Shown: piece after piece, positions 1 to 64,000 of the stretch
How the letters are laid out: every line of letters starts with the position of its first letter
Numbering within the stretch: position 1 is the first letter of the stretch
IMG/VR virus record: IMGVR_UViG_3300043436_003602
Location: 181 to 64,180 of that record
DNA: 64,000 nucleotides
From: a virus
Taxonomy: Duplodnaviria > Caudoviricetes
Reading direction: 5' to 3' (one strand)
Program-made: the position numbers and the translations under genes
Notes under the pieces: generated by a model
Databases searched by the model: none
What the model saw: the letters and a program-made list of their open reading frames with translations, nothing else
Told to the model about the DNA's origin: nothing

Positions 1-387
1 GACCGCCTCCGGGCTTCGGGGCACGGGGCAGGCCCATCCTATCGAGCTCGGGCTTGCCCTGTGGTCGCGGGCTTGGGTGGCGTCTTATATTGGCTAGTTG
101 GTTAAGCCGACGAGCCCGGCTACATAGCTCAACTGGGAGACGCACACCGCGAGCTGCATGACCACCAAGAATACCACGAAGATGCGAGTGACCCAAGACA
201 TGGGGCGATCATCGCAGACTTTATCTTCAGACTCAATCATTGCCATGGTCAAGCTTCCTTTGGTAGCAGATCACCAGCTGTGTGGCCGTGACCTTGACGG
301 ACGTAACTTCCTGGCCGCGTAGAGCACAGAGCATGACGGCCGAATGAGTTTGCATCGGATGGGTTAAGGGGATATAAAGCTGAGCCA

Positions 388-651
388 TCACTTCAGCACT
401 CCCAACGTCTCGAGTGTCGTCAACCAATGGGCATCATGCTCCTTCAGGGCATTGAGGTCGATCTCCACAGTCAGCGGCTGTTGGCCTAGGGCGCAGCGAA
501 TGGAGCCGACCTGGTGAAGGTCAACCTGAAGGAAAGTGTATTCCCACCCTGTGCGGCTGTTGCTACGCTCGAGGCGGTTGATCGGCGTCTGGTTAATCAG
601 GTTGTCGGCAACCTGCTTCGACAGGCCGGTGATGGTAAGCTTCATGTCCAT
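388..651 (-). CDS. hypothetical protein (early region)
   Basis: ORF with GAGGAG RBS, packed head-to-tail with neighbouring minus-strand ORFs. Confidence 0.6.
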   Translation of the reverse strand: MDMKLTITGLSKQVADNLINQTPINRLERSNSRTGWEYTFLQVDLHQVGSIRCALGQQPLTVEIDLNALKEHDAHWLTTLETLGVLK

Positions 652-652
652 A

Positions 653-850
653 TCAAATACTCCTCACAAACTCGAGGTCGAGCTGTTGGTCATTAACCTC
701 GATGACGTAGTTGTTGCAGCCGCCGCCGTCGAAGTTGTGGTTGTGATAAACCTCCACAGGGTGGCCTTTGCGGATGATGTAGATGGTCGTCGGGTCGCTC
801 ATCGATTGAGCAACCTCGAAGGCCTCGTCGGGATCAGACTTGGAAGTCAT
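653..850 (-). CDS. hypothetical protein
   Basis: 65-aa ORF in tightly packed minus-strand cluster. Confidence 0.55.
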   Translation of the reverse strand: MTSKSDPDEAFEVAQSMSDPTTIYIIRKGHPVEVYHNHNFDGGGCNNYVIEVNDQQLDLEFVRSI

Positions 851-1133
851 CGCGCTGTTCCTGTATTGAAGGGTGAGTTACAATGGTTGCCGGTGATCCC
901 GGTGCTCGTCGGCCTCCCCGGTAATGCCTCATACAGGCACCTTTGCGAATGACCTTAAAGCCACACTTCTTAAGATCATCGATAAGATCCTCCTTGTGGC
1001 TTACGTTTTTCCATCCTCGGTAACGAAGCTCTTGCTGTATGTTGGAGATAGGCGCGCCCTTTAGGGGCAATCCTGAAGCATCTACACAGTCCTGTCGAAG
1101 CAGGGGCATAACGGCATCTTGAAGGTTAGGCAT
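834..1133 (-). CDS. hypothetical protein
   Basis: Start moved to ATG 1133 (MPNLQD) behind AAAGGA RBS. Confidence 0.55.
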   Translation of the reverse strand: MPNLQDAVMPLLRQDCVDASGLPLKGAPISNIQQELRYRGWKNVSHKEDLIDDLKKCGFKVIRKGACMRHYRGGRRAPGSPATIVTHPSIQEQRDDFQV

Positions 1134-1146
1134 TGGACTGTTCCTT

Positions 1147-1335
1147 TCAGTTCGTGACGCGGTAGAGGAGTTTACGCTTACCGCTCGGGAGGATGCCCCA
1201 GACTGACTTAGTCCAGTAATTAAGTCCTCGAATGTAAGAAAAGGGAGCACGACGGCAAGGGTTGCGTCGGCCTTGACTGTCGGTACCCGTTGCTTCAAAA
1301 GCAACATAAGGTGTAAGGTCAATAGCTTCACTCAT
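1147..1335 (-). CDS. small hypothetical protein
   Basis: Directly downstream of promoter-hairpin cassette with GGAGA RBS. Confidence 0.7.
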   Translation of the reverse strand: MSEAIDLTPYVAFEATGTDSQGRRNPCRRAPFSYIRGLNYWTKSVWGILPSGKRKLLYRVTN

Positions 1336-1347
1336 ATCAATATCTCC

Positions 1348-1398
1348 ATCGCGTTATTGCGATAGAAGCACAATACGATGATGGTCATGCGGTGTCAA
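1348..1398 (-). promoter_or_regulatory. sigma70-type promoter + 5' hairpin cassette (copy 1)
   Basis: Minus strand TTGACA-17-TATTGT-6-ATCGCAATAACGCGAT-GGAGA. Confidence 0.85.
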
Positions 1399-1682
1399 TC
1401 GACTTGATCTCGACCGGAGGAATAAAAACCTTCAGCCCATGCCTTGTTCAGCCTATCCCGTAGACGAAGTGCCCGACTGTGGACATCGGTGGACATAACT
1501 ACCTCGCGATCACCGCCGCGAGGAGCCCGGTATACCACGCAGTACTTCGACTGATCCTGGCCGACGAGCTCTCCCGCTACAGCCTCATAGGGGCTATACA
1601 GCTTGATGGTCCGCTTGATCGCGGCAGCATGAGCCTCCCGTGCGGATATTCCGCCCATCGTAACTTGTCTAGCTCGGGGCAT
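1395..1682 (-). CDS. hypothetical protein
   Basis: AGGAG RBS; overlaps upstream ORF stop. Confidence 0.6.
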   Translation of the reverse strand: MPRARQVTMGGISAREAHAAAIKRTIKLYSPYEAVAGELVGQDQSKYCVVYRAPRGGDREVVMSTDVHSRALRLRDRLNKAWAEGFYSSGRDQVD

Positions 1683-1974
1683 TGGCTATACTCCTGTCTA
1701 TCGCTTCATTAGTCCAAGGGACACGTATAAAACCTTGGTAGCCGGACTCACAGGGCACCCGGTTTTGCCGGCCTTCCTGACGCACGAGAAACTCAAACCG
1801 TTCCTGCGTCATGGTAAAGCTGTAGCCTGAGGCTTGAAGCAATCGGGTGCCGTGCTCCGGATGACGTGCTTCCCACCAATCTGTCGGAAGACGGTCACCG
1901 CCGTAGTCGTAGAGGTCATGCCACAGTACCCAACCTTCGTAGGGCTCGATGTTTTCCACGGGTGTAGGTGTCAT
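1669..1974 (-). CDS. hypothetical protein
   Basis: TGATG coupling with upstream ORF. Confidence 0.65.
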   Translation of the reverse strand: MTPTPVENIEPYEGWVLWHDLYDYGGDRLPTDWWEARHPEHGTRLLQASGYSFTMTQERFEFLVRQEGRQNRVPCESGYQGFIRVPWTNEAIDRSIANAPS

Positions 1975-2219
1975 CAGCTTGCCCGCCTCAGGCGCATGAA
2001 CCGGCGTCGTCGGCCGTTGCGACCGTCGAAGTAGGCGTGGACAACAACCGCTTCGTTATTGCGCTCATCAAGCTCATAGCGAAAGTGCAGCCGGCCAACA
2101 CGTCGGTCAGATGCAAGTCGTTGAAGCTGTCGGCGCAGGTGATCGACAGAGCGAGTTCGATAGAACTCAGGCAGGTCGGTGCCGGCATAGTTGTGTGTTT
2201 CGATATTCCAATTGGTCAT
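1974..2219 (-). CDS. hypothetical protein
   Basis: Start ATG 2219 just downstream of hairpin cassette copy 2. Confidence 0.6.
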   Translation of the reverse strand: MTNWNIETHNYAGTDLPEFYRTRSVDHLRRQLQRLASDRRVGRLHFRYELDERNNEAVVVHAYFDGRNGRRRRFMRLRRAS

Positions 2220-2229
2220 GTGTAATCCA

Positions 2230-2280
2230 GTCGCGTTATTGCGATGCGCGATCATCGCGCAATCGGGGAGGGGGGGTCAA
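2230..2280 (-). promoter_or_regulatory. sigma70-type promoter + 5' hairpin cassette (copy 2)
   Basis: TTGACC-18-GATGAT-5-ATCGCAATAACGCGAC. Confidence 0.65.
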
Positions 2281-2290
2281 CCATCTTGTT

Positions 2291-2845
2291 CTATGATAAA
2301 CCGCATAGTTTTTTGATGGCGGGAACCTCGTTTGGCGGAAACGCCCAACCATAGTCGGGCTTCGGTCGTCCTGACGCTCGCAGCGCAGCGCGCGCAATCA
2401 TCGCAGGCGTTCCTGAGGCGGCGCACAGCTCGGTAATCGTCACATAACCGTCAGGACATTGCGCTCGAGGACTGCGCTCACGTCTCGGCGCCGGTTTCGC
2501 GAGTGTGTTGGTGCCATCATCGTCGACCACGACTTCGCGGACATGCACCTCGTCCCAGGTGCCATGCTTGAAGCGGAGGATCAGTCGGGCTACGTCCTCA
2601 CGAACTGGCTCGTTGGCGATGGGCGCAGCCATGATCTGCTGCCATTGCTCGCTTCGAAGTCGGATGGTGAGGTCGGTCTCGAGAATGATGTCATTCCCAT
2701 CGAGGCGATGCTCACAGCCAGCGAGGAACTTTGTCAGCCAGGCCCGAGCATGATCGGCTCGATCAAAGACGGGGACGTAAGTGCGGGAGTATTGATCGGA
2801 CTGCCGGTGGCCGGTCGCGTAGATCACAAATTGTTCGGTCTTCAT
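2291..2845 (-). CDS. protein with C-terminal HTH-like domain (paralogue family)
   Basis: C-terminal VTITELCAASGTPAMIARAALRASGRPKPDYGWAF; start after cassette copy 3. Confidence 0.7.
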   Translation of the reverse strand: MKTEQFVIYATGHRQSDQYSRTYVPVFDRADHARAWLTKFLAGCEHRLDGNDIILETDLTIRLRSEQWQQIMAAPIANEPVREDVARLILRFKHGTWDEVHVREVVVDDDGTNTLAKPAPRRERSPRAQCPDGYVTITELCAASGTPAMIARAALRASGRPKPDYGWAFPPNEVPAIKKLCGLS

Positions 2846-2855
2846 AATAATCTCC

Positions 2856-2906
2856 ATCGCGTTATTGCGATAAAAACACAATCGCATAGTGGTGTCTTGG
2901 CGTCAA
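2856..2906 (-). promoter_or_regulatory. sigma70-type promoter + 5' hairpin cassette (copy 3)
   Basis: TTGACG-17-GATTGT-6-ATCGCAATAACGCGAT-GGAGA. Confidence 0.8.
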
Positions 2907-2911
2907 CCGCC

Positions 2912-3751
2912 TTATCCTATCTCCTTCCGGAGCTGGACACGACCACCGGCTTCCCAGCCCGCAGCTGTTCCCGAGCCGCGCTTTGGGTTACGATGACGCG
3001 GTGCCTTGTAAGGCTTGGCTGCTGACTTCCCCCGCTGCTTTTCCTCATCCTCGAGGAACTTCACGCGCTCGGGCTCAGTCATCAGCGCAAGCTTCGCAGT
3101 GCGCTCTTCCTGACGCTTGGCCTCGGCCGCCCGCATAGGCGCCCAATACTTCTCGTCTTCATATTCCTTGATCTCGTTTCGGAGCGTCTCGAAGTAGCCA
3201 GCGACAACCAGCGCACTGCTACCTGTGGAGGCCTGTGCCGTTGCGTCTTGGGTCTCCATTTCCCGCATGAGTAACAGGGCACGTTGGTAAAGCCGCCCAC
3301 CACAGGCGTCCTTGAACGATCCGCGGAAGTTCGCTCGGTCGCGTTTCGACAGGCCGCGCGGCAGTGATTGCTTGTAAAGCTGCTCGACTTGCTGGACCAG
3401 CCAGATCATCGTCTGCTCGGCAAGCTCGACGTTTTCTTCCCGGCCGAGGAACCAGTAACCGTTCTTGCCGTAATTCGGCGCATAGCAGTCGACGCCGTAA
3501 AGCACGGCTGCTGCTTCGGAGCAGAAGCACTCGTAGACCTTCATGACCGTATACTTGCGCTTCTCGACGATCTTGGGCTTGGGTGCGCCGGCGGGTCGAA
3601 CTGCATCCAGCTCGATACCGATCTTGGTAGCAAGGCCCGCGGCCATACGCATTGCGTTAGTGGCTTCATCCTCAGAACAGCCATTTTCGACGGTCATGTT
3701 GAGAAGCTTGGCGATACGTGCCTTGGTCTTGGTAATCTCTTCGGGTGTCAT
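2912..3751 (-). CDS. DUF2786-like domain protein
   Basis: N-terminal RIAKLLNM...SEDEATNAMRMAAGL matches the DUF2786 pattern; C-terminal GxxAG motif. Confidence 0.7.
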   Translation of the reverse strand: MTPEEITKTKARIAKLLNMTVENGCSEDEATNAMRMAAGLATKIGIELDAVRPAGAPKPKIVEKRKYTVMKVYECFCSEAAAVLYGVDCYAPNYGKNGYWFLGREENVELAEQTMIWLVQQVEQLYKQSLPRGLSKRDRANFRGSFKDACGGRLYQRALLLMREMETQDATAQASTGSSALVVAGYFETLRNEIKEYEDEKYWAPMRAAEAKRQEERTAKLALMTEPERVKFLEDEEKQRGKSAAKPYKAPRHRNPKRGSGTAAGWEAGGRVQLRKEIG

Positions 3752-3764
3752 TGAAGTGTCTCCT

Positions 3765-3815
3765 ATCGCGTTATTGCGATTATTAGCTTATGACGCAGTG
3801 GACGACAAGCATCAA
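3765..3815 (-). promoter_or_regulatory. sigma70-type promoter + 5' hairpin cassette (copy 4)
   Basis: TTGATG-17-CATAAG-6-ATCGCAATAACGCGAT-AGGAGA. Confidence 0.75.
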
Positions 3816-3844
3816 CTTCCCATCGTCCACTATATTCTGCGCCT

Positions 3845-4570
3845 TCACTTCGAGCCGTTGAGTATCTTGCGAATGTCGCCGGCGGCGGACTTGGGGAACA
3901 CCCAGCGTTCACCCTTGACGGGCTTGGGGTAATTCGGCTTGTCCTCATACCGACGCATCTTGGCCCGAGCGACCTTCGGATCGATGTCGAGCTCCCGAGC
4001 AATGTCAGCGACGGTGGTCTGGTTCGGGTCCTTTTCGACCTGGGGCTTTTCAGCACGAGCCTTCTGCTTGGCTTCGATCTTTTCGATCTGACGCTTCGCC
4101 TTTTCGGGGTCCTTCTTAGGATCGACCTGGCCGGCGATCTTCTTGGGCTTGCGGAACTCGGCCTCATCCTTGATGAAGCGCTTGTCGGCTTCGGACAATT
4201 CGACCTTGTTCTTCTTCTTCGCAGCCTTGCGCTCGGCCTCGCGCTGGTCGCGGACGCGCTCGCGGCAATTCCTCGCCATCTGCTCACTGTCGAGCCCGCG
4301 AGCGAGGCCGACTTTTTCAATCTTCGTAGGCTTCACGGGCGTCTCGTCTTTCGGTTTTTCCTCGGGTTCGGGACGAGCAGCGGCGACTTCCGGATCATCG
4401 ATCTTCGGCGCAGCGGCGGGATCAGCGCCGGGGAGAACGTCGGTAAATCCTGCGGCCTCGAGCTGACCGATTGCTTCATCGAGTTTTGCCTGTGAGGTCT
4501 TCCAGGATTTCAGTTCAGGCTTGCCGGCGTTGACACGCAGGCGGTTGAGCTTTTCAAGTTTCATTAACAT
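3845..4570 (-). CDS. Lys-rich protein with C-terminal HTH-like domain (paralogue family)
   Basis: C-terminal TVADIARELDIDPKVARAKMRR...RWVFP. Confidence 0.75.
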   Translation of the reverse strand: MLMKLEKLNRLRVNAGKPELKSWKTSQAKLDEAIGQLEAAGFTDVLPGADPAAAPKIDDPEVAAARPEPEEKPKDETPVKPTKIEKVGLARGLDSEQMARNCRERVRDQREAERKAAKKKNKVELSEADKRFIKDEAEFRKPKKIAGQVDPKKDPEKAKRQIEKIEAKQKARAEKPQVEKDPNQTTVADIARELDIDPKVARAKMRRYEDKPNYPKPVKGERWVFPKSAAGDIRKILNGSK

Positions 4571-4591
4571 ACACCATTCCTCTAAGTGTGC

Positions 4592-4648
4592 ATCGCGTCG
4601 TCATTGACGTGATAGGCCTACTATATGATGGTGGTGCTTAGACGTCAA
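4592..4648 (-). promoter_or_regulatory. sigma70-type promoter + variant 5' hairpin (copy 5)
   Basis: TTGACG-17-TATAGT-6-ATCACGTC-AATGAC-GACGCGAT. Confidence 0.75.
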
Positions 4649-4677
4649 TCGTCTTTATGCTTGAATGGGATAAAAAA

Positions 4678-6582
4678 TTATTCGTCGTCATCCTTGTCCC
4701 GCTCGGCGATTTCCCAAGTCTGCGTCTTAGCTTCGCCTTTACCCTTGTTTTTCTTGGTGATGCTCATTCTCGAAGCCGCGCGGTCGATCATCTTCTTCGG
4801 GATGGACCTCTTCTCCGCCATCCTATACAGCTTCTCCACCTCTACAGCTGCACCGGTGATTGTGGCCTCGAGGAACTCCATAGCATCCTGGATACCGTCC
4901 CCTTGCTTACCCTTGGTTCGAGCTTCGGTCGAGGCGTCCATCACTTCCTGTGCGGTAAGACGATTAAAGCCTTCCCAGGTAAACTCAGAGCGATCCTTTT
5001 CTTTTGCTTCAATACGAAAAGCAAGGCCGCCGGGATCAGGAGCAAGGTTTCCCTTCACAATAGCCATAACGCGGGTTTCGCTGTCATCGGGATCGACGCC
5101 GACACACATGGTCACACGAGCAGAACCCGAGAATGCGACCGAGCCTTGGCCGCGATACATCGCCGAGCCCGAGCCCTTCGTAAGGTGTCGAATAAGAAGA
5201 ACCGCGCAGTTAAACTCGTCGGCAATCTGCTTGAAAATACCCATCGCCTGTGTGGCTTCTGATGCTTTGTGGGTGTCTGCCCGGCCTATATAGGTGTTCA
5301 GGGTATCGAACACAACCAGAGAAGGCTGGATAACTTCGAGGTGCTCACAGAGTTCCCCGATAGCATCCTCATCATCAATCGAGAATGCCTGCTCGATGGG
5401 ATAGTAGTTTCCGAGATTGTCGAAGCCGTTATACTTCAAGCGAACCTTGGTAACCGATGCGGCGTTGTTCTCGATGTCGCAATAGACAACCGGGCCGTGA
5501 GCCTTGGGCTTCCCCTTATGCACACAGGGAAGTCGCTTACCCTCGGCTATTGAGGCGGCGACGATCATAGCCATGTAGCTCTTCCCAAGTCCCGGGTCAC
5601 CCTCGAGGATTGACAGGGTTTTTCTTGCAAGGTAGGGGTACCAAAGCCAATCAATTTTTTCTTCCTTGATCTCCTGCATCGAGCGAATGGTAAAGATGCC
5701 CCTCTTCTCGTCTTGGGACTCCTCCTCATCCGATTTCCTGTGGAGCTTCTCTTTCCCCTTCGGCCTTTCCTTGAACTGGTTCTCCACAACCTTGCTGAGT
5801 TCGCGCCTCAGCTGCTCGTCCTCATTGCGTCGCCCGGCGAACTTGTTCCAGCCACTACGCTTGATAACAGCAAACGCCTCGTCGAGAGTCATGCCCGCTT
5901 CTACGCAAGCATTCTCAAGCTTCCACAGCATCTCACTGCGGTCTGACCTGCCGACAGTTTTCTTGGCCAGTAGTTCCCGGCGCACCCACCTGGGTAGCTC
6001 GGCCTCATACTTCTCGAACACTTCGGCCGCGGAAAGGTGTTCCCCCTCCTCTACTTCTTCAGGAGGCGGCAAGTACTTCTCGACCCGCTTCACCGTCCAG
6101 GTTTTGCCGTCCTTCCAAGCGACACGGACTTTAGGCTGTGCGGCGTATTTGTAGTTGCGGGTGCCGGGAACTCGCAAGAGCTGTGTAAGGTCCCATCCGC
6201 CATGGTCAGCATCTACCGCGTAGGTTAGGCGGCGATTAAGGTCTTCGGTCATCGGGCCATTCAAGACCCACAGTCCCACCCATCGACCGGGGGACGACTC
6301 GATAGCGATTGTTGGCCGAGGCTTCATGTCATTCGGGTTAGCGAAGTCAAGGTCGGCCCACAGCAAGTTGGGAATTACTGCTTCACTCTTCTGTCTTACG
6401 CGACGGTTAAACCCGTGCGGGCAGAAATAAATATCGTGGTCGTCATAGTCCTTGAGGAATTGACGGATATCTCCGAACTGGTCACGCGAGAAAAAGTGGT
6501 CTTTGAATTGCCCCCCAGCAGACTTAGTGGATAGGCAAAAGAATTTACCGGGCTGCTGCGCCCACAAATCCGTTATTAGCAT
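4678..6582 (-). CDS. primase-helicase (RepB/AEP-like primase + AAA_25/RecA-like helicase + C-terminal winged-helix-like domain)
   Basis: LWADLD, ESSPGR and LRVPGT primase motifs; Walker A GDPGLGKS; Walker B LVVFDT; RHLTK motif. Confidence 0.9.
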   Translation of the reverse strand: MLITDLWAQQPGKFFCLSTKSAGGQFKDHFFSRDQFGDIRQFLKDYDDHDIYFCPHGFNRRVRQKSEAVIPNLLWADLDFANPNDMKPRPTIAIESSPGRWVGLWVLNGPMTEDLNRRLTYAVDADHGGWDLTQLLRVPGTRNYKYAAQPKVRVAWKDGKTWTVKRVEKYLPPPEEVEEGEHLSAAEVFEKYEAELPRWVRRELLAKKTVGRSDRSEMLWKLENACVEAGMTLDEAFAVIKRSGWNKFAGRRNEDEQLRRELSKVVENQFKERPKGKEKLHRKSDEEESQDEKRGIFTIRSMQEIKEEKIDWLWYPYLARKTLSILEGDPGLGKSYMAMIVAASIAEGKRLPCVHKGKPKAHGPVVYCDIENNAASVTKVRLKYNGFDNLGNYYPIEQAFSIDDEDAIGELCEHLEVIQPSLVVFDTLNTYIGRADTHKASEATQAMGIFKQIADEFNCAVLLIRHLTKGSGSAMYRGQGSVAFSGSARVTMCVGVDPDDSETRVMAIVKGNLAPDPGGLAFRIEAKEKDRSEFTWEGFNRLTAQEVMDASTEARTKGKQGDGIQDAMEFLEATITGAAVEVEKLYRMAEKRSIPKKMIDRAASRMSITKKNKGKGEAKTQTWEIAERDKDDDE

Positions 6583-6764
6583 GGCGCCGCGTCTTTCTCA
6601 TTCTTGAGGCGCTCGACCTCTTCCTTCGGTATAAGCACGATATGCTTACCGGGCCTTTCTACAGTTACCGTTCCTCGGTGGATACGCTGATGCAAGGCCA
6701 TATACTCTATGCCTATATATTCAGCGGCCGCCTTCACGGTGTAATAGTCTTGAAGAGAACTCAC
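6576..6764 (-). CDS. excisionase/MerR-like HTH DNA-binding protein
   Basis: YTVKAAAEYIGI...IHRG...IPKEEVERL pattern; GTG start at 6764. Confidence 0.75.
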   Translation of the reverse strand: MSSLQDYYTVKAAAEYIGIEYMALHQRIHRGTVTVERPGKHIVLIPKEEVERLKNEKDAAPC

Positions 6765-6777
6765 ACGGGACCCCCGG

Positions 6778-6828
6778 TTGACAATGGCGTGAACTCCGGA
6801 ATATACTGTCAAAACATTTCACGGTCAA
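6778..6828. promoter_or_regulatory. overlapping divergent sigma70-type promoters
   Basis: Plus: TTGACA(6778)-18-TATACT; minus: TTGACC-17-TATATT; the two -10 boxes overlap. Confidence 0.7.
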
Positions 6829-6845
6829 CTCCTGAGGAAAACCCC

Positions 6846-7337
6846 ATGATTATTATTGAAGGTATGGACAACAGCGGTAAGTCGACACTGGCCCAAGCGA
6901 TGGCTTCTTATATGGGGTTGATCGTTCAAGAAAGTGAAGGGCCGCCACTCGACGCTGCGGAGATAAATGCTCGCGTTGATCGATACGAGGGCATGACGGA
7001 TCGCCTGTTCGTTCGCCACCCTGTGGTATCCAATGCAATTTACGGCCAGGTTCGTGAAGAGGGCGACCCGATCACCTTCGGCCGGCGAGTGTTGTTTTAC
7101 GATCAGGGCCATACCTTTATCTACTGTGATGCCGGGCAGCGCGGCTTGGGCGCACACGTCGAAAAGGCTCACGATACCGAGAAGCACCTCGAGGACATCA
7201 CCAACAACTACAACAAGCTGCTCTATCTCTATCGGCAATGGGCCGCTGAGCATGCTCACTTCATCTATCGCATCGGCGATGATATGGACCAGCTGATCAG
7301 CACGGTCTACTTCTACCTCAACTACCAACAGTCGTAA
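6846..7337 (+). CDS. P-loop dNMP (thymidylate-type) kinase
   Basis: N-terminal IIIEGMDNSGKSTLA Walker A; GAGG RBS. Confidence 0.8.
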   Translation: MIIIEGMDNSGKSTLAQAMASYMGLIVQESEGPPLDAAEINARVDRYEGMTDRLFVRHPVVSNAIYGQVREEGDPITFGRRVLFYDQGHTFIYCDAGQRGLGAHVEKAHDTEKHLEDITNNYNKLLYLYRQWAAEHAHFIYRIGDDMDQLISTVYFYLNYQQS

Positions 7338-7347
7338 AGAAAGGAAG

Positions 7348-8283
7348 ATGGGCATGTTTACTCATCGCTACGCGGATGGCGACTTCTACACATACGTAGG
7401 AGACCAGGAGGGCAGGCACCCGGAAACGGGTAAATGGGTCAAGGGGGTTTGTTACCGAGGAGCAACCGGTGAGCTTTACTGGACCAGCGAAGCTCGATGG
7501 GAGGAAAAGTTCGAGGCACTCCCGCCCTCTCGCTTCGAAGAACAACGGATCGAGCTTACCGATCCCGGTACCGAAGAGGTGGTCGCAGCATTCGTTATGC
7601 GTATGGACGAAGTTACCGACGTTCGCCACATGCTGCTGTCTGCTTGCAATGTTGCCAGCAAGGCCCGCGACCATCATGTCGAGATCGTCCTTCGGGCCCA
7701 GGCAGACATGATCTCCAAGGGTCTGCACATTCGCGAGGTCGACTTCCCCGACTTGATCGGCGATGTCAATGCCTTCCATGAGAAGTTCAAGCAGATCGAG
7801 CCCACAACCTACGGGGTGCCCCGGGTATTGCCCGCCGACCTATTTGACTTCCGCGTCAAGTTCCATGATGAGGAGACCGATGAGTATAGGGAAGAGCAGG
7901 AGACCCTGGTCGAGGCCTTTGACCGGGAAGACCATCGCGAGGTCGTCAACTCGCTCGAGCTTCAACTTGACGCCTTGTGCGATGCCGTATGGGTGTTGCT
8001 TGGCACCGCGGACCTTCAGTTCGGCAAGAAGATTTTCTATGAAGCCTGGAAGCGCGTCTTCAAGGCCAATATGGCGAAGGTGCTGGCAACCGAAGACCCG
8101 AACGCGAAGGACAGCGGCCGAGATGTCAAGTATGATATTCGCAAGCCCGCCGGCTGGACACCGCCCGATCACCGGGACTTGGTGCAGGAGTATCTCCGTC
8201 CTACGAAGCCTGGGGCCGAGGAGCCTGTCGAGACCAACACCTTCAATGAGCCGGTCTCCCCCGATTACTCGGGGAAAGTCTGA
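7348..8283 (+). CDS. MazG/PRA-PH-like nucleotide pyrophosphohydrolase with N-terminal DUF1653-like domain
   Basis: EETDE...DALCDAVWV...ANMAK...IRKPAGWTPPD in C-terminal half; HPETG...VCY...LY in N-terminus. Confidence 0.75.
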   Translation: MGMFTHRYADGDFYTYVGDQEGRHPETGKWVKGVCYRGATGELYWTSEARWEEKFEALPPSRFEEQRIELTDPGTEEVVAAFVMRMDEVTDVRHMLLSACNVASKARDHHVEIVLRAQADMISKGLHIREVDFPDLIGDVNAFHEKFKQIEPTTYGVPRVLPADLFDFRVKFHDEETDEYREEQETLVEAFDREDHREVVNSLELQLDALCDAVWVLLGTADLQFGKKIFYEAWKRVFKANMAKVLATEDPNAKDSGRDVKYDIRKPAGWTPPDHRDLVQEYLRPTKPGAEEPVETNTFNEPVSPDYSGKV

Positions 8284-9116
8284 TGAAGAGCGAGTGGGTT
8301 CAAGCCGTCCTGAAGATGAGTCATCGAAAGGCTGATCTATATTCGGGATGCAGGAAGATCATTCAGGGTAAATCGATCCTGTTCCACGACCTGTGGGATA
8401 GCGAAGACCCCCTCGTCCTGGAGGATGCGGGCTATACCAGAAGCAAGCTCGCTCACCTGGTTCGGGGATACGTGCATGAGGAGTCGATTGAAGCGGCATT
8501 GATGCTGTGGAAGTTGAGGAGGCAGAAAACCTCCTACGGCTCTGTGGGTTTCACCTGCTACAATCACTTCCTCAAGAACGACGCGGTGAAGAAGTCGAAG
8601 CGCGCCTCTGTCATGGGACCGTGCATCCAGGCTATCACAATAACCCAAGTAAAAGGCGGTAAGAAAGGACAGTACTTCATCGACTGTTTCTACCGCACGA
8701 CCGAGCTGCTCAAGAAGTTTCCCGCCGACCTGGTCTTCATCCGCGATGTCCTGCTCAAGGACTTCGACTTTAGCGGTATGGAGTTTCTGGGGATGCGGTG
8801 TCACTTCGCTAACATCACGGTCCACCCCGCTTACTTTGCGACGGTGATCCCGCACCTAGAAGACCCGATTGCTGAACTTGAAAAGCTCAAGAAGAAGGAT
8901 CGGTATTTCTACGACTGGTGTATCAAGTGGACCGCCCGCTACTTGTGCGAGGAACATCATCGCGGTATTGCCAAACACGCCCAGTCGCAGAGAGTGAAGG
9001 TCGATGCTGAAAAGCGCATCAAGGGTAAGCTTCGCCGCAAACTGATTGACTACTTGAGAGCCAACCACCCGGGTCATACCCGAGGCTATGAAGAACCTGA
9101 AGGAGATGAAGAATGA
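8283..9116 (+). CDS. divergent ThyA-fold protein (paralogue A)
   Basis: GPC, YRTTELLKKFPAD and HFANITVH align in order with the TS PC, RSxD...N/D and GxxH motifs. Confidence 0.6.
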   Translation: MKSEWVQAVLKMSHRKADLYSGCRKIIQGKSILFHDLWDSEDPLVLEDAGYTRSKLAHLVRGYVHEESIEAALMLWKLRRQKTSYGSVGFTCYNHFLKNDAVKKSKRASVMGPCIQAITITQVKGGKKGQYFIDCFYRTTELLKKFPADLVFIRDVLLKDFDFSGMEFLGMRCHFANITVHPAYFATVIPHLEDPIAELEKLKKKDRYFYDWCIKWTARYLCEEHHRGIAKHAQSQRVKVDAEKRIKGKLRRKLIDYLRANHPGHTRGYEEPEGDEE

Positions 9117-9955
9117 TGTATCGAGATTTTGAAGCCGCCATTGAAGACGTCCGGGCTCGCCTAAAAGGCGGTGGTGAGATCGTCCACAGTCGGCGCTGGC
9201 AGGGCGTTGAGATTGCGGCTAATCCCAATATGGCATGCCTCGAGGTAACTCACCTGCACCTCGAAATCCCCATGGATGGTTACGAAGAAGACCTCGAGGC
9301 TTACGCTCGGCATATTGGGCCTGACCTCCCCTGGGCTGACAATCACTTCGAGGAACGGGTAAGTGGCTACCCGATCAATCCGGGCACGGAGTTCAAGCAC
9401 TGGCCCTGGAACAAAGGCCGAGGCGCCGAGTCGTTCCTCGACCGTCGGGGCAAGTTCAATCATAACTACATGGAGCGGTATTGGCCGAAGCAGGCTCACG
9501 TTATCGCGGAGCCGACTTCTTCGCGCTCAGACTATCGGTCGCGTTATCGGGACTATTTCCAGACGGGCAAGGTCACAACCATGAAGGGCATCGTGTATGA
9601 GTATGGCGACCTTCGAGACGTGGTGGACCTGATGATCGATGATCCGCTGACGCGGCAGGCCTACTTGCCTGTGTGGTTCCCCGAGGACACCGGCGGCGGT
9701 GAGAAGCGAGCACCCTGCACCCTCGGCTATCACTTCATGATGCGGAATGACCGTCTCTCGATCAACTACCATATTCGCAGCTGTGACTTCGTCAAGCACC
9801 TCCGCAACGATCTTTACTTGACGGCTCGCCTCGTCATCTGGATGCTGCATCAGCTCCGGTCGCGTGATCCTCGGTGGAAGGACGTGAAGGTGGGCGACTT
9901 CGTCATGCAGATTGGCTCCCTGCATTCCTTCAAGCCGGATTGGGAGTTGATCTGA
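9113..9955 (+). CDS. ThyA-fold pyrimidine-modifying enzyme, dCMP hydroxymethylase-like (paralogue B)
   Basis: TRQAY, APC, RSCDFVKHLRND, IGSLH; Asp at the position of E. coli TS Asn177. Confidence 0.85.
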   Translation: MMYRDFEAAIEDVRARLKGGGEIVHSRRWQGVEIAANPNMACLEVTHLHLEIPMDGYEEDLEAYARHIGPDLPWADNHFEERVSGYPINPGTEFKHWPWNKGRGAESFLDRRGKFNHNYMERYWPKQAHVIAEPTSSRSDYRSRYRDYFQTGKVTTMKGIVYEYGDLRDVVDLMIDDPLTRQAYLPVWFPEDTGGGEKRAPCTLGYHFMMRNDRLSINYHIRSCDFVKHLRNDLYLTARLVIWMLHQLRSRDPRWKDVKVGDFVMQIGSLHSFKPDWELI

Positions 9956-10155
9956 TGCAGATTAACACCCTTTTCGACATCGGGGATCAGGTAACCATCG
10001 ACCGCGACGATAGCGGAGTGATTGTGGGTCTAATCTTGGCGGTTAACACTCGCGGAACGGGCCTCAACGTCACCTATGACGTAGCCTGGTTCCACAACGG
10101 GCAGTCCTGCTCGGCCTGGATCGAGGAATGGAGGCTGAACAAATGGGGAGAATAA
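9955..10155 (+). CDS. small beta-barrel (SH3-like) hypothetical protein
   Basis: TGATG-coupled 66-aa ORF with FDIGDQV...YDV pattern. Confidence 0.6.
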   Translation: MQINTLFDIGDQVTIDRDDSGVIVGLILAVNTRGTGLNVTYDVAWFHNGQSCSAWIEEWRLNKWGE

Positions 10156-10640
10156 GCAGAGAGCAAATGTTCATGGACATGGCTCGGGCGGCATCACGCC
10201 GCTCGACCTGTTTCCGTTTGAACGTCGGCGCAATCGTCATCCAGGGGAACAACCCCATAGCGGTTGGCTACAATGGTCATGAGCCCGGCGCGCCTCACTG
10301 CGCGGGAAACTCTTGCCCCGGTGTAGTGCCCGGTAAATGCGGAACCCGTCACGCCGAGGTTAATGCTTTGGAAAAGGCAAAGACCCTCCTGCTCGGCCGG
10401 CACCGCAAGCCCGTGGACCTGTACTGCACAGATAGCCCGTGTAGTGCTTGCGTCGACTATATCATCCGCGAACGGGATAAGGGGATGACCGGTATCCAGG
10501 TTGACCGCATCTTCTATGAAACACCCTATCGTGATACCAGTCACCTTAGTCGACTTCATGGAGTGATAGAAGTTTACTTGGTGACACCGGCAGGATATGT
10601 TGTCGATAACTTCTCTCGGCGCGTAGTGGTGACTCAATGA
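10143..10640 (+). CDS. dCMP deaminase family protein
   Basis: RSTC...VGA...GYNG, HAE and SPCxxC zinc motifs. Confidence 0.9.
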   Translation: MGRISREQMFMDMARAASRRSTCFRLNVGAIVIQGNNPIAVGYNGHEPGAPHCAGNSCPGVVPGKCGTRHAEVNALEKAKTLLLGRHRKPVDLYCTDSPCSACVDYIIRERDKGMTGIQVDRIFYETPYRDTSHLSRLHGVIEVYLVTPAGYVVDNFSRRVVVTQ

Positions 10641-13216
10641 GCAAACGACAAGTAATGATCATCGGGGAACAGCCCCAGATCAATCCTCGCGCCAAGTCTA
10701 TATTGATGGATGCTCTAAACCAGGCGGGCTTCGAAGAGCGAGACTTTCGGTGGATAAACGTCCTCGAAGAAGGCCCGCCTGAGGGTAAAAACGTCACCAA
10801 GACCATGATTAAGAATGCCAAGGAAAAGCTCCTGGCAAAGATCGATAAGCGAGACCCTCGGTATGTCGTCCTTCTTGGAAATACTCCGTGTCAGGCTGTC
10901 CTTGACCGAGCCGGTATCAGGAAGCTCAGGGGCAAGCCGCTCGAACACCAGAAAAGGGTCGTCCTCCCGATCCTCCATCCGAACCAGGCGCTCCATGATG
11001 ATAAGTGGATCGACATCATCGAGTCCGACCTCCAGCGACTGAGGGAGTGCGTCGACTTCGGTGGCATTCCTGAAGAGCGTGAGCTGGACTACCATATCGT
11101 GGACACCTGGGACAAGGTGAAAGCGATGCTCAGGGACATACGGGGCACTGTCGCTATCGACTTGGAGTGCACCCGCCTTTACCCCTTCACTACACAGCTT
11201 GACGAGCTTGTTGCTTCCGGACGGGCTTCACAGGATGCCATCAAAGAACACCGAGCCACCCACAGCGGTAACCAGCCCGCTGTCGTGGCTATGCAGTTCG
11301 GCTGTCGCAAGCGTCAATGGGTAGTCCCGATGGAAACCGCGGGCGTCTGGTCACGCCATGAGCTCGAGAAGATCGTAAAGCTCGCAACTCGAAAGCTCAA
11401 GGATTGCTTCACAGTATTCCACAATGGCAAGTTCGACTGCCTGTGGATGCTGGTTCGTTTCGGCGTCAAGTGGACAGTCGACTTTGATACGATGCTCGCC
11501 CACTACTTGGTGGATGAGAATGACTTTCATGGACTGAAATACCTCGCGCAGAAGTTTATCGGTGCACCCGACTGGGACGTTGAAGGTAAGGAAAAGACTG
11601 CTTGGTCACCAAAGAATGCCAAATATGCAGCCCATGACGTTTACTATACCCGGAAGCTGAGGCTCATCCTCAAGAAGATGCTCGAGGAGGACCATGATGT
11701 TAAGCGGGTCCATGACTGGATCATGATCCCGTGCATCAAGTTATTCATTGAAGCTGAGTTTACGGGTATCCAAATCGATCTCGACAAGATGGACGATGCG
11801 GAAAACTACCTGCGCGAGGAATTAGCCACCGCACTCGGTAACCTCGAGAAGTGGGGCAAGGAAGCGTCCAAGGTTGACAAGAAGACCGGCAAGATCAACT
11901 GGGGCAGTCCCGATCAACTGGGCAACCTCTTATTTGTAGACCTTAAGATCAAGTCTGTCGAAAAGACCAAAGCCGGCAAGGAGAGCGTCAGTGAGTCCGT
12001 TCTCAATCGTATCGACCATCCGATGGTCGGCGACCTTCTCAAGTTTAGGGCTGCACAGAAGCAACTCTCCGGTTTCATCGAGGGATGGAAACCTTACCTT
12101 GATCTTAACGGACGGCTGCATCCAGTATTCAAATTGCACGGTACCGTTACCGGTCGGCTTTCTTGTGAGCATCCCAATCTACAGCAGGTTCCCCGAGACC
12201 CCCGTATTAGAACACTCATTACTGCTCCCGATGGTTGGGAGCTTATCGAAATGGATCTCTCTCAGATCGAGCTCAGGATCGCTGCCGAGTTGGCGGATGA
12301 GCACAATCTACTGGGAGTCTTCAATTCAGGAGGTGACCCTCACTGGCAGACTGCTATTCGAGAAATCGAGCGAGGAGCAGGATACAAGAGGGAAATACGA
12401 CAAACCATAAAATTCCACCACGAGCTCGAGGGTAAAGAATATGTGAAGATGAATTACAGCGAAGCCATCGAGTATATCCTTGAGTTAGGGGGTAAGGCTT
12501 GCGAAGGCTTGATGGACATGTGGGAACAAACATACCCCGGCGTCGAGTTCATGAACTGGAAGGAGACACGTAAGAAAGCAAAGGCGATCAACTTCGGGTA
12601 TCTCTACGGCATGTGGTGGAAGAAGTTTAAGATATATGCCCGAGATAACTACGGTGTCAACGTCACAGATGATGAGGCACAGGCATCCCGTGAAGCCTTC
12701 TTCGAGCTGTATCCTGGGTTCCCAAAGTGGCACGAGCGTCAGCGTAGGTTCGCACAGGTCAACGGTTACGTTCGCTCACTCAGCGGGCGCAAACGTCGAC
12801 TACCGGCTGCTGCGACCGGTCGTGATACGCCTGAGAGGCGCGAAGCACAGCGCCAGGCGATCAACTCGCCGGTGCAGTCGTTCGCCAACGAGCTGAACCT
12901 GATGGCGGCGATCCAGATGCGTAAAGAATTCCACAAGTCGTGGTTCCGTATTGTCGGCACTGTGCATGACGCCATCCTTATGTGGGTTCGCAAAGATAAG
13001 GTGGAGCACGTATTTAACCGGGGGCTCGAGATCATGAGTCATCCCGAGTTGCTCGATGACTTCGAGATCGAGATGAGTGTTCCGATTGAAGCAGATGGTA
13101 AGGTTGGCCCTTGGGGCGCAGGAAAGGACTTAGGAAAATGGTTAAAAGCTCAAAACGACAACTCATCATCGACCCCAAGCACGGACAAGGGTTTGCGGCG
13201 AAAAAGAGTGGTGTAG
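10637..13216 (+). CDS. polA: family A DNA polymerase with N-terminal UDG-like domain and 3'-5' exonuclease
   Basis: IDLE/HNGKFD/YAAHD exonuclease motifs; TGRLS, DLSQIELR, KAINFG, VHD polymerase motifs; N-terminal GEQP...LLG...LHP. Confidence 0.95.
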   Translation: MSKRQVMIIGEQPQINPRAKSILMDALNQAGFEERDFRWINVLEEGPPEGKNVTKTMIKNAKEKLLAKIDKRDPRYVVLLGNTPCQAVLDRAGIRKLRGKPLEHQKRVVLPILHPNQALHDDKWIDIIESDLQRLRECVDFGGIPEERELDYHIVDTWDKVKAMLRDIRGTVAIDLECTRLYPFTTQLDELVASGRASQDAIKEHRATHSGNQPAVVAMQFGCRKRQWVVPMETAGVWSRHELEKIVKLATRKLKDCFTVFHNGKFDCLWMLVRFGVKWTVDFDTMLAHYLVDENDFHGLKYLAQKFIGAPDWDVEGKEKTAWSPKNAKYAAHDVYYTRKLRLILKKMLEEDHDVKRVHDWIMIPCIKLFIEAEFTGIQIDLDKMDDAENYLREELATALGNLEKWGKEASKVDKKTGKINWGSPDQLGNLLFVDLKIKSVEKTKAGKESVSESVLNRIDHPMVGDLLKFRAAQKQLSGFIEGWKPYLDLNGRLHPVFKLHGTVTGRLSCEHPNLQQVPRDPRIRTLITAPDGWELIEMDLSQIELRIAAELADEHNLLGVFNSGGDPHWQTAIREIERGAGYKREIRQTIKFHHELEGKEYVKMNYSEAIEYILELGGKACEGLMDMWEQTYPGVEFMNWKETRKKAKAINFGYLYGMWWKKFKIYARDNYGVNVTDDEAQASREAFFELYPGFPKWHERQRRFAQVNGYVRSLSGRKRRLPAAATGRDTPERREAQRQAINSPVQSFANELNLMAAIQMRKEFHKSWFRIVGTVHDAILMWVRKDKVEHVFNRGLEIMSHPELLDDFEIEMSVPIEADGKVGPWGAGKDLGKWLKAQNDNSSSTPSTDKGLRRKRVV

Positions 13217-14235
13217 CGCCGGCCCATGACCACAGCGCCGTCCTTACGGGTGACGGTCAGATTAACGTCAGCCAGTCAAAGGTGAAGACCTGGCGGCAGT
13301 GCCGTCGGCAATACCATAACAAGTTCGTCTTGATGCTTCAGAAAAAGAAGATCAAGCGACCCTTTATGTTTGGTCGGATTGTTCACGAGATTATCGAGGC
13401 GGACCTTGAAGGCCATGACTGGGAAGAGGTCCTCAATAAGGTTGAGCTCGACAACAAAAAGCTGTTCCGAAAAGAGATCGAGATGTATGGCAACATCATC
13501 GCGGACATTCGGGACATCATGACCGACTACTTCATCTTTTGGGATGGCACATTTAAGCCGATGAAGCATGATGGTCGCCGGAGCGAGTTCGAGTTTCGCA
13601 TTGAACTGGACGACGCTCTCTGGTTTACCGGCAAGATCGACGCGGTCGGTAAAGCGAAAGCGATGAAGTGGCTGGTTGAGCACAAGACGTTTAATCGGAT
13701 GCCGAGCGAGGATGATCGATGGAGGTCAGTCCAAGCGGCTGTATACTTCAAGGCTCTCGAGGAGATGGGCTTCCCGAGCATCGACGGGGTTATGTGGGAC
13801 TACGTGTCCAGCAAGCCATTGAACGTCCCGGGTGAGCTTACAAAAGCAGGCAAGGTTTCCCAGGCTCGGATCGACTCTACCCCCTCAAGGATCAAGCGGT
13901 GGCTCAAGGAGGAGGGGCTGAAGCGAAGGGATAACCAGAAGCTGCTGACCGATGCCGAGGCTAATCTCCGCAATCGGTTTATCCGGGTCTATAGTCCGGT
14001 CAAGCGCCGGATTGTAGATAACATCTGGGACGACTTTGTGGACACCGCGCGAGAAATCCAAGAGTTCCACGGTCGCAAGAAGGATCAGAACATCGGCCGG
14101 CACTGCACCTGGTGCGACTATCAGCCTCTGTGCAAGGCCGAGGCTACCGGAGCAGATGTCGACTGGATCATTAACCGAGAGTACCAGACCGAAAACACCT
14201 CACATAAGCGGGATGAGGACCGAGCGGAGGATTAA
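13138..14235 (+). CDS. PD-(D/E)XK RecB/Cas4-like exonuclease
   Basis: SQS...C, G...H, GKID...EHK, QxxxY, CxxCDY...C. Confidence 0.85.
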   Translation: MVKSSKRQLIIDPKHGQGFAAKKSGVAPAHDHSAVLTGDGQINVSQSKVKTWRQCRRQYHNKFVLMLQKKKIKRPFMFGRIVHEIIEADLEGHDWEEVLNKVELDNKKLFRKEIEMYGNIIADIRDIMTDYFIFWDGTFKPMKHDGRRSEFEFRIELDDALWFTGKIDAVGKAKAMKWLVEHKTFNRMPSEDDRWRSVQAAVYFKALEEMGFPSIDGVMWDYVSSKPLNVPGELTKAGKVSQARIDSTPSRIKRWLKEEGLKRRDNQKLLTDAEANLRNRFIRVYSPVKRRIVDNIWDDFVDTAREIQEFHGRKKDQNIGRHCTWCDYQPLCKAEATGADVDWIINREYQTENTSHKRDEDRAED

Positions 14236-14242
14236 ATGACGG

Positions 14243-14271
14243 TTGCAGGGCACTCGCTTCCGTGATATACA
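14243..14271 (+). promoter_or_regulatory. sigma70-type promoter
   Basis: TTGCAG-17-TATACA upstream of ATPase gene. Confidence 0.5.
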
Positions 14272-14299
14272 AGCAAACCTGAGCAAAGGATCACTAACC

Positions 14300-15130
14300 A
14301 TGGCGACAGAAGTTCGTAAAAAAGACAGAGGAGGGAGGGCACCCGGCGCTAAGCCCATCTCCGAAGTCAAGCACCACGGCAGCACCGCCCTCTACGGCAG
14401 GAGCTCCACAGGTAAGACCACCCTGGCGTCTACCTACCCCAAGCCGATCCTCTACTTCAACATTCGTGACAACGGGACTGACAGCATCAGTGACGTTGAA
14501 GACATCGACGTGGTGGAGATCGAGACCTCGGATGAGTTGAAGGAGCAAATCCTCTGGCTCCACAAACAGGCCGAGCGCGGGAAGCTGATCTATAAGACCG
14601 TTGTGCTCGACACCATGACACAGCTTCAGGGCATCCTTGTCGAAGAGATGGGGGCCAAGAAAAAGCTCAAAGGCAGCAAACGTGCTGGTGACTTCGGCAC
14701 TCTTCACAAGCAGGACTGGGGGGCTATCGCCGGCGACCTCAAAGCGGTCATCATGGACATTCGTAACCTGCCCGTCGAGTCCGTGTTTATTGCTCAGGAG
14801 CGTATCTTCAACGCAGGTGATGAGGAAGACGACGGGATTGATCAGCTGGCTCCCGAGGTTGGTACTCGGTTGATGCCGTCGGTTAATTCCGACCTGTGCG
14901 CCTCAGTTTCAGTTATCGGGAACACCTTTATCAAGGTCAAGGTGACCAAGGAAAAGGACCCGAAGACCAAGAAAACGGTCAAGCGTATCGAAAAGATTTA
15001 CTGTTTGAGGTTGGGCCCCAACGAGGTCTACACCACAAAAATCCGGAAGCCCAAAGGGATCGAGGCCCCGGATTATATCGTCGATCCCACCTTCCGGAAG
15101 ATCAAGAAAATTATGAAAGGAATTGAATGA
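14300..15130 (+). CDS. AAA_24 / Sak4-like ATPase (recombination)
   Basis: YGRSSTGKTT, VVLDT, FIAQE; located between exonuclease and SSB. Confidence 0.85.
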   Translation: MATEVRKKDRGGRAPGAKPISEVKHHGSTALYGRSSTGKTTLASTYPKPILYFNIRDNGTDSISDVEDIDVVEIETSDELKEQILWLHKQAERGKLIYKTVVLDTMTQLQGILVEEMGAKKKLKGSKRAGDFGTLHKQDWGAIAGDLKAVIMDIRNLPVESVFIAQERIFNAGDEEDDGIDQLAPEVGTRLMPSVNSDLCASVSVIGNTFIKVKVTKEKDPKTKKTVKRIEKIYCLRLGPNEVYTTKIRKPKGIEAPDYIVDPTFRKIKKIMKGIE

Positions 15131-15996
15131 TGGCGCGTAGCCGAAAAAAGACCTCCTCGGTGAAGGTCAACTTCAAGGGAGTCGAGAGTCGCAAGACTCC
15201 GCCCGAGGGCGATTATGTGATGAAGGTCCTCGAGGCCAAGTCCGACAGGGGCCCCTCGGGTGACATGATCGCCTTCGTCTGCGAAATCACTAAAGGCGAA
15301 TACAAGGGTGTCAAGGGCTACCTGTATTGCCCGCTGACCGAGAACAGTCTGTGGAAGCTTCACGCATTCCTGACCGCGCTCGGCGAAGAGGTTCCCGAGG
15401 ACGAGATGGAAATCGACCTGCCCGAGCTGATCGACAAGGAGTTCGTGGGTGTCATGACCCATGAAATCTACAACGGCAAGAAGCGCGCCAAGTTGACCGA
15501 CTTCGACAGCCTCGACAACTACGACGGCGAAGATACCGACGAGGACGAGGATGAAGATGAGGACGACGCGCCCAAGAAGGGCAAGAAGTCCAAGTCGAAG
15601 GGCAAGCCGGCGAAGGGCAAGAAGTCGAAGTCCGATGATGACGACGAGGATGAAGATGAGGACGAAGACGATGAGGACGAAAAGTCGTCCAAAAAGTCCA
15701 AGAAGTCCAAGTCGAAGAAGTCTTCCAAGAAAGACGATGACGATGACGAGGACGACGAGGATGATGAGCCCAAGTCCAAGAAGGGCAAGGGCAAACCCGC
15801 GAAGAAGTCCAAGAAGAAGACCTGGTCGACCGATGATGTCGAGGACATGGACGAGGACGAACTCGAGGAGCTGCTCGAGGAAGCCGGCCTGGACGACGAA
15901 GTCGACCTCGACGACTACAAGAACCTGAAGAAGAAGGTCGCCGCGGTGCTCGAAGCACTCGAGGAGGCCGACCTTCTCGAAGACGACGACGACTGA
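15127..15996 (+). CDS. DUF669-like ssDNA-binding protein with long acidic/basic tail
   Basis: PEGDY...LWKL...HEIYNGK OB-fold pattern followed by alternating D/E and K/S blocks. Confidence 0.75.
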   Translation: MMARSRKKTSSVKVNFKGVESRKTPPEGDYVMKVLEAKSDRGPSGDMIAFVCEITKGEYKGVKGYLYCPLTENSLWKLHAFLTALGEEVPEDEMEIDLPELIDKEFVGVMTHEIYNGKKRAKLTDFDSLDNYDGEDTDEDEDEDEDDAPKKGKKSKSKGKPAKGKKSKSDDDDEDEDEDEDDEDEKSSKKSKKSKSKKSSKKDDDDDEDDEDDEPKSKKGKGKPAKKSKKKTWSTDDVEDMDEDELEELLEEAGLDDEVDLDDYKNLKKKVAAVLEALEEADLLEDDDD

Positions 15997-16022
15997 TCCC
16001 GTCGGGTCGCCCTGGACGGGAG

Positions 16023-16056
16023 GGGCGGCTCGAGCAATCGGGTCGCCCTTTCTTTT
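16023..16056 (+). terminator. Rho-independent terminator
   Basis: GGGCGGCTCGA-GCAA-TCGGGTCGCCC followed by TTTCTTTT. Confidence 0.75.
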
Positions 16057-16071
16057 AGCTGGAGGAATACT

Positions 16072-16275
16072 ATGGCTTGGATGAAAATCTCAGAACCCCT
16101 GATGGTTAAACTGCTGGAATTACCTGAGGGCACGTCTCTCGGTTGTGATCCTTCCGGCAATATGGATATTGAGGTATTTCACCCCGATATACCGAAGGAC
16201 GCAAAGAACGTACTGCCCACCTGGGTCAAGGAGGGAGATACCATGAAGTTCCTGGGATTTAAGGTTATCGACTAA
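16072..16275 (+). CDS. hypothetical protein
   Basis: GGAGG RBS; TAATG coupling to next gene. Confidence 0.7.
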   Translation: MAWMKISEPLMVKLLELPEGTSLGCDPSGNMDIEVFHPDIPKDAKNVLPTWVKEGDTMKFLGFKVID

Positions 16276-16700
16276 TGCCCTACGCCTCTGTGGATATCAA
16301 GAAGAAAAGCCAGGCTTCACGGTATCGTCGCGTTAAAGCGGCAAGTCCACAGAGGTGGTGGATTTACAACCTGCGCAGCAAATGCAAGAAGCAGGGCCTC
16401 GAGTTTGACATCGAGGAGGATGACCTGGTTGTACCAGCGCACTGCCCGGTACTCGGTATTCCGCTGCTCTGGGAAGGCTCTCGGGATAACTTACCGTCGG
16501 TTGATCGCGTCAACAATGATCGCGGTTACGTCAAGGGCAATGTCGAAGTCATCAGCTGGCGCGCCAACTGGCTTAAGGCAAACGCGACAGTCGAAGAGAT
16601 GAAAAGGATGGCGGCCTACTATGAGCAAAAAAGCCGAGACGCGCATACAGCAGCGGATAAGAAAGGCTCTTCTAAAAGAGGTCGGAGGAAAGTGGTTTAA
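16275..16700 (+). CDS. HNH-like endonuclease
   Basis: CPVLG...SVDRVNNDRGYVKGNV...AN..K. Confidence 0.75.
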   Translation: MPYASVDIKKKSQASRYRRVKAASPQRWWIYNLRSKCKKQGLEFDIEEDDLVVPAHCPVLGIPLLWEGSRDNLPSVDRVNNDRGYVKGNVEVISWRANWLKANATVEEMKRMAAYYEQKSRDAHTAADKKGSSKRGRRKVV

Positions 16701-17130
16701 GGTTCATGGGTCAGCCTTTCAAGAAAGTGGCCAGCCAGACATCATTGGGTGCGTCGATGGGCAGTTCTACGGATTTGAGGTTAAAGTGCCGCTCAAAGGA
16801 AAGCCTAGCGAGCTTCAACTCGAGACTCTCGCTGAATGGCGTGAACAGGGAGCTATCGCTTGTATCGTGGAAAGCCCTTCACAAGCAGTCGCCTTGGTTA
16901 AAGCTGCTCAAGCCACACCAGAAAAGAGGCGTCGAGGCAATCGTCTCTACCGATGGATTTGCCGCACTCTTCGCGCAACGCACGGGGAAGACATGGGTTA
17001 CGGGCGCAGTGCTAGAGGTGGAAAGACTAAGCACCCTAGACGTACTCCTCGTTGGGCCAAAGACCAATTTGAAAAGCACATGGGTAAAGTTCTTCCAAGA
17101 GAAGCTGCCCCACTATCGTGTGTGCCTTAG
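16621..17130 (+). CDS. VRR-NUC domain nuclease
   Basis: ETRIQ...GQPDII...FEVK...SELQ; the domain ends near residue 95 but the ORF runs on. Confidence 0.8.
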   Translation: MSKKAETRIQQRIRKALLKEVGGKWFKVHGSAFQESGQPDIIGCVDGQFYGFEVKVPLKGKPSELQLETLAEWREQGAIACIVESPSQAVALVKAAQATPEKRRRGNRLYRWICRTLRATHGEDMGYGRSARGGKTKHPRRTPRWAKDQFEKHMGKVLPREAAPLSCVP

Positions 17131-18331
17131 CCTGAAAGAGTATGACGCCTACCGGAAGAGCGTAGGCAAGCACTCAATCCCCAATACCCATGCCGTCTTG
17201 ATGCTGAACCCAGAGCAGGTCACACCGATCCGCGATAAGCTCAAGCGGCGCAAGTGGGATCGGATGGTTTGGGACGAAGCACAGCGACTGAAGAACCGCA
17301 CGTCACAATCCAGCCGGGATGCTGCGATGATCTCCCGGGCTGCGAAGCGCCGGCTCGCACTGACCGGAACACCCATGGACCTCGACCCGAAGGACCTGTG
17401 GGCAATCATGCGGTTTGTCGAAGTCAATGCGCTCGGCGATGGCTGGGGCGACTTCGAGGATCACTTCCTGGTCAAGCCGACAATCGATCTCAAGAAAAAG
17501 ATGGGCATGGTGCAGCGTCAGAAGATGATGCTCGCCTATCAGATTGCCAAGCGCAAAGCGCCGATGCGCGAAGATCGGATGGAGGAATACGCCGACCTTA
17601 TCAGTCCGCACGTCATGAGGATCAGCAAGGAGGATGCCGGGATCGATCCTGCCCGCGTTCACCTTATCAAGTTCGACCTTGATCCAGCGGAGGAGAAAAA
17701 GTACCGGCAGCTGGAAAAGCACATGCTTGTCCGGGTCAAGGGCAAAGCGATCAAGACGCCGCTCAAAATTACGCAGATCGGAAAGTTGCAGCAAATCACC
17801 GGAGGGCATATCAAGGATGAGGAGGGCGAGGTCCACAGGATCGGGACGACCAAGCGCCGGCGACTACGCCGTGCAATCCGGAAGCACGTCGAGCCCGGCA
17901 AGCCTTTTGTAGTCTTCTGCAGGTTTGTCTGGGAAGTTCATCTGATAGCCCGGATACTTGAGCGAATGAACCTCGGGCGAGGTGCCAAGCTGTGGGGTAA
18001 GGTAAAGGACCTGAAGAAAGACCCTCGTCGAACCAACATGCTGCTAGACTTTCAAAAGGGCAAGTATGATTGGATGGTTTGCCAGCAGAAAACTGGTGGG
18101 GTGGGCGTCGATCTATACCGGGCTCGTAAGTTCTTCGTGTATTCGATGGGCCACTCCTATATCGATTATGACCAGATGCTTAGCCGGGGCGACTTCCTAG
18201 AACAAAACGAGACGGCAGATTTTTTTCTGCTGGTGGTTCGATCATCTATTGACACGGATATCGTTTCTGCTGTAGTAAAGAAAAAGTCGATCACGGAAGC
18301 GTTCTATGATCGATTGAAACGCGAACCATGA
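16841..18331 (+). CDS. SNF2-like SF2 helicase (start uncertain)
   Basis: LKPHQ, RTGKT, WDEAQ, LTGTP, GGVGVDL; GTG 16841 chosen tentatively. Confidence 0.85.
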   Translation: MNRELSLVSWKALHKQSPWLKLLKPHQKRGVEAIVSTDGFAALFAQRTGKTWVTGAVLEVERLSTLDVLLVGPKTNLKSTWVKFFQEKLPHYRVCLSLKEYDAYRKSVGKHSIPNTHAVLMLNPEQVTPIRDKLKRRKWDRMVWDEAQRLKNRTSQSSRDAAMISRAAKRRLALTGTPMDLDPKDLWAIMRFVEVNALGDGWGDFEDHFLVKPTIDLKKKMGMVQRQKMMLAYQIAKRKAPMREDRMEEYADLISPHVMRISKEDAGIDPARVHLIKFDLDPAEEKKYRQLEKHMLVRVKGKAIKTPLKITQIGKLQQITGGHIKDEEGEVHRIGTTKRRRLRRAIRKHVEPGKPFVVFCRFVWEVHLIARILERMNLGRGAKLWGKVKDLKKDPRRTNMLLDFQKGKYDWMVCQQKTGGVGVDLYRARKFFVYSMGHSYIDYDQMLSRGDFLEQNETADFFLLVVRSSIDTDIVSAVVKKKSITEAFYDRLKREP

Positions 18332-18346
18332 TGAAGGGACATTTCA

Positions 18347-18721
18347 ATGGCCAAGGACAAGTCAAAAAGTAACAAGTCGGAAAAAGTCGATGCGAAGAAC
18401 GAAAAGGCGGCCGAACGCGAGTTCAAGTATGGCGTCGAGGACATCGCCGAGGAACTGGGCATCAAGCCGGCTTCGGTGCGCGTCCAGCTCCGCAACAAGG
18501 GCATCGAAAAAGCCGGGAAGGCCTATGGCTGGAACTCCAAGTCGGAGCTGAAGGAGGTGATCGAGCAGATCAAGGCCAAGGCCGACGAGGATGAGGACGA
18601 AGCGCCCGCCAAGAAGTCGAAGAAGAAGGACAAGGCCGAGAAGCCGGCGAAGACCGACAAGAAGGCCAAGAAGGCGAAGACTAAGAAGTCTAAGGACGAC
18701 GAGGACGAAGACGACGATTGA
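18347..18721 (+). CDS. Lys/Asp-rich protein with HTH-like domain (paralogue family)
   Basis: GVEDIAEELGIKPASVRVQLRNKGIEKAGKAYGW. Confidence 0.75.
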   Translation: MAKDKSKSNKSEKVDAKNEKAAEREFKYGVEDIAEELGIKPASVRVQLRNKGIEKAGKAYGWNSKSELKEVIEQIKAKADEDEDEAPAKKSKKKDKAEKPAKTDKKAKKAKTKKSKDDEDEDDD

Positions 18722-18748
18722 TCGTCAACACGCCATCACTATTCCTCC

Positions 18749-18782
18749 GAGGGGTCCTGGGTTCGCGCCTGGGGCCCCTTCT
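18749..18782 (+). terminator. putative terminator hairpin ending replication operon
   Basis: GC-rich imperfect inverted repeat AGGGGTCC...GGCCCCTT; weak U tract. Confidence 0.45.
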
Positions 18783-18940
18783 GGTAGGTGCGAACGTCGA
18801 GCGCTGAGGTCAAATCGACTAGTCGATGCGCAGTGCGTCACTTCATACGCCGACGACCGAGCTCATCAATCGCCCAGCGCTGCCCTGGCATACCATCATG
18901 ATGATCGCCTAAGGACGTAAAAGCGTTCTATATCTGCCCA

Positions 18941-18969
18941 TTGACTCAAAGATGAATGGGAAGTATCAT
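18941..18969 (+). promoter_or_regulatory. sigma70-type promoter
   Basis: TTGACT-17-TATCAT. Confidence 0.7.
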
Positions 18970-19000
18970 ACCCTCATCGCGGGATTGAAGGGGCATAGCC

Positions 19001-19396
19001 ATGGAACCATCACGAGAACAACAGCTTGAGGAAGAGAACGAACTCCTGCGTCGGCAGCTGTCTGAGCTGACGGGCACAAGCAGAGAGCTGGGTGCATTGA
19101 TGGCACTGAGGTATGGCATGACACATACGCTTGCCACCATGATTTATATCTTGGTGAAGCGAGCCCCCGCAGTTATCTCACGATCCACATTCCACAGCAT
19201 CATGTATGGGGACCGGTCTGATGGCGGACCCGAACCCAAGATATTTGATGTCCGTGTCTCCAGACTTCGCGCGATCCTCAAAGAGCTGGGCTGTAAAGGA
19301 AAGATCGAAACGGTATGGCATGCCGGTTATCGCGCGAACCCCGAACTCGTTAGGTGGGTAAGGGCCCTTTACGACCAGCAGATACCGAAGGAGTAG
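19001..19396 (+). CDS. OmpR/PhoB-type winged-helix protein resembling the CtrA DNA-binding domain, no receiver domain
   Basis: MYG...GPEPKIFDVRVSRLR...IETVWHAGYR; N-terminal coiled coil. Confidence 0.8.
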   Translation: MEPSREQQLEEENELLRRQLSELTGTSRELGALMALRYGMTHTLATMIYILVKRAPAVISRSTFHSIMYGDRSDGGPEPKIFDVRVSRLRAILKELGCKGKIETVWHAGYRANPELVRWVRALYDQQIPKE

Positions 19397-19399
19397 ACG

Positions 19400-19876
19400 A
19401 TGGGAACTGTCCTATTTAAGCTGTTCGGTTTCGATGTTACCTGGAAGCTACTGCTTCGCCTCGGTATTGGCATTGCCGCAGCTGTGGTCCTCTACCTCGC
19501 CTATGACGCGGTTCGGGATCACTTTGCACACATTGACGAGATCGAGCAGCAGAACGAGACCCTGAAGTCCGACAAGGTTCGGCTTGAGGGTCAGCTCGAA
19601 GGCGCCGTCGAGACCAATCGCCAGAACCAAGAAACCGCCAAGGCTAACGACGAAATCCGCCAGAATAACCAGGAGATCGCCGCTGCCGAGAGGGCTGCTG
19701 CAACCGCACGAGCTCAAACCTATAGGGAGATACGCAATGCGATCAATTCTGCTTCGCCGCCCGCAACTGCTCAGCCTGTTGCTCCTGTCATCCTCGACAC
19801 TCTTGAACGCCTGTGGGGGCCGGGCTCCACCGCCGGAAATCCGGGTGGTCGTTCGGGATCGGATGGTCTTCGCTGA
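19400..19876 (+). CDS. inner-membrane spanin (Rz-like)
   Basis: N-terminal TM helix, periplasmic coiled coil, overlapping lipoprotein gene. Confidence 0.7.
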   Translation: MGTVLFKLFGFDVTWKLLLRLGIGIAAAVVLYLAYDAVRDHFAHIDEIEQQNETLKSDKVRLEGQLEGAVETNRQNQETAKANDEIRQNNQEIAAAERAAATARAQTYREIRNAINSASPPATAQPVAPVILDTLERLWGPGSTAGNPGGRSGSDGLR

Positions 19877-20084
19877 GCCGGACCCAGCACTACGTGAGTG
19901 CATGGCTCGGCTCGAGAGGCGAACGGTCTCCACAGACGTGCAGATTGCTCAGCTCATCGCAGACAGCTTCGAGGTCGGTGATGACTGTCGGGCCAAGCTC
20001 GCGGCTACTTGGCGATCCATCGATGAAACTCGATCAAGAGTGGAAGCGTTCAATCGCGCACAGAAAGAGGCCAACCCGCAATGA
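19737..20084 (+). CDS. outer-membrane spanin lipoprotein (Rz1-like)
   Basis: GGAGA RBS; signal peptide with lipobox LNAC; Pro-rich; overlaps i-spanin 3' end. Confidence 0.75.
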   Translation: MRSILLRRPQLLSLLLLSSSTLLNACGGRAPPPEIRVVVRDRMVFAEPDPALRECMARLERRTVSTDVQIAQLIADSFEVGDDCRAKLAATWRSIDETRSRVEAFNRAQKEANPQ

Positions 20085-20746
20085 ACCCCTACCACGTCTT
20101 GGGCGTGGACCAGAAGGCCGGCAATAAGCAGATTAAAGCTGCCTATCGTCGGCTATCTGCGTTGCACCATCCCGACAAGCCAACGGGTGACACCGATCAG
20201 TTCCATGAGCTACAGGCTGCTTATGATGTACTGAGGGACTCAGATCGACGCAAGCGCTACGACGCTACAGGAAGGACAGACGAGTTCAAGGCAACGCCTC
20301 AGCGCGTCCAGGCGTTCATTGAGACGACCATGCACTCGGTAATCGAAGCGCAGCGTCCTGACGGCTCGAGCGATGATCCGGTCTTCGAGAACATTCGAGA
20401 CAAGATACTCGCTACCATGATTGCCGCTCGGGTCGAGATCAAGAACCAGCTGTTCAGGACTCAGCGAAAGCTGGAGCGGTGCCAGCGCATGGTCGACCGT
20501 TTCAAGCCGAGAGCGGACTTCGACCCTGTGGGATTGTCCTTGTCAAAGGAGAAGGGTCGACTGCAGGCAGAGCTTCACAGACATGAGGATGCTTTGGAGC
20601 TATCGATAGAAGTCGAGCGAGTGCTCAAGACTTATGATTATGAGGTTGGCCCCGGACCGGAGGGACAGTACAGCCCGGGACCAACCACCCGCCCGGCGGG
20701 CGGATACCGTCTTACTTCGTCTCGTCGCCAGGGGTTCCTGGCTTGA
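20081..20746 (+). CDS. J-domain (DnaJ-like) protein
   Basis: NPYHVLGV...IKAAYRRL...HPD...AYDVL.D..RR..YD. Confidence 0.9.
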   Translation: MNPYHVLGVDQKAGNKQIKAAYRRLSALHHPDKPTGDTDQFHELQAAYDVLRDSDRRKRYDATGRTDEFKATPQRVQAFIETTMHSVIEAQRPDGSSDDPVFENIRDKILATMIAARVEIKNQLFRTQRKLERCQRMVDRFKPRADFDPVGLSLSKEKGRLQAELHRHEDALELSIEVERVLKTYDYEVGPGPEGQYSPGPTTRPAGGYRLTSSRRQGFLA

Positions 20747-21116
20747 CGGTAGTCGAGGTGACCGTAGTCACGCTCGGGTGAGTATCATCAGACCCGCCAC
20801 CCGCTTCGATCTTGGTACCGCCCGGTCCCTGGATCGTGATCGACCGACGCCCGAGAACGAACCACAGGCCGAGGATTGAGAGGGCCATGAGTATCCAAGA
20901 ACCTTTGGCCATCGTCTCCATCGATGCAAGCTGCAGCTTGACAATCTCGAACAGCTGAGCTGCGCTCATGCCTTCTCGATACCAGCGAGCAGACCCAATG
21001 AGAGTCATCACTCGCCAAGCAAGAATGAAAGCAACTGCACCCCCACCGATTGAAGCAATCAGCGCGATGAAAGACCGCCAATCCTTGGGCGGCCATTCGG
21101 GAAACCACTTTTTCAT
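20712..21116 (-). CDS. putative holin
   Basis: Two hydrophobic segments; immediately downstream of endolysin. Confidence 0.55.
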   Translation of the reverse strand: MKKWFPEWPPKDWRSFIALIASIGGGAVAFILAWRVMTLIGSARWYREGMSAAQLFEIVKLQLASMETMAKGSWILMALSILGLWFVLGRRSITIQGPGGTKIEAGGGSDDTHPSVTTVTSTTVKPGTPGDETK

Positions 21117-21117
21117 A

Positions 21118-21873
21118 TTAAACCCCCAGTGCCTTCCAGGTTGCAGGACCCACAAGGCCGTCGGCAGTCAGCCCCTTGGATTGTTGGAATGCGCGAACGG
21201 CCCGGTCGGTTCCGGGACCAAATTGGCCATCCGCAGTAATCCCGAGCTTTGTCTGAAGAAGGACAACGGATTGACCGCGGTCACCCTTCCGAAGCATGAC
21301 TCGGCTAGGCGGTACCGGAGTCACCGTGCGGCGACCCTCGGCGCTTGTCATGATCCTCTCGACGTTCTCCCGGAACTCCACCATATCGAAGGATGGGTCA
21401 ATCTTACGACCTCGGGGAGTTGCGTATTCCTTGTGCCCCACAGCCATGACATCATCAAGGTCGAGGTGAAGAAGGATAGCAGCTACGCCTCGCTCGTAAG
21501 CATCCATCTGGGCATCGGGCCAGGGATCGGTCCCATCGCCCGCGTTCTCGGCTTCGATGCCGATAAAGGCTGAGTTGCCCGAAGCCCCGTGCCAGGACCC
21601 CGCGCCAGCGTGATTGCATCGACCAGCGCCGACAACGTGGAAAGTCCCATCCCGCGCAAGGAACAGCTGGGACAGTGGCCCGGGCAAATCGCTTCGGCCA
21701 TCCCTCACAAGACGAAGGCTGGGCGAGTTGCCCTTCTTCGATCCTGCGGTGTGGTGAAGCATGACGCCCCGAACTGTGGACATAGGTCCGCGACCGCGGT
21801 CCTTCCAGCCCTCCTCCTCGACAACACTCAGTCCTGCAGCTCGCAAGACGTCGGCAAGCCAAGTTAACATCAT
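21118..21873 (-). CDS. endolysin: N-acetylmuramoyl-L-alanine amidase + peptidoglycan-binding domain
   Basis: LHHTAG, HAG, IGIEAE, GHKE...KIDP; C-terminal DGQFGPGT...FQ...DGLVGPAT. Confidence 0.9.
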   Translation of the reverse strand: MMLTWLADVLRAAGLSVVEEEGWKDRGRGPMSTVRGVMLHHTAGSKKGNSPSLRLVRDGRSDLPGPLSQLFLARDGTFHVVGAGRCNHAGAGSWHGASGNSAFIGIEAENAGDGTDPWPDAQMDAYERGVAAILLHLDLDDVMAVGHKEYATPRGRKIDPSFDMVEFRENVERIMTSAEGRRTVTPVPPSRVMLRKGDRGQSVVLLQTKLGITADGQFGPGTDRAVRAFQQSKGLTADGLVGPATWKALGV

Positions 21874-21883
21874 GGTACTTCTC

Positions 21884-22357
21884 CTAATCAATATAGAATT
21901 GGATGCCCGACATGCTCGTGAAGAACATGTTGGACGCGGCTACTTCAACATTACCGTTGGACTTGACATTCCATCGGCAAAGACCTCCCGCAGAATAACC
22001 ACAGAAGATAAGGTCAGCGGTCGGGCGATACCCCGCGAGGAGGGTGAAGATCACGCCATCGGTCGAAGCTGTAGCGTGTTGCATTGCCCCTTCAATCGTG
22101 ACCAGTCCTGAGCTGTCGATACGATACCGTGGATTGCGCCAGGCGCCGCCAAGCCCGATCCACCCGAGGTTGAGGGGAGGAACCTGCCAATCCTGAGGAT
22201 CAAAGTCCTCAAGGAACGCAAGCTTTTTGCCGCCAGCAATGCCCGCGCTCGAACGAGGCCGACCATCATTGGTCGAAACGGTGACCTCTCCCATGAGCCC
22301 AGTGTAGTCGTTGAGGTTGGTATCTGTATCATGGATGAGTTGAAGTGAAGTACCCAT
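21884..22357 (-). CDS. small tail fibre / tail-tip protein
   Basis: GEVTV N-terminal motif; C-terminal IFTL..GYRP beta domain; last gene of tail operon. Confidence 0.6.
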   Translation of the reverse strand: MGTSLQLIHDTDTNLNDYTGLMGEVTVSTNDGRPRSSAGIAGGKKLAFLEDFDPQDWQVPPLNLGWIGLGGAWRNPRYRIDSSGLVTIEGAMQHATASTDGVIFTLLAGYRPTADLIFCGYSAGGLCRWNVKSNGNVEVAASNMFFTSMSGIQFYID

Positions 22358-24444
22358 TATATTGTCCCTAAGTTGATCGGTGCGCCGACGATAGGCAGCG
22401 AGCCGAGGTTGACGTTACCCTGTGTGGGCGTGGCGACTTGGCCGAGGTTTACCGGGATGCCGGTCCTCAAGTTGTTCAGGATTACTCCCGAAGCAACCAC
22501 ACCTTTCGGCGTGTAGGTGTAAGGCGTCAAGGTCGATATGTCTTGAAGGCCAAGGCCAAACTGGTTAAACGATACGAACTTGACGTAGAGGGTCTGGCCG
22601 ATATAAGCATTGGGCAAGCTAATCTTCTCCACGGCGTCATCCAGGCGGGTATACTTGTCGCCCGTAGCGTGAGCTCCCGGCTCCGTGCCAAACTGGCCCC
22701 TATACAGCTGAGTGAGATCATACTCGAAAGGCGCCGTAAGATTTGCGGAGACGTAAGAAAACACCTCACTTCCCACAACAGCCGCGGTCACGCCGGCCTG
22801 TGCATCCACAGCGCTGGTCGAGAGCATCTGTGTTCCGGACTCTGTGAGGTCGACCGAGCAGGTGTTGACTCCATCGGGGTTAGCGCCCGTGTAGTCAGCA
22901 AGGTTTGCCGTCAAGACCCCCTGTGTTGCCGGCTCTTCGATAGTCCCCAGCTGCTGGTAGGTTGCATCGTCCGTGGACACCCAAACCTCAGCACCGCCCC
23001 AGTTCGGGCCGCTCCCCGCAGCCGCTACCCAAATCTGTGCTGCGCCGTTTGTCTGCTGAGACGTCGGCTCATAGATCATCGGGGTATTCACGTCTGGTGC
23101 TGCCACGCCCGTGTTAATGGGGTTGTTTACCACGCTTTGCTTGGGATAGGCCGTTGCTTGGCCGATACCCTCGATGAAGTCCTCGGCTGTAAAGAGCAGG
23201 TTACCCTGGTCATCTTCTTCGAGTTCCACAATTCGCACAGGACGTTGGTTAAGCCCCAACCGACTATCAGTTAGAGTTACAACGTCCATGGGCTCAAGCA
23301 GACAGTATTCCCAGCTCAGCGTGAACTTGTATTGGTTTCGGATATACAGCTTTCGCTGCAGCATTAGCTGGCCCACCAATGAGGCCATTGCGGTCAAGCA
23401 AATCTCATTGGCGGTTATCGTGCTGCCGACACGCTTCCCATAGAGCTGGATTGCACTCTCATCGGTGCATTCAACGGGAAGCACAGAGTACCGGTTCGCC
23501 CGATCCTTGATCTCAAGGCGGATGACGTTATCCATAGTGGATACGTCGATCCGGTTGATCTTGACCGGGTCATCCCCATTCAAGGCAACATAGTCGGTAT
23601 CATCAAGGTTGTAGAGCGGGGCTGTGCTGGCCACCCAGGTAAAACCATTCCCGGTGACATTCGTCTCAGCGTAGGGGATGAACTTCAAGACGTTGTCCGA
23701 CCATACCACGGTCGAGTTGGTGAAGTCGAGCCAGCGCTGAATAACGTCAGCCGAAGACTCCGCACTCGCCAAAACCGGCGACAGGCCAAAACCCATCGCC
23801 TTGCAGTAGCATTGGTAGGAGGTAGTGCCCGTCCCGCCTTTGAGATAGAAATCACTGATATAGGCTTCGGGGAAATAAGACCCCCAGGCAGCGTTGGTCA
23901 AGAGCTGCTCGATCACCAGGGCACAGTCAGCGTCATCATCGTTTCCGATGTCGCTCAGTGTCTCCGCTAACGGGCCGACGCACTCGAAGCTGTGGACGTG
24001 GACACCCGCTGCATCAGTCAGGGCGTAGTCTTGCTCAGCGATGTAGGCAATCCCATTATAGCTGAGCGCCTTTGTCGGGTTACTCGTGACAAGGTAGGGC
24101 CAAGGGTTTTGGGGATCATACCCGTTAAACAGCTCACCGGGAAGTTCGGTCTTTTCTTCCTTGTCAATCCATGACCGAGGAACCGCGGTTACCGGTCCCT
24201 GGCAAAGCGCAAGGATGACGTCCGCCGTATAGCTGTAAGTTGTGGTTGTGACCGATCCGCCTTTCCCTCCCTGCTTTTCTTTCTTCGTGATGGTGGTGAA
24301 GTTGTCATACCAGATCAAGTTGGGCGCGAGCGAGTTCGTCCCCATCAAGATGGCGATGGGCATGCTGTTCGAAGACGTCTGAACCTGGAGCCCCGTGTAT
24401 TGGGGCTTGGTTGCATTCCTCGACTTGGGCATGAAGATAGACAT
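22357..24444 (-). CDS. tail tip / central fibre (host-specificity J-like) protein
   Basis: Position after NlpC gene; LLEPMDVV and LYRGQFGT motifs of GTA-like tail proteins. Confidence 0.8.
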   Translation of the reverse strand: MSIFMPKSRNATKPQYTGLQVQTSSNSMPIAILMGTNSLAPNLIWYDNFTTITKKEKQGGKGGSVTTTTYSYTADVILALCQGPVTAVPRSWIDKEEKTELPGELFNGYDPQNPWPYLVTSNPTKALSYNGIAYIAEQDYALTDAAGVHVHSFECVGPLAETLSDIGNDDDADCALVIEQLLTNAAWGSYFPEAYISDFYLKGGTGTTSYQCYCKAMGFGLSPVLASAESSADVIQRWLDFTNSTVVWSDNVLKFIPYAETNVTGNGFTWVASTAPLYNLDDTDYVALNGDDPVKINRIDVSTMDNVIRLEIKDRANRYSVLPVECTDESAIQLYGKRVGSTITANEICLTAMASLVGQLMLQRKLYIRNQYKFTLSWEYCLLEPMDVVTLTDSRLGLNQRPVRIVELEEDDQGNLLFTAEDFIEGIGQATAYPKQSVVNNPINTGVAAPDVNTPMIYEPTSQQTNGAAQIWVAAAGSGPNWGGAEVWVSTDDATYQQLGTIEEPATQGVLTANLADYTGANPDGVNTCSVDLTESGTQMLSTSAVDAQAGVTAAVVGSEVFSYVSANLTAPFEYDLTQLYRGQFGTEPGAHATGDKYTRLDDAVEKISLPNAYIGQTLYVKFVSFNQFGLGLQDISTLTPYTYTPKGVVASGVILNNLRTGIPVNLGQVATPTQGNVNLGSLPIVGAPINLGTI

Positions 24445-24446
24445 GT

Positions 24447-24872
24447 TCAGTCCTTCCAGAGAGTATAGGATCGAAACTCACGCCCAGTGAACCGACCCTT
24501 AGTTGCGTCCTGCTCTACAACACCCACACCGTTAAGGGCATGGATGATGAGAGGCCATTGAGTGACGATCCCGCCATGGGCAAAGCATCGCCCCCACTTG
24601 AACAGGACAAAGTTTCCCGTGTCCATGCGGGGAGTCTCCCGGGCCTTCGACAGGACGACCTCGAGATACCTCTCCTCGCTCCGGTGAAGGTGCCAGTTAA
24701 TCGGATACTTCCCATAGTCAATGTGATCGATGAGCCCACAGGCTTCGTAGACCTCCGCGGGCAGCATCGCGCAATCGACGCCGCCGCCTTTGATCCTCCC
24801 GTGCGGGTGGTAGGGTGTGCCTATCCACGTTCTTGCTTCGCGGACGACCAATGCTCTTTCTACTGCGCTCAT
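24447..24872 (-). CDS. NlpC/P60 tail-associated peptidase
   Basis: ARTWIGTPY...GVDC...HGGI. Confidence 0.9.
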   Translation of the reverse strand: MSAVERALVVREARTWIGTPYHPHGRIKGGGVDCAMLPAEVYEACGLIDHIDYGKYPINWHLHRSEERYLEVVLSKARETPRMDTGNFVLFKWGRCFAHGGIVTQWPLIIHALNGVGVVEQDATKGRFTGREFRSYTLWKD

Positions 24873-24873
24873 C

Positions 24874-25812
24874 TTAGATCACCGAGTCTGGTGGCGGCAC
24901 AAACGGGAAGCCGCGGAAGTTACGGGTATTCTTGAACTTAGGACAGCCTTGAGTGCCATTATAGGTATGGTCACAGCCAGGCGTGACAACGAAGGAGTCA
25001 CCCATCGCCGGTGAATGAGCGAATGGGAATATCACCTCGAGGCCTGAGGTGCTCGATGAACGCACCGGGCGCGATTGACCGACGTTCGCCCCCGACGTGA
25101 AACGCAACACACCTTGGGCGAAATAATTGACCGGCCTGGTATTGGCCCAGGTGACAGTGCGAAGAGTCGATGCACCGGTGACGGTGCCATTAACTCGGAA
25201 CAGGTTAATGTCCAATTTGCATACGTCATCGAACAGGGTATTGAGGCAGCTGGCCTGGTAGACGTTGCGGGGCATGTCAACGCCTAGCAGACTGATGTCC
25301 GCCTTGACCTTGATCATCGCAGCTGTGCGGCCTACCTCCTCGACGTTAGCCAACCTTCCCGAGAACAGATTTATCGATCCCACAGCCTTATTCGGCAGGC
25401 CGGGGCGAGCAGGCCAAGTTGCAGGATCGAAGAAGGCTCGATCTCGCTCAAGGCGAGCACCATCTAGGATACCCTCAGCAATCGCCTGAAGGAAAGGAAT
25501 GCCCTCAAGCGTAGTCAGCCCGGGAGGCGCGTAGATAGTCAAGGTCTGCTCATCGACCTGTAGCCCGCGAACTAACTTATAGCGAAGTCCCTGGATCATC
25601 AAGCCATTCGACAGATACAGGCGGTTGCCCACCGTCACGTCAGTATCCGCATCGGTGTAGAAGTAAGTCGCGCCTGTGGGATTGCCCAACGCTATCGCTG
25701 CGAGGGCGCTGATGTCCGCCCCATACTGAGTGATGAGGGTAAAGCAATTCACGAAGGGTATGCGGGTGTTACTCCGCAGTAGCTCGATCAAGGGCGGGTT
25801 CGCGTAACGCAT
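24874..25812 (-). CDS. DUF2163 baseplate hub protein
   Basis: C...LFD..C, GCD...C..KF.N..NFRGFP Cys cluster; start ATG 25812. Confidence 0.85.
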   Translation of the reverse strand: MRYANPPLIELLRSNTRIPFVNCFTLITQYGADISALAAIALGNPTGATYFYTDADTDVTVGNRLYLSNGLMIQGLRYKLVRGLQVDEQTLTIYAPPGLTTLEGIPFLQAIAEGILDGARLERDRAFFDPATWPARPGLPNKAVGSINLFSGRLANVEEVGRTAAMIKVKADISLLGVDMPRNVYQASCLNTLFDDVCKLDINLFRVNGTVTGASTLRTVTWANTRPVNYFAQGVLRFTSGANVGQSRPVRSSSTSGLEVIFPFAHSPAMGDSFVVTPGCDHTYNGTQGCPKFKNTRNFRGFPFVPPPDSVI

Positions 25813-25813
25813 C

Positions 25814-26413
25814 TTAGTAATCCACAGTCTTGAGGGTGATCTGGTTAAGCTGATGAAGCCGGTACATGAATTGCTCATACTCATGCTGGTCTTCACCGAA
25901 CCGACAAAGGTAGTAGTAGGTGCAGGTTACCGTAACCACACGGCCGCTCGGCGGCGGCGTGTTAAACGTGATGACGTTCGGGAAGCTTAAAGTATAGGTA
26001 CTCGGGCTTACCGTTACCCCGTTCACCTTTACGTCTGTAAGCTGATTGATGAAACCGATGGCCTCAAAATAGCTCGGTCCTGTATTCCTTCCGATGATGA
26101 AGGTGGTATTGGTTCCGTTGCCCGTCCCGATCTGCCCATTGATGATCGTGTTGCTGTTGGGGTCGGTAAACTTGAAGTAGTCATACGAGCCCCTCATTGC
26201 GAGGAATAGACCTTCGATCTCGTCAAGCTCAGTGAAGCTGCCTCCTTGCCGAAGCATCTCGAAAGAAAGCTCAATGCTGTAGTAGCACTGGTTCATGATG
26301 ATCTCGGTCACTTCCCGTTGGCTGTCTGCCGTCCGAAGCTGGACACCGAAAATCGGTGTTCGCATGATGGACCAAGAAAGCCCGGGCAGAGAAGGAAATA
26401 CAAGGTCACTCAT
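25814..26413 (-). CDS. DUF2460 distal tail protein
   Basis: G...F.F.DP, IGTGNG...F, YYYLCRF. Confidence 0.85.
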   Translation of the reverse strand: MSDLVFPSLPGLSWSIMRTPIFGVQLRTADSQREVTEIIMNQCYYSIELSFEMLRQGGSFTELDEIEGLFLAMRGSYDYFKFTDPNSNTIINGQIGTGNGTNTTFIIGRNTGPSYFEAIGFINQLTDVKVNGVTVSPSTYTLSFPNVITFNTPPPSGRVVTVTCTYYYLCRFGEDQHEYEQFMYRLHQLNQITLKTVDY

Positions 26414-28782
26414 GGCTTCACCGTAATAAACTTTACCGAGCTTGCTTCGTGGAAGTTCTTCATGAACTCCTCAAAGGTCATCGTGTCATCGTAGAACCTA
26501 CACAGGAAGTAGTAAGAGAAATCAGCGGTCACCACCGCACCGTCGGCAACCGGGGTATCAAACAGAACTTGCGGATAGGTGTTGTTGGTTATCCCATTGT
26601 TATACCACAGCTGATAGTCGCCGGGGCCTACCAACGAGCCGTTGACGTAAACCGCCATCAGCGAGTTGATGAACCCGACGGGCTCCTCGTAGTTGAGGCC
26701 TACGGATCGGCATAAAGTAAAGTTTGTGCGGAAGCCGTCTCCCGTTCCGATGTAGCCTGCCGTAACCGTGTTGTTCTCGGGATCGGTGAAGGCGAACCGG
26801 TTGCCTCGGCCCTTCATCGATTGGAAGAAACTGAGCAGGGCTTGGAACGACTGAGCGCCGTCGCTCTTCAACCCCTCATACCGAAGGGTGAACTCCCACC
26901 GCGGATACACTGCTCGAGGTGACCTGATCTCCTTGCCCGACGCATGGAGTGAGACGAGGGTGTTGAACACCGGCGACCGCAGGACGCTCCACCCGAGTTG
27001 ACTGAGCACGGGAAAGACTGGGTAAGTCGGGAGTGCTTGGCTTGCAGCATAGGTTGGCCAGTCATCTTGATTGTAGACCCACCCGTCTCGACAAACCTGG
27101 GGACGTGCCCAGACAAGCGCCTCAGGGTATCCCTTGAGAGCTCGAGCTTGCCAGATCGCCTTGTCAATCTTGTCCCAGATAAAGGTGGTAGCCGGGAGCA
27201 AGTTGAAGCCTGAGAAGTATTGGCAGTCCGCTGCGGTATAGCCAAGGTCCCGGATCGGAACATCGAGGTCGCTTCGCTGAAGGTCGAAGTTACCGAACTC
27301 GATAACCTCGTAGTCTTCTACCTGGATAAAGTCCCACTCGGGAGACGACCAACGCGCCTGGGGGAAGTTGACCAACGTGAGCATCGGCGCCAGCGGGTTA
27401 CTAATAGTCGGGGTATAGAACAGCACCGTGCACTGAGTACCGGGATATGCTGCCTTGACCTCATCCTTGAGCCAAGTAGTTACTTCTCCCAACTTATTCT
27501 CAAGCCATAGTAAGAAGTTTGTCTGCGCTGTTGAGCTATAGTCATCATAGATGGTTCTAAGGAAGGGTGTGGGGACGGGATTTCCCGTATCAGCAAGATA
27601 CTCTGCCCGAGCATAAGTGTCGTAGAAACAAGGGCCATCCCCACGAAAGCCGCCTGCCCACCACCAGGGCTCACCCACCTGATAAAGCGTGGTCGCTCCT
27701 GCCGCCACACTCAGGCCGACGAAGTCGACTGCTACGTCTCGAAGATAGTTCATTCCGTCAACGCTTGAGGGGGAGACAAAGGTTGAGCTCGGACTCCACC
27801 CGGACTCGGACTGCTGTCCCTTCCAGTCATACTGTGCCCAAGCAAGAGGGCAGTACTCCTTGAGCAACTCGAACGAGACTGATATAATAACCGCAACGCC
27901 TCTAGCCGCAAGCCGAGCACAGAAGTCGGTAACCCACTGCTGTGTGGGGACGTTGAGCGTGGGCTTTGCGGTATCGATGATGAACCGACTCTCCCCGGCG
28001 TTCCAGGTCAAAGACAGGAATTGAGTAAAGCCGACATACAAAACAACCTGACCTCGATAGCCTAGGTTGACTATCTGTTCAACTACCCGCGCCGGTGTCA
28101 TCGGGTAGCTATCTGCATAGCCATCCGCAATGTAGAGATCGTGCGCCGGCAAGCCAGCATTATTATACCCCACAGTCGAGTTTGTGCCCGTGACAGAGAC
28201 GTTGGTGAAAACTGCCTCGAACTCGACTTCCGGGGTAAGCGGCGTCTGTGAACCCGGGGTGTATCCGGGAGGAACAAACCCAATAAAGACATTATCGATA
28301 AAGTCCCAGGGAATAACTCCATCTGCGAGAATACCGGCAAAGACGTTTGGGAACGGCAGTCTAAAGGAGCCGGTCCGGCTGCTGGGTGATCCCGCAGTCA
28401 TGTAATTCTGGAGGTAGACGAAGTAGGGCTTACCGGAAAGGTCTGTCACAGTCATGGTCAAGCGGTTAAGCCCGCCATTGGCGGCGTCATTGATAGTCGG
28501 GCAGTTGGTATAGGTAAGATCAAAAGCCCAAGTGCAGTTGCTCCAGTCGGAGTCTTGCTCATAGCTGTAAAGCGGGTGACCCCACTTGTCCTTCGACCGC
28601 CAGAAAAGCCCGACAAGATTGCTGAGCTCCCGGAGAATGCCTTTGAGGGTAAATGCGTTCGGCCCCGTAGTCACGACTGTAGCGACTGCAGAAATGTCAA
28701 AGTCCACGTCCATAAACGCGGGCTCGAACTTGCGGATCGTCGTGTTAAACGTCCGCGGCTGTTGTGGGACCAGGTAGCTCAT
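26410..28782 (-). CDS. tail protein: N-terminal TIM-barrel-like region fused to a second DUF2460 domain
   Basis: QVGEPWWW and DFIQVEDY motifs; C-terminal ~200 aa aligns with the DUF2460 gene next door. Confidence 0.75.
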   Translation of the reverse strand: MSYLVPQQPRTFNTTIRKFEPAFMDVDFDISAVATVVTTGPNAFTLKGILRELSNLVGLFWRSKDKWGHPLYSYEQDSDWSNCTWAFDLTYTNCPTINDAANGGLNRLTMTVTDLSGKPYFVYLQNYMTAGSPSSRTGSFRLPFPNVFAGILADGVIPWDFIDNVFIGFVPPGYTPGSQTPLTPEVEFEAVFTNVSVTGTNSTVGYNNAGLPAHDLYIADGYADSYPMTPARVVEQIVNLGYRGQVVLYVGFTQFLSLTWNAGESRFIIDTAKPTLNVPTQQWVTDFCARLAARGVAVIISVSFELLKEYCPLAWAQYDWKGQQSESGWSPSSTFVSPSSVDGMNYLRDVAVDFVGLSVAAGATTLYQVGEPWWWAGGFRGDGPCFYDTYARAEYLADTGNPVPTPFLRTIYDDYSSTAQTNFLLWLENKLGEVTTWLKDEVKAAYPGTQCTVLFYTPTISNPLAPMLTLVNFPQARWSSPEWDFIQVEDYEVIEFGNFDLQRSDLDVPIRDLGYTAADCQYFSGFNLLPATTFIWDKIDKAIWQARALKGYPEALVWARPQVCRDGWVYNQDDWPTYAASQALPTYPVFPVLSQLGWSVLRSPVFNTLVSLHASGKEIRSPRAVYPRWEFTLRYEGLKSDGAQSFQALLSFFQSMKGRGNRFAFTDPENNTVTAGYIGTGDGFRTNFTLCRSVGLNYEEPVGFINSLMAVYVNGSLVGPGDYQLWYNNGITNNTYPQVLFDTPVADGAVVTADFSYYFLCRFYDDTMTFEEFMKNFHEASSVKFITVKP

Positions 28783-31700
28783 GGTATACTCAATTCCCTG
28801 TTACGGATTGCATTCTTGATAACTTTAACCATCGTCCCGGCATGACGTTCCATCTCGGATTGCGTCATCGAGCCCGGTGCGTGGAAGTGCATCGGTGGCA
28901 ACCGCGGTTCACCACGGCCGCTGTCACCGAAGTCGGTCGAACGAGTAATTGAGGTGGAGCTTGCCGCACTCAGGATATTCCCCGAAGCGTTCTTCGGGGC
29001 AAGGCTACCGCCCCCGATGCTGGAACGCAAGGGGTTGGCAATCCAAGCCGGCAAGACCATTTCGTCTTTGTGAAGTTCAGTGATCTGTCCGTCATACGGA
29101 ACACGTTCCTGACCGCCCCTTGCCGAGATCAAAGCCCCGAACCCGAGCACCGCGGCAAGGGCAGCTGCAGCCGCAACGGGCGCAGAGACCGGACCGAGGA
29201 ACGGGATGACCACAGTCGAGCTAAACGCACCAGCAGCAGACGTGGCCGCCAGCGTAGTGATGTTGGCAACGCCCGCAGTTGCGTTAGCCGCGGTCGACGC
29301 AGCAGCGCCGGCCACTGCAGCACCCGCCTTGATACCCTCCGCCGCTACGGTCGCTCCGGTCGTCGCCGCGATGATACCCGTCTCGGTAGCTGCACTCGCG
29401 ACCTTTGCACCCGTCTGCACCGTCTGAGCAGTGATCGTTGCACCCGTCTGAGCAGCTTGCCCGGCAACAACCGCCGCAGTTTCCTGAGCAGTCGTCGCCG
29501 TGGTAACTGCCTTCTTGGTAAATTGGGCAACGATCCAGTTTTCGACCATCTTCAAGCCCATGTCGAAAAACTTGTAGACAAGCTGATCGGCAATCTGAAC
29601 CATCGCATCCCGGAAAGAAATCGACCGAGTCCACAGGCCTTGGAGCGCGGAGCCCATCGACTGTGTCAAGGTCGAGGCGACCTCCCGCCACTTCTGAGCC
29701 TGAAGGGCAGCGGACTGGTTGGCCATGGTGTTTACGTCTCGGACATACTGACGGTTCATCACCGCCATACGGCCATTATGCTCAGCCTCAAGCTGTTCCA
29801 GCTGAGACAGTATCTGCTGACGTTGTTCCACAGGCAGGTTAGCGAGAGCGAGCTGATCCCGCATCGCTTGAGCACGAAGCTCAAAAAGCCTCTGCTCATG
29901 GGCTACGTTATCCGCATACTCCTCATCCATCAGTCGGCCTCGCTCAAGCAAAGCCTCCTGCTCATTGATAAGTCCATTCTGGGAATTAAAGTCTACGTTA
30001 TCCCCTCGTTGACCGCGATCAATCTCCTCGATGGAGTTACGAGCATCCTGTTCCTGTTGAGCCAAAGCAAGCCGCTGGTTAATGGCGCTCCTTTGCTCAT
30101 CCAACAGCGCCCGATCCCGGCGACGCTCGATTGCAAGCCTTTCTCGGTTCCCCCGAATAACCTCTCGGCTCTCATCACCATAGAAAGACCTTAGTGCTTC
30201 AATTTTCTGGTCTTGGAGTTCCAGCTGTCTATCGAAGTCTCCCTCTGCAATTTGCTGTTGGTACTCGATGTCTTCTACATAGGCCTGAAGAGCTTCTTGC
30301 CGAGCCTGCCGTTGCTCCTGAAATACCTGAGAAGTCTCGCCCTGGTTAGTAGGCTTACCCACAATGGAGGCGGGTGCCTCGATGTGCATGTGGTTGGTAT
30401 GCTGCTCCCCGGCACTCCCGGTTCGACGAGGGATCAGTTGGCCAGGCCCGTCACCGCCGGGCTCGTAGATACGACCGTTCCACAGCACTCGGTAACCACG
30501 GGACTGATAAGACCGAGCAAGGGCGTCAAACCGAGTCCGGGTTCCCGGGTCGTCGGCCTCCACAACGCCCGTTCCCACATTGACATCAATGGCGTTGGTA
30601 TGAGCGCTCCTGTGGGCACCTGGGGTAATCCCGCCGAACAGCGGGTTCTCGCTCACCCGAAGGCCTTGACCTTGCAACTCACGGCCGGCCATCTGAAGAG
30701 CCTGGCCCCGACTGCGGAATACCTGGACGCCTTCACCATAAGCTTGGTTTGTCTCACGGGCTTGGTCAGTAAGCCGACGCTCTGCCTGCTCACGCCGGCG
30801 CATCGCCGCCTCAAACCCTTGCTGAAGTCGAGCCTGTGCAGCAAGCAGGGCGGTACGATCCCGAACGGGGTGAAGGTTCCTCGTTTCCTGCTCATAGATA
30901 CGCTGAAGCCGGGTCTCCTCGTCATCGTAGGCATTGCGGATAGCTGCGCGAGGATCAGTGGCTGCTTCCGCGTCACCCCGGACACTACGTATCTCAACCT
31001 GTTGCTGAGCCCGTCGAGCGGTGCTGTAAGTCGCCTCTGCTTGACGGAGTGTTTCTTGCGCCTGACGGAGTCGAGCGTTAGCGGCCGCGTAGGCCCCCGT
31101 CGCAGCCTCAAGCCCTCGACCTGTGGCTGTCTGCTGTGCTCGTGCTGCTGCTTCTTCTGCTCGCTCAGCAGCGGCAAGTTCATCGCTTGCGGTATTCCGC
31201 CGACGCTCTGCTTCGGCAAGGCCAATTCCTGCGCGTTGACGGTCAAGCTCAAGGGCTTCACGGTTGTTGACGTTCGCCCGTTCTTGTTCACGATTGAAGT
31301 CTTCCAGGGCTTTGGTCAAGTCCTCAAGGGTTGCCTTGCGAACCTTCTCAGCGTCGAGCAAGTCAAGGGTAGCCTTTTCAGCTTCCTTCGTCTTGCCCAT
31401 CATCAAGCCGAGGAACAATGTAAAGCCGATGATAGCAGCACCCCAAGGCCCGGCCATGAAAGCCGCAACACGTCCCACAGTGCCGCCCATCCCCGCGAGT
31501 GCAGCCGCAGTCTGACCGCCCTGCTGTGCAAGGATCACCAGCGGGCTAATCCCGGAGGCGAGTGATGCCGTAACGTCCTGAGCCTGATAACCAAGCTGGA
31601 CATACATAGAGTTCATTTGACCCATCGACCGGACGTTGACGTCCATCTGGGCCTTGGCCTGCTGCTGTATCTTCGCCCACTCACCTGTGGCCAACTTGTT

Positions 31701-32816
31701 TTGCAGCAAGAGCTGGGTAGCCTGCCGCATCACTTGGTTATAGCGTTGCTGCGAGGCGAAGACTGGATCAATACTTGCGCGTAGTTGCTGAGCAGCGGCG
31801 TTGGCCTCGCGTTCTGCAGCAGCCCGTCGGCGAGTAGCCTCGGCGGCTTCACGAGCAGCAGCGATAGTTAGACGTTCCGCTGCCCGTTTCTGGCCTGCCG
31901 CTGCTCGAGCCTCAGCAGCTGCTGCCCTGATAGCTTCTCTTTCTGCTTGCTTAGCAGCTCTTACTTCATTTGCGGCTTGCTGAGCAGCAGCGCCTTCGAC
32001 AGAAGCCTGAGTTCGTGCCAACTGAATAGCACGGTTCGAGTAGTCCTCAGCAGCCTGACGTGCTCGCTGAGCCTGAGCCTGTAGCGATGCCGCAGCACGT
32101 TGCGATGACGCCTCGGCAGCACGGGCTGCTAGGTCCCAGGCTCGCTGAGCAGCACGGGCGGCGGCTTCCTCTGCACGTTGCCGGGCGTATGCGAGTTGGG
32201 CTACCGACCCATCCGTTGCAATGGAGCCGGGAGCCACTCCTCGAGTACTTGGGCTTGCGGCAGTCTGGGCAAGCTTCCTGGCTTCAAGTGCGGCTTGTCG
32301 AGCAGTTTGTGCAGACAACCTCATGGCTGCCTGTTCCCGACGCTGTGCGGCTTCCACAGCTGCGGCAGCTTCACGGGCAGCTCGAGCCTTTTCCGCCGTA
32401 GCTACTCGGGACGCTTGGCGTTCTGCCTCGGCTGATGCTCGAGCTTCTGCTCTTTGCTGCGCCGCCTGTTGACGAGCCTGAGCCGCTGCGGCCTTGGCCG
32501 ATTGACTGCTGCGATTGATCGACTCGATCTGAGCATCCAGGGCTGCCTTCGCTGCATGAGCGCCTGCAGCATAGTCGTCCTGGGAGATACGGCCCGCCGC
32601 CAAAAGCCGCTGGTTGTCAGCCAGCGTCTTGTTGTATCGCTCGGTTGCAGCAAAGGCGGGATCGATGCTACTCTTGAGACGACGGAACGCGGTGTCGAGT
32701 TCCTTCGCCTCCTTGTTGACGTTGCGGATCGAAGTAGTTGCCCGCTTCGATCCTTGCTCAACGCCTGACGGGTCCGAGCCGATGTTGATATTCAGGTTTT
32801 CGGTTTCGTCAGCCAT
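28779..32816 (-). CDS. tape measure protein with internal metallopeptidase-like domain
   Basis: 1345 aa, Ala/Gln/Arg helical; QLGYQAQDV...QQGGQ motif; H...AIDV...HMH insert. Confidence 0.9.
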   Translation of the reverse strand: MADETENLNINIGSDPSGVEQGSKRATTSIRNVNKEAKELDTAFRRLKSSIDPAFAATERYNKTLADNQRLLAAGRISQDDYAAGAHAAKAALDAQIESINRSSQSAKAAAAQARQQAAQQRAEARASAEAERQASRVATAEKARAAREAAAAVEAAQRREQAAMRLSAQTARQAALEARKLAQTAASPSTRGVAPGSIATDGSVAQLAYARQRAEEAAARAAQRAWDLAARAAEASSQRAAASLQAQAQRARQAAEDYSNRAIQLARTQASVEGAAAQQAANEVRAAKQAEREAIRAAAAEARAAAGQKRAAERLTIAAAREAAEATRRRAAAEREANAAAQQLRASIDPVFASQQRYNQVMRQATQLLLQNKLATGEWAKIQQQAKAQMDVNVRSMGQMNSMYVQLGYQAQDVTASLASGISPLVILAQQGGQTAAALAGMGGTVGRVAAFMAGPWGAAIIGFTLFLGLMMGKTKEAEKATLDLLDAEKVRKATLEDLTKALEDFNREQERANVNNREALELDRQRAGIGLAEAERRRNTASDELAAAERAEEAAARAQQTATGRGLEAATGAYAAANARLRQAQETLRQAEATYSTARRAQQQVEIRSVRGDAEAATDPRAAIRNAYDDEETRLQRIYEQETRNLHPVRDRTALLAAQARLQQGFEAAMRRREQAERRLTDQARETNQAYGEGVQVFRSRGQALQMAGRELQGQGLRVSENPLFGGITPGAHRSAHTNAIDVNVGTGVVEADDPGTRTRFDALARSYQSRGYRVLWNGRIYEPGGDGPGQLIPRRTGSAGEQHTNHMHIEAPASIVGKPTNQGETSQVFQEQRQARQEALQAYVEDIEYQQQIAEGDFDRQLELQDQKIEALRSFYGDESREVIRGNRERLAIERRRDRALLDEQRSAINQRLALAQQEQDARNSIEEIDRGQRGDNVDFNSQNGLINEQEALLERGRLMDEEYADNVAHEQRLFELRAQAMRDQLALANLPVEQRQQILSQLEQLEAEHNGRMAVMNRQYVRDVNTMANQSAALQAQKWREVASTLTQSMGSALQGLWTRSISFRDAMVQIADQLVYKFFDMGLKMVENWIVAQFTKKAVTTATTAQETAAVVAGQAAQTGATITAQTVQTGAKVASAATETGIIAATTGATVAAEGIKAGAAVAGAAASTAANATAGVANITTLAATSAAGAFSSTVVIPFLGPVSAPVAAAAALAAVLGFGALISARGGQERVPYDGQITELHKDEMVLPAWIANPLRSSIGGGSLAPKNASGNILSAASSTSITRSTDFGDSGRGEPRLPPMHFHAPGSMTQSEMERHAGTMVKVIKNAIRNRELSIP

Positions 32817-33130
32817 TTAACACTCCGCCAGAACCAGAGAGTAGTTGGGCAAGGTCGTTTAAGTTACCGACATCACCCTTTGTCCCGATTGGTTTATTCG
32901 CAGGCCGAGCCTCATTGCTCGACCCTTTCTTCCCATCCTTCTTACCAATCAAGCCAAGGTATCCCGCAACAGCGATGTAGACGGGTGGTCCAAACTTCTC
33001 CCAGTGATCGACCATTCGGTCATACTTGACAAGGGACCACTTCTTCCTTACGCCGTTCCAGCTTCCTCCTTCGCATCCGGCTGCAACGAGCTCGGCAATG
33101 ATTGGGCTGAAGTCTCCATTGAAGGGTTCG
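32809..33130 (-). CDS. tail assembly chaperone C-terminal (frameshift) part
   Basis: -1 frame open across the end of the upstream chaperone (PFNGDFSPIIAELV...WEKFGPP); boundary approximate. Confidence 0.65.
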
Positions 33131-33512
33131 GAGCTTCCTCCTCCCCCTCTTCGGCTTCCCCCTCTTCGGGTTCCAGCCCGGCCTCCCGGGTGATCTCGAC
33201 AACCGACTCGCGGATACCGGAGATCTCAGTGGCCTTGGTTTTCCGCTTCAGGAACTTGGCGACCAGCGCAAAGACTTGGTCATCCCGATCCTCTGTGGGC
33301 TTGATGTCCTCAGGCTTGATCCCGTATGTATCAAGCTCAAAGTTGTCAGCCTCCACAAGGCCCGCGGCGATGATGTGGATTGCCGCAGATACGCCCTTCA
33401 TCGGGTCGAGAGCGGTCATCGCCTCTTCGATAAAGGGCCAGGCGCGTTCAAGCGCAACGAAGTTCAGTTCGGGCACCTCATACTTGGTGCCCCCGATAAT
33501 TGCCTTAGCCAT
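33048..33512 (-). CDS. tail assembly chaperone
   Basis: Between major tail and tape measure genes; AGGAGG RBS. Confidence 0.75.
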   Translation of the reverse strand: MAKAIIGGTKYEVPELNFVALERAWPFIEEAMTALDPMKGVSAAIHIIAAGLVEADNFELDTYGIKPEDIKPTEDRDDQVFALVAKFLKRKTKATEISGIRESVVEITREAGLEPEEGEAEEGEEEAPNPSMETSAQSLPSSLQPDAKEEAGTA

Positions 33513-33582
33513 TGGTTGTCCCTCCTTTGGCGGTTGAAGTAGGTGGGCGGGGTCAACCGAAGTATCACCCGCCCACAGTCGA

Positions 33583-34335
33583 TCAGGCGCCGCCGCCGGT
33601 GATCGAGGTGGTCGACAGCTTCAGAACACGGTTGGCCGCGTCGGCGTGAGCCGAACCCGACAGCTCCGCGATCAAGTAATCGTCCATCTTCAGCGGCAGG
33701 GACAGCTTGTCCGCCACAGCCGAGTACAGGATGATCGTGAAGCTTTTGCCGTCATACAGCTGCGAGGCAACCAGCTGGAACTTGGGCGTCGAGCCCATCA
33801 GCTGATTGGTCACGGTCAGCGTTCCGCCGTTTGCGCCTTCATACATATAGTTGAAGAGCAAAGCAGCCGAAGCCTGCGCTACGTTGAAGGTGTAGACACC
33901 CGCAGCGCTGACCGTGTATTCGCCCGCAGCCGGCGTGGCAGCAACCTGCTTGAGAGGCAGGCCGGTGGTTGCGAAGTAGACGCCCTGGTCCATGAAGAAG
34001 TTGGCCGCATTCGCAACGGTCCGGTTATAGGGAGCCATCGCGGGAACGGTTCCCGTCTCGTTGAAGACCTGGAGAAGCTCATCGCCGGCTTCAACTGTTT
34101 GGCCGAAATAGACCTCGTTGAAGGCGGTCGCATCGATGTTACCCGTTGCAGCCTTCCACTCGACCTTGGTCTTGCCGCGGGCAGTGTCCAGCGCGAACTG
34201 GTACTGACCGTAAAGCTCCTTGATGTCCGCCGACAGTTCGATGGACACGTCCTGCAATGCGCCAAACTTGAGCGGGGCGCCGCCGCCAACCGGGGTAGCG
34301 AAGAGCTGCCCGGTACCGAAGACATACTGTGTCAT
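33583..34335 (-). CDS. major tail (tube) protein
   Basis: Position; FGxG...LQDVSI...KELYG pattern; followed by hairpin 33543-33576. Confidence 0.8.
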   Translation of the reverse strand: MTQYVFGTGQLFATPVGGGAPLKFGALQDVSIELSADIKELYGQYQFALDTARGKTKVEWKAATGNIDATAFNEVYFGQTVEAGDELLQVFNETGTVPAMAPYNRTVANAANFFMDQGVYFATTGLPLKQVAATPAAGEYTVSAAGVYTFNVAQASAALLFNYMYEGANGGTLTVTNQLMGSTPKFQLVASQLYDGKSFTIILYSAVADKLSLPLKMDDYLIAELSGSAHADAANRVLKLSTTSITGGGA

Positions 34336-34616
34336 GCCTTATTCTCCTCATCGATCATCGAAGCAAGCTCGGGCAGCCGCTTCATCAGGTAGTTGAAGGC
34401 CTCGGTGTTACGGGAGATGGGCGAACCATGAACCCGCTTCGAGACCCACTTGTGAATGGCCCGCAGGGTCGGCGTTTCCTCGAACGTCTCCGAAGTCGGG
34501 AGCTCGGGCTCCGGTTCGGCCACGGCCGGGGAGGCCTTTGCTGCTTCCACAGTCGGTTCGGGCTTGGTAGCCTTTGCGCCTGGGCCAGTGGAATTCTTCT
34601 TATCTTCGCTCATCAT
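34332..34616 (-). CDS. hypothetical virion-region protein
   Basis: GGAGG RBS; ATGA overlap with tail gene. Confidence 0.6.
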   Translation of the reverse strand: MMSEDKKNSTGPGAKATKPEPTVEAAKASPAVAEPEPELPTSETFEETPTLRAIHKWVSKRVHGSPISRNTEAFNYLMKRLPELASMIDEENKA

Positions 34617-34624
34617 GACCTCCA

Positions 34625-35101
34625 TTATGGTACCAGGAGTTTAATGGGAACAACAATCATCGCCTGGTCGTCGATGTCTCCTGGGTCTCGGAAAATCCGC
34701 CCGCTGATGAAGCAGTGATGGACGAGGCCGCCGAGGGTGTTGCGTTTGTCCAGGAAACCGGGATCATCAGGCCGAGGCTCAAGGGCAAGCCGAACCCCCT
34801 TGATGATAAGATTGTTCTCGATGGCGGGGATCGCCTTCTTGTCCTTGCCTGTGGCATGGTAGATGATCCAGTTTGCTTCGAGCGTCGTTTTGTAGGGCAG
34901 GTTGGTCGTCTGCCCCTCGGTCGACGTATGCTCGGATTGAAAACACGCCGGCTGGGACGCGCTCGGCACGTCACTGAACAGTTGCACCCGGCGGGACACA
35001 ATCTTGAACCTGCGAGCACCTGGCGTATCACCCTGACGCTGCCAGCGAACGTCGGTCATTCTCTGCGCGAGTGTGTAGAAGATCAGTTCCTCATCGATCA
35101 T
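34625..35101 (-). CDS. tail terminator-like protein
   Basis: Position; TLGGLV motif. Confidence 0.7.
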   Translation of the reverse strand: MIDEELIFYTLAQRMTDVRWQRQGDTPGARRFKIVSRRVQLFSDVPSASQPACFQSEHTSTEGQTTNLPYKTTLEANWIIYHATGKDKKAIPAIENNLIIKGVRLALEPRPDDPGFLDKRNTLGGLVHHCFISGRIFRDPGDIDDQAMIVVPIKLLVP

Positions 35102-35634
35102 CGTCCAGCCCTCATTTTAGCACGGATGCCTTTCACCACCGCGTTCTTCACGTCTCGACCAATACGGGGGGACAGCTCGCGGTAAGCATCCCTCATGAAC
35201 CACGTTGGCGGGATCATGCCGCCAGGGTGAAAGACACGGGTGGCAAAAACCTTGTCGCCCGTTGCCGCCATGAAGGCAAGTATCTTAGCCTTCTTCGGAT
35301 AGATCATGTGAGGCGGAGTGGCCGCACCCTCTTCCTGAGCACGAGCATAGGGTATGCCTTCAATGTAGACCTTCCCGTCTACTCGAATGCCGTCATCCAC
35401 GATCTGGACCTTGACGGCGTCTTTCATGTGGGTAGGGCTACCGCTATACTCTTTCGGTTTGTCTTGGGTCTTGTTAAGCCGTGACTCGATATTTGCCCGA
35501 ACCTTGTCGGCCATCTCTTCCGTCAACGCACGGGTCTTTTCCAGCAGAATAGCCCGAACAGTGTCGGGCATTTGCTCAAGGTTCCGAAGGAGGTGTCGAT
35601 CTCCCAGGACCGTCAGTTGAAGAAGGTCAGCCAT
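35098..35634 (-). CDS. tail completion / neck protein (HK97 gp10-like)
   Basis: YARAQEEG...H.I.P...HPG...FMRDA. Confidence 0.7.
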   Translation of the reverse strand: MADLLQLTVLGDRHLLRNLEQMPDTVRAILLEKTRALTEEMADKVRANIESRLNKTQDKPKEYSGSPTHMKDAVKVQIVDDGIRVDGKVYIEGIPYARAQEEGAATPPHMIYPKKAKILAFMAATGDKVFATRVFHPGGMIPPTWFMRDAYRELSPRIGRDVKNAVVKGIRAKMRAGR

Positions 35635-36446
35635 CAGACGGGGATCACATTCCGATAGGGTTGCAGGTATCCGCGGACTGCGTCATTCATATCCGAGTTA
35701 ACGAAAGACACGGACTCCCCGACGCCGCCGGATAGCGACTTCGACAACACCCCGATCCGATCACGGCGCTTATACCACTCACCGATGATTTCCGTAACGC
35801 CGAAGCTAACGTCAGGCGGGCAATAGGCGTAGGTGATGACGGCGGTCTTGGTTGCGTCGTTATTCGAGAAGGTGTAGACCCCACTCTCATCGACCGAGTA
35901 TTGACCCGTTGAAGGATCAGCAGTAACCTTAACAGCAGTCAAACTATTGATGGTAACACCGACGTCTGCTACCCACTGCCCGCCATTAGATGGGGTCACG
36001 GTAACAGTCTCAGGCTCGTCGGACAGCTCAAGCACGTAAGCCTGTGAGGTTCGATACCCCGCCTGATAGATGATTTGGCAAGGAACCCGATAATAGAAAT
36101 GATAGCCGTAAAGCTCAAGCGACTGCGGAGCATCGCGAGCATCACTGACTGTATAGCCCTCGCTGGGAAGGCCGCCTTGGCCGAGTGTGGAGGCCTGAAC
36201 CAAGGAACCCCCGATGCCCACAGAGGAGACGGAGATAACGGGCCAGTTCCGGAGGAGCATCGAAGACTTCCCGTTGCCTCGGAAGTTCTCGGTGAAGGTC
36301 TGTGAAGCGAACCCGCCACGGTTCATGTAGTTGAGGGCGAACTGAGAGGCTGCATCGATGATCCGCGTGAGCAGCTCATCGCTGTCACTCGTATCGATAC
36401 CGAGCCAATCCTTTACGGCGGCAAGAGTGGTCAGCCTCTCAGTCAT
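35634..36446 (-). CDS. head-tail connector (gp6-like) with inserted beta domain
   Basis: LTTLAAVKDWLGI...AAS; C-terminal LQPYR. Confidence 0.75.
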   Translation of the reverse strand: MTERLTTLAAVKDWLGIDTSDSDELLTRIIDAASQFALNYMNRGGFASQTFTENFRGNGKSSMLLRNWPVISVSSVGIGGSLVQASTLGQGGLPSEGYTVSDARDAPQSLELYGYHFYYRVPCQIIYQAGYRTSQAYVLELSDEPETVTVTPSNGGQWVADVGVTINSLTAVKVTADPSTGQYSVDESGVYTFSNNDATKTAVITYAYCPPDVSFGVTEIIGEWYKRRDRIGVLSKSLSGGVGESVSFVNSDMNDAVRGYLQPYRNVIPV

Positions 36447-36450
36447 TCGC

Positions 36451-36768
36451 TCAGTCCTCGCTGTCGGAGGCGGCTTCCTTGGCCAGGCGCCGCAGCTTCT
36501 TGAGGCTCATCGAGTTGTCGGCATCACCGCCTCGCTCTTCGATGAACTGGACGAGTTCGTCCTTGTCGTCCATCCCCTCGATCAAGGTCTCGACATCGGC
36601 CGGGTCTTCATAGTACTCGATGAAGCCCAAACGCTTCAGGGTCGGGAGGTGGTCGGGATTGACGACTTCGATCACACCCGACTTGGGGATGGTATACTGG
36701 TGTCCTTCGATGGACGCTTCGGCGCTGGTATTTTCCGGCGCCTTCATCAAGGTCTTCTGGTTACTCAT
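36451..36768 (-). CDS. small capsid-adjacent protein (shared N-terminal module + HeH/Rho-N-like C-terminus)
   Basis: Directly after capsid gene; KDEL..F....G....KKL helical motif. Confidence 0.65.
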   Translation of the reverse strand: MSNQKTLMKAPENTSAEASIEGHQYTIPKSGVIEVVNPDHLPTLKRLGFIEYYEDPADVETLIEGMDDKDELVQFIEERGGDADNSMSLKKLRRLAKEAASDSED

Positions 36769-36805
36769 TGGATTGTCCCTTCAAGGCTGCGCGTATAAAG
36801 GCGAA

Positions 36806-36835
36806 GTGAGGAGGCTCCGCGCAGAACCCCCTCAC
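36806..36835 (-). terminator. hairpin after capsid gene
   Basis: Minus strand GTGAGGGGGTTC-TGCGCG-GAGCCTCCTCAC. Confidence 0.5.
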
Positions 36836-36849
36836 CCCTTGCGACCCGC

Positions 36850-38361
36850 TTAGCCGATGTTGGCGATGACGCCCATGCTCGGCGGGAAGTAGTGCTGGAG
36901 CACCTCGTCGGCATAGACGCCATACTCGTACTTACGAGTGCGCAGCGGCCATTCGATCTGGTAGTACTCCTGACGGGTGCGGACGCACATGACGTTCCCG
37001 ACGCCGCTCACCGGATACGGAAGAGTCCGCGAGGTGAACAGGATCATGCCCTGCGGCATGTTCGGGTGGATACGCACCTTCAGCACGTTGGCGCCGTTCA
37101 TGGAGAAGCGGTTCAGGTAGGTGGCGACCATGACGCCGCCTGCAATCATCCCCTGCTCCATGTTGACGACGATCCGGTAAGCACCGGACGAATTGGTCGC
37201 CAAAATCTTCTGCGAGATGGCCAGCGCCTGATCCGAGCTCACCCAGATGGTGTCAGGGGTCAGACGATAGTTGTCCCAGAAGCTCTTGAGGGCAACGTCG
37301 ATCTCGACGATACCGCCCGCATTGTCCGTCGAGAGGCTTGCGCCGTTCAGCGAATTATAGTAGGCGTTCGACCCTGCCTTCATCGCCTGCGTGAGCAGGC
37401 CGTCGAAGACGAGATTGTTCGTCGAATTGTCGGCCGAGGGCAGACTTGCGTAGTTCTGCGTTCCCGAGCCGGCGTCGGTGGTCAGCACCGCACGGTTGAC
37501 CGTGGTGATCGCGCCGAGCGTTGCCGCAGCACCCGAAGCACCCCAGAACCAGGCGTAGGCAACAGCACCCCGAACGGCAGCAACCGTCGCGGTGATCGAG
37601 CCAGTGGTGCCCGTGGTTGCAACCGAAGCCGTCGCCGACTTCTGTGCAGAGCCACCGCCGAAGGTATCCACAGAGGCGTCGGCGTTGGTGCGCGTGACCT
37701 CGGTCGGGATGCCTGCGGTAACCGATGCGTTGACGTAGCCCTCGAGAGTGAGAGCGACGCAAGCAACGTGCTTGGTGGTTGCGGTCATGGTACCGCCGGT
37801 CGTCGAGCCGAGCAGCGACGGGGTGGGAGTGGTGCCGAGGGCGACCGTCCCGTTCCCACCGAGGATCAGCATCTCTTCGCCCAGCATCAGGGCTTCGAGA
37901 CCTACCTTGGCAGCGAGAGCACGAATGTCCTCGAAGCCCTGGCCGGCATACTGTGCCTCGAAGTCCACGTTGTCTTCGATGCCGATACCCTTGTAGGCAG
38001 CCGCATAGTCAGCAACGGTGACCGCCATCACGGCGCCGCGGTTACCGCCGCTGACACCAATCCGAATACCGGACGTGTTGATACCCGTGACCGCTTTCCA
38101 GTTGGCCTGGATACCGCCCTTGCCCGAGACGCGCGGAATTTCGTTGCGCAGCGGGGTCAGGACCGGATACAGGAACTTGGCGCCGATTTCCAGGTCGTAG
38201 AAGGTCAGGCCGGTGGTGGCCGAACCAGATTGCGAGAAGGTGCTCTTGGCGAGCGCTTCGGGCAGGGTGGGGTTCATGATCTGCGGGGCATCGCCGAGCG
38301 CCTTCATGAGAGCGTCGAGCGAAGCACCTGCAGCGAGGCCCTGTTCTTGCACTATATTCAT
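36850..38361 (-). CDS. major capsid protein with Thr/Ala/Gly-rich inserted domain
   Basis: Follows protease-scaffold; TPLRNEIPRV, FDGL and IHPNMP motifs; strong codon bias. Confidence 0.85.
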   Translation of the reverse strand: MNIVQEQGLAAGASLDALMKALGDAPQIMNPTLPEALAKSTFSQSGSATTGLTFYDLEIGAKFLYPVLTPLRNEIPRVSGKGGIQANWKAVTGINTSGIRIGVSGGNRGAVMAVTVADYAAAYKGIGIEDNVDFEAQYAGQGFEDIRALAAKVGLEALMLGEEMLILGGNGTVALGTTPTPSLLGSTTGGTMTATTKHVACVALTLEGYVNASVTAGIPTEVTRTNADASVDTFGGGSAQKSATASVATTGTTGSITATVAAVRGAVAYAWFWGASGAAATLGAITTVNRAVLTTDAGSGTQNYASLPSADNSTNNLVFDGLLTQAMKAGSNAYYNSLNGASLSTDNAGGIVEIDVALKSFWDNYRLTPDTIWVSSDQALAISQKILATNSSGAYRIVVNMEQGMIAGGVMVATYLNRFSMNGANVLKVRIHPNMPQGMILFTSRTLPYPVSGVGNVMCVRTRQEYYQIEWPLRTRKYEYGVYADEVLQHYFPPSMGVIANIG

Positions 38362-38460
38362 AACTACCTCTTTCATTTGTGCAGTTGGTTGACGAAAACC
38401 TTTACCGTCCCCGGTAAAGGGCAGTGGTTGGCTCCCGTCCCCGGTCGCCTCGTTGCCTCT

Positions 38461-40398
38461 TTATTGCTGCTTGAGACGCAGCTGCTGACCTCCCTGGGCG
38501 TGGGAGGCCTTAATCATCATGGTTGCCATGGCGTCGGGCCCATGAGTTGCAAGCATCTCCTGGACGACAGCGATCTTCTCGGCTTCAGTCGATGCCTGCT
38601 TGCCGAAGAACATGCCGTCACCGCCCTTTTCCATGAAGTTACGCGGAGCGCGAGGAAGCGGGGTGTCCTCGATAGCCTGCATCCGCTTGGCCAGTTCCTC
38701 CACCTTTTCGACCGCTTCACCGGCGACCTTCTTCAGCTCGGCATTCTCTGCCCCAAGGGCATCGAAACGCTTCTGCATCGGCGGCGAGAGCACGTCATCA
38801 TCCGTGGACCCTGGCGTCGCCTCAACGTAGCCGAAAGTCTTGGCCAGCTTCTCAAGCTGTTCGACCGCCTGTTCGAGTTCGTCTTCCACAGCCTCGATCA
38901 GCTCGACCACGTTCTTGGCCAGGTCGTTTCCTTCGCCGGCGGCCCGATAGTAATAGTCGTAGGCATAGCGCGGTGACAGGTCGGCATCAAGGCCGGCGAC
39001 CAGCTCAGCAATCTGCTGCTTTGAGTAGTCCATGAAAGAGTCACCGAAAGCACCGAGGTGCTTCGTCAGCTCAGCCGCAACCTCGCTGTCCACCTTGTCG
39101 TTGCCTTCGAGCTTTCCTTCAGCCTTGATGGTACGCGCGAGGCCTGCAACGTCCCCGAGCATGTTGGCAAAGCGGCTGACGGTATACATGCCCTTCTCGA
39201 GCAGAGGTGCACCATCTTCACCCCGAGGCAGCTCAAGTTCGAGAACAGCCTTGTGGAGATCATCGACCCGGTCGAGGCTGAGGATCGACACAACTTCCGC
39301 CTCGTCCTCAGGCTGCAAGGCCTTGCTCAGCCGTTCGCGCAGCTTGTCAGCATCGGTCTTCGGCTCAGGGGCTTTCTGAAAGGCCTCCTCATGAGCCATC
39401 GCATCGGCCTTCTTCTCGAAGGTCTTGCCGTCGCTTGCCGTCCACATTTGCTTCACCCCGGGCGGAGTGGTTTTCTCGACGGCACCGGAGGCTTCATCTC
39501 CGGACGCCGAGTCTTCAGCTCCTTCGTCTGCCTTGCCTTCTTCGGTTTCTTCTTCGGCTGCTCCTTCACCGGCCTTGCCCTCCTGGCGCTGTTGCTCCAG
39601 TGCGGCTTGTGTCGCACCGACCTTGGCCAGCTCTTCGCGAGCGGCTTCGATATGGTCCGCCCAGGTGGTACCGTCATCCGCGGCTTTCGCCAATTCACCC
39701 GCCTTCTCAGCAACCTGAGCAGCGGTCGGTTCCACAGTCGGGGAGGGTGCAGCCTTCTCAGCCTTGGCCTTCTTTTTCTTGGCCGTTTCTTCGTCATCGT
39801 CGGTGACGCCGGCTTCGGGCTCTCCCTCCTTCATTCCGTCTTCAGCCTTGGCAAGCTCGGGCCACTGGTCGGCGTCGTGCTCCACCTTGAACTCGATCAG
39901 CTCTTCGGCACCATCGGCCTTGACGAGCTGGAAAGTTGCCGAAGGAACGCAGGGGTTGTCGACCAGGCTCACCTCGTTCGGGACCGCGGTGAACTTCTTG
40001 ATCTTCTTGTTGTCATTGGCGGTCTCGGTCCACTTCTTCCCATAGCTGCCGCCGACGCTGAAGCCGGTATAGCAACCTTCAAGGACCTTGTTCCACTCGG
40101 CGTCATCAACCACCTTTGCGCAGACATCGATGGCCTTCTCGTCGTCATCGAACGACAGATCGGTCAGCTTGCCGGCCACAGACAGCCCGTGCATCACGCG
40201 GACATTGCCCTTCGACAGGCCGCCGGATGCTTCATGGATTTCATTGGACCATTTCTCGAAGTTGGGCTTCGAGGTTTCGTAGTCCATCACCTCCCCGGAC
40301 TTGTCCAGGACTTCCTGGGTGATCCGACCATAGACGAGGCGCTGTTCCTCGTCCACCTTCATCAGCGGGACGAATACCCGCGCCTTCGACTTACTCAT
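38461..40398 (-). CDS. prohead protease-scaffold fusion
   Basis: KVDEEQRLVYG, RVMH, GFSVGG, EVSLVDNP followed by acidic coiled coil. Confidence 0.85.
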   Translation of the reverse strand: MSKSKARVFVPLMKVDEEQRLVYGRITQEVLDKSGEVMDYETSKPNFEKWSNEIHEASGGLSKGNVRVMHGLSVAGKLTDLSFDDDEKAIDVCAKVVDDAEWNKVLEGCYTGFSVGGSYGKKWTETANDNKKIKKFTAVPNEVSLVDNPCVPSATFQLVKADGAEELIEFKVEHDADQWPELAKAEDGMKEGEPEAGVTDDDEETAKKKKAKAEKAAPSPTVEPTAAQVAEKAGELAKAADDGTTWADHIEAAREELAKVGATQAALEQQRQEGKAGEGAAEEETEEGKADEGAEDSASGDEASGAVEKTTPPGVKQMWTASDGKTFEKKADAMAHEEAFQKAPEPKTDADKLRERLSKALQPEDEAEVVSILSLDRVDDLHKAVLELELPRGEDGAPLLEKGMYTVSRFANMLGDVAGLARTIKAEGKLEGNDKVDSEVAAELTKHLGAFGDSFMDYSKQQIAELVAGLDADLSPRYAYDYYYRAAGEGNDLAKNVVELIEAVEDELEQAVEQLEKLAKTFGYVEATPGSTDDDVLSPPMQKRFDALGAENAELKKVAGEAVEKVEELAKRMQAIEDTPLPRAPRNFMEKGGDGMFFGKQASTEAEKIAVVQEMLATHGPDAMATMMIKASHAQGGQQLRLKQQ

Positions 40399-41972
40399 GC
40401 CGTAGCTCCTTCATTCATGGTTCGCAGAAATGCCGCCAGTTGTTCTTGATCGCCAGCGGCTACGAGACTTTCCAGAGTCTTGACCACGCCGGCCTTATCC
40501 TCCTTCTTCTCTTCGTCGCCGTCGTCTTGCTGTTGGCTTCCTTGCTCACCCGGATCAGGCGAGTTGATCGGATCGCCATTCTCATCCAGCTTTTCGCCCC
40601 CTTGAGCCTGAGCGGTCAAGGTAAGGGGCGCAAGGCCGTTAGAGGTCATAAACATCGGTTGGTCAAACATGGGGTCGTCATAGGGCTCACGGCCCATATC
40701 CTGACGCGCCTCATTCATGGACAGCAAGCCATCCTTCAGGTAGCCCGATGTAATCTGCTGACGCTTGGTCGGGTCAAGCTCGTCGTCTCCCCGCCACGTA
40801 AACTCAAAGTCCGCTGCATCAAGGTCTTCAGCAAGGACAGTATCGATGAGGTCCTTGATCCAGTTTTGGATCGGCGCTAGCCCTGTGGAAGCAGCTTCCT
40901 GTGCAGCGGTATCCGAAGTCGCCCGGTTCATCATCTGCAAGAAAGGCTGGGGAGAAAGGCTGAACGCAAAGCAAGTTACTCGTGCCAGCCATTCCTCAGC
41001 CTTGCCGAATAGCTCGGTTTCCTGCGTGGGAATATACGTCTTGCCGACCGCTGAAGGAACGAAGCGAGCCTTGCGGCGCTCGCCGAGGTTTCCTGCAAGG
41101 AGATTATCGAACCATTCCTGGAACGTCCTGATCTGATCGGGGGTCCACTGCTCGGGGACGCCGATCAAGGCGGAGGGCATGTTGCCTTCGGTGAAGAAAT
41201 TGAGCTGGAAGATTTGCCGACGTAGACCAATGTTAATGGTCATGAGCAGCTGTTCCACAGGCGAGTAGCCGTAGACCTTATGAACCCGCAGGTTACGCGG
41301 GCGGTATAGCAGCTCGGACGCCCGGTAATTAACTGCCGGCATCCCCTTGAGGATTTGTTGGTAGGCGGTGTCATCGGGATGCTCGGGAGTCCGGCCCCAA
41401 TCGTCGAGAACACGGCGGACAGTTGCACCATCAATCTGGTCGAGGGCGATCAGCTTACCGCCTCGGGTCTTGCGCCGATGCAAGGAGACGGCATCGACCA
41501 CAAACAGGTCCTCGAGGATCATCCTCAGCCAGGCGTTCCAGCTGTGGTCGCCATCAGGCTTCAAAAAGAACTTGGTCAGTTCCTTGATCTTGTTCCGCTT
41601 CTGAGCGGTCATCTTTTCCTTGGAGTCACGAAGCTGGATCACCCACCGAAGGCGTTCCATGGCGTCCTTGCGAGTCTCGATGATGAGGCGCAGCAGGTCG
41701 TAGGCGTCAGCAAAGGCTCGCAGCGTGGCGAAAGAGATGGGCTCGTAGGCCCGCGTCTGGTTGATGATGTTGTAGCCGTTGGGGAAGTCGAAAGCACGGC
41801 CCTTGACTTCCTCGGGTGCTTGAGGTGCCATCGGTTGACCAGGGCCAAACCAGTCAGCACCTTTGCCGGTGTTGCCGAATGTCATCCCGACAGTATAAGG
41901 TGCCGTAAAGCTACCGGGGTTCAGCGCGACTTCGCGGCCCCCACCAGCTGCAGCTCGTTGACTCCTTGCCAT
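40395..41972 (-). CDS. portal protein
   Basis: Follows terminase; YGYSP, FFTEGNMP, NEAR...G..P. Confidence 0.9.
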   Translation of the reverse strand: MARSQRAAAGGGREVALNPGSFTAPYTVGMTFGNTGKGADWFGPGQPMAPQAPEEVKGRAFDFPNGYNIINQTRAYEPISFATLRAFADAYDLLRLIIETRKDAMERLRWVIQLRDSKEKMTAQKRNKIKELTKFFLKPDGDHSWNAWLRMILEDLFVVDAVSLHRRKTRGGKLIALDQIDGATVRRVLDDWGRTPEHPDDTAYQQILKGMPAVNYRASELLYRPRNLRVHKVYGYSPVEQLLMTINIGLRRQIFQLNFFTEGNMPSALIGVPEQWTPDQIRTFQEWFDNLLAGNLGERRKARFVPSAVGKTYIPTQETELFGKAEEWLARVTCFAFSLSPQPFLQMMNRATSDTAAQEAASTGLAPIQNWIKDLIDTVLAEDLDAADFEFTWRGDDELDPTKRQQITSGYLKDGLLSMNEARQDMGREPYDDPMFDQPMFMTSNGLAPLTLTAQAQGGEKLDENGDPINSPDPGEQGSQQQDDGDEEKKEDKAGVVKTLESLVAAGDQEQLAAFLRTMNEGATA

Positions 41973-41990
41973 GTCGTACTCGAACCCCCA

Positions 41991-43682
41991 TCAGGACGGT
42001 AGTGGCATCGATTGCTCGAAATACCTACGAAAACCAGCACTTTCGAGAGGTTTTACGTCGATCTCCCGGACGTGGAAAAGCCCGTCCTGGTCGACCATGT
42101 ATTTCTCACCGTCAGCACCGAATGCCGTATTTATACCTTGAGGGGCTTGAAGAGAAATAAGGGTACCAGTCAACGCGGGCGCTTTACCCGTCAGTCGATC
42201 AGCAACAGCTTTGGCTTCTTGACGGTAATAATCCATCAGCCCTTCGTGCGAGATCGATCCAACCATGAGCTCTGTCAAGCCCCAGACCAGCGCGTCCATT
42301 CGGTCGGGAGAATAGCCCATGTTGCCATCAGGCGTGAACTCACACATCTGATCCTCAAGCTCTGGGAATGTTCCGACGTGGTGAACCCTCTTCTGCTCAT
42401 AAAGCTGCGACACCGGCTCAGCTCGAACGTACTTGCCGCGGGTTGCATGGACTGCCTTCAATGGCACAAAGTCAGCCGTCCGCATAAGGTCATCCTTCAA
42501 GGAACGTGCTGCGCCTCGAAGAACAGCAGCAACCATCTCCCCGCCTTGGTTAGCCTCATAGACGATGTTGTCCGCCTCCCATTCGTCAAAGGCAATAACC
42601 GCGGCGCGGCCCCACTCTTCGGGAGAACCGGCAAGCGACAAGTCTTCTAAGACGTATCCACGACCTTCGCTGTCACGGCCAACAACCACAATGCCCGTTT
42701 CCGCCGCGGCTTCACCGATCTCCTTAGCGGGATCGACCGCAACAATGACACGGGAAAAGTGAGGCAAGTGGATGGGGGTAAGACTATCGACCGGGCGAAG
42801 ACGAGACTCGTCAATCATCGTCCGACTCCACAGTGCGCCGGGCGTATCATCAAGGAGCTCAGCGTTAAGCTCCTGTCGGCCGATCCGGGTGCCCTCATAC
42901 TTCTCGACTACCGCTTTACGGAAAGGCGGCGCAAGGTTGATCAGGTTTTCCATGGTCGTGCCCTTGGTGATCGCCGTATCACTCCGGAGAATAATGTCCT
43001 TGAGCAGCTTCATCGGTCGAGGCGTCGTAGTTACGAGCTGCTGGGGGTGGTCACCCAAGCGAAGACCGAACTGCAAGTTATCCCACGCTTCCTGTGCATA
43101 CCGCCACTTGCACAGCTCGTCGCACCATGCGCCATCGAACTGCGGACCGCGGAGTGAGTCATAGTCTTCTGCGGAAAACAGGGTTGCTTGTGCGCCGTTC
43201 GGCCAAGTCAGTCGACGCTTCGAAGGCTCATACTTGGGCTTGAAGTCTCGGGGCGAACAGGCAAGGATACCGGACTCACCCTCGACCATAACGTCACGGG
43301 CGTCAGCGCTGTCTTCTGCCACAAGGGCGATACGCTTGCACTTGCCTTCACGCACCCACTTGATGATTGTCTCTGCACCGCATCGCGTCTTACCGAAACC
43401 GCGTCCAGCAAGAATAAGCCAAGTTACCCAATGCTCACCGTTTTCTAAGACCGGGGCCGGCTCAAGCTGGTTGGGACGTGCCCACAGTTCCCAAGTGTGT
43501 AGGAGGTCATCCGCCTCTTCGTCGGTAAGGTCTTCAAGCTTGCTCAGGTCAATGTTCTTGAGGTGCTCGTTACGCAGCTTGGTCCCGTCGACTTCCTTCA
43601 GCCGCTGCTCGACGCTTGCGTCCACGGATAGGTCCATCTCCAGGTGCAGGGAGTGCGAGGATCGGCGGTGGCCCTTCGCCAT
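41991..43682 (-). CDS. terL: terminase large subunit (start uncertain) with C-terminal extension
   Basis: AGRGFGKT, WCDE, TTTP, VAVDP, DRMDA. Confidence 0.95.
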   Translation of the reverse strand: MAKGHRRSSHSLHLEMDLSVDASVEQRLKEVDGTKLRNEHLKNIDLSKLEDLTDEEADDLLHTWELWARPNQLEPAPVLENGEHWVTWLILAGRGFGKTRCGAETIIKWVREGKCKRIALVAEDSADARDVMVEGESGILACSPRDFKPKYEPSKRRLTWPNGAQATLFSAEDYDSLRGPQFDGAWCDELCKWRYAQEAWDNLQFGLRLGDHPQQLVTTTPRPMKLLKDIILRSDTAITKGTTMENLINLAPPFRKAVVEKYEGTRIGRQELNAELLDDTPGALWSRTMIDESRLRPVDSLTPIHLPHFSRVIVAVDPAKEIGEAAAETGIVVVGRDSEGRGYVLEDLSLAGSPEEWGRAAVIAFDEWEADNIVYEANQGGEMVAAVLRGAARSLKDDLMRTADFVPLKAVHATRGKYVRAEPVSQLYEQKRVHHVGTFPELEDQMCEFTPDGNMGYSPDRMDALVWGLTELMVGSISHEGLMDYYRQEAKAVADRLTGKAPALTGTLISLQAPQGINTAFGADGEKYMVDQDGLFHVREIDVKPLESAGFRRYFEQSMPLPS

Positions 43683-44100
43683 GTCCTTCAAGTACTCCTT
43701 GCTCCTCCGGCGAGCTTTCTTCGGAAATCGCCCCTTGAGACTGGAGCCGCGCAATTCGATTGAGCAGCTTCGCTTTGCTTCCTTCGACACTGATACCTCC
43801 ACTCAGTTCAAGCTTGCTGCCGCGGTCATACTTCTCGGGCCTACGAGCCTTCAGTATCATCGCCATCAGCGGGTCGGACTTTTTGAGGGCTCTCTCGGTT
43901 GCGGCGTCCTCGATAAAGTCAGTTCCTTCCTCCATCGCCTCATCCCAGTCGGCGGCAAAGTCGGGATCGGTCTCGCGCCACTTCTTAACCTGACGAGCAG
44001 TCAACCCCGCGGCGTTAGCGGCAAAGGAGACGGACGAACCAACCGCCAGCTGGTCCAAGAAAATCTTCCGTCGTTTGTATGTGCGAACAAAGTGGGACAT
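43570..44100 (-). CDS. terS: terminase small subunit
   Basis: HTH (AANAAG...KKWR..DPDF..DW), SD.L..MILKA.RPEKY; upstream of terL. Confidence 0.85.
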   Translation of the reverse strand: MSHFVRTYKRRKIFLDQLAVGSSVSFAANAAGLTARQVKKWRETDPDFAADWDEAMEEGTDFIEDAATERALKKSDPLMAMILKARRPEKYDRGSKLELSGGISVEGSKAKLLNRIARLQSQGAISEESSPEEQGVLEGHGEGPPPILALPAPGDGPIRGRKRRAAAEGSRRDQAA

Positions 44101-44106
44101 GGGCAG

Positions 44107-44135
44107 TTGATCTCGTATCGCGTTCAAGGTAAAAT
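44107..44135 (+). promoter_or_regulatory. sigma70-type promoter
   Basis: TTGATC-17-TAAAAT; spacer contains the half-motif ATCGCGTT. Confidence 0.65.
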
Positions 44136-44165
44136 GCACGTCGTTCCCAACAAGGAGTTCAACGC

Positions 44166-44831
44166 ATGGCACGAGCAAGAAAATCCCATATAAGCAATGA
44201 AGAGAAGGTGAAGAACCGCAGCGGCCCCCTTGAGTACCCCTACGTTGTCTATTGCTCGTACCATCGTGAAGGCGAAGACCACGCTCGATGCTTAGTCCTG
44301 AAGTTCACCGATCCCGCGAGCGCGCGTAACATGGTGGACCAGGTCATCGGGAATGACGAGTGGGAGTGGCAGCTGTGGATGGGCCGCGACGACATGGTGG
44401 TTACATCGAAGGGGATCAAGATACGAACTTGGGGCAACGAGATGCGAGAGATCATGAGCGTTGACCCCGCCGACGTTGAACGTGAAGAAATCAAGCATGT
44501 CCTGCAGTTTAAGTATAGCTCTCCCGAGGGCGGCCGAAAAGAAAAGCTGCCCGTCCACAACCCGCTGAACGATGACCCCGCCACAGTCCGGCCCGGGAAG
44601 CCCGTCAAAGAGAAAGCTCCTCCCAAGCCGAAGGTTGATCTGTCGGGAATGGTTACTGCGAAGGATATTGCCAAGAAACTTAAGGTCGAAGGACGAGAAG
44701 TTCGCGGCGTCCTTCGATCACTCAAGCTGACCAAGCCCGATCACGGATGGGCCTGGTCCAAGGATGAAGCAGCGAAGATCGAGGAGAAAGTTCATGCTGG
44801 CCTCAAGGAAGCCAAAGCCAAGAAAAAGTGA
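44166..44831 (+). CDS. protein with C-terminal HTH-like domain (paralogue family)
   Basis: VTAKDIAKKLKVEGREVRGVLRSLKLTKPDHGWAW; AAGGAG RBS. Confidence 0.75.
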   Translation: MARARKSHISNEEKVKNRSGPLEYPYVVYCSYHREGEDHARCLVLKFTDPASARNMVDQVIGNDEWEWQLWMGRDDMVVTSKGIKIRTWGNEMREIMSVDPADVEREEIKHVLQFKYSSPEGGRKEKLPVHNPLNDDPATVRPGKPVKEKAPPKPKVDLSGMVTAKDIAKKLKVEGREVRGVLRSLKLTKPDHGWAWSKDEAAKIEEKVHAGLKEAKAKKK

Positions 44832-44880
44832 AGACCCCGACCTGTTCGGTCATCCCGGCTGGGAAAACGAAACGCCGATC

Positions 44881-45309
44881 ATGGACGCCCATGCTGCGGT
44901 TGAGTTTGTGCTCGCCGGCAAAGCGAAGATCACCCTGCGCTCGGAAAAGACCGGGAAGCACTACACGTTCAAGATCAGGAAGAGCGACGGCGAGAGCTGG
45001 TTTGTCTCACGCTTGGCCGGGGGCAGTTGCTATCGGTATCTTGGGACGATCTTCCCGGAGGGCTTCCGCTCGACCAGGAAATCGGAGCACCTGACGAAGC
45101 ATTGGCTCAAGGAGAGCTTTGATGCCTTTGATTGGTTCTGGCGTCGATTGAACCAGGATCAGAAAATCCCAGAGGGCGTCAAGCTATTTCACGCTGGCCG
45201 CTGCGCCGCCTGTGGGTTAGAGCTTACTGATCCGGTATCAATCAAGATCGGTTTTGGCCCGGACTGTGCAAAGAGGCGGTTGCAACGTCCTTTCATGTGT
45301 GTTAGGTAA
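44881..45309 (+). CDS. DUF6011-like zinc-ribbon protein
   Basis: GRCAACGLELTDPVSIKIGFGPDC. Confidence 0.75.
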   Translation: MDAHAAVEFVLAGKAKITLRSEKTGKHYTFKIRKSDGESWFVSRLAGGSCYRYLGTIFPEGFRSTRKSEHLTKHWLKESFDAFDWFWRRLNQDQKIPEGVKLFHAGRCAACGLELTDPVSIKIGFGPDCAKRRLQRPFMCVR

Positions 45310-45314
45310 ATCAC

Positions 45315-45851
45315 ATGAATATCTTTGCCGTATCACGTCACCCCTCACGCTGTGCTCGAGCACTCGATGACGGGCGGTTAAACAAGATGATCCTTGAAGC
45401 TACCCAAGTTCTATGCACCGTCTTCAATCTTGAGGCTGACACGACAGGTAAGTCTATGGTAACTCCCTACCGAAACTCGCATGTCCATAACCCTATCACC
45501 AAGTGGACTCAGTCTTCAAAGCATCATCAAGCTTGGCTATATGCTTTGGGTATCGCCTATGGCGAGGAAATCATCTACCGCTTCGGTCGTAAGCATGCCT
45601 GTCAGCTTGTTCTCGAAGGGTTAACCTTCAGGTATCCGCACTTACTCAAGTATCGAGAACTACAAATCGGGGAGTTCCACAATGGCGCTCGTCATCGTAA
45701 GTTGGGTCTTGACTTTACCCACCTACCCGCGGGTAAAGCCTACCGTGCTTACTTACGTAGACGTTGGGAACTTCAAGAGACAACCCCCACTAAGAGCGGT
45801 AGGATTATACCTCCCCGCTGGACCCGCAGAAAGGAACCGATATGGCGCTAG
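45315..45851 (+). CDS. pyrimidine-dimer DNA glycosylase-like protein
   Basis: MNIF...P..CA..LDD....KMILE..Q.L...H..NP...W. Confidence 0.75.
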   Translation: MNIFAVSRHPSRCARALDDGRLNKMILEATQVLCTVFNLEADTTGKSMVTPYRNSHVHNPITKWTQSSKHHQAWLYALGIAYGEEIIYRFGRKHACQLVLEGLTFRYPHLLKYRELQIGEFHNGARHRKLGLDFTHLPAGKAYRAYLRRRWELQETTPTKSGRIIPPRWTRRKEPIWR

Positions 45852-45907
45852 CAAAAGGGCCGCCGGGAATAAACCCAACGGCCCTCCGTGCTGTCCCTCC
45901 GGAAGGG

Positions 45908-46195
45908 TCAGAGTTTCGAGCGGTCGTAGCCACCCGATGCGTCGGTCTGAAGACCGTTGACCGCCGAGTTGTGCGAGCCGTGACTCGGGTCGATTGCCGC
46001 CGGCTCATCCTCAACGACTTTACCCTCGGTCGTTGCATCAGCAGCCTGCTCGGTCGTTGCCGCTTCTTCAACCTGTTCGGTCGTTGCATCAGCAGCCTGC
46101 TCGGTCGTTGCCGCTTCTTCAACCTGTTCGGTCGTTGCATCAGCAGCCTGCTCGGTCGTTGCCGCTTCTTCAACCTGTTCGGGCTTCTTCGCCAT
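45908..46195 (-). CDS. acidic repeat protein
   Basis: AAGGAGA RBS; three EQVEEAATTEQAADATT repeats. Confidence 0.65.
   Translation of the reverse strand: MAKKPEQVEEAATTEQAADATTEQVEEAATTEQAADATTEQVEEAATTEQAADATTEGKVVEDEPAAIDPSHGSHNSAVNGLQTDASGGYDRSKL
46026..46182. repeat. perfect tandem repeat, 51 bp x3
   Basis: Unit TCGGTCGTTGCATCAGCAGCCTGCTCGGTCGTTGCCGCTTCTTCAACCTGT repeated with no spacers. Confidence 0.95.
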
Positions 46196-46289
46196 AGTCA
46201 TTCTCCTTTGGAAGCTTCTATTGAAACCGTCAGCGCTAGACGGCTCGGCCAGTATACCCCAAACGATTGCCACAGTCAAAGGAGTTCTC

Positions 46290-46541
46290 ATGGCTAGGAA
46301 GAAACCTCGATCAATAGATGATGCCCCGCGGGGAGGGTGGCTAGGCCCGCCGCCAACTGAAGGACTCAAGCCTCTGGCTATTGCAAAGCGATCCGACAAG
46401 AAAGGAAGGTGGATATGGGAGTCAGTGCCACAGAAGCGCAAGGACCGTGAGTTGCGCGAGGAGTGGGAAGAGCGAATGGCGAAAGCCGACAAGAAGGGTA
46501 AGTGGCGGTTCAAGTGGCCGCCCAAGAGAAAGGATGATTGA
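46290..46541 (+). CDS. small Lys/Trp-rich hypothetical protein
   Basis: AAGGAG RBS; internal DKKG(R/K)W repeat. Confidence 0.6.
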   Translation: MARKKPRSIDDAPRGGWLGPPPTEGLKPLAIAKRSDKKGRWIWESVPQKRKDRELREEWEERMAKADKKGKWRFKWPPKRKDD

Positions 46542-46542
46542 C

Positions 46543-47373
46543 ATGGAAGTAAAGATCGTAGCGGATAGTATCAGTAACCAGATGATCCGCTTGACCACCT
46601 TGCACCTTCGCTACTGGCGACCGATACACTCCGAGCTGATGACGCACCGAGTGTTCTCACGCAATGCACGATCCAGCCGAGCTGTGCCGGTCGTGACGCT
46701 ACTGAGCGAAGGCAAGTTCATTCCCCAGTTCGGGATGAACCAGCGGGGTATGCAATCGACACTTGCACCCTCGCCTGAGCTTCAGGACAAGTGGGCCCGC
46801 GAGTGGAATGAGCTTGCTGAGATTACTCGGTCTTACGTTGCTCGGTGGGGCGATGAGGGTATGCACAAGCAACATGCCAATCGTCCGCTCGAGTGGTTCG
46901 GTTGGATCGATGTGTTGGTGACCTCGACCTACTGGGACAACTTCTGGGCACTGCGTATCGATGCAGCCGCTCAACCTGAGCTGCGTCAACTCGCTGAAGC
47001 GATGAAAGGAGCAATGGACGCCTCGAAGCCGAAGCTGTTGCTGCCTGGTGATTGGCACCTGCCCTACGTTCTTGACTCCGAACGTCAGGAAAAGCTCGAA
47101 TTGCTTTTGAAGCTGTCCACAGCCCGGTGTGCGAGGCTGTCCTATCGGCCGTTCGACGGCAACGCGGACCATGAGGCTGAAATTGATCGGTATAACCGCC
47201 TCGTCGTCAGTCAGCCGGTCCACGCTTCGCCTGCCGAACACCAAGCAACACCGGACTCCTGCATGGACAGCGGCCGAACAAGGGTGTGGAGTAACCCTCG
47301 ACTTCATGGTAATTTCCATGGGTGGGTGCAGCATCGGAAGTGTATCGCCAACGAAGCGGTCATGGAGGCGTAA
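46543..47373 (+). CDS. thyX: flavin-dependent thymidylate synthase
   Basis: ELMTHRVFSRNARSSRA ThyX-type motif; HKQ.ANR, AQPE, HASPAEH. Confidence 0.8.
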   Translation: MEVKIVADSISNQMIRLTTLHLRYWRPIHSELMTHRVFSRNARSSRAVPVVTLLSEGKFIPQFGMNQRGMQSTLAPSPELQDKWAREWNELAEITRSYVARWGDEGMHKQHANRPLEWFGWIDVLVTSTYWDNFWALRIDAAAQPELRQLAEAMKGAMDASKPKLLLPGDWHLPYVLDSERQEKLELLLKLSTARCARLSYRPFDGNADHEAEIDRYNRLVVSQPVHASPAEHQATPDSCMDSGRTRVWSNPRLHGNFHGWVQHRKCIANEAVMEA

Positions 47374-47374
47374 G

Positions 47375-47866
47375 ATGCTGAGCGAGGCTGGGATCAGTTC
47401 CTGCAAGAAGTTCCGCTGGTGGTTATACCGGTGCTGGGACCCCAGCCTCCCTTTGGTAATTTGGGTGATGATGAACCCGAGCACTGCGGATCACGAGAAG
47501 AACGACGCGACGATCTCCAAGGTTATTCGCTACAGCAAGGGCTGGGGATACGGCGGTATCCTCGTCCTGAATATCTACGCGATCCGCTCACGCGATCAGT
47601 CGAAGATCAACGGACAGGTTGGCCACAGGAATGACTGGTGGTTGTCGACCATCTTCAAGTTCGCGCGGCGGAAGAAGATCAAGATCGTTTGCGCCTGGGG
47701 CGTCAATCATAAAGATAGAGGGGACAGCGTCCGCGCTGTTGCAGCAGTCGCACGAGTTAAACTCTGGTGCCTTCGCTCATCAAAGAATGGCGAACCGTGC
47801 CACCCCCTCTACCTACCGGGGAACCTGGTTCCTCAGCGACCTCAATCTAACATGGTCGGGGAATAA
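47375..47866 (+). CDS. DUF1643 family protein
   Basis: MMNPSTAD...DATI, LNIYA, CAWG, G.P.HPLY. Confidence 0.8.
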   Translation: MLSEAGISSCKKFRWWLYRCWDPSLPLVIWVMMNPSTADHEKNDATISKVIRYSKGWGYGGILVLNIYAIRSRDQSKINGQVGHRNDWWLSTIFKFARRKKIKIVCAWGVNHKDRGDSVRAVAAVARVKLWCLRSSKNGEPCHPLYLPGNLVPQRPQSNMVGE

Positions 47867-47867
47867 A

Positions 47868-48257
47868 TCAATCGCCATTCTCAGCAGGCGATCCTTCGAG
47901 TCGGCGCATCCGGCTCAAGAAAGCCTGAGCGTTCCTTTCAGCCACAGCCCGAGCGTCGGGGTCTGAGTGGAGTAGTGCGTCGATATGCTCAAGGGCTTGT
48001 TGAAGGTGATACAGGTGGCTTTCCATCGGGCGAAGCTTCTCGATCTCCGTCCTCATCAAGGTGAGTTCTTGTCGAGCAGCGTCAAGAAGCTGGAAGGTAA
48101 GATCATCCCGGTGCTTCTCTAGGTTAGCGCCTTGCTCTATTTGAGCTTTCCTTTCTGCAGCCTTCAGTCGCAAGGTCTCCATATAGGCTTTGCCGAACCA
48201 TCCCGCTAATCCGGTCACAAGGCCTACAGGGATAAGGTGAACAATCATCTCAGACAT
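47868..48257 (-). CDS. membrane-anchored coiled-coil protein
   Basis: N-terminal hydrophobic helix then heptad pattern; GAGG RBS. Confidence 0.6.
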   Translation of the reverse strand: MSEMIVHLIPVGLVTGLAGWFGKAYMETLRLKAAERKAQIEQGANLEKHRDDLTFQLLDAARQELTLMRTEIEKLRPMESHLYHLQQALEHIDALLHSDPDARAVAERNAQAFLSRMRRLEGSPAENGD

Positions 48258-48400
48258 ACGTAGATAACCTCAAAGAGTTAAGGCCCATTTCCCGTCAGGC
48301 CGACCATCATTTATATGCCAGCCCCCTTTAAGAGGATAGTAGTGGGCGATTGACCTGGCGGTTAGGTCGTGATACAAGACAAGAAACGAAAGGACCATCG

Positions 48401-48730
48401 ATGAAAAAGTGGTACGGGCTTCGCAAAGCAGCAGAGGAATGTGGTGAATTAGTGGTTGAGCTCATGAAGCTTGCCACTTTCCCTGATGGCAAGCACCCCG
48501 CCCGTAAACGAAGCCTCGTCATATCGACCGAGGAAGAGCTGGCTGACGTGATGGCGGCAGTCGACTACTTTATCGACCGCAATAAGCTCGACCGGGCGAA
48601 GATCGAGAAGCGCAAGGCCGCCAAATACAAGAAGTTCACCACTTGGTGGGGCGATCCCAAGCCCAAAGGACTTAAGGCAAAGTCCAAAGAGCTGAAGCGC
48701 GTATTGAAGGCGACGAAACAACGCGCCTGA
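48401..48730 (+). CDS. MazG-like NTP pyrophosphohydrolase
   Basis: EECGEL...EEELADV; preceded by TTGACC-17-TACAAG. Confidence 0.75.
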   Translation: MKKWYGLRKAAEECGELVVELMKLATFPDGKHPARKRSLVISTEEELADVMAAVDYFIDRNKLDRAKIEKRKAAKYKKFTTWWGDPKPKGLKAKSKELKRVLKATKQRA

Positions 48731-48848
48731 GGTCGTTTCGACCTAGTGCAACGCATGATGACGCATCGAACACCTGAAAAACACGCCTAAGCCTGCCCTA
48801 AGCGCGCCTTATCATGCCACAATCGCGTCACTAGTGCGCGTCAATCGA

Positions 48849-49757
48849 TCACCCAAGTTCTGGCTGGCCTCCTGTGCACTGATTTCCTCGTTTGTGCATA
48901 TCAATAAAGGCGGTTGCCCATGCGGTTGCAATGACGCGGTCGAGTTTAGCCCCTGAGGTTGCAACGACGCGGCCGTATTTAGCACGTGCGTCTGCTATGA
49001 CGCGCTGGTATTCAGCAAATGCGGACTCGTCGTCGAGCTCTAATCCAGATCGAAGAGCCTCTGCCGGGGCGCGGTCATACTCAGCCTGTGCGGCTGCTAT
49101 GGCGCGGTCGTAGTCATCCTGTGCGGCTGTTAAGGTGCGCTTGTATTCAATACATCCTTGTTCATCAAGCAAGCGGGTTGCACAATCCCAGTCGAACAGG
49201 TGCGCGACTTTCTCCGCTCGTTCTATGGTCACAGCAACGCTGTCGCCAAATATCCCTTCAAACAAATCCACTTGGTCACTGCAAGCGTCCGCGTCGATTA
49301 GCATTTGCTTTGTGATAATAGGCTCGGACTCATTTGCTTGCTCCAAAGCCCCACGCAGCACATCGCTCTGTGTAGGCCTCTCCAGCTCTGACCGCATGTA
49401 TTTTTGCACGATGTTTACCGCCTTCGCGGTCGCATCGCTCTGCGCGGGCTGGCTGGCACGGAAGGCGTCCTCCTCGGCGTTCATCGCTTCATAGTCATCC
49501 CAAAACGGCTTATTCTGGATTTCAATAAAGTCGGCAATCACGCGCAGAAGTCGGTGGTCAAGATACCCCCTGTTGGCTATTGGCCAGTAAGACCACCCCA
49601 AGCTGTGGAGGTTTTTGACAATGCCTCCTTTTTCGTGACCAATCTCTCGTTTGAAAAAGGCGATGTCATCCTTCGAAAACTTTTCCATTCCGGGCAATTC
49701 CCAGTTCACGGCGGCGAGTCGAGACTTAATCACTGCGCTGTCTTTATCATTGGTCAT
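48849..49757 (-). CDS. mosaic hypothetical protein with Ala/Tyr helical repeats
   Basis: A.AEYDR-type repeats shared with genes at 61.8-62.4 kb. Confidence 0.65.
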   Translation of the reverse strand: MTNDKDSAVIKSRLAAVNWELPGMEKFSKDDIAFFKREIGHEKGGIVKNLHSLGWSYWPIANRGYLDHRLLRVIADFIEIQNKPFWDDYEAMNAEEDAFRASQPAQSDATAKAVNIVQKYMRSELERPTQSDVLRGALEQANESEPIITKQMLIDADACSDQVDLFEGIFGDSVAVTIERAEKVAHLFDWDCATRLLDEQGCIEYKRTLTAAQDDYDRAIAAAQAEYDRAPAEALRSGLELDDESAFAEYQRVIADARAKYGRVVATSGAKLDRVIATAWATAFIDMHKRGNQCTGGQPELG

Positions 49758-49793
49758 TGGGAGTCCTTTCAAGTGATTGCGGATGCAGAGGAG

Positions 49794-50270
49794 CTATGGC
49801 GCGCCACGCCTGTTACGTAGGACAGACGCAACGCGATCACCGGTTTCTTTACGAGCCTTGTGAAGCTCTTTCCACTTATCGTAGATCATGTCTCGATGCT
49901 CACGGAAAGCAAAGCTATAGTAAATACGACCGGGAGTCCGGAAATAGGCGCAAGGGTAGACGTGTGCCACAGGTTCGACACCCGACTTGTGAGGTATGGA
50001 TAGCCAATAGGGCCGCTCCCGATTGTCATTGAGTATCTTTGCCGCAAACGACTTGGCGATGGAAGCACGTATCCATTCGTGGTCGTCACGCTGCCAGGTC
50101 GGATCACCATAAAGCGGTCCTGTCGAAGCTCGAACAGGCGAAGGGTTATCCGCCTTTGCCTGTCGATTGAGCTTCCTTGCTTCTCGACGCTGAAGAGCGC
50201 GCAGCTTTTTGAGCCGAACTTTCTCCTCAGGGTCCACGATTGCAGGCTGTTTCTTACGTCGAGCCATCAC
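49794..50270 (-). CDS. hypothetical protein
   Basis: Overlap-coupled ORF in minus-strand cluster. Confidence 0.6.
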   Translation of the reverse strand: MMARRKKQPAIVDPEEKVRLKKLRALQRREARKLNRQAKADNPSPVRASTGPLYGDPTWQRDDHEWIRASIAKSFAAKILNDNRERPYWLSIPHKSGVEPVAHVYPCAYFRTPGRIYYSFAFREHRDMIYDKWKELHKARKETGDRVASVLRNRRGAP

Positions 50271-50746
50271 TGCACCGTGGGCATCGTCTCGAGAGCCTTC
50301 AGCCCCCGCAGGAACTGACGGTACTTCATCGTCTTCGTCTGCCCCTGATAGCCGGAGATCATGTCAGCACCGTCGGCCCGCTGCTCCCAGATCGTCAGCC
50401 GCACGTTGGTCGGGATCGAGCTCACGCCGATCAGGCCGCTCATGATGCCGTCCATGTTGACCGCACAGACAGTGAACTCGTGAAGAACGGCTCGTTCCTC
50501 CTGGACCTTCGACCGCTTCGGCTGAATGTCATCGACTTCCACAAATGCGCGGAAGCGAGCAACGGGGATGGCTGTGTTGAGCATCGCGTGACAGATTGAA
50601 ACGGCAATCTCACGCCGATCCATCTCATCCATTTCCGGACCGCCTTCCTCAAGATCAGGACTGGCACGACGACAACGCTCTTGCTGAAGGTGAGTGTCGG
50701 CGATTGCCAAAAGCCGGGTCAGGGCTTCAACTGCTTGCATGGTCAT
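50267..50746 (-). CDS. hypothetical protein
   Basis: AAGGAGA RBS before ATG 50746. Confidence 0.6.
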   Translation of the reverse strand: MTMQAVEALTRLLAIADTHLQQERCRRASPDLEEGGPEMDEMDRREIAVSICHAMLNTAIPVARFRAFVEVDDIQPKRSKVQEERAVLHEFTVCAVNMDGIMSGLIGVSSIPTNVRLTIWEQRADGADMISGYQGQTKTMKYRQFLRGLKALETMPTVQ

Positions 50747-50759
50747 GGTACTCGTCTCC

Positions 50760-50993
50760 TTATGTGATAAATAGATCGGCGATGCGTCGCAGGTTGTCAC
50801 AATCGCCTTCGAAAGTGTCGACTTGTCCCTGCAGCTCATCGATAATAGCGAGCTCGCCGGGCTCGTCGCGCTTCAGACGTCCCAGCAGTTCCGTAGACTG
50901 AACAGCGCGACTGTCCTGCATCTCTGCGTGTGTCATCAGGATAGCGTGAACCCGAACAGCATCAGCGGCGCTCAGGGAGATTGTTTTCGTCAT
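50760..50993 (-). CDS. hypothetical protein
   Basis: AAAGG RBS. Confidence 0.55.
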   Translation of the reverse strand: MTKTISLSAADAVRVHAILMTHAEMQDSRAVQSTELLGRLKRDEPGELAIIDELQGQVDTFEGDCDNLRRIADLFIT

Positions 50994-51053
50994 ATAGAAC
51001 CTTTCATTGAGTGTTTTACATCATACGACGAACGAACGCCTGGTGCAACTTCG

Positions 51054-51962
51054 TCAATCTGATATATCCCACTCGGGGCGAAGGGCAAGAAACCCGGGAT
51101 GGCGGGGCTTATTCTTCTGTCCCATCTTCTGTTTCTTGCACTTCATGATTGCGCCGGCCGCCACCAGCTCATCCTTGATAGCCCAAAAATCTTTTCGCTG
51201 TCCGGCCGTAAGTCCTCCTCCGACCCTAACTTCAACCCCCGTCGGCTTACCTTTGGAGTCAAGTTCTTCACCGATGAAGCCGCCAAGTGTGCCTTTCGGC
51301 TTTTTCCCCGCCTTCGCCGACGACCTCTTAAGCTTTCCCGTGGCTTCCCGCTTTGCTTCATTCGTATTCTCCTCTTCCTCGAAGTATCCCGTGATACGGG
51401 CTTCGAAGTCTTCAAAGGGCTTGACCTTGAGCATCCATTGCTCACGAAGCGTGGACTTACCGAACTTGTAAGGGCCATCCGGTGATCGAGTTATGATACC
51501 TTCATAACCCATCTGCAGCCGACGTTCCAGGTATTCCTCGAGCTCATCAAGACTCTCAATCAGCTTCGGCTTGAGGAAGTGAACGCGGGGATGGTCGATG
51601 TCGCGGATAATCTGTTGAGTAAGCCGAAGGCGATCCTCGTAGCGATAGCCGAGCTGCGGCGTGTCAAAGCACCACAGGTGGAAGTCCGGCTCACCATTCT
51701 TCGACGTGAGGCCGCTCGACGTGCGACCGAGCACTCCTTCACCGCGACGATTGCCGACGACGGCCTCGCTGTCAAGCAGGGGCTCCTTGAATATCCTGCT
51801 GAGCTCTCGGTCGAAGTGCACGTTGGGGAAGGGCGACAGCCGGGAGGTCAATGGTCGATGGGACAAAACGCAACGAAACCCGTCAATCTTCGGGAAGGCG
51901 TAAACAGGTAGTCGAACCTTTGACAGGTCCTCAATCTGGTCGCCCTTCATGGGACGCTTCAT
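51054..51962 (-). CDS. ATP-dependent DNA ligase
   Basis: PKIDGFR adenylation motif, DSE, FD, YEGII, KVK, VGGG, PRHP. Confidence 0.9.
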   Translation of the reverse strand: MKRPMKGDQIEDLSKVRLPVYAFPKIDGFRCVLSHRPLTSRLSPFPNVHFDRELSRIFKEPLLDSEAVVGNRRGEGVLGRTSSGLTSKNGEPDFHLWCFDTPQLGYRYEDRLRLTQQIIRDIDHPRVHFLKPKLIESLDELEEYLERRLQMGYEGIITRSPDGPYKFGKSTLREQWMLKVKPFEDFEARITGYFEEEENTNEAKREATGKLKRSSAKAGKKPKGTLGGFIGEELDSKGKPTGVEVRVGGGLTAGQRKDFWAIKDELVAAGAIMKCKKQKMGQKNKPRHPGFLALRPEWDISD

Positions 51963-52207
51963 CGCATAGCCCTTTCCGTAGCGAGCTTGAGCATCTTGAA
52001 CTTCTCATTAAGGGCGACGATCTTCTCGAGTGCCTCGCGCGACAGGTCGAGCTTCGATCCTGCGGCGACACCGGTCGGGTTCATCATCTTGAGCGCCATC
52101 TCGATATTGCTGTTACAGTTCTCGATGACGAACTCAGCCAGCTCAGGGCTCATCTCGACAAATACCATGCCGTTTGAGTTACTCGTCATAAGTAAAGGGT
52201 CCTTCAT
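51959..52207 (-). CDS. hypothetical protein
   Basis: ATGA overlap with ligase. Confidence 0.55.
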   Translation of the reverse strand: MKDPLLMTSNSNGMVFVEMSPELAEFVIENCNSNIEMALKMMNPTGVAAGSKLDLSREALEKIVALNEKFKMLKLATERAMR

Positions 52208-52541
52208 AGTTGTTAAAGCGGAAGATGATCGGCGAAGGCATGAGCTCGGGGAACTCGGTCCTTGCCAGCTCTAATGACTGCATCCAATCCAACAGCGCCG
52301 GCATGAAGAGGGTTTGCTCGGTGCCCCTTGGGTGATGCCAAGAGATTGCCGTGTGCTTACGGCCGACAAACCACCAATGGTTGGCGACCGCATAACCCGA
52401 AGGGTGATCGAGAAGGCGGTAAGGCGCAAGGTGGTCAATCCTGAAGTGATCGAACACCGAGCTTTCAAGAGGCCGAAGGTTAGCCCCGTGAAGGGCGGGC
52501 TTCTTTCGATCATCCACAGTGCCGTAAAAGAGCAAGGGCAT
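52179..52541 (-). CDS. hypothetical protein
   Basis: TAATG coupling. Confidence 0.55.
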   Translation of the reverse strand: MPLLFYGTVDDRKKPALHGANLRPLESSVFDHFRIDHLAPYRLLDHPSGYAVANHWWFVGRKHTAISWHHPRGTEQTLFMPALLDWMQSLELARTEFPELMPSPIIFRFNNYEGPFTYDE

Positions 52542-52924
52542 TACCGCTTCCTCTTTTTGAGCTTTGCCTTGACCTCTTCGCGCTCAGACATGCGTCGAAC
52601 GGCTTTCTTCTCGACGTAGTCCTTCGAGTGGTCCACCTTCTTGGTCGGGTTCTTCGCCGGACGACGGGGAGCGGGGAGTTCCTGGATCGGGTCTTCGTCA
52701 AGGGGCAAGTAAACGATCTGAGGTCGATACCCCAAGACTTCGGGAATAGCAATCCCCGGTCCTTGAACCTTTCGCATAAAGGCGCTGACAGCCTGAGGCG
52801 TTATGTCATGGGCCCGAGCCCAGTCGCCGATGGAAGAATGATCCTTCGACGCAGCCCGAATAAGTCGCTTCAGTCCTCGCTCAGTAATGGCAGACTTCGG
52901 GACTCGGTATTTCTTGAGGTCCAT
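52541..52924 (-). CDS. basic protein, possible HTH
   Basis: WARAHDITPQAVSAFM..PG HTH-like segment. Confidence 0.55.
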   Translation of the reverse strand: MDLKKYRVPKSAITERGLKRLIRAASKDHSSIGDWARAHDITPQAVSAFMRKVQGPGIAIPEVLGYRPQIVYLPLDEDPIQELPAPRRPAKNPTKKVDHSKDYVEKKAVRRMSEREEVKAKLKKRKR

Positions 52925-52925
52925 G

Positions 52926-53198
52926 TCATTTCACCGGATTGCCGCAAGGCTTAGCACCAAAGCCGCGATACTTGTTGACAAAGCGGTCACGGTTAGCTTG
53001 ACCCTCGAAGGCGTAGGTGCGAATGCCCCGCTCGAACGGTATGCTAAGGTGGTTACCGACGAGGCTGATGTCGATCTGCTCAGGTCGGAGGAGAGTGTCA
53101 GCTTTCGCAAAGTGCGGGTCTGACATCTTTCCTACATCCTTGCGCCAGGTCAACGCGACAAGCTCCGGCCGTGAAGTCAGCAGCTCCGGCCGTGACAT
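52926..53198 (-). CDS. hypothetical protein
   Basis: TGATG coupling; N-terminal SRPEL duplication. Confidence 0.55.
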   Translation of the reverse strand: MSRPELLTSRPELVALTWRKDVGKMSDPHFAKADTLLRPEQIDISLVGNHLSIPFERGIRTYAFEGQANRDRFVNKYRGFGAKPCGNPVK

Positions 53199-53431
53199 CA
53201 GCCTTGCTCAGCCGGACGCGGCTGCTCCTCGACACTGATGATCCGGGAGCCGCTGTGGATATAGAAGTCGAGGGAGGTGTTCGGCTCGACGAGGTGGGTC
53301 GTGTAGGAAGCAACCTGGCCGGGCTCACCGTCACGGGTCACCACGGCGATAGGCCAGCCTGCATGGGCGTCTACTGTCACCATGGCCCTAGGCCAGCCTT
53401 TATGGGCGTCTGCTGTTACTTTCGTTGTCAT
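53198..53431 (-). CDS. hypothetical protein
   Basis: AAGGAGA RBS; duplicated DAH.GWP motif. Confidence 0.6.
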   Translation of the reverse strand: MTTKVTADAHKGWPRAMVTVDAHAGWPIAVVTRDGEPGQVASYTTHLVEPNTSLDFYIHSGSRIISVEEQPRPAEQG

Positions 53432-53519
53432 GACATTCTCCTTGGTTATCGCTCGATTTGCGACAGGACAGCGTCTAACGCATTTGATTGACCAGGTCAA
53501 CCGCCGAATGCCGCCACAA

Positions 53520-54023
53520 CTAGAAGGGGCAAAACCCTTGGATTTCTTCTACGATACTTGCCACATGGCCAGCGTAGCCCGCGGCGATCTCATCCTCGTC
53601 TTCCCGCTCGGTCTCTTCCCACTCGTGCTCTTCCATGAACTCGAGCCCTTCGAGGCTTTGCAGGAAGTCGTCGCACTCGTCCATCCGCTCCTGCAGCATT
53701 TGACCCGTCGAGCCTTCCCTCAACCCCTCAGGCATATTCTCGAGCTTCTCCTCGAGTTCCGACTTGATCTCCTCGATCTCATCCTTCAAGGACTGCACGT
53801 CGTCCGGACAGGTGATCGCAGGAACTGTCTCATCAGCAATGATGTAGACGCGCTGCAGGTAGTCGCTGCTTGTCAGCTGATGACGCTTGAAGGGCGTCTT
53901 GCTGCGAAGAGTACGCGATGAGCGAGGACCCGTCTTGAGCGACACCTTGTAGTAGGTGTCACCCTTGACGATGCCCTCACTCGGGTAGTCCTTTCGAGCA
54001 ACGCGGGTGAGGACCCGAGCCAT
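53520..54023 (-). CDS. hypothetical protein with acidic coiled coil
   Basis: Start ATG 54023 (MARVLT), TGATG-coupled; ENMPEGL motif. Confidence 0.65.
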   Translation of the reverse strand: MARVLTRVARKDYPSEGIVKGDTYYKVSLKTGPRSSRTLRSKTPFKRHQLTSSDYLQRVYIIADETVPAITCPDDVQSLKDEIEEIKSELEEKLENMPEGLREGSTGQMLQERMDECDDFLQSLEGLEFMEEHEWEETEREDEDEIAAGYAGHVASIVEEIQGFCPF

Positions 54024-54184
54024 CAGCCGAGCTCCTTGATTTCGACCGTGATGGCCTTCGGGACTTCCTTGTCGCCGAACGCCGACTTCTTGATGTAGAG
54101 CGTCGGGATGACCGCGTTCTCGGCATCGTCCTTGAAGACGTTGGTGCCTTTGGTCTCGCGGTCGAACTTCATAGTCGTCTTCAT
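54023..54184 (-). CDS. 53-aa hypothetical protein (not in ORF track)
   Basis: MKTTMKFDRETKGTNVF...TLYIKKSAF; AAAGG RBS; overlaps both neighbours by start/stop coupling. Confidence 0.7.
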   Translation of the reverse strand: MKTTMKFDRETKGTNVFKDDAENAVIPTLYIKKSAFGDKEVPKAITVEIKELG

Positions 54185-54411
54185 ATCTCAACCTTTCTTG
54201 GGTAGGGCCCTGGGATAATGGTATGTGTCCGTGGATAGGGCGAGTCCACAGGGATTTCGGGGATGGATTGGAATGATGGGTAGCGGGCGTTGGCCTTCGC
54301 GCAAATCTCACGGGCAGTGATCTCATAGTCGAAGACAGTCACCAGCTCTACGCCGGCCTCACGGTCTACAACGAACCAGAAGGTATCCCGTTCTTCTACG
54401 CTAAAAGCCAT
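54181..54411 (-). CDS. hypothetical protein
   Basis: GGAG RBS; ATGA overlap. Confidence 0.55.
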   Translation of the reverse strand: MAFSVEERDTFWFVVDREAGVELVTVFDYEITAREICAKANARYPSFQSIPEIPVDSPYPRTHTIIPGPYPRKVEI

Positions 54412-54492
54412 TGGTCACCGCTCCCGGGACTGGCGCAGGGGATCGGCGACACGGTCGAAGCCATGGATCAGGGGTCCCAAGGCTCGTGCTCA

Positions 54493-54732
54493 TCAGTACC
54501 ACTCCAGCCAACGCCCGTCGCGCGAGACGCAGACACGGCTCACGTTCGACTTGCTCATGGTGATGATCCGCCCGCCGCTGTTGACGCAGCGCATGGCGAA
54601 GTCCGTGCGGAACTTCTGCACCTGGTTGATCTGCGCGACCATGACCGGCAGCGTATATAGCACGGCGGCGATGAGGATGAGCACCAGGCCGGACAGGCCG
54701 ATGATCCATCGGTTGTTGCGCTGGTTCATCAC
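54493..54732 (-). CDS. small membrane protein
   Basis: N-terminal TM helix and a Cys pair. Confidence 0.6.
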   Translation of the reverse strand: MMNQRNNRWIIGLSGLVLILIAAVLYTLPVMVAQINQVQKFRTDFAMRCVNSGGRIITMSKSNVSRVCVSRDGRWLEWY

Positions 54733-54950
54733 TCGTCTCCCGTTGCCTTTGTCCAGGTGACAACCACCCGTCCCTCGTCGAGGAAGTAGATGTCCGTGTT
54801 GGAGCAGTTGCCACCGCTGGCAACCTTGAACTTAACAGTCGCGTCGGGACCCGGGCTGTAGTCCGTGCCTCTCTCGTGGAGCATGTCGATGATGTCCTTG
54901 CCGGACAGCGTGACGGTGTGGGTAATCTTGCCCTTTTTGGTTAGCTTCAC
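54729..54950 (-). CDS. hypothetical protein
   Basis: AAGGAGA RBS, GTG start. Confidence 0.6.
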   Translation of the reverse strand: MKLTKKGKITHTVTLSGKDIIDMLHERGTDYSPGPDATVKFKVASGGNCSNTDIYFLDEGRVVVTWTKATGDE

Positions 54951-55200
54951 TGTGCTTCTCCTTTCGCGTTCGCATTATCACGCCATCGGCGTACTGGGTC
55001 AACCAAGTAATTTCTCTGGTGGATCGCGTTCGCCTTTCCGCACGTAGCGACGGGGCGGGTATTTCCGCTTCGGCTTTTCAAGGGGCAAGCTCAGCCGAGG
55101 CTCCGCGCGGGCGATCAGTCTTGGCGAAGAACTCCGCCTTATACCTCTCCCTTGTACTACGCCGATACCTGTGTTTGTTCTATCGAGCTTACATGCTAAA

Positions 55201-55245
55201 CTCCCGTCGTTGATATACCTATCATATACAATCAAACGACGGGAG
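55201..55245 (-). terminator. hairpin after fibre-like gene
   Basis: CTCCCGTCGTT...AACGACGGGAG inverted repeat. Confidence 0.55.
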
Positions 55246-55259
55246 ACAACCGATTTATT

Positions 55260-56414
55260 CTATGCGATTGGTATGCCGTAATAAGCGCCACGGTTGCGCT
55301 CAATAAGTTGGCGCTCCGCGGTGGAAAGGACGGAGGGGAACGAAGTCAATCCTGAAAAAGTGCCGTCAAATGGTAACGATGATCCAAGTCCATTCAACGA
55401 ACCTATCGCGCTATTGACCCCCGTAAAGACGGTCGTAATTGTTGCGCTATCCCATTCCGCGCCGTTCTTAAACAGTTTCCACTGCTCGCTTCCGGTGGTT
55501 GATATAGATGTGATCAAAGTGAGTGTATTTGAAATAGCAACATCTGCGGCTAAACCGTTGGTTCCATTGCCTCCCAAAGCTGTAGGGTTGGCTACGTTTA
55601 AGCGCCCAGCCGAAATAGGCCCAGCCGATACTTGGTTTGCAATAACGTAAAAACGGCCATTTTGCCCCGAAGACCACTGCCCAAAAACAGTCCCAAATTC
55701 ATTTTCAATCGTCGGTGTGAACAGAATAAACAAACTGTGCGTTGTGCCAATAAGCGGAGAAGCGGCAGCTAAATAATCATTTACGCCATCAAAACGCAGC
55801 GCGGGCCGCCCGCCCTGTGTGATGATTGCCCCATTGCTGACAATTTGCGGCTGATTATCTGGCGTCGTTTGCGTGGCATTGCGCCCATTGCCGCTTTTGT
55901 CATACAAAATGGTGATAAAGCCGTTGCCAGAACCGACAAAATTAAGCAGCGCCTCGGCGTCAAGTTCACCGATGGCGGTAAAGCCAATGTTCGCTTCGGC
56001 ATTGTCACTTGACCGGCGCACCCGAATTGCGTTGCCAGTGTAACTACGGCTTTCACGGCGCAACTCAAAATTGGCAGCCGGTGCCACGGACAATACATCC
56101 ATCACGCCAACATAAAGAAGCGCCGCCGCCGCGCTGGCATTGCCACCAGAATTTGTCGCCGTGACAATACAGCCAAACAAGGCGTTTAGGTCACCGTCCG
56201 GGATGGTGTAATTCTGCGATGCCGACGGAGCACCAACAGGCGTTCCGTTGCGCGTGAACTGATACGCATAGGTTATCGGCGCAGTGCCCGTCCATGTGCC
56301 CGTAGTTACCGATAGCACCGAACCAGTCTGCGATATAACGGGTAAAGCCGTATTGACCGGCGGAAGTGCGGGTGAGCCGGCGCTCGCCACTGCTCCAAAA
56401 AGAATAGGACCCAT
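55260..56414 (-). CDS. fibre-like protein: Ig-like domain + LamG/concanavalin-like lectin domain
   Basis: PVNTALPVI...GTW...YAYQF...VTATN; IRVRRSSD...YDKSGNGRNATQ...FDGVND; lower GC. Confidence 0.7.
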   Translation of the reverse strand: MGPILFGAVASAGSPALPPVNTALPVISQTGSVLSVTTGTWTGTAPITYAYQFTRNGTPVGAPSASQNYTIPDGDLNALFGCIVTATNSGGNASAAAALLYVGVMDVLSVAPAANFELRRESRSYTGNAIRVRRSSDNAEANIGFTAIGELDAEALLNFVGSGNGFITILYDKSGNGRNATQTTPDNQPQIVSNGAIITQGGRPALRFDGVNDYLAAASPLIGTTHSLFILFTPTIENEFGTVFGQWSSGQNGRFYVIANQVSAGPISAGRLNVANPTALGGNGTNGLAADVAISNTLTLITSISTTGSEQWKLFKNGAEWDSATITTVFTGVNSAIGSLNGLGSSLPFDGTFSGLTSFPSVLSTAERQLIERNRGAYYGIPIA

Positions 56415-56426
56415 AAATACCTCCCC

Positions 56427-56897
56427 TTAAGACAGAGCGCCAAATGAAAACCACTGGTTATTACCCAGATAGATCACCTGAGCCACACCCGGAGTGTCAA
56501 CAGAGGTATCCCCCGTGAGAGTAACACCACTTGCCGCCACCAGGGTAAGGGTTCCGGTCGAGAGACGGAGAAGACTTACAACAGTGCCCTCCTCGATGGC
56601 GGGATTGGCAGGCAGGGTCACACTCAAGGCCGACGTACCGGCATTCTTCAACAGATCACCTGGACTGGCGGAACTCATGGTGTAATTAGCGACAAGGTTC
56701 ACTACCCTAACTCGTCGAGCAAGCTGCAGAACTTCCTGAAGACCCGAGTCGAGAAAACTAAAGCCAAGGTTCAGGACATCAGCTAGTCCGGGCCCGTCCA
56801 CACTAACTTGCCCATCATAGAGGGTGTAGGTTACGCCTGCCGCAGTCACGGTGCGAGCCGAGTAGTCCGAAGGGGCTACTAAAATAAAGGCACTCAT
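56427..56897 (-). CDS. fibre adaptor-like protein
   Basis: N-terminal module shared with TerL C-terminus; C-terminal VTLPA...G...W.SFGAL beta domain; AGGAGG RBS. Confidence 0.65.
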   Translation of the reverse strand: MSAFILVAPSDYSARTVTAAGVTYTLYDGQVSVDGPGLADVLNLGFSFLDSGLQEVLQLARRVRVVNLVANYTMSSASPGDLLKNAGTSALSVTLPANPAIEEGTVVSLLRLSTGTLTLVAASGVTLTGDTSVDTPGVAQVIYLGNNQWFSFGALS

Positions 56898-57009
56898 ATA
56901 AATCCTCCTAGCTAAGAACAAACCCGGCGATCAACCCGGGTGCGCTTGCATTATGCCAGTAATACTATAAAGAGATTACATGCAGTGCCTCTGCACGGCA
57001 GCCGCGACC

Positions 57010-57159
57010 TCAGACACAGTGCTTCTCCGTTGCCATCGCGATCTCACGGACGCTATAAGGGCCAATACCGCGGAGTTGGATGAGTTCCTTCACGGTTTTG
57101 TTCCAAGGATCGTCCACTTTCGCTCGCTGAAGCGCTTTCCGGGTCGGTTTGGATAGCAT
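57010..57159 (-). CDS. 49-aa protein with helix-hairpin-helix motif (not in ORF track)
   Basis: LIQLRGIGPYSVREI. Confidence 0.45.
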   Translation of the reverse strand: MLSKPTRKALQRAKVDDPWNKTVKELIQLRGIGPYSVREIAMATEKHCV

Positions 57160-57198
57160 ATTCCAGAATTTTGCGGATTGTGTCATGTCTTTAAGTCC

Positions 57199-57465
57199 TT
57201 ATCCAGGGCCAGCGGGCGGCGTTCGCAATGGCTCCACAGGGCTCTGCGGCGCTTCTCCGCCAGGACTAGCGGGAGCAGGGAGGACTGGTTGTCTCGCGTC
57301 CAGTACCGCGGGCTCAATCGGTATCGGCGTCTTTTCATCGGGTTTTCTCCTGAGGCGCTTATAGGTCAGCTTGACCAAAAGCTTTATCAGCTCTTTATAG
57401 ATGACGTAGACCGTCACCATGATGAGCAATTGGTAAATCGGGATGGGCGTGTTGAGCCAATTCAC
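57199..57465 (-). CDS. small membrane protein with Pro-rich tail
   Basis: TM helix followed by basic then Pro-rich segment. Confidence 0.55.
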   Translation of the reverse strand: MNWLNTPIPIYQLLIMVTVYVIYKELIKLLVKLTYKRLRRKPDEKTPIPIEPAVLDARQPVLPAPASPGGEAPQSPVEPLRTPPAGPG

Positions 57466-57710
57466 GCTCGGCCGTCCTTATGGGCTTGCGTGACCGCGGC
57501 GATCTCGGCAAAACACTGCTCAGAGACGTCGTGCGCCCGGCAGATGGAAAAGATTGAGCTTCGAAGCTTATCCCAGTCGGCCGGGGATGTCTCCTCGAGT
57601 GTCAAGACCGACATACGGTGAGGAGCGAGAAGGCTGTTAAGCCAAGCGTGAAGCTTCTCGGGGCGGGAGTTGCTCGGAACAGCGAGCTCGATATAGATTG
57701 ACTTGGGCAT
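57462..57710 (-). CDS. hypothetical protein
   Basis: GGGGG RBS; GTGA overlap. Confidence 0.55.
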   Translation of the reverse strand: MPKSIYIELAVPSNSRPEKLHAWLNSLLAPHRMSVLTLEETSPADWDKLRSSIFSICRAHDVSEQCFAEIAAVTQAHKDGRA

Positions 57711-57769
57711 GTTAATCCCCCAATTAAAGCGAATGAGAACCTAAAACCTACCAAATAGATTGCGGAGTG

Positions 57770-57988
57770 CTAGGCCACGTCTACCTGTTCGGAGACCTGA
57801 CGAATACCGTTAAGTACCCCCGTGAGGAAGAGGCATCGCTTCTCGGCAAGCTCCCGTCCCCCTGGCCTATCGTAGACAGGGAAGATTGCCCAAACATCTG
57901 GCTCGGTCTTCGGTTGAAGGGTATCTCCCCTATCATAGATAACAAAGGAGTGAGAGTTGGTATCTTCCGTGCTGGTAAAACGGTGCAT
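57770..57988 (-). CDS. hypothetical protein
   Basis: AGGAGA RBS. Confidence 0.55.
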   Translation of the reverse strand: MHRFTSTEDTNSHSFVIYDRGDTLQPKTEPDVWAIFPVYDRPGGRELAEKRCLFLTGVLNGIRQVSEQVDVA

Positions 57989-58096
57989 GTTAATCTCCTA
58001 AATAAATTACGTTAGTCTGTAAACCTAGAAAATATAAGACGGGACCAGGTCCATGGGATGAGAACAAAGCCCGAACCAAAGGGACGGGCGGTGGAT

Positions 58097-58145
58097 GTGG
58101 AGCGCAGAGTATCGCTTGCGCCTGCGCTCCACTGGTTACGAATTA
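58097..58145. repeat. hairpin element copy A
   Basis: GTGGAGCGCAG-N14-CTGCGCTCCAC-TGGTTACGAATTA. Confidence 0.85.
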
Positions 58146-58150
58146 ATTGT

Positions 58151-58501
58151 TCAGCGATTACTTCCTGCCCCTTCGGGTTCACAGTCGAAGTGCATAGCCT
58201 GAGCGGGCGGGCTGGCGTTTAATGCGTCACAGACTAAACCCGCAATCTGTTCACAGGTTGCTTGCTGCAAGTCGCTATGGTCGTTAATGACGCAAACTTC
58301 CCAACCTTCGATACTGCAAACAACTTGATAAGTCTGACCGCTGACGTGCTGAACGGCGAAGCGAGGGGCAGGTGATGCAATGAAAGCAGCGAGTCGCTTT
58401 GAGTCGATTGCTACGGCGTCACTGGGAGCAGACTCGCGATTGTCCCAGATAGTGGCACGACCGTCAGGCATTGTGGAAAACTCAATATACTGGATAGTCA
58501 T
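58151..58501 (-). CDS. hypothetical protein flanked by hairpin elements
   Basis: GGAG RBS before ATG 58501. Confidence 0.6.
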   Translation of the reverse strand: MTIQYIEFSTMPDGRATIWDNRESAPSDAVAIDSKRLAAFIASPAPRFAVQHVSGQTYQVVCSIEGWEVCVINDHSDLQQATCEQIAGLVCDALNASPPAQAMHFDCEPEGAGSNR

Positions 58502-58526
58502 AATATAAACTCCAAAGAAACAGAGG

Positions 58527-58580
58527 GTGGAGCGCAGCGAGGAGGGGTGGATGGTGCTGCGCTCCACGGGTTACGGATTA
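58527..58580. repeat. hairpin element copy B
   Basis: GTGGAGCGCAGC-N17-GCTGCGCTCCAC-GGGTTACGGATTA. Confidence 0.85.
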
Positions 58581-58907
58581 TTCAGCGATTGCGTCCTCCG
58601 TAACCTTTGCTGTTGCTGTTGCCTTACGGGGCGCGCGGGGAGCGGGCGCAATGGCGGCAGCGTATGAAGGGTCAAACTGGGCGCGGACCTTGTCATATTG
58701 CTTCGCATCGAACGCCCAGGCGGCATTGCGTTCATGGACGTCTTTCATATTAGCGCGTAACCAAACGCGGACTTTTTTGTCGGAGTTGGCGGATGCAAGC
58801 GAAGAGGTCGGATTGGCGTCAACAATATCACGAATGACAAGTTTGAGCGAAACAGTGGCACCGCGAGCGGTGGGACGGTTGGCGGCAATCGTGGTAGACT
58901 TTGTCAT
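58578..58907 (-). CDS. small protein with divergent HTH-like domain (paralogue family)
   Basis: DKKVRVWLRANM...AAWAF. Confidence 0.6.
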   Translation of the reverse strand: MTKSTTIAANRPTARGATVSLKLVIRDIVDANPTSSLASANSDKKVRVWLRANMKDVHERNAAWAFDAKQYDKVRAQFDPSYAAAIAPAPRAPRKATATAKVTEDAIAE

Positions 58908-58926
58908 ATTTAATTCCATTCAATAA

Positions 58927-58986
58927 ATCGAGCGCGTTATTGCGTTTCGATGTCATCAATCTACGACTATCAATCGATGCTGTCAA
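58927..58986 (-). promoter_or_regulatory. sigma70-type promoter + extended 5' hairpin (copy 6)
   Basis: TTGACA-17-TAGATT-6-ATCGAAACGC-AATAAC-GCGCTCGAT. Confidence 0.8.
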
Positions 58987-59500
58987 CGTCTGCATTCTCG
59001 TTTCGTCATTATTTTATCTCGTTTCGTCGCACATGGTCAATCGAACGAATGACGGCTAATCATGCCCACAAGGCTCGCATTCGCATCTCACGTAATCGAA
59101 TGTCATAGTCCGCCCTGTCTGTTCCACCCACTCCATATCCATCCACCCAATCTATGCAGCTCTGGCCATGCAGCTCTACCCATCCTATACAGCTATTCCA
59201 TACGGACTAAATTGGATTATTCACTATTGACTTAGGGCATTTGACGGCATGGGGCTGGTCCTTTTCCCATGTTTTCCCATGTTTTCCCATACTACCCCAT
59301 GAAGATATATACCCGTTCATTGACTCTCATGCGCGCGTATAGGCCAATAACCGGAAATACTTAACTCTTTGACTAACTTTTATTACCACTATTGACAGAC
59401 ACACCCTTTACCCGTAAAATCACCGCATCACCACCCGAAAACGCCATAACCGGAAATAAATAGTGCTCAAAAGGTTAAGTTTTTCTGGTTTTGTATGTAT
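58987..59500. other. long non-coding region with short direct repeats (possible origin or genome end)
   Basis: TCTCGTTTCGTC x2, ATGCAGCTCT x2, TTTTCCCAT(G) x3, CACTATTGAC x2, ATAACCGGAAATA x2; AT-rich; transcription diverges here. Confidence 0.45.
59392..59420 (+). promoter_or_regulatory. sigma70-type promoter
   Basis: TTGACA-17-TAAAAT. Confidence 0.75.
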
Positions 59501-59521
59501 ATGAAAGGATTTCCACCAACA

Positions 59522-60073
59522 ATGACCCGAAGAAAGCAAATTAGGCTCACCAGAACAAAGCCAACCCTGGACACTAATGAGTTCTACGCACTCACCGACC
59601 TGCTCTACGAAGCACTCAAGGGGAATGTGTCGGAAATAACCCGTCTCCTCGGCATCAGCCGTAATCGATGGAAAGCATGGGAAACAAATCCGCCGAAATG
59701 GCCTTGGTGGAACTTCGTCCTCCGTCATGTAATCCTGGAAGTGCTCGCTCAGCTCAAAGGCAAGGGAGGAATAAGTCGGTCCCACAGGAACCGGATACTC
59801 GAGGCGCTCGGTCGTATCACTACAAGCGATCACCTCATCCTGCTAGCAGAGCAAGCGTCAGACGAATATGCGGGAGCGGAGCGTCACCTGCTCGGGCTGC
59901 TCTCACGTAAAGGAATGTATTGGGACATTATCCGCCTGCCCGCGAACTCGGGAGGCTATACAGAGAAGACCCTTAGGGTCGCAGCACGTAAAATTGGGAT
60001 CGTGAGGCGGCAGAAGGGCTATGGCGATGACAAGCGATCCTATTGGCGCTTGCCCAGAGAGGACGACGAGTAG
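59522..60073 (+). CDS. HTH protein with C-terminal domain paralogous to primase-helicase C-terminus
   Basis: NVSEITRLLGISRNRWKAWE HTH; KTLRVAARKIGI...KGYG..K..YW. Confidence 0.75.
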   Translation: MTRRKQIRLTRTKPTLDTNEFYALTDLLYEALKGNVSEITRLLGISRNRWKAWETNPPKWPWWNFVLRHVILEVLAQLKGKGGISRSHRNRILEALGRITTSDHLILLAEQASDEYAGAERHLLGLLSRKGMYWDIIRLPANSGGYTEKTLRVAARKIGIVRRQKGYGDDKRSYWRLPREDDE

Positions 60074-60325
60074 TCACGGCTTGTCGCCCCTGAGGATATT
60101 GATTGCGGCAATGCCCGCGTGAAGCCCGCACAGCTTGCGGCCGTCGATTTCATACTTGGCCTGCTTGGTGCATTGGTCCGGGGTGAACCCGCGATTTGCA
60201 GCCCTTTCCTTGCGGTACTTGCTGTAAATCTCATTGTGCTCGGCGCCTAGCTCTTCAGCCGTAGTCTCACACTGCACAGGCGGCAATCTCTTGCTTTGTG
60301 GGTATATTTCCTTTGCACGAGTCAT
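60074..60325 (-). CDS. small Cys/His (zinc-finger-like) protein
   Basis: QC...QC...LCGLHA. Confidence 0.55.
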   Translation of the reverse strand: MTRAKEIYPQSKRLPPVQCETTAEELGAEHNEIYSKYRKERAANRGFTPDQCTKQAKYEIDGRKLCGLHAGIAAINILRGDKP

Positions 60326-60504
60326 AGTCTGACAATACTTACCTCGGTCTCGCCTATAATAAATTGACGCAAAGCTCGAGCGGCGGAATAAGCCTCACGA
60401 AAGGTCAAGCGGCTAGTGATCTCGACTGTCACGGCCTCGATTGTGCGACAAGGCACACTTTGACCTTCAACGGGGTTTAAGCTGAGAACAACAATACAAA
60501 TCAT
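60322..60504 (-). CDS. hypothetical protein
   Basis: AAGGAG RBS directly after cassette copy 7. Confidence 0.65.
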   Translation of the reverse strand: MICIVVLSLNPVEGQSVPCRTIEAVTVEITSRLTFREAYSAARALRQFIIGETEVSIVRL

Positions 60505-60516
60505 GGCAAACTCCTT

Positions 60517-60567
60517 ATCGCGTTATTGCGATATAATGACACTAAGGTAACGGGAAATTAAAATCAA
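60517..60567 (-). promoter_or_regulatory. sigma70-type promoter + 5' hairpin cassette (copy 7)
   Basis: TTGATT-17-TAGTGT-6-ATCGCAATAACGCGAT-AAGGAG. Confidence 0.75.
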
Positions 60568-60579
60568 TTATTTTATTCT

Positions 60580-60819
60580 TTATAGCTTATCCTTCACGTC
60601 ATTCCATCGCTTACCGATCAATGATCGCTTGTCGACCGGCTTTGCAGGCTTACCGAATAGCAAGACGACGCGATCCGCCTCAGTTGCTGTGGGAACTCGA
60701 CGCATCATCTTACCCTTATGGCGGATTTCGTAGGCATGGGGTGACCCACCTACACAGTCTCTCCATATCCAAACCTTGCCTTTACGCATACGGCGGACAG
60801 GATGAATAGTCAGTTTCAT
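60580..60819 (-). CDS. basic hypothetical protein
   Basis: ATGA overlap with upstream gene. Confidence 0.55.
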   Translation of the reverse strand: MKLTIHPVRRMRKGKVWIWRDCVGGSPHAYEIRHKGKMMRRVPTATEADRVVLLFGKPAKPVDKRSLIGKRWNDVKDKL

Positions 60820-61325
60820 TCGTTACCTATATAAGGATCAATCGACCATTGCAATAGGCCCTGCATGATGACCGGACTTATTTTACCCCGGCTGTTCAGT
60901 TGAGACTGAGCACGATCACACCAGCGCTCGCGGTACTTGACCCAGCGGCTGACCTGGTGAGCATCGCGAGGATGCCGACGGCCTGCATAGTATCGGCAGT
61001 ACCAGTGAAACCAACCGAGCGGGTCCTCATCGAATATCCAACCGCGCTTGTCCCACTCGTCATAGGACAGGCCGGCGCGGACGCCGAAGCAGTTGTTGCG
61101 GGGAGCGAACGGCGCAGCGTTCAGGCGCGAGAGCTTGACAGTGCCGGGCGTCATGCCGGCGAAGTCGTCATCATCAGCCTCGGCAAAATAGTTGCCGCCG
61201 AAGATACCGAGCTTGAGCATACGCGAGGGGCTATAAGCCGGCTCGAACTCACGGTGCGGGAAGCGCTTGACGCGAGTCGGCCGAAGCAGCTCGGCTTTGA
61301 CATGTCGGGATCGGCTGATGGTCAC
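60816..61325 (-). CDS. conserved Trp-rich uncharacterised protein
   Basis: LGIFGGNYF...FGV.AG.S..EW...GWI...DP.GWF.WYCRYY.GRR...D..Q..RW. Confidence 0.7.
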   Translation of the reverse strand: MTISRSRHVKAELLRPTRVKRFPHREFEPAYSPSRMLKLGIFGGNYFAEADDDDFAGMTPGTVKLSRLNAAPFAPRNNCFGVRAGLSYDEWDKRGWIFDEDPLGWFHWYCRYYAGRRHPRDAHQVSRWVKYRERWCDRAQSQLNSRGKISPVIMQGLLQWSIDPYIGNE

Positions 61326-61507
61326 GCAGCCTCCAATTCAACGCAGAACTGGCAGAACTCAGGCTCTGGCATAACTTCTTCGAGACGGTTTAGAACTGCT
61401 GAAAACACAAGGTCTGTTCCATCGCGCATATCGACCATAAGAGCCTGCGCCATTTCCTTGAGAGTTTCTACATTGAGGGGAAGAAGCTTTGCGGCAATAT
61501 TTTCCAT
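61322..61507 (-). CDS. hypothetical protein
   Basis: GTGA overlap with downstream gene. Confidence 0.55.
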   Translation of the reverse strand: MENIAAKLLPLNVETLKEMAQALMVDMRDGTDLVFSAVLNRLEEVMPEPEFCQFCVELEAA

Positions 61508-61508
61508 T

Positions 61509-61814
61509 TCAGTCTCTCTGTTGGCGGGGGTCATGCCCCGCAGCTTTGCGAGAAATAAGCCTAAGCGTGAAAACCGCCGTTAAAGCCGAAAACTTGTGAT
61601 ATGCAACTCGGTCGCTCTTGTAGCTTTTACGCGCATACAAAAGTGCTGCTTTTGCTATACCTATCATTTTTTCTGTTGCAACCCCTTCGCTCAATCCAGC
61701 TTTGGCAAAAAGTGCCATTGCATTTTCTAACGAGGTGACGGCACACTGGCGCGCCCGATTTTTTAATTCAAGGATTTCAGTATTTGGAGTCTTGCGCCCG
61801 TCTAATTTACACAT
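61509..61814 (-). CDS. hypothetical protein
   Basis: AT-richer ORF; GAGG RBS. Confidence 0.45.
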   Translation of the reverse strand: MCKLDGRKTPNTEILELKNRARQCAVTSLENAMALFAKAGLSEGVATEKMIGIAKAALLYARKSYKSDRVAYHKFSALTAVFTLRLISRKAAGHDPRQQRD

Positions 61815-61822
61815 TTCCAGCC

Positions 61823-62077
61823 TCAACCACGCTGCGCCCATGCCTCTGCCTCGACGTGGTCATACTCAGCCTGTGCGGCTGCTATGGCGCGGTCGTAGTC
61901 ATCCTGTGCGGCTGTTAAGGTGCGGTCGAGTTCATCTCGTGCGGGTGCTGTATCGAGGCCATATTTAACCAATCCGGCTGTTCTGACGCAGTCGAGTTTA
62001 GCCCATGCGGCTGCTTTGGCTCGCTCGAGTTCAGCTTGTGCGGCTGCTTTGGTAATGGGTGCGGCAATACCTTTCAT
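61823..62077 (-). CDS. Ala-rich helical-repeat protein
   Basis: AAGGAGA RBS; shares 67 identical bp with 49073-49139. Confidence 0.6.
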   Translation of the reverse strand: MKGIAAPITKAAAQAELERAKAAAWAKLDCVRTAGLVKYGLDTAPARDELDRTLTAAQDDYDRAIAAAQAEYDHVEAEAWAQRG

Positions 62078-62120
62078 TTTCAGTCTCCTTGTTTGCGGAT
62101 GCGTTGGAGTGTGGCGGGTG

Positions 62121-62357
62121 TCATGCATTCACGTTTGCATCGGCACGGGCGGCCATTATGACGCGATTGAATTCTGCCCAGGCGGTTGTTATAGTGCGGT
62201 TATACTCAATCATCGCGGGTGTCGTGACGCAGCCGCGGTCGAGCTTTGCCGCTGCGGCCGTTATGATGCGCTCATACTCAGCCCATGCGGTTGCAATGAC
62301 GCGGTCGAGTTTAGCCTGTGCAACTGATTGTTTGCTGTCTGTGAGGGTCATTGTCAT
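62121..62357 (-). CDS. Ala-rich helical-repeat protein
   Basis: AGGAG RBS; TAWAE(Y/F) repeats; shares 36 identical bp with 48916-48951. Confidence 0.6.
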   Translation of the reverse strand: MTMTLTDSKQSVAQAKLDRVIATAWAEYERIITAAAAKLDRGCVTTPAMIEYNRTITTAWAEFNRVIMAARADANVNA

Positions 62358-62365
62358 ACTCCTGG

Positions 62366-62467
62366 TATCAATATCTCCATCGCGTTATTGCGATAAAAAC
62401 ACAATACGATGATGGATCAGCGGAGTCAACACCCGCAATCTCGTTTATCCTCGCATGTCGATTTTGG
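62366..62467 (-). repeat. 102-bp direct repeat containing promoter-hairpin cassette (copy 8)
   Basis: Identical to 63899-64000; TTGACT-17-TATTGT-6-hairpin-GGAGA. Confidence 0.95.
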
Positions 62468-62570
62468 TCGATCCTAGGCGATGCAACGCAATGCGCGACG
62501 TTCGATGCACATTGACTGCAGCATTGACCTGAAGCGTGCCCTAGGCGACCCTCAGCATGCCCGGAATATG

Positions 62571-62888
62571 TCACGCGATGCGCGTTTGACAGCGGCGAAG
62601 ATCGAGCATTGCGTCATAGCGATCCTGCGGCAGATCGGTGATGTCCTCGAGGTCTCCAAGTACCGCGTCGGCCAGTTCCATGCCGAGCTTGATCTCAGGG
62701 TTGAGCGACCCCATATCCGCGATATATCGGACGCCGGCATTATCCTCGATATGAACGGGCCGCTTCATGCCGAGGAAGTCAGCGATTGCCTGTTGGCTCG
62801 GCGAGCGCGAATAGCTCCACGAGTTGATGCGGCCAGGATATTGTCCGCGATACTTGCGGGGCGAGCGGATGGGGAGTTGGACGATCAC
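62571..62888 (-). CDS. hypothetical protein
   Basis: GGAAGG RBS, GTG start; same strand as cluster. Confidence 0.5.
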   Translation of the reverse strand: MIVQLPIRSPRKYRGQYPGRINSWSYSRSPSQQAIADFLGMKRPVHIEDNAGVRYIADMGSLNPEIKLGMELADAVLGDLEDITDLPQDRYDAMLDLRRCQTRIA

Positions 62889-62979
62889 TTGAAAACCTTC
62901 CGGATAGAGTCAATAATAACCCATACAGCAAAGATGCCGACGGACACGAAGAAAACCTCGAGGGCGATATGGGCGAAAG

Positions 62980-63198
62980 TCATTCTGGGGCCCCCTCAAT
63001 AACTAGCGCGCCCCTGCGTCTCGCATTGTGCCCGATAGCCGACATCAAAGCCGATGAATAAAAAGCGGATGATGCTATAAACTCATCGCAGAACCGCGCC
63101 ACATAGCGAGGCTTTTCATGGCCGCAATACTCTAGGCTAATGCGATAGCGAAGATCGATTGCGCCGTTATGCCGAATTGGGTTAGGATTATGTTCCAT
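62980..63198 (-). CDS. hypothetical protein
   Basis: GGAG RBS. Confidence 0.6.
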   Translation of the reverse strand: MEHNPNPIRHNGAIDLRYRISLEYCGHEKPRYVARFCDEFIASSAFYSSALMSAIGHNARRRGALVIEGAPE

Positions 63199-63356
63199 TG
63201 CTTACTTACTCCGATTGTTCAATTTATCTCGTAGACGAAGAGCGTATCTGCGGTCAGCGACACGGGCAAGCTCACGCGATTGTAGATGGCGGTAGGCTTA
63301 AAGGTATCCCATACCCGTGTCTTGCATGACCTTGGCAATCTCGTCCTCAGCGGGCT

Positions 63357-63899
63357 TCACAGATGAAGATTTATGAACTCGCGCCCGAGATCGGTCAGCG
63401 TATCCTCCTCGGCGTTGAGCAGGTTCATGCGGACACAGAAGTCGAGCATGGTGTCATAGTCGTCTTCGTCGTCATTGTGGTTCCGCAGGAACTCGCCGGT
63501 GATATACTCCTCCTCACCGCCGTTGTCGATGCAATGCAGCATCTTGGCCAGCGCATCGAGGTCGCCGGGAAAGGCGTAGCCGATGGTTTCAGCAAGAGGC
63601 ATACACTCGAGATCACCATGGGCACGATGCCTGAGCGACTCGTTGGAAAGTTCATCCATCATCGAAGAGACAATGGTTTCACGATCCTGCTCGGTAAACA
63701 TCGGGTGTTGCCAGGCGGGATCAGGAGCGTCGCCCGGGCCGCGTTCGAGGTTATCCTGGACGAAGTCGATCAGTGTATCGGTTTCGATCAGGTCAGGACC
63801 GCAGTCATCGATCCAGAGGCAGACGAGGTCGAGCATGGTCGAGTCGTTGGTATTGGTCGCTTCCTGGTGAAGGCGAAGTTGTTGGCGTATGCTAGTCAT
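63357..63899 (-). CDS. acidic hypothetical protein
   Basis: Directly downstream of cassette copy 9. Confidence 0.7.
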   Translation of the reverse strand: MTSIRQQLRLHQEATNTNDSTMLDLVCLWIDDCGPDLIETDTLIDFVQDNLERGPGDAPDPAWQHPMFTEQDRETIVSSMMDELSNESLRHRAHGDLECMPLAETIGYAFPGDLDALAKMLHCIDNGGEEEYITGEFLRNHNDDEDDYDTMLDFCVRMNLLNAEEDTLTDLGREFINLHL

Positions 63900-64000
63900 A
63901 TCAATATCTCCATCGCGTTATTGCGATAAAAACACAATACGATGATGGATCAGCGGAGTCAACACCCGCAATCTCGTTTATCCTCGCATGTCGATTTTGG
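63899..64000 (-). repeat. 102-bp direct repeat containing promoter-hairpin cassette (copy 9), truncated by window end
   Basis: Identical to 62366-62467. Confidence 0.95.

Follow-up and report, generated by a model that had tools for sequence, protein, structure and literature searches.

A short hairpin with a six-letter loop, four letters of which are fixed, and a covarying stem was found immediately downstream of nine sigma-70-like early promoters of one uncultured lake phage, and the same element was found behind promoters of related phage records, of phages from other lineages and of a Mesorhizobium prophage. The reading of this element as a transcribed 5'-terminal RNA hairpin, which would serve both as an end seal and as a loop-specific docking site on early messages, is given about an even chance on the sequence evidence described below.

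Cassettes of the early region and their register

The window (the whole stretch of DNA analysed, 64,000 nucleotides) corresponded to positions 181-64180 of a virus record of 64,180 bases, and the phage, which was not T4-like, carried tail genes of the GTA-like siphovirus type. Nine cassettes consisting of a -35 box, a -10 box, a hairpin and an SD sequence were located by motif search, all on the minus strand (Table 1), and the number, the common orientation and the confinement to the early region claimed in the first-pass annotation were thereby confirmed, the elements lying on one strand there. Its range of 1348..4648 was correct for five of the nine and left out the other four, which lay at 58.9-63.9 kb; the two groups would form a single region of about 10 kb only if the genome were circular or permuted. 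The motif ATCGCAATAACGCGAT was matched eight times in the window, six times exactly, versus 0.01 expected (100 shuffles, 0 of which reached 8).

Table 1. Promoter, hairpin and ribosome-site cassettes, with positions of the window
Cassette	Span	Strand	-35 box	-10 box	Hairpin	Match to ATCGCAATAACGCGAT	SD-like word	Start codon	Downstream
1	1333..1398	-	TTGACA 1393-1398	TATTGT 1370-1375	1348-1363	exact, 1348	GGAG 1344-1347	ATG at 1335	
2	2217..2280	-	TTGACC 2275-2280	GATGAT 2251-2256	2230-2245, last pair A-C	1 mismatch, 2230		ATG at 2219	three small ORFs
3	2843..2906	-	TTGACG 2901-2906	GATTGT 2878-2883	2856-2871	exact, 2856	GGAG 2852-2855	ATG at 2845	184-aa protein
4	3749..3815	-	TTGATG 3810-3815	TAAGCT or CATAAG	3765-3780	exact, 3765	AGGA 3761-3764	ATG at 3751	DUF2786/DUF7168 protein
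5 (variant)	4568..4648	-	TTGACG 4643-4648	TATAGT 4620-4625	4592-4613			near 4570-4574	241-aa protein
6 (extended)	58905..58986	-	TTGACA 58981-58986	TAGATT 58958-58963	helix 58927-58951	2 mismatches, 58931		ATG at 58907	109-aa conserved protein
7	60502..60567	-	TTGATT 60562-60567	TAGTGT 60539-60544	60517-60532	exact, 60517	AAGG(AG) 60513-60516	ATG at 60504	
8	62355..62429	-	TTGACT 62424-62429	TATTGT 62401-62406	62379-62394	exact, 62379		ATG at 62357	
9	63897..63962	-	TTGACT 63957-63962	TATTGT 63934-63939	63912-63927	exact, 63912	GGAG 63908-63911	ATG at 63899	

In the hairpin of cassette 5, a 4-bp inner stem (CGTC/GACG) closed the loop AATGAC and was joined through a 1x1 internal loop to an outer ATC/GAT helix, and that of cassette 6 consisted of an outer ATCGA/TCGAT helix, an internal loop and an inner CGC/GCG stem with the loop AATAAC, the core being the match at 58931. 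Cassettes 8 and 9 were exact 102-nt copies (62366-62467 = 63899-64000) and are therefore not independent instances; other cassettes were 61-77% alike over 60-64 nt, three of them over 64 nt, and outside the hairpin the cassette sequence diverged freely. The start codon lay 10-27 nt past the hairpin, with an SD-like word adjoining or closely trailing each hairpin. The hairpin was the minimum-energy fold in 8 of the 9 window leaders, with the ribosome site left unpaired (cassette 7 preferred another pairing), and the canonical hairpin had a folding energy of -5.6 kcal/mol; the leaders did not fold better than their shuffles (z-scores, +0.12 to -2.06).

Two sigma-70-like promoters of the replication module (6828-6800, minus strand; 6778-6807, plus strand) were devoid of the hairpin, so that the tag marks one class of messages. 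The early genes differed between relatives and the cassettes persisted. No Pfam or PHROG function was found among the early proteins.

The -35 box (TTGAnn) and the -10 box of the nine cassettes were separated by 17-19 nt, and the gap between the -10 box and the hairpin, as scripted, was 6 nt in seven, 5 nt at 2230 and 4 nt at 3765, where the -10 box may alternatively be read by eye as CATAAG with a gap of 6. A gap of 5-6 nt and a spacer of 17 or 18 nt had been annotated at first pass. When 75 elements were numbered from hairpin base 1, TTG occupied -35..-33, the -10 box (TAT..T) occupied -12..-7, and GGAGA at +17..+21 was the sole conserved word downstream of the hairpin. By this promoter geometry the first base of the hairpin is predicted to coincide with the canonical +1, the same start site as had been proposed at first pass. 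The distance from the end of the -10 box to the outer helix base was 4-6 nt in 10 of 11 extended hairpins, whereas the distance to the conserved core was 8-17 nt, versus 6 nt in the plain form; because the former is steady and the latter variable, the position of the promoter follows the 5' base of the helix rather than the loop. The hairpin kept a constant spacing from the -10 box but not from the start codon, and its orientation relative to transcription was always the same.

Covariation of the stem

Each of the five stem pairs varied on both sides among some 19 records of related uncultured phages, and the loop was A-A-pyrimidine-N-A-C, in which A6, A7, A10 and C11 are invariant by choice of anchor, the core or the loop being fixed by construction. 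Elements were picked by our own rules in two sets. For set 1, the core GCAANNACGC and a gene downstream of it were required, which gave 75 sequences (46 distinct) with 85.2% paired cells versus 72.5 +/- 1.6 in shuffles and 39 double-change cells versus 15.1 +/- 4.0 (reached by 0 of 500 shuffles). These statistics, like those of the second set, overstate independence, given the common ancestry of the related sequences and the exact duplication of one window cassette; with slid partners as a control, 12.6-42.6% of the cells were paired. Set 2, chosen by promoter plus loop only with the stem unconstrained, comprised 52 sites in 483,546 bases, of which 38 had five of five pairs, 5 had four and 9 had two or fewer; paired cells amounted to 75.4% versus 54.3 +/- 2.5 in shuffles, and double-change cells to 38 versus 13.1 +/- 3.2, a value again reached by none of 500 shuffles. 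The orthologous promoters of cassette 5 in three relatives (L120, L121 and L125) carried GCGTC-AATSAC-GACGC. Cells with G-U (6/375) and with A-C (7/375) were equally rare, so that sense RNA is not distinguished by them from a DNA hairpin of either strand.

The first-pass claim that the variants retain pairing and loop while the stem changes was accordingly upheld in both sets, and its preference for an RNA element was supported: covariation, together with the tracking of the helix base by the promoter, speaks more for a putative RNA hairpin at the 5' terminus of the transcript than for a simple DNA operator. An operator of that kind, in which the inverted repeat from +1 to +16 would be bound as double-stranded DNA by a dimeric repressor to block the early promoters, is very doubtful. 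Its 5-bp arms, with centres 11 bp apart, would overlap the start site in the classic operator position, several helix-turn-helix-like proteins are encoded, including that of a conserved opposite-strand gene within the early region at 59495-60073, and the early promoters of the related Brevundimonas phage Strzyga share a palindrome overlapping the -10 box and incapable of being transcribed in full. However, the arms differ within single genomes and yet remain complementary (ATC/GAT, ATT/AAT, TGT/ACA and GAT/ATC), a pattern not predicted by a protein that reads fixed bases, the sole invariant letters lie in the asymmetric spacer, the orientation is not free, and in the extended variants the position of the core with respect to the -10 box changes by 5-6 bp (half a helical turn).

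The fixed register with the -10 box is compatible also with a partner-free, promoter-proximal effect, in which a hairpin of RNA or of non-template DNA tunes escape or pausing, or with a recombination linker as in promoter-early stem-loop (PeSL) cassettes, and the 102-nt duplicate, the likeness of three cassettes over 64 nt and the persistence of the cassettes among variable early genes point the same way. A linker, however, needs sequence identity and not compensatory pairing, the cassettes diverge freely outside the hairpin, and an effect on escape or pausing does not account for a loop with four letters that stay invariant in lineages ranging from 37 to 62% G+C; these explanations are therefore regarded as improbable.

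Proposed function on early messages

According to the favoured reading of a 5'-terminal RNA hairpin, transcription of every early message by the host sigma-70-type RNA polymerase would begin exactly where the helix begins. The helix, 5 bp long or, when interrupted by an internal loop, about 9-10 bp, would be capped by the hexaloop A-A-pyrimidine-N-A-C and usually followed directly by the ribosome-binding site. Since no 5' letters would be left unpaired, the triphosphate end would be sealed against decay through RppH, the 5' sensor of RNase E and RNase J, and the fixed loop on a free stem would present a docking site for one trans-acting factor on all tagged messages alike. The docked factor may stabilise or privilege the tagged early messages, or may shut them off at a set time. 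We infer RNA rather than single-stranded DNA as the active form, and likewise both activities; the dual role is proposed because a stabiliser needs no invariant loop and a protein tag needs no exact +1 position.

The leaders of ompA and papA are examples of 5'-terminal stabiliser stem-loops, and both the need of RppH for an unpaired 5' end and the stabilisation of mRNA by such stem-loops are reportedly based on work from the Belasco laboratory. [quoted passage not shown] The tag resembles these stabilisers in that the first transcribed base is predicted to open a short hairpin, with a short leader before the ribosome site and no single-stranded 5' end for the enzymes named above. Known stabilisers act by structure alone, so that any stable hairpin suffices, whereas here four loop letters are invariant across many lineages and the element is repeated at nine promoters of one genome, in one promoter class only.

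Hairpin translational operators adjacent to the ribosome site include the coat-protein operators of RNA phages and the operator of T4 gene 43, the loop of which the tag loop may resemble. As in these, a small hairpin with a sequence-specific loop and a stem free to covary adjoins the Shine-Dalgarno sequence; those operators, however, are single autoregulatory sites of one gene, whereas the tag heads many unrelated genes in unrelated phages. A timed translational shut-off, in which a middle protein of the phage would bind the loop, occlude the ribosome site and silence all early messages together, would resemble regulation by T4 RegA or by RNA-phage coat proteins, and is considered unlikely. 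Three points would suit shut-off: of the 75 elements, 72 had an SD-like word, and in 49 of these 72 it began no more than 1 nt past the hairpin; all early ORFan units are tagged and the replication promoters are not; and an invariant loop carried by a free stem is what protein operators typically show. In the other 23 of the 72, however, the ribosome site lay 2-13 nt from the hairpin, and in several other lineages a CA-rich spacer separates the two; the distance to the -10 box is fixed and that to the start codon is not; phages in which no protein similarity to the clade was detected bear the tag once or twice; and the distribution of the one candidate domain does not match that of the tag.

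The sole recurrent domain among the hairpin-driven genes (alignment A3) was considered as a partner and rejected, being absent from five of five unrelated hairpin-bearing records and present in four relatives in which no hairpin was found in the parts examined.

Hairpins of the lambda nut type (boxB), the loop of which is a GNRA-like pentaloop, are bound by N proteins. Like boxB, the tag is a hairpin of 15-16 nt in predicted nascent early RNA, with a variable stem of 5 bp and a small, conserved loop that a protein presumably reads, and such RNA after host-type promoters would suit boxB-like antitermination, in which a small phage protein on the nascent hairpin would ride RNA polymerase past terminators into early and middle genes. 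A candidate for that protein is also present: the last hairpin-driven gene always encodes a conserved basic-tailed protein of 94-125 aa, and its own leader bears the extended hairpin. The tag differs from lambda nut, however, in its hexaloop, its position at the extreme 5' end, where no predicted RNA lies upstream for a boxA-like partner and the ribosome site comes next, and its nine copies per genome, every one of which has a separate promoter. Terminator-like sites were not enriched in the early region (6 versus 6.3 and 6.5 expected), and none was called at any of the nine hairpins in the terminator scan. No recognisable N-like protein was seen; the conserved 109-aa protein was modelled as a helical bundle, for which the PDB yielded no match with an E value of 0.001 or lower. 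Antitermination is therefore thought quite unlikely.

Comparison with known elements and distribution

The first-pass analogy to the PeSL cassettes of T4-type phages (PMC2839356; see also PMC4122927) was abandoned, because the PeSL stem-loop is described in the available text of PMC2839356 as a GC-rich terminator that either separates the -35 and -10 boxes or covers them, and not as a transcribed 5' hairpin. Each system repeats a cassette in which a stem-loop and a ribosome site accompany a strong early promoter of sigma-70-like type before small ORFans in a plastic early region, and some copies are near-identical and could recombine. The hairpin described here, unlike that of PeSLs, is short (5 bp), lies 6 nt after the -10 box, is predicted to be transcribed, lacks a U-run, has a conserved loop and is followed by GGAG, and the phage, with its GTA-like siphovirus tail genes, is not of the T4 type.

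No match at the gathering score was obtained with Rfam (release 15) over the whole window, and a permissive search of positions 1-5000 returned only three chance-level matches (E 2.3-3.7), all on the other strand. The hairpin had no match in the cultured phages searched, and no mention of it was found in a text search of the literature; the tag probably represents a signal, so far undescribed, by which early phage messages are controlled or protected.

An exact or loop-variant 16-mer, located between a -10-like box, 5-7 nt upstream, and a ribosome site, was found once or twice each in phages without detected protein similarity to the clade (G009, G010, G013/G014 and G017-G020; 37-62% G+C), and the same 16-mer with promoter context was found in a prophage in a Mesorhizobium MAG. 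Because the tag stands singly in lineages that share no detected protein with the clade, the docking factor is more likely to be a conserved host component than a protein of the clade. It is suggested, as a tentative and somewhat unlikely extension, that the A-A-Y-N-A-C hairpin is a portable 5' tag acquired independently or by transfer by phage lineages without detected proteins in common, the Mesorhizobium prophage included, to gain privileged stability or expression of their first messages, and read by a conserved alphaproteobacterial component, which may belong to the RNA decay, transcription or translation machinery. Such a tag would be a phage-borne address label for host machinery and a functional analogue of a cap.

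The protection and timing of early transcripts have been studied mostly in T4, T7 and lambda, and the tag offers a defined, easily mutated handle on these processes for the first transcripts of phages of Alphaproteobacteria. If it works as proposed, a compact 16-nt signal would separate early phage messages from host and later phage messages, and a sequence-specific reader would exist; since the tag occurs in many uncultured lineages and in the Mesorhizobium prophage, one pull-down could identify a factor that matters to a broad range of phages. A further possible use of the tag is as a portable leader in constructs for gene expression in these hosts.

In a scan in which loop positions 3-4 were left free, a correctly placed -10 box together with a ribosome site and a start codon was present in 23 among the 122 matches listed, and a pyrimidine occupied loop position 3 in 23 of these 23 in-context matches versus 50 of the 82 listed with neither feature.

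Promoter-hairpin cassettes and their register

Nine minus-strand cassettes, each consisting of a promoter and a 5′ hairpin with an AATAAC-type loop, were recovered in the window as the first-pass annotation had described, and the 16-mer ATCGCAATAACGCGAT was counted 8 times against 0.01 expected from shuffles (positions are collected in the table). Every hairpin was preceded by a TTGAnn -35 box, a spacer of 17-19 nt and a -10 box, and followed by a Shine-Dalgarno word with a start codon 10-27 nt on; the gap between the -10 box and the hairpin, measured by script, was 6 nt in seven of the nine cassettes. One group of hairpins lies at 1.3-4.6 kb and the other at 58.9-63.9 kb. The virus record, of which the window covers 181-64180, has 64,180 bases and is rated complete; both groups would form a single early region of about 10 kb only with a circular or permuted genome. 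The promoter, hairpin and ribosome site of cassettes 8 and 9 lie within exact 102-nt duplicates. In the copy at 62379, the original start codon is gone, and a replacement ribosome site and start are found 15 nt further on.

Relative to the first base of the hairpin, 75 elements showed TTG at -35 to -33, TAT..T at -12 to -7 and GGAGA at +17 to +21; this register places the first hairpin base at the canonical +1, a base that was A in 54 of the 75 elements and G in 16. In eleven elements the helix was extended by an outer helix of 4-7 bp and a small internal loop below the conserved top, and most members of the clade (the window phage and its syntenic uncultured relatives) have this form ahead of the gene of a conserved, roughly 100-aa protein. 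The distance from the end of the -10 box to the base of the outer helix was 4-6 nt in 10 of the 11 extended forms, and that to the conserved core was 8-17 nt. The promoter thus tracks the 5′ end of the helix rather than the loop, as predicted for a signal flush with an RNA 5′ end and not for a protein-recognised DNA site. The canonical hairpin was the minimum-energy fold in eight of the nine window leaders (-5.6 kcal/mol) and left the ribosome site free; leader energies were ordinary against shuffles (z from +0.12 to -2.06).

Coordinates of features in the window
Feature	Position	Strand	Remark
ATCGCAATAACGCGAT, exact	1348, 2856, 3765, 60517, 62379, 63912	minus	
ATCGCAATAACGCGAT, one mismatch	2230	minus	
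ATCGCAATAACGCGAT, two mismatches	58931	minus	core nested in longer helix, 58927-58951
Ninth element	4592-4613	minus	AATGAC loop retained, inner stem different, outer ATC/GAT
Exact 102-nt duplicates	62366-62467, 63899-64000		cassettes 8 and 9
A3 domain	3848-4033, 2294-2479, 58635-58814	minus	pattern ..T..diA..l...pk.aRa.LR....W.F....i..l
A3 domain	44643-44810, 18347-18721	plus	same pattern; five proteins in all
Sigma-70-like promoter, no hairpin	6828-6800	minus	replication module
Sigma-70-like promoter, no hairpin	6778-6807	plus	replication module; the pair (6778-6828) divergent, back to back
62-aa excisionase-like helix-turn-helix protein	6576-6764	minus	
Family A DNA polymerase	10637-13216	plus	N-terminal uracil-DNA-glycosylase-superfamily domain
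GC-rich stem-loops (about 11 bp), GTGGAGCGCAG ... CTGCGCTCCAC	58095-58150, 58525-58575	minus	two copies
AT-rich non-coding stretch	59100-59500		three CATGGGAAAA and two TATTTCCGGTTAT repeats
192-aa gene	59495-60073	plus	two helix-turn-helix-like parts
33-nt periodic coding repeats	61836-62332		11-aa units, e.g. AKLDRV..TAWAEY; two adjacent early ORFs
33-nt repeats, recurrence	48925-48990		in gene 48849-49772

Stem covariation

Sites were first anchored on the core GCAANNACGC (97 sites in 19 records). In strict gene-start context, all three outer pairs were formed at 48 of 66 sites, two at 11 and one at 7; all three were formed at 10 of the 31 remaining sites, five of these 10 being true elements misfiled by the ORF filter and three a coding repeat. 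Over the 75 elements, of which 46 are distinct, 85.2% of cells in the five-pair structure were paired, versus 72.5 ± 1.6% after shuffling and 12.6-42.6% in slid-partner controls, and double-change cells numbered 39 versus 15.1 ± 4.0, a value matched by none of 500 shuffles.

Because the GCAANNACGC anchor fixes the two inner pairs, a second, stem-blind test was made with an anchor consisting of TTG near -35, a -10-like hexamer at -12 to -7 (1-2 nt shift allowed) and the loop AAYNAC. This anchor gave 52 sites in 483,546 bases, and all 52 sites were retained; five of five pairs were formed in 38 sites, four in 5, and two or fewer in 9, the last presumably chance occurrences. Changes affected both partners of every one of the five pairs (the closing C-G, for example, being replaced by U-A or A-U, and G-C by U-A), which bears out the earlier statement that the variants keep pairing and loop while the stem changes. 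Paired cells amounted to 75.4% versus 54.3 ± 2.5% in shuffles, and double-change cells to 38 versus 13.1 ± 3.2 (matched by 0/500 shuffles), these and the preceding shuffle counts not being probabilities because the sequences are related; slid controls, which preserve relatedness, gave 18.9-38.3%, far below the true pairing. To test the RNA strand, an asymmetry between G-U and A-C cells was considered and dropped, since 6 and 7 of 375 cells, respectively, do not differ; both being equally rare, the folding strand or nucleic acid is not proven by them.

The leader hairpin is real, structurally selected and widely distributed, and is predicted to form the 5′ terminus of early transcripts. It very probably acts as a folded single strand, most probably RNA.

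Distribution among phages

The exact 16-mer was found at 48 IMG/VR loci, and about 20 of 49 matches, with flanks read by eye, stood in promoter-hairpin-ribosome site context, the remainder being a few coding families. When whole records were scanned with mismatches allowed, the IMG/VR records G001 to G007 had 9, 2, 1, 6, 6, 6 and 7 sites, in that order, on one strand per record with the exception of two sites. ORF comparison identified G001, G002 and G004-G007 as relatives syntenic with the window, their core proteins being 50-80% and their early proteins 30-55% identical. A profile search with the primase-helicase gave 18 loci including several new clade members, and a single-protein locus search gave no match; three more distant relatives (L134-L136) had no common cassette in the 15-22 kb examined.

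Outside the clade, the 16-mer or loop variants were found 5-7 nt past a -10-like hexamer and before a ribosome site and start codon. Such sites occurred in records whose proteins showed no detected similarity to those of the clade (G009, G010, which has 37% G+C, G017, G019 and G020), in G013/G014, whose sole detected similarity to the clade is a 41% identical terminase, in the more distant relatives G011/G012 and G016, and in G018, which is classed as a provirus. Only one or two copies per record were found in these lineages. A scan with ATCGCAANNACGCGAT gave at least 122 matches, and among those listed, 23 had a correctly placed -10 box, a ribosome site and a start codon; the third loop position was a pyrimidine in 23/23 of these in-context matches versus 50/82 of the listed matches without either feature.

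A 41-letter stretch of the G018 provirus was found in a Mesorhizobium MAG, which had 55 matches at up to 2 mismatches versus 9 for the reversed control; among 20 near-matches inspected of the 55, promoter context was present only at the prophage copy. In this prophage (L285, 4100-5104, equivalent to G018; L290), the single hairpin promoter directly follows, and is co-oriented with, a gene for a CI-like repressor (helix-turn-helix and peptidase-like part), and heads a 76-aa ORF. In bacterial genomes, a 20-mer of hairpin plus GGAG matched one MAG only, within the coding sequence of dnaA.

A 51-nt promoter-hairpin query against 50,697 cultured-phage records gave only 2 weak, unrelated matches. 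The nearest cultured phages are Brevundimonas phages (DNA polymerase 60% identical, DNA similarity weak), and the hairpin was absent from bases 12000-30000 of the closest, Strzyga (L119; ON529867.1). In that region, at least eight early promoters have in common TATGATGTCTTCATCA, a short palindrome over the -10 box, followed by the ribosome site AAGGACAC. Since this palindrome overlaps the -10 box and cannot be fully transcribed, a DNA-level element is possible in the wider group.

Known systems, candidate partners and neighbouring features

Rfam gave nothing at gathering score for the whole window and only chance-level matches at E up to 5 for positions 1-5000. No RNA data set contained sequence of positions 1-4800, the strong matches all being DNA contigs from lake-water metagenomes. 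In the searched literature, neither the 16-mer, as DNA or as RNA, nor a 12-nt RNA string of its core occurred, and those occurrences of a 10-nt core string that were listed were unrelated. A putative loop string of the T4 gene 43 operator was absent from the papers listed, and no match to early-promoter hairpins of this kind was obtained. The PeSL cassettes, to which the first-pass annotation had likened these units, share the combination of promoter and stem-loop; the analogy is not supported, since their own stem-loop is, in the available text of PMC2839356, a terminator within the promoter, unlike the window hairpin. BoxB is alike in size and logic but differs in loop type, position and copy number, and no excess of terminators that would need overriding was found in the early region. 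The 5′-terminal stabilisers are alike in position, as far as the available text of PMC3997798 goes, whereas they need no fixed loop. The proposal that the hairpin seals the 5′ end while a trans-acting factor reads its loop is judged about as likely as not.

The genes under hairpin promoters are small ORFans, and neither Pfam nor PHROGs assigned a function to the early proteins. Each clade genome has four or five proteins with the A3 domain (about 50 aa), several of them hairpin-driven, and the domain also occurs in a hairpin-driven gene of G016 and of G011/G012. Only weak winged-helix hints were obtained for it (E of 0.098 or worse); it matched no Pfam family, and none of the 120 homologues listed had a Pfam domain. 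It was missing from 5/5 unrelated hairpin-bearing records and present in Strzyga and three distant relatives, in the examined parts of which the hairpin was not found; it was rejected as a hairpin partner because it tracks the phage family and not the hairpin. The conserved 109-aa product of the cassette 6 gene gave a moderate model (pLDDT 71.3), for which Foldseek returned nothing from the PDB at E ≤ 0.001; the close homologues of this protein comprise 4 proteins, all unnamed.

Pfam identified in the window a terminase, a portal, GTA-like tail proteins (Phage-tail_3, BR0599, phiJL001 Gp84, DUF2460), a family A DNA polymerase, an AAA_25 primase-helicase and nucleotide-metabolism genes, and no RNA polymerase gene. 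Because two promoters in the replication module are without hairpin, the tag marks one promoter class and not all. The minus-strand promoter of this pair precedes the gene of the excisionase-like protein, then that of the primase-helicase. Genes for a dCMP deaminase, a thymidylate-synthase-like and a ThyX-like protein occur elsewhere in the window, and together with the polymerase domain they may point to an unusual nucleotide metabolism or to modified DNA.

The two GC-rich stem-loops stand directly after the two genes that come behind the last hairpin promoter, each preceded by CGTAACC and with no U-run. They could close off the early region, either as 3′ stabilisers or as factor-dependent terminators. 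The AT-rich stretch may be a regulatory region or origin inside the early region; the opposite-strand 192-aa gene adjoining it is kept in the six compared genomes at 26-47% identity. Read on the opposite strand, the 33-nt coding repeats, in the early ORFs and in the gene at 48849-49772 alike, mimic the hairpin core by chance.

Follow-up and report, generated by a model that had tools for sequence, protein, structure and literature searches.

The 64-kb window (the whole stretch of phage DNA analysed here) encodes several small proteins in which an R-x-x-L-R peptide pattern recurs. This raises the question of whether these segments are copies of one domain and, if so, what that domain does. The initial annotation described five dispersed paralogues, and all five peptide strings that it named are present, with strand and coordinates correct. 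The corresponding genes are designated A to E, and their features are collected in Table 1.

Table 1. Features of the window. Domain E values are from the broad-profile search of the six-frame fragments.
Feature	Position	Strand	Description
Other ATCGCAATAACGCGAT core copies	1348, 2230, 3765, 58931, 60517, 62379, 63912	all (-)	
Gene A	2291..2887	(-)	Conserved alpha/beta N-domain and C-terminal wHTH-like domain; ORF, domain E 3.5e-20
Domain segment of A	2294-2458	(-)	
Cassette before A	2843..2940	(-)	TTGAC (-35), 17 nt, GATTGT (-10), ATCGCAATAACGCGAT (2856-2871), GGAG, ATG
Gene B	3845..4570	(-)	N-terminal helical motif of ~45 aa, long K/E-rich linker, C-terminal wHTH-like domain; ORF, E 1.8e-12
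Domain segment of B	3848-4033	(-)	
SNF2-family helicase	16706..18331	(+)	Pfam SNF2-rel_dom 2.5e-24, Helicase_C 5.3e-5
Gene C	18347..18721	(+)	wHTH-like domain between K/D/E-rich tails; ORF, E 4.2e-21
Domain segment of C	18410-18610	(+)	
Large terminase (TerL)	41991-43802	(-)	Divergent from D; TerL and nearby portal by Pfam
Gene D	44166..44831	(+)	Paralogue of A with wHTH-like domain; ORF, E 8.3e-28
Domain segment of D	44631-44828	(+)	
Gene E	58578..58919	(-)	Doubtful match, covering part of the domain's second half; likely start ATG 58907 (MTKS...)
E segment, doubtful partial match	58668-58868	(-)	

Four of the five, A to D, belong to one family. A broad profile, built from 173 sequences of the domain found elsewhere and excluding those of the window, was searched against the 1165 six-frame fragments of the window. 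It matched A-D far above chance, at E values from 1.8e-12 to 8.3e-28, and the matches span approximately positions 2-60 of the 62 profile positions and include both R-x-x-L-R and G-W, which places all four within the family. The members of this profile had been recruited through a profile of A-D, and subfamily-only profiles were therefore used in addition. The D-orthologue-only profile (25 sequences) scored A at 6.3e-5, B at 0.0024 and C at 0.47, and the C-type-only profile (18 sequences) scored D at 2.6e-6, B at 0.0015 and A at 7.3; these scores therefore link A with D, B with D, C with D and B with C. Each of the proteins A to D has one homologous copy of a domain of approximately 55-60 residues, while the fifth proposed paralogue, E, is only a doubtful one. 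In the profile searches for further copies in the window, the next-best fragments, 52544-52930 (-) at E 0.081 and 6579-6818 (-), were not significant. Megablast of window positions 1-20000 against phage records did not find a close relative, the sole match being 42 nt.

The predicted shape of the domain is strand, helix, turn, helix, loop, strand and long helix. In the AF2 model of D (mean pLDDT 88.3) the domain elements are E162-164, H165-172, H176-185, E196-198 and H199-220, with pLDDT values of approximately 95-97. The AF2 model of C has the same order of elements (E28-29, H30-37, H41-50, strands at 56-62 and H65-84), with pLDDT 85-90 over residues 30-80 and a disordered K/D/E tail after the domain. 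Both models display the MerR-type winged helix-turn-helix (wHTH) topology of strand, helix 1, turn, recognition helix 2, strand/wing and helix. The HTH-like character first proposed for these segments is borne out to this extent, as a predicted winged HTH of the MerR/RacA/Par type. The top Foldseek match of the C model was 8csh_A (probability 0.90), and searches with the C and D models against the PDB and with the D model against BFVD gave nothing at E<=1e-3. We infer that the domain is a minimal winged helix-turn-helix belonging to the MerR/excisionase fold class, with the RacA and pSK1 Par DNA-binding domains and the IF2 N-domain as its probable nearest relatives in structure. Two arginines, R180 and R184, are invariant in 132 A/D-type sequences and both lie inside H176-185; in the same set, L183, K190, P191, G194 and W195 show conservation of 90% or more. 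The prediction of a D-D pair scored 0.01, which bears on dimerisation neither way.

The likeness to RacA of B. subtilis and to pSK1 Par of S. aureus is distant, with 14-24% sequence identity to the window domain and no link by sequence search. RacA and Par are segregation proteins with the domain at the N-terminus, ahead of a coiled coil, whereas the window copies belong to phage proteins and are C-terminal or standalone with charged tails. Unlike MerR regulators and excisionase/HTH_17 (PF12728), the window domain has no second wing helices, and it lacks the long, antiparallel, C-terminal coiled-coil dimerisation helix that follows the wHTH of classical MerR regulators and joins it to an effector-binding region. 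A, B and D all terminate with the domain, and 107 of the 110 A/D-type representatives have it 25 residues or fewer from the C-terminus. For the five window proteins, Pfam gave no match at E<=1 that attains the family cut-off. Among the MerR, MerR_1 and HTH_17 models, the best score is that of C with HTH_17 (E 0.022; 15.4 bits, where the cut-off is 27), and A, B, D and E match none of the three at E<=1. The domain therefore does not belong to those sequence families, and the likeness is at the level of fold. Pfam, NCBIfam and PHROGs yielded no significant match to the five proteins; NCBIfam had none to A-D at E<=0.1, the sole hits were PHROGs 33386, 21603 and 36397 (all of unknown function), and PDB sequences searched with the C-type and A/D-type alignment profiles gave nothing below E 0.035.

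The family is large. A four-sequence profile matched 1387 representatives at E<=1e-3, 162 of them at E<=1e-10, among 1.84 billion, so that the family comprises at least 1387 clusters at 50% identity, without a Pfam or NCBIfam model. A keyword-level, non-exhaustive literature search did not find a paper naming the domain. The best 149 of the 1387 representatives comprise 110 A/D-type proteins, 23 small proteins, 10 others, two MuF proteins, two multi-HTH proteins, one B-type protein and one SNF2 fusion, a census that is biased to the A/D type because two of the four seeds were of that type. In a Pfam scan of 150 proteins (D and these 149), every Pfam family was matched by at most three proteins, and the HTH families came from the two multi-HTH repeat proteins. 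Multiple copies are also found in a related cultured phage, Brevundimonas phage Strzyga, which has six at E<=6.9e-5 among 1122 fragments.

The domain is joined to different partners. The initial annotation held that each copy is fused to a different N-terminal region, which is wrong for A and D; these are full-length paralogues with 186 aa aligned at 24.7% identity (E 1.3e-12, five-sequence database). The true start of A is likely the ATG at 2845 (MKTEQ...), 8 nt past GGAG, judging by the layout of promoter and Shine-Dalgarno (SD) sequence. The N-terminus of B has counterparts in another family member, P0090, and at Strzyga 6810-7304. The next partner is the SNF2-family helicase encoded directly upstream of C. 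The junction of the two genes reads TGA TGA, then AGGGA, then the ATG of C in the same frame. A homologous protein, P0162, contains both the helicase (31% identity, E 1e-70) and the C domain (63% identity, E 4e-22), and two others, P0180 and P0181, are fusions of a helicase and the C domain with 66-75% helicase identity. Judged by these sequences, C is a C-terminal helicase module that is split off here and fused in relatives. A gene annotated as DNA helicase in Yersinia phage P744 also covers the domain (E 7e-6). Weaker tblastn matches (E 0.08-0.3) lie under the DNA helicase genes of two Pseudomonas phages, Almagne and PMBT14, and the PMBT14 helicase was matched by Foldseek as well (40% identity, 73 columns). 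In other phages, P0027 (SPP1 gp7 minor capsid model, 1.6e-22) and P0033 are MuF/SPP1-gp7 proteins with two domain copies each and a C-terminal HExxH region. Phage 'polyvalent' MuF proteins have been noted to contain HTH and further dsDNA-binding domains in rare cases (Iyer et al. 2017, PMC5512222). P0027 and P0033 resemble those proteins, whereas no copy in the window belongs to a MuF protein; the present domain does not appear to be named in that article.

These observations suggest that the module probably serves as a portable anchor on double-stranded DNA, reused on varied partners. In RacA and pSK1 Par, which have been described as wHTH proteins of the MerR type, helix alpha2 occupies the major groove and the wing lies on the backbone (PMC11500499). 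By a similar arrangement, the second helix of the present domain, with both invariant arginines of R-x-x-L-R, would enter the major groove, with the K-P-x-x-G-W loop and strand forming a wing on the backbone. Binding would be of low sequence specificity, and the module would keep the attached partner on DNA. For C the partner would be the SNF2 translocase, for A and D a conserved alpha/beta domain, and for B a helical motif attached through the long charged linker; in other phages the partners would include capsid-internal proteins of the MuF/SPP1-gp7 type, held by two module copies. The earlier suggestion of an adaptor that tethers effectors to DNA gains indirect support here, since attachment to such different partners fits a DNA-binding adaptor.

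An alternative is that A, B and/or E are sequence-specific regulators that bind, as a dimer, the repeat ATCGC-N6-GCGAT after the -10 element of eight early promoters and so switch early genes. The ATCGCAATAACGCGAT core is a 16-bp inverted repeat with half-site centres 11 bp apart, present in six exact copies, and the cassettes containing it lie after a sigma-70-like promoter and ahead of the SD in eight early minus-strand genes. A and E themselves lie behind the repeat (with 0 and 2 mismatches), as autoregulation would predict, and many operator binders are found among MerR-type wHTH proteins. The initial annotation had placed three of the five copies behind such hairpin cassettes, but B follows a promoter-like variant without the core. 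The same cassette also precedes six other genes, so that only two of eight cassette-led genes carry the domain, whereas C and D have no cassette, and a general anchor is favoured by the attachment of the domain to helicases and to capsid proteins. In Strzyga, the core was not found at up to 2 mismatches despite the six domain copies. The proposal that the domain reads the hairpin motif is therefore not supported, and we regard the regulator model as unlikely. The OmpR-type regulator of the window (19001-19396, Trans_reg_C 6.9e-8) is an equally good candidate for the repeat. The cassette may also act as RNA, in which a stem would enclose the SD; the RNA before A folds at -11.5 kcal/mol (z -2.77) with GGAGA within the stem.

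Also doubtful is a protein- or RNA-contact module that, like the IF2 N-domain, would dock its partners on machinery of the host or phage, for example the ribosome, RNA polymerase or replisome, in place of binding DNA. The IF2 N-domain is among the two best matches for C and is, to our knowledge, not an established DNA binder. ESM Atlas structure results for D and E include IF2_N clusters, although below the bar of that tool, and Pfam IF2_N (PF04760) was matched by three of the 150 scanned proteins (D and the best 149 representatives). The IF2_N model, however, has no match at E<=1 among the five window proteins, and their context is one of phage DNA enzymes, not translation. The majority of the consistent matches are proven DNA-binding domains, several of them solved on DNA (RacA, pSK1 Par, TnrA/GlnR, MerR, SoxR, CueR, BmrR and BldC). 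The partners, an SNF2 translocase and SPP1-gp7-type capsid proteins, act on DNA, and both invariant residues are arginines of the second helix.

The position of D invites a further explanation, in which D, and A by descent, would recognise the packaging site as a small-terminase-like protein whose Nu1-type winged HTH marks phage DNA for TerL. D adjoins the TerL and portal genes in the window, in six of nine related viral loci and in Strzyga, and the region upstream of TerL showed no other small-terminase candidate. The related-locus search was seeded with 25 closer sequences and reaches near kin only; TerL is 72-77% identical across the six syntenic loci, which are all close kin and therefore count as one observation, and the three more distant loci show no TerL in the flanking DNA examined. 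D itself evolves much faster than the adjoining terminase, with 29-45% identity across relatives against 72-77%. A lambda Nu1-type small terminase was rejected as a counterpart of D, in which the HTH is C-terminal rather than N-terminal, the predicted N-domain is small and alpha/beta rather than a helical ring-forming core, and transcription is divergent, away from TerL. The paralogue A also lies among early genes, and a packaging role appears quite improbable.

A chance or compositional likeness of unrelated short basic segments is scarcely credible, being excluded for A-D by scores of 1e-12 to 1e-28, by the subfamily-only profiles and by the agreement of the predicted C and D structures and their fold matches, and it has a case only for E. 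Marginal scores were obtained for E with four profiles: 0.69 with the four-sequence profile, ranked below an unrelated fragment, 0.0053 with the broad profile over positions 24-56 only, and 1.5 and 3.3 with the subfamily profiles. The first helix in E aligns only past an insertion. By hhalign, E gave P 0.0017 with a probability of 15.6%, and its reciprocal profile search gave a best match of 0.008 against 0.45 on reversed sequences; only four close homologues were found. The odds that E is a degenerate fifth copy are about even.

A more specific form of DNA binding, which we consider a long shot, is that the module reads an 'own-DNA' tag, with all four to six copies per genome recognising a feature of that phage's DNA such as a base modification. 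If this were true, helicase, capsid-internal and early proteins would be concentrated on phage rather than host DNA, and the reuse of the domain on many partners per genome and the fast evolution of D relative to the terminase would be explained. The window also contains divergent thymidylate-synthase-like, deaminase and ThyX-like genes, which could possibly make such a modification.

The portable anchor on double-stranded DNA remains the favoured reading. The family is real but ordinary in kind, and as this kind of domain is familiar, the result adds annotation and a hypothesis that can be tested, not a new principle. The family gives many phage 'hypothetical proteins' a probable role and fold, and it allows a small gene after an SNF2 helicase to be read as a detached helicase module. 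The two arginines on one helix may provide a handle on the way in which phages hold replication, early and capsid-internal proteins on DNA.

Genes A–E of the window (see table) were compared for a small winged-HTH-like domain with R-x-x-L-R and G-W signatures. The peptide strings behind the five paralogues proposed in the initial annotation are all found (5/5) within the ORFs at the positions claimed, and MAFFT alignment of the five segments places a hydrophobic T/V-x-x-[DE]-[IL]-[AC], an R-x-x-[LM]-R pair and an aromatic W/Y-x-[FW] with an amphipathic stretch behind it in common columns. Paralogy holds for A, B, C and D, which on sequence comparison are a single connected, significant family. 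BLASTP matched A with D (24.7% over 186 aa, E 1.3e-12), C with D (3.7e-5), B with C (1.8e-4) and A with B (0.006), E-values that are generous due to the five-sequence database. Against 1165 six-frame fragments of the window, a profile built without the window's own sequences, from 173 copies of the domain found elsewhere, matched A at 3.5e-20, B at 1.8e-12, C at 4.2e-21 and D at 8.3e-28. Because these 173 were recruited with an A–D profile, two subfamily-only profiles were added: 25 D-orthologues, found with D alone, matched A at 6.3e-5, B at 0.0024 and C at 0.47, and 18 small C-type proteins matched D at 2.6e-6, B at 0.0015 and A at 7.3 (same fragments).

Features of the window (core, ATCGCAATAACGCGAT; TS, thymidylate synthase)
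Feature	Position	Strand	Remark
Gene A	2291-2887	-	198 aa ORF
Gene B	3845-4570	-	241 aa ORF
Gene C	18347-18721	+	124 aa ORF
Gene D	44166-44831	+	221 aa ORF
Gene E	58578-58919	-	113 aa ORF
Terminase large subunit	41991-43802	-	
Portal	40395-41972	-	
TS-like	9113-9955	+	E 1e-5
dCMP deaminase	10128-10640	+	
Family A polymerase	10637-13216	+	
SNF2 helicase	16706-18331	+	
ThyX-like	46381-47373		weak match
Core	1348-1363	-	
Core	2230-2245	-	1 mismatch
Core	2856-2871	-	
Core	3765-3780	-	
Core	58931-58946	-	2 mismatches
Core	60517-60532	-	
Core	62379-62394	-	
Core	63912-63927	-	
102-nt repeat	62366-62467		
102-nt repeat	63899-64000		
102-nt repeat	1335-1436		67% copy
33-nt repeat	48922-49149		
33-nt repeat	61809-62346		
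55-nt repeat	46026-46182		
Candidate ORF	45842-46297	+	
Candidate ORF	45805-46173	-	
Candidate ORF	45908-46525	-	
Charged runs	15127-15996		289-aa ORF before helicase
Charged runs	18579-18721		tail of C

A different N-terminal region had been proposed for each copy, which fails for A and D, as these are full-length paralogues by BLASTP. The domain is joined to their shared N-domain more often than to any other partner: of 155 proteins with >60 residues ahead of the domain, 138 form one BLAST-linked cluster including A and D, and the A/D type makes up 110 of 149 best representatives, a census that leans to this type since two of the four seeds belong to it. The domain ends ≤25 residues from the C-terminus in 107 of those 110. 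B carries its own N-terminal motif, common to P0090 (a protein from another source) and one gene of the cultured Brevundimonas phage Strzyga.

From 1.84 billion cluster representatives, the four-sequence profile, built from A–D only and thus seeded by them, retrieved 1387 at E≤1e-3, of which 162 scored ≤1e-10. All five window proteins stay below the Pfam cut-offs (best, C with Sigma70_r4_2 at 0.0036 and HTH_17 at 0.022), and NCBIfam gave no match for A–D at E≤0.1. No Pfam family matched more than three of 150 proteins (D plus the 149 representatives); the HTH-family matches trace to P0048 and P0102, two proteins with multiple HTH repeats that align with just the HTH half of the profile. PHROGs 36397, 33386, 29569 and 21603 were matched, none with an assigned function, and phrog_66 ("excisionase and transcriptional regulator") was touched by 2 of 132 members at 1.5e-4. 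The family is real, large and without a name, yet of a familiar kind.

The 64,180 nt record, covered by the window from 181 to 64180, is rated complete by CheckV. Its plus-strand replication block encodes a divergent TS-like protein, dCMP deaminase, family A DNA polymerase, PD-(D/E)XK nuclease, AAA_24 protein, SNF2 helicase and OmpR-type regulator. The TS-like gene is very divergent, the polymerase has a UDG-like region at its N-terminus, and together with the deaminase and ThyX-like genes they would fit an unusual metabolism of pyrimidines or modification of the DNA. Elsewhere, a 55-nt sequence present in three identical copies, spaced at a 51-nt period, forms a perfect tandem coding repeat in the overlap of three candidate ORFs. 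A DNA-level search of deposited phage genomes found no close relative, and the Brevundimonas phages Strzyga and Polewnik resemble this genome in proteins and gene order. Strzyga exhibits six domain fragments at E≤6.9e-5 among 1122 (a D-like copy adjoining the terminase, an A-like, a C-like after the helicase, a B-like and two more), so the expansion characterises the lineage rather than this genome alone. D-orthologues adjoin the terminase large subunit and portal genes in six of nine related viral loci, which would fit a rival, less probable packaging role for D; these six are close kin and count as one observation. D is 29–45% identical in related loci versus 72–77% for the terminase large subunit and 68–77% for terminase and portal together, and evolves much faster than its neighbours.

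The AlphaFold2 model of D (132 sequences, mean pLDDT 88.3) contains an N-domain at residues 26–117 (beta-beta-alpha-beta-beta-beta-alpha-alpha), a disordered linker and a C-terminal domain (E162-164, H165-172, H176-185, E196-198, H199-220). The C model (25 sequences, pLDDT 85–90) repeats the element order of this C-terminal domain between disordered tails. Foldseek returned nothing at E≤1e-3 for either model, with the pSK1 Par DNA-binding domain ranked first for C (probability 0.90). VIA-align gave a consistent picture across both models, and structural matches include the N-domains of ParA2 and P1 ParA, many MerR-family chains (TnrA, GlnR, SoxR, MerR, CueR, PbrR, BmrR, TipAL), TorI, BldC and a mycobacteriophage Xis.

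The fifth proposed paralogue, E, matches only marginally. It scored 0.69 with the four-sequence profile, second-best beyond the four seeds, 0.0053 with the 173-sequence profile over positions 24–56 of 62 only (next fragment 0.081), 1.5 with the D-orthologue profile and 3.3 with the C-type profile, and its best pairwise BLASTP value was 0.10 in the five-sequence database. Hhalign of the E family, five near-identical sequences, with the domain alignment yielded, across 36 columns, a probability of 15.6% (P 0.0017). In the reciprocal search, the E-profile scored no better than 0.008 on family members, with the register correct every time, versus 0.45 on reversed sequences. In the ESM Atlas, the low-confidence model of E aligned with clusters of IF2_N and AlpA/HTH_17, every row falling below the tool's bar and hence a lead only; a second, less probable rival would give the domain an IF2-N-like role that does not involve DNA. 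The chances that E belongs to the family are about equal either way.

The eight core copies, six of them exact, all precede early minus-strand genes, each a few bases past a sigma-70-like TTGAC-N17-(T/G)AT(T/A)GT-like promoter and directly before GGAG and ATG. From this layout, the starts of A and E likely shift to 2845 and 58907. Of the three domain genes said to lie behind such a hairpin cassette, A and E do have the core, whereas B has a similar promoter only; a gene behind a cassette is one that opens an early transcription unit. The leader RNA of A forms an 11-pair stem including GGAGA (-11.5 kcal/mol, z -2.77, equalled by 3 of 200 shuffles) that buries the Shine-Dalgarno site; the element may act as an operator, as a translational switch or in both ways. 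The proposed link between domain and hairpin was not borne out, and operator binding at the cassettes is a less probable rival, as A and E are two of eight core-preceded genes and the core is absent, at ≤2 mismatches, from nine related loci and from Strzyga despite its six domain copies. A 102-nt promoter/leader stretch is repeated exactly 1533 nt apart, which suggests that early transcription units were recently duplicated. A 33-nt periodic repeat, with 10 copies of a 93-nt register, lies in the coding sequence of two distant genes and probably encodes 11-residue helical repeats.

C starts 15 nt past the SNF2 helicase; after the terminal TGA TGA of the helicase come AGGGA and then the start codon of C, ATG, in the same frame as the helicase. 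P0162 combines a homologous helicase (31% identity, E 1e-70) with a C-terminal copy of the C domain (63% over 52 residues). In P0180 (665 aa, 541+124) the helicase continues directly into C, as it does in P0181; both come from contigs of ~62 kb, helicase identity to the window is 66–75%, and the Met-Ala-Lys of C is still readable inside the ORFs. With tblastn, the domain lies C-terminally under an annotated "DNA helicase" gene of Yersinia phage P744 (E 7e-6), more weakly under those of Pseudomonas phages Almagne and PMBT14 (E 0.08–0.3), the latter helicase also being matched by Foldseek, and at the helicase border in a Desulfofustis phage (E 6e-7) and a Caudoviricetes record (8e-6). These fusions and the junction in the window make C a module of the helicase that is detached in this phage. 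The tail of C and the ORF before the helicase contain long D/E-rich acidic, then K-rich runs (repeat families D2, D6–D8 and D12), histone-tail-like and without a Pfam match. P0027 and P0033, both minor capsid proteins of the MuF/SPP1-gp7 type, have two domain copies and an HExxH region and belong to the "polyvalent" protein class, in which HTH and other dsDNA-binding domains are reported as rare occurrences (PMC5512222). Somewhat more probably than not, the domain is a dsDNA-anchoring module with a winged HTH like that of MerR and RacA, which these phages would have reused on several partners.

Follow-up and report, generated by a model that had tools for sequence, protein, structure and literature searches.

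How the complex of terminase and DNA finds the single portal vertex of a procapsid has been explained mainly by way of the lambda protein gpFI, seemingly a special case. The packaging motor is positioned on the procapsid by short peptides that are specific to the large terminase subunit (TerL) and lie beyond its nuclease domain, and in the phages studied (lambda gpA, P22 gp2, T7 gp19) it is by this C-terminus that TerL docks on the portal.

The lambda genes follow one another in the order E, FI, FII, and the product of the middle one, gpFI, is recognized by a Pfam model of its own (PF14000, Packaging_FI, E 4.8e-59; structure of the C-domain, 2LSM). In its sequence a SAP/HeH-like motif can be read at the N-terminus (Pfam SAP, E 0.0018, short of the cut-off), from which an acidic linker leads to a C-terminal strand/helix domain of about 50–55 residues that ends in a helix and G-L-A. 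As far as the accessible text of the sources goes, the proposal has been made that gpFI resides on the gpE lattice and works by binding DNA non-specifically (PMC4856287); the protein bridges the capsid and the terminase-DNA complex, and suppressors that lie in terminase and capsid allow it to be bypassed (PMC13595911, PMC7889075). On the surface of the head, the spike gp52 of Pseudomonas phage Pa223 (9NY6) is a knob protein, and spikes of this type stand at the capsid three-fold axes through their N-terminal domain; in gp52 a domain of about 40 residues at this end alone anchors the protein to the capsid, according to the accessible part of a preprint, and that part makes no mention of a TerL with the same attachment domain.

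Chaperones of the FI type, docking tails of TerLs and N-terminal anchors for the capsid are already known, each separately. What is new in the phage described here is the union of a candidate chaperone, a TerL tail and a putative capsid anchor through one portable domain. The initial annotation of this DNA knew of no TerL with such a shared tag, and in the literature that we covered, which was limited, none is described with a terminal domain in common with an FI-position protein or a spike.

The phage and its head genes

The window, as we call the whole stretch of DNA analysed, takes up 64,000 bases of a 64,180-base virus record that has been rated as complete. It is an almost complete 64-kb tailed phage, kin of the Brevundimonas siphophages, the closest named relatives being Brevundimonas pondensis siphophages of about 62 kb with 76–79% DNA identity in short stretches. 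A classical head module runs on the minus strand from 44.2 to 35 kb, and all the features given below lie on that strand. It begins with the small terminase subunit, TerS (43570..44178; phrog_4044, E 1.8e-21), which overlaps the 5′ end of the TerL gene (41991..43637), and continues with a portal of 525 aa (40395..41972; phrog_2662, E 3.4e-76; Pfam Phage_portal, E 4.3e-17), a head maturation protease or scaffold-like protein of 645 aa (38461..40398; phrog_9427, E 9.9e-12), and a 508-aa protein (36850..38376; phrog_13692, E 2.7e-144, a family without a named function) that is probably the major capsid protein, a role suggested by its position between the protease and adaptor genes. There follow P0002, a protein of 105 aa (36451..36768), directly downstream of it a gp6-like head-tail adaptor (35634..36446; phrog_442, E 8.5e-19; Pfam Phage_connect_1, E 1.5e-10), and then the gene of a Neck1 protein. 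P0002 as a substitute for TerS was discarded because the TerS gene (phrog_4044) is present.

For TerL, Pfam matches above the cut-offs to Terminase_6N (PF03237, residues 129–330, E 1.1e-31) and Terminase_6C (PF17289, residues 355–510, E 4.3e-13), together with the TerL PHROGs, mark the product as a genuine Terminase_6-type enzyme, with predicted ATPase and RNaseH-like nuclease domains. The open frame extends upstream to a GTG at 43802, a longer reading that the TerS gene overlaps; translation probably begins at the Met at 43637, which gives 548 aa, because the forms in the databases have 544–548 aa. Besides the stop codon, the end of the gene, 41991–42160, holds the module that concerns us and the 7 residues that close the protein, coded on the minus strand; a plus-strand reading of this range is meaningless.

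Three homologous copies of one domain

According to the initial annotation, the module at the end of TerL also forms the N-termini of two other proteins of the phage, P0002 and P0003, the latter a protein of 156 aa (56427..56897) encoded in a separate minus-strand block, 14 kb from the head genes. The three peptides that it quoted are indeed present on the minus strand of the window: copy 1 is the C-terminal tail of TerL (42015..42161; LISLQAP...SAGFRRYFE), preceded by a conserved helix, GLMDYYRQEAKAVADRL, and a short linker; copy 2 is the N-terminus of P0002 (36610..36756; KTLMKAP...RLGFIEYY); and copy 3 is the N-terminus of P0003 (56754..56891; AFILVAP...NLGFSF).

The relationship of the first two is direct, as BLASTP aligns the TerL tail with P0002 over 47 residues (E 2e-4), and hhalign, comparing a profile of the TerL tail (12 rows) with one of the N-termini of the P0002 family (50 rows; 49 homologues of P0002 at E <= 0.01), gives a probability of 95.1% and P 3e-8 over 49 columns, against P 0.38 in the control with the C-terminal half of the P0002 family. 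P0003 has only 5 homologues and gave no BLASTP alignment with the other two carriers, and the profile of its five-member family matches those of the TerL tails and of P0002 weakly, in the right register (P 0.0015 and 0.0035); against the two combined it reaches P 6e-4, with a score attained by 1 of 400 column shuffles, a value that would fail a correction for multiple testing because the reader had scanned about 80 proteins. The decisive comparison is with a profile of 174 domain instances taken from the best 150 of the 263 matches of the family search described below, with P0003 excluded: here the P0003 family aligns over 47 columns with a probability of 96.2% and P 2.8e-9, while the C-terminal part of P0003, as a control, gives P 0.26. 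When the same 174-instance profile was run, as an HMM, on the 1165 six-frame ORFs of the window, P0002 (2e-19) and TerL (3e-15) were followed in third place by P0003 (E 0.0088); the next ORF was at 0.19, the lower matches were fragments of only 12–15 residues, and no fourth full copy was found among these ORFs.

The structure models lead to the same result. The AF2 model of copy 1 (pLDDT 85.8) has the order strand-strand-strand-strand-helix, and the N-terminus of P0003, in a separate AF2 model (pLDDT about 70), has the strand/helix order of copy 1; moreover, 10 of the 17 PDB fold neighbors of the N-terminal part of P0003 are common to the TerL-tail model. In the ESM Atlas, a structure search with P0002 found that its residues 4–58 match two TerL clusters (TM 0.72 and 0.68). 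Because profile statistics and structure comparison agree, we accept that the copies on TerL, P0002 and P0003 are homologous, and that there are three of them and no fourth; this homology, and the place of the copies in their proteins, we take as established.

A large and uncharacterized phage family

The domain has about 48 residues that form four short strands and one helix, followed by an invariant G-F. Its invariant positions are P, G, Y, G, L, G and F, with which the pattern h-x-AP...G-x-x-Y...G...V...L...GF, drawn from the three peptides alone, agrees. A profile search of 1.84 billion representatives was made with TerL tails and P0002 N-termini only as the query and retrieved 263 protein clusters at E <= 1e-3, 17 of them at E <= 1e-10; the domain thus belongs to a large, widespread and uncharacterized phage family. 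None of the Pfam models covers it in the 106 family members scanned, in which the recurring Pfam domains were Ish1 (6), Terminase_6C (5), Terminase_6N (3), HeH (2) and intein domains of the Hint type. A group of unknown function, phrog_26071, is matched by 43 of these 106 members of the wider family, though by none of the three proteins of the window at E <= 0.1 and by nothing in the whole genome at E <= 10. As regards structure, profile-sequence searches of the PDB with alignments of the module gave nothing beyond noise and recurrent matches, 14 residues long, to designed propellers, and Foldseek with the TerL-tail model found nothing in the PDB at E <= 1e-3 (the best rows being GINS B-domains, TM about 0.5) and, in BFVD, only uncharacterized phage proteins (best E 9.6e-3).

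The place of the domain within proteins was recorded for the best 150 of the 263 clusters, from which 5 long repetitive proteins with short piecewise matches were dropped, leaving 145; the cut-offs are crude, and a TerL fragment (P0082), for example, was classed as N-terminal. On this basis the module is N-terminal in 67/145, essentially the whole of a stand-alone protein of at most 75 aa in 31/145, present as two or three tandem copies in 26/145, C-terminal in 20/145, and internal in a single case (1/145). Many of the N-terminal forms continue through an acidic or Pro/Ala-rich linker into a helix-extended-helix motif, and many of the stand-alone forms carry short basic tails. The C-terminal carriers tested that are full-length or nearly so (P0137, P0156 and P0199) are all TerLs, and at least 14 clusters, counted by eye, are TerLs or C-terminal fragments of TerLs. 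These tails have a signature of their own, TA[FY]G...D-V-x-P-L-x-x-A-G-F, and in a tree of 176 instances a branch of size 20 has 18 of the 21 TerL tails together on one of its sides, with a support of 0.59, which is weak for 48 columns. To judge by its residues, then, the TerL tail looks like a sequence subfamily in its own right, and not like a repeat copy of the small gene nearby, and with such a subfamily and signature the tails would not track their local partner.

Gene context in related phages

The context was studied in 61 IMG/VR loci, with portals 35–82% identical to that of the window, in which the homologues of the head genes and of the module were mapped. The order capsid gene, module gene, adaptor gene is found in 26 of the 32 loci in which both flanking genes are present (14/14 of the close loci and 12/18 of the distant ones), and this order we also regard as established. 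The remaining 6/32 have both flanking genes without a module gene between them, with sub-threshold matches at that place in one locus (L060). The TerL tail is distributed differently: the module lies within the TerL open frame in all 24 of the close loci (L005–L028), while six of the seven distant loci with a recognizable TerL show no tail, and the match in the seventh (L033) is weak (E 0.003). In one locus, L053, the small module protein is present and the TerL tail is absent, and in another, L048, there is neither. Of the two features, the small protein beside the capsid gene is therefore the more ancient and the more widely distributed, and the TerL tail the addition of one clade; judging from the matches P0137 and P0156, a tail of this kind also arose in TerLs elsewhere. 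None of 80 loci related to the tail-bearing TerL P0137 has the module. In two loci, L028 and L033, a further module ORF separates TerL from the portal, at the place of lambda W.

Five related complete genomes have exactly two detectable copies each, one in TerL and one in the small protein. The cultured Brevundimonas phage Strzyga has the same module at the end of its TerL and also a 118-aa protein, STRZYGA_00810, made up of the module, an acidic linker and an HeH-like end, whose gene has that of the capsid homologue (00820) on one side and that of the head-tail connector (00800) on the other. A tblastn search with P0002 against cultured phages gave chance-level rows only (E 0.6–8); among them, the stretch of the ‘minor head protein’ of Xylella phage MATE2 proved, on reading, to be unlike the module, and an Aeromonas row lies inside a large hypothetical protein.

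The small protein and lambda gpFI

P0002 occupies the same position as lambda FI, flanked by the genes for the capsid and for head-tail joining, and what look like the same parts are recognizable in it in reversed order: the small domain comes first, followed by an acidic linker and, behind it, a C-terminal HeH/SAP-like motif (36472..36579; MDDKDELVQFIEERGG...KKLRRLAKEA) that is conserved in the family. P0002 is without any Pfam match, with none to HeH/LEM (PF12949), to Ish1 (PF10281) or to the gpFI model PF14000 at E <= 1, although P0151, which aligns with it, has Ish1 at E 1.8e-4, below the cut-off; hhalign between P0002 and gpFI is weak, both for the small domain (P 0.007 over 18 columns) and for the HeH part (P about 0.01), and homology of the two proteins is not established. 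Lambda-type FI also differs in that its listing, which is all that was compared, gives no sign of a domain in common with its own TerL. A similar plan is presumably found in YqbF of a Bacillus subtilis prophage (PF14553; 2HJQ), which we take to have a small N-terminal domain, an HeH-like C-terminus, and a gene adjoining that of the capsid; against the entire phage record, PF14553 yields no hit at E <= 10.

Proposed docking on the head and the competing explanations

The initial annotation proposed a capsid-docking tag, and in a tentative form, as a possibility that we would not yet back beyond even chances, we put forward a similar reading: the domain may be a head-docking tag that binds the procapsid, with the capsid lattice as the most likely target by analogy with gpFI, and by which a chaperone, a motor and a knob would all be tethered. 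P0002 would be the counterpart of lambda gpFI, a candidate packaging chaperone whose tag would hold the shell while the HeH-like tail behind the acidic linker would hold DNA, a division of tasks proposed by analogy with the position and parts of gpFI, and would thereby help the terminase-DNA complex to find the portal. TerL would have acquired its own C-terminal copy behind a linker, tethering the motor to the shell in cis, and on P0003 the tag would fix a TNF-like knob, as a trimer, to the head, where it would form a short capsid spike. If gpFI bridges the capsid lattice, DNA and terminase, as the accessible parts of the lambda papers have it, this would explain the same domain on TerL. We infer the binding steps, the common site and the trimeric state alike. 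The support for docking is circumstantial and comes from the shared module, the FI-like position and parts of P0002, the reports that place gpFI on the lattice, and the spike-like knob; what does not fit so well is that the third carrier is absent from 5/5 of the related genomes. A complex prediction with the capsid protein (38–508), the portal (58–517) and the module, run without controls, gave a score of 0.00 against a mark of 0.32 and counts neither way.

A second target has to be weighed against the lattice. The portal is an equally natural one because the TerL C-termini of the phages studied dock there, this being the portal-binding end in several of the model phages. The module would then seat the motor, P0002 would follow after packaging to secure the end of the DNA or to make the portal ready for the adaptor, and P0003 would be a neck appendage. 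The TerL tail of the window resembles those of lambda gpA, P22 gp2 and T7 gp19 in being a short C-terminal element beyond the nuclease domain, and differs from them in being a folded domain (the model of copy 1 has already been mentioned) with homologues on other proteins encoded by this phage as well as in 263 clusters. Gene neighborhood speaks in both directions, given that the TerL and portal genes are adjacent, that the extra module ORFs of L028 and L033 lie between the two, and that the module gene adjoins the adaptor gene too; however, the conserved place of the module gene adjoins the capsid gene, as does lambda FI, and not the portal gene. Moreover, the tandem and stand-alone forms (26/145 and 31/145) suit a repeated lattice at least equally well, the best match of the knob is a capsid spike, and a gp6-like adaptor is already at hand for the site on the portal that would be expected after packaging. 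Docking on the portal is thus the alternative that survives best, doubtful but deserving of attention.

It is unlikely, in our estimation, that the three copies are simply a common small fold put to unrelated uses, that is, of shared ancestry but with different partners, or serving merely to cap or stabilize their proteins, with neither a common site nor a hand-over. An explanation of this sort would be at ease with copies that are only 22–28% identical, with invariant residues (P, G, Y, G, L, G, F) that look like those of a core or of turns and not of a binding surface, and with a P0003 that is lineage-specific. It is less at ease with the fact that the carriers in the loci examined are morphogenesis and packaging genes, with the module at a free terminus behind a linker, as small terminal domains that are reused within one virion-assembly pathway would usually serve for attachment.

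More improbable still is a homotypic pairing, in which the copies bind each other, the HeH tail of P0002 is attached in this way to TerL as an accessory DNA-recognition subunit, and the tandems are pseudo-dimers, for although members with two or three tandem copies (26/145), the many stand-alone or N-terminal forms with basic tails or HeH-like motifs, and the pairs of TerL and small protein in the five related complete genomes would be in keeping with it, the module protein occurs in loci with a tailless TerL such as L053, a normal TerS gene exists, the TerL tails group as their own subfamily (18/21, support 0.59) without tracking the local partner, and the copy on the knob protein is left without a role.

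Returning to the head-docking tag, further observations count against it: the 6/32 loci without a module gene, the absence of P0003 from the five related genomes, and the coexistence of tailless TerLs with the module protein (L053) or with none (L048). The broader proposal, of a general ‘head address tag’ in a large group of tailed phages, moved in evolution between head-bound proteins such as an FI-like chaperone, the motor and a receptor-type knob, all of which would use one lattice site, is more speculative, and we hold it to be rather doubtful. Were the motor, the chaperone and the knob to share a single site, its occupancy would therefore change in order during maturation, and this ordered occupancy would amount to a built-in hand-over.

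A domain family that had no annotation, with at least 263 clusters, is identified, and a hypothesis of function can be offered for the ‘hypothetical protein’ that is commonly encoded between capsid and adaptor. The protein family in the position of gpFI occurs widely, and the motor too carries its small domain as a fusion, with the result that the idea of a tether to the shell that precedes the finding of the portal becomes testable by deleting or swapping a tail of 48 residues. That a knob protein bears this domain as well points to a tag for capsid attachment that is compact and can be transferred, and that would be of use in phage display or engineering; if the broader proposal is true, this would be a portable tag for displaying cargo on capsids.

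The knob protein and its surroundings

P0003 consists of the module, one helix and a beta-rich, TNF-like C-terminal knob (56430..56708). In the predicted structure this C-terminal part has the TNF-like knob of the Pa223-type capsid spike, and a solved capsid spike is its best structural match; the knob fold, at least, may be considered established. P0003 and gp52 of Pa223 share the plan of an N-terminal attachment domain followed by a knob, and they differ in that P0003 has no triple beta-helix shaft, the knob following directly upon the module and one helix in the 156-aa model, and in that the structure search does not align their N-terminal domains. The label of head-fibre ‘adaptor’ that P0003 had been given finds no support here, as the protein itself resembles a short knob protein. 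No homologue of P0003 was found at E <= 1 in 5/5 of the related complete genomes, and searches for related loci with P0003, P0118 and P0170 gave no relatives; because the related complete genomes are without a P0003 homologue, the knob-bearing copy is a recent, lineage-specific acquisition. Knobs of the same fold are known on tail proteins too, which counts against the head-docking reading. Beside P0003 lies the gene of a 384-aa protein (55260..56414) that matches phrog_10356, ‘virion structural protein’ (E 2.5e-22), and, in residues 118–188, Pfam ArabFuran-catal (E 3.8e-7), and which is a possible partner of the knob protein.

Terminase genes and additional module-bearing frames

The module at the C-terminus of the terminase large subunit (TerL) is also carried by several homologues of greater length (750-1065 aa), among them the database proteins P0069, P0071, P0086 and P0156, in which the Hint/intein domains PF13403 and PF14890 are present; these long forms are intein-interrupted terminases of relatives, and the TerL of the window is without a Hint/intein domain. 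The longest frame of this gene begins with a GTG at 43802 and has some 230 bases in common with TerS (43570-43802). In database forms the start corresponds to the Met at 43637 or lies four codons downstream, and with the start at Met 43637 the overlap of TerS and TerL is 68 bases.

In two of the related loci, which were collected through their portal genes, an additional module-bearing ORF is found between TerL and portal (L028:1227-1511 and L033:9067-9795), in a position like that of lambda W; the L033 frame, of up to 243 aa, matched no Pfam family above its cut-off. Upstream of the related portal gene in a third locus there is an open frame of 743 aa (L056:2-2230), which bears the module at residues 493-536 followed by some 200 further residues, and which had no Pfam match at E <= 0.1 and was not picked up by the TerL profile.

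Portal gene and head-module layout

In five loci (L014, L033, L053, L058 and L059) the portal gene lies 2-6 kb apart from the protease/capsid genes, and these gaps are insertions within the head module, while in the window the portal gene abuts the protease/capsid genes with no such gap. Its open frame of 1.6 kb (525 aa) is shorter than the 2.2-2.8 kb of Strzyga (L001 1630-3957) and many distant relatives, a difference that reflects either a C-terminal extension elsewhere or a shortened form in the lineage of the window.

Other members of the module family and their neighbours

Directly downstream of the gene of the knob protein lies that of a 384-aa protein (55260-56414, minus strand), with a Pfam match to the arabinofuranosidase-B catalytic/lectin-like fold (E 3.8e-7), a PHROGs match to phrog_10356 ("virion structural protein"), and an N-terminal stretch, TGTWTG...ITYAYQF, which on reading resembles an Ig-type repeat; this and the knob protein may form one unit. 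P0048, a member of the 105-aa family, goes under the name "ABC-type Na+ transport system ATPase subunit NatA" at its source, which seems to be a misannotation for a protein of 99 aa with this architecture.
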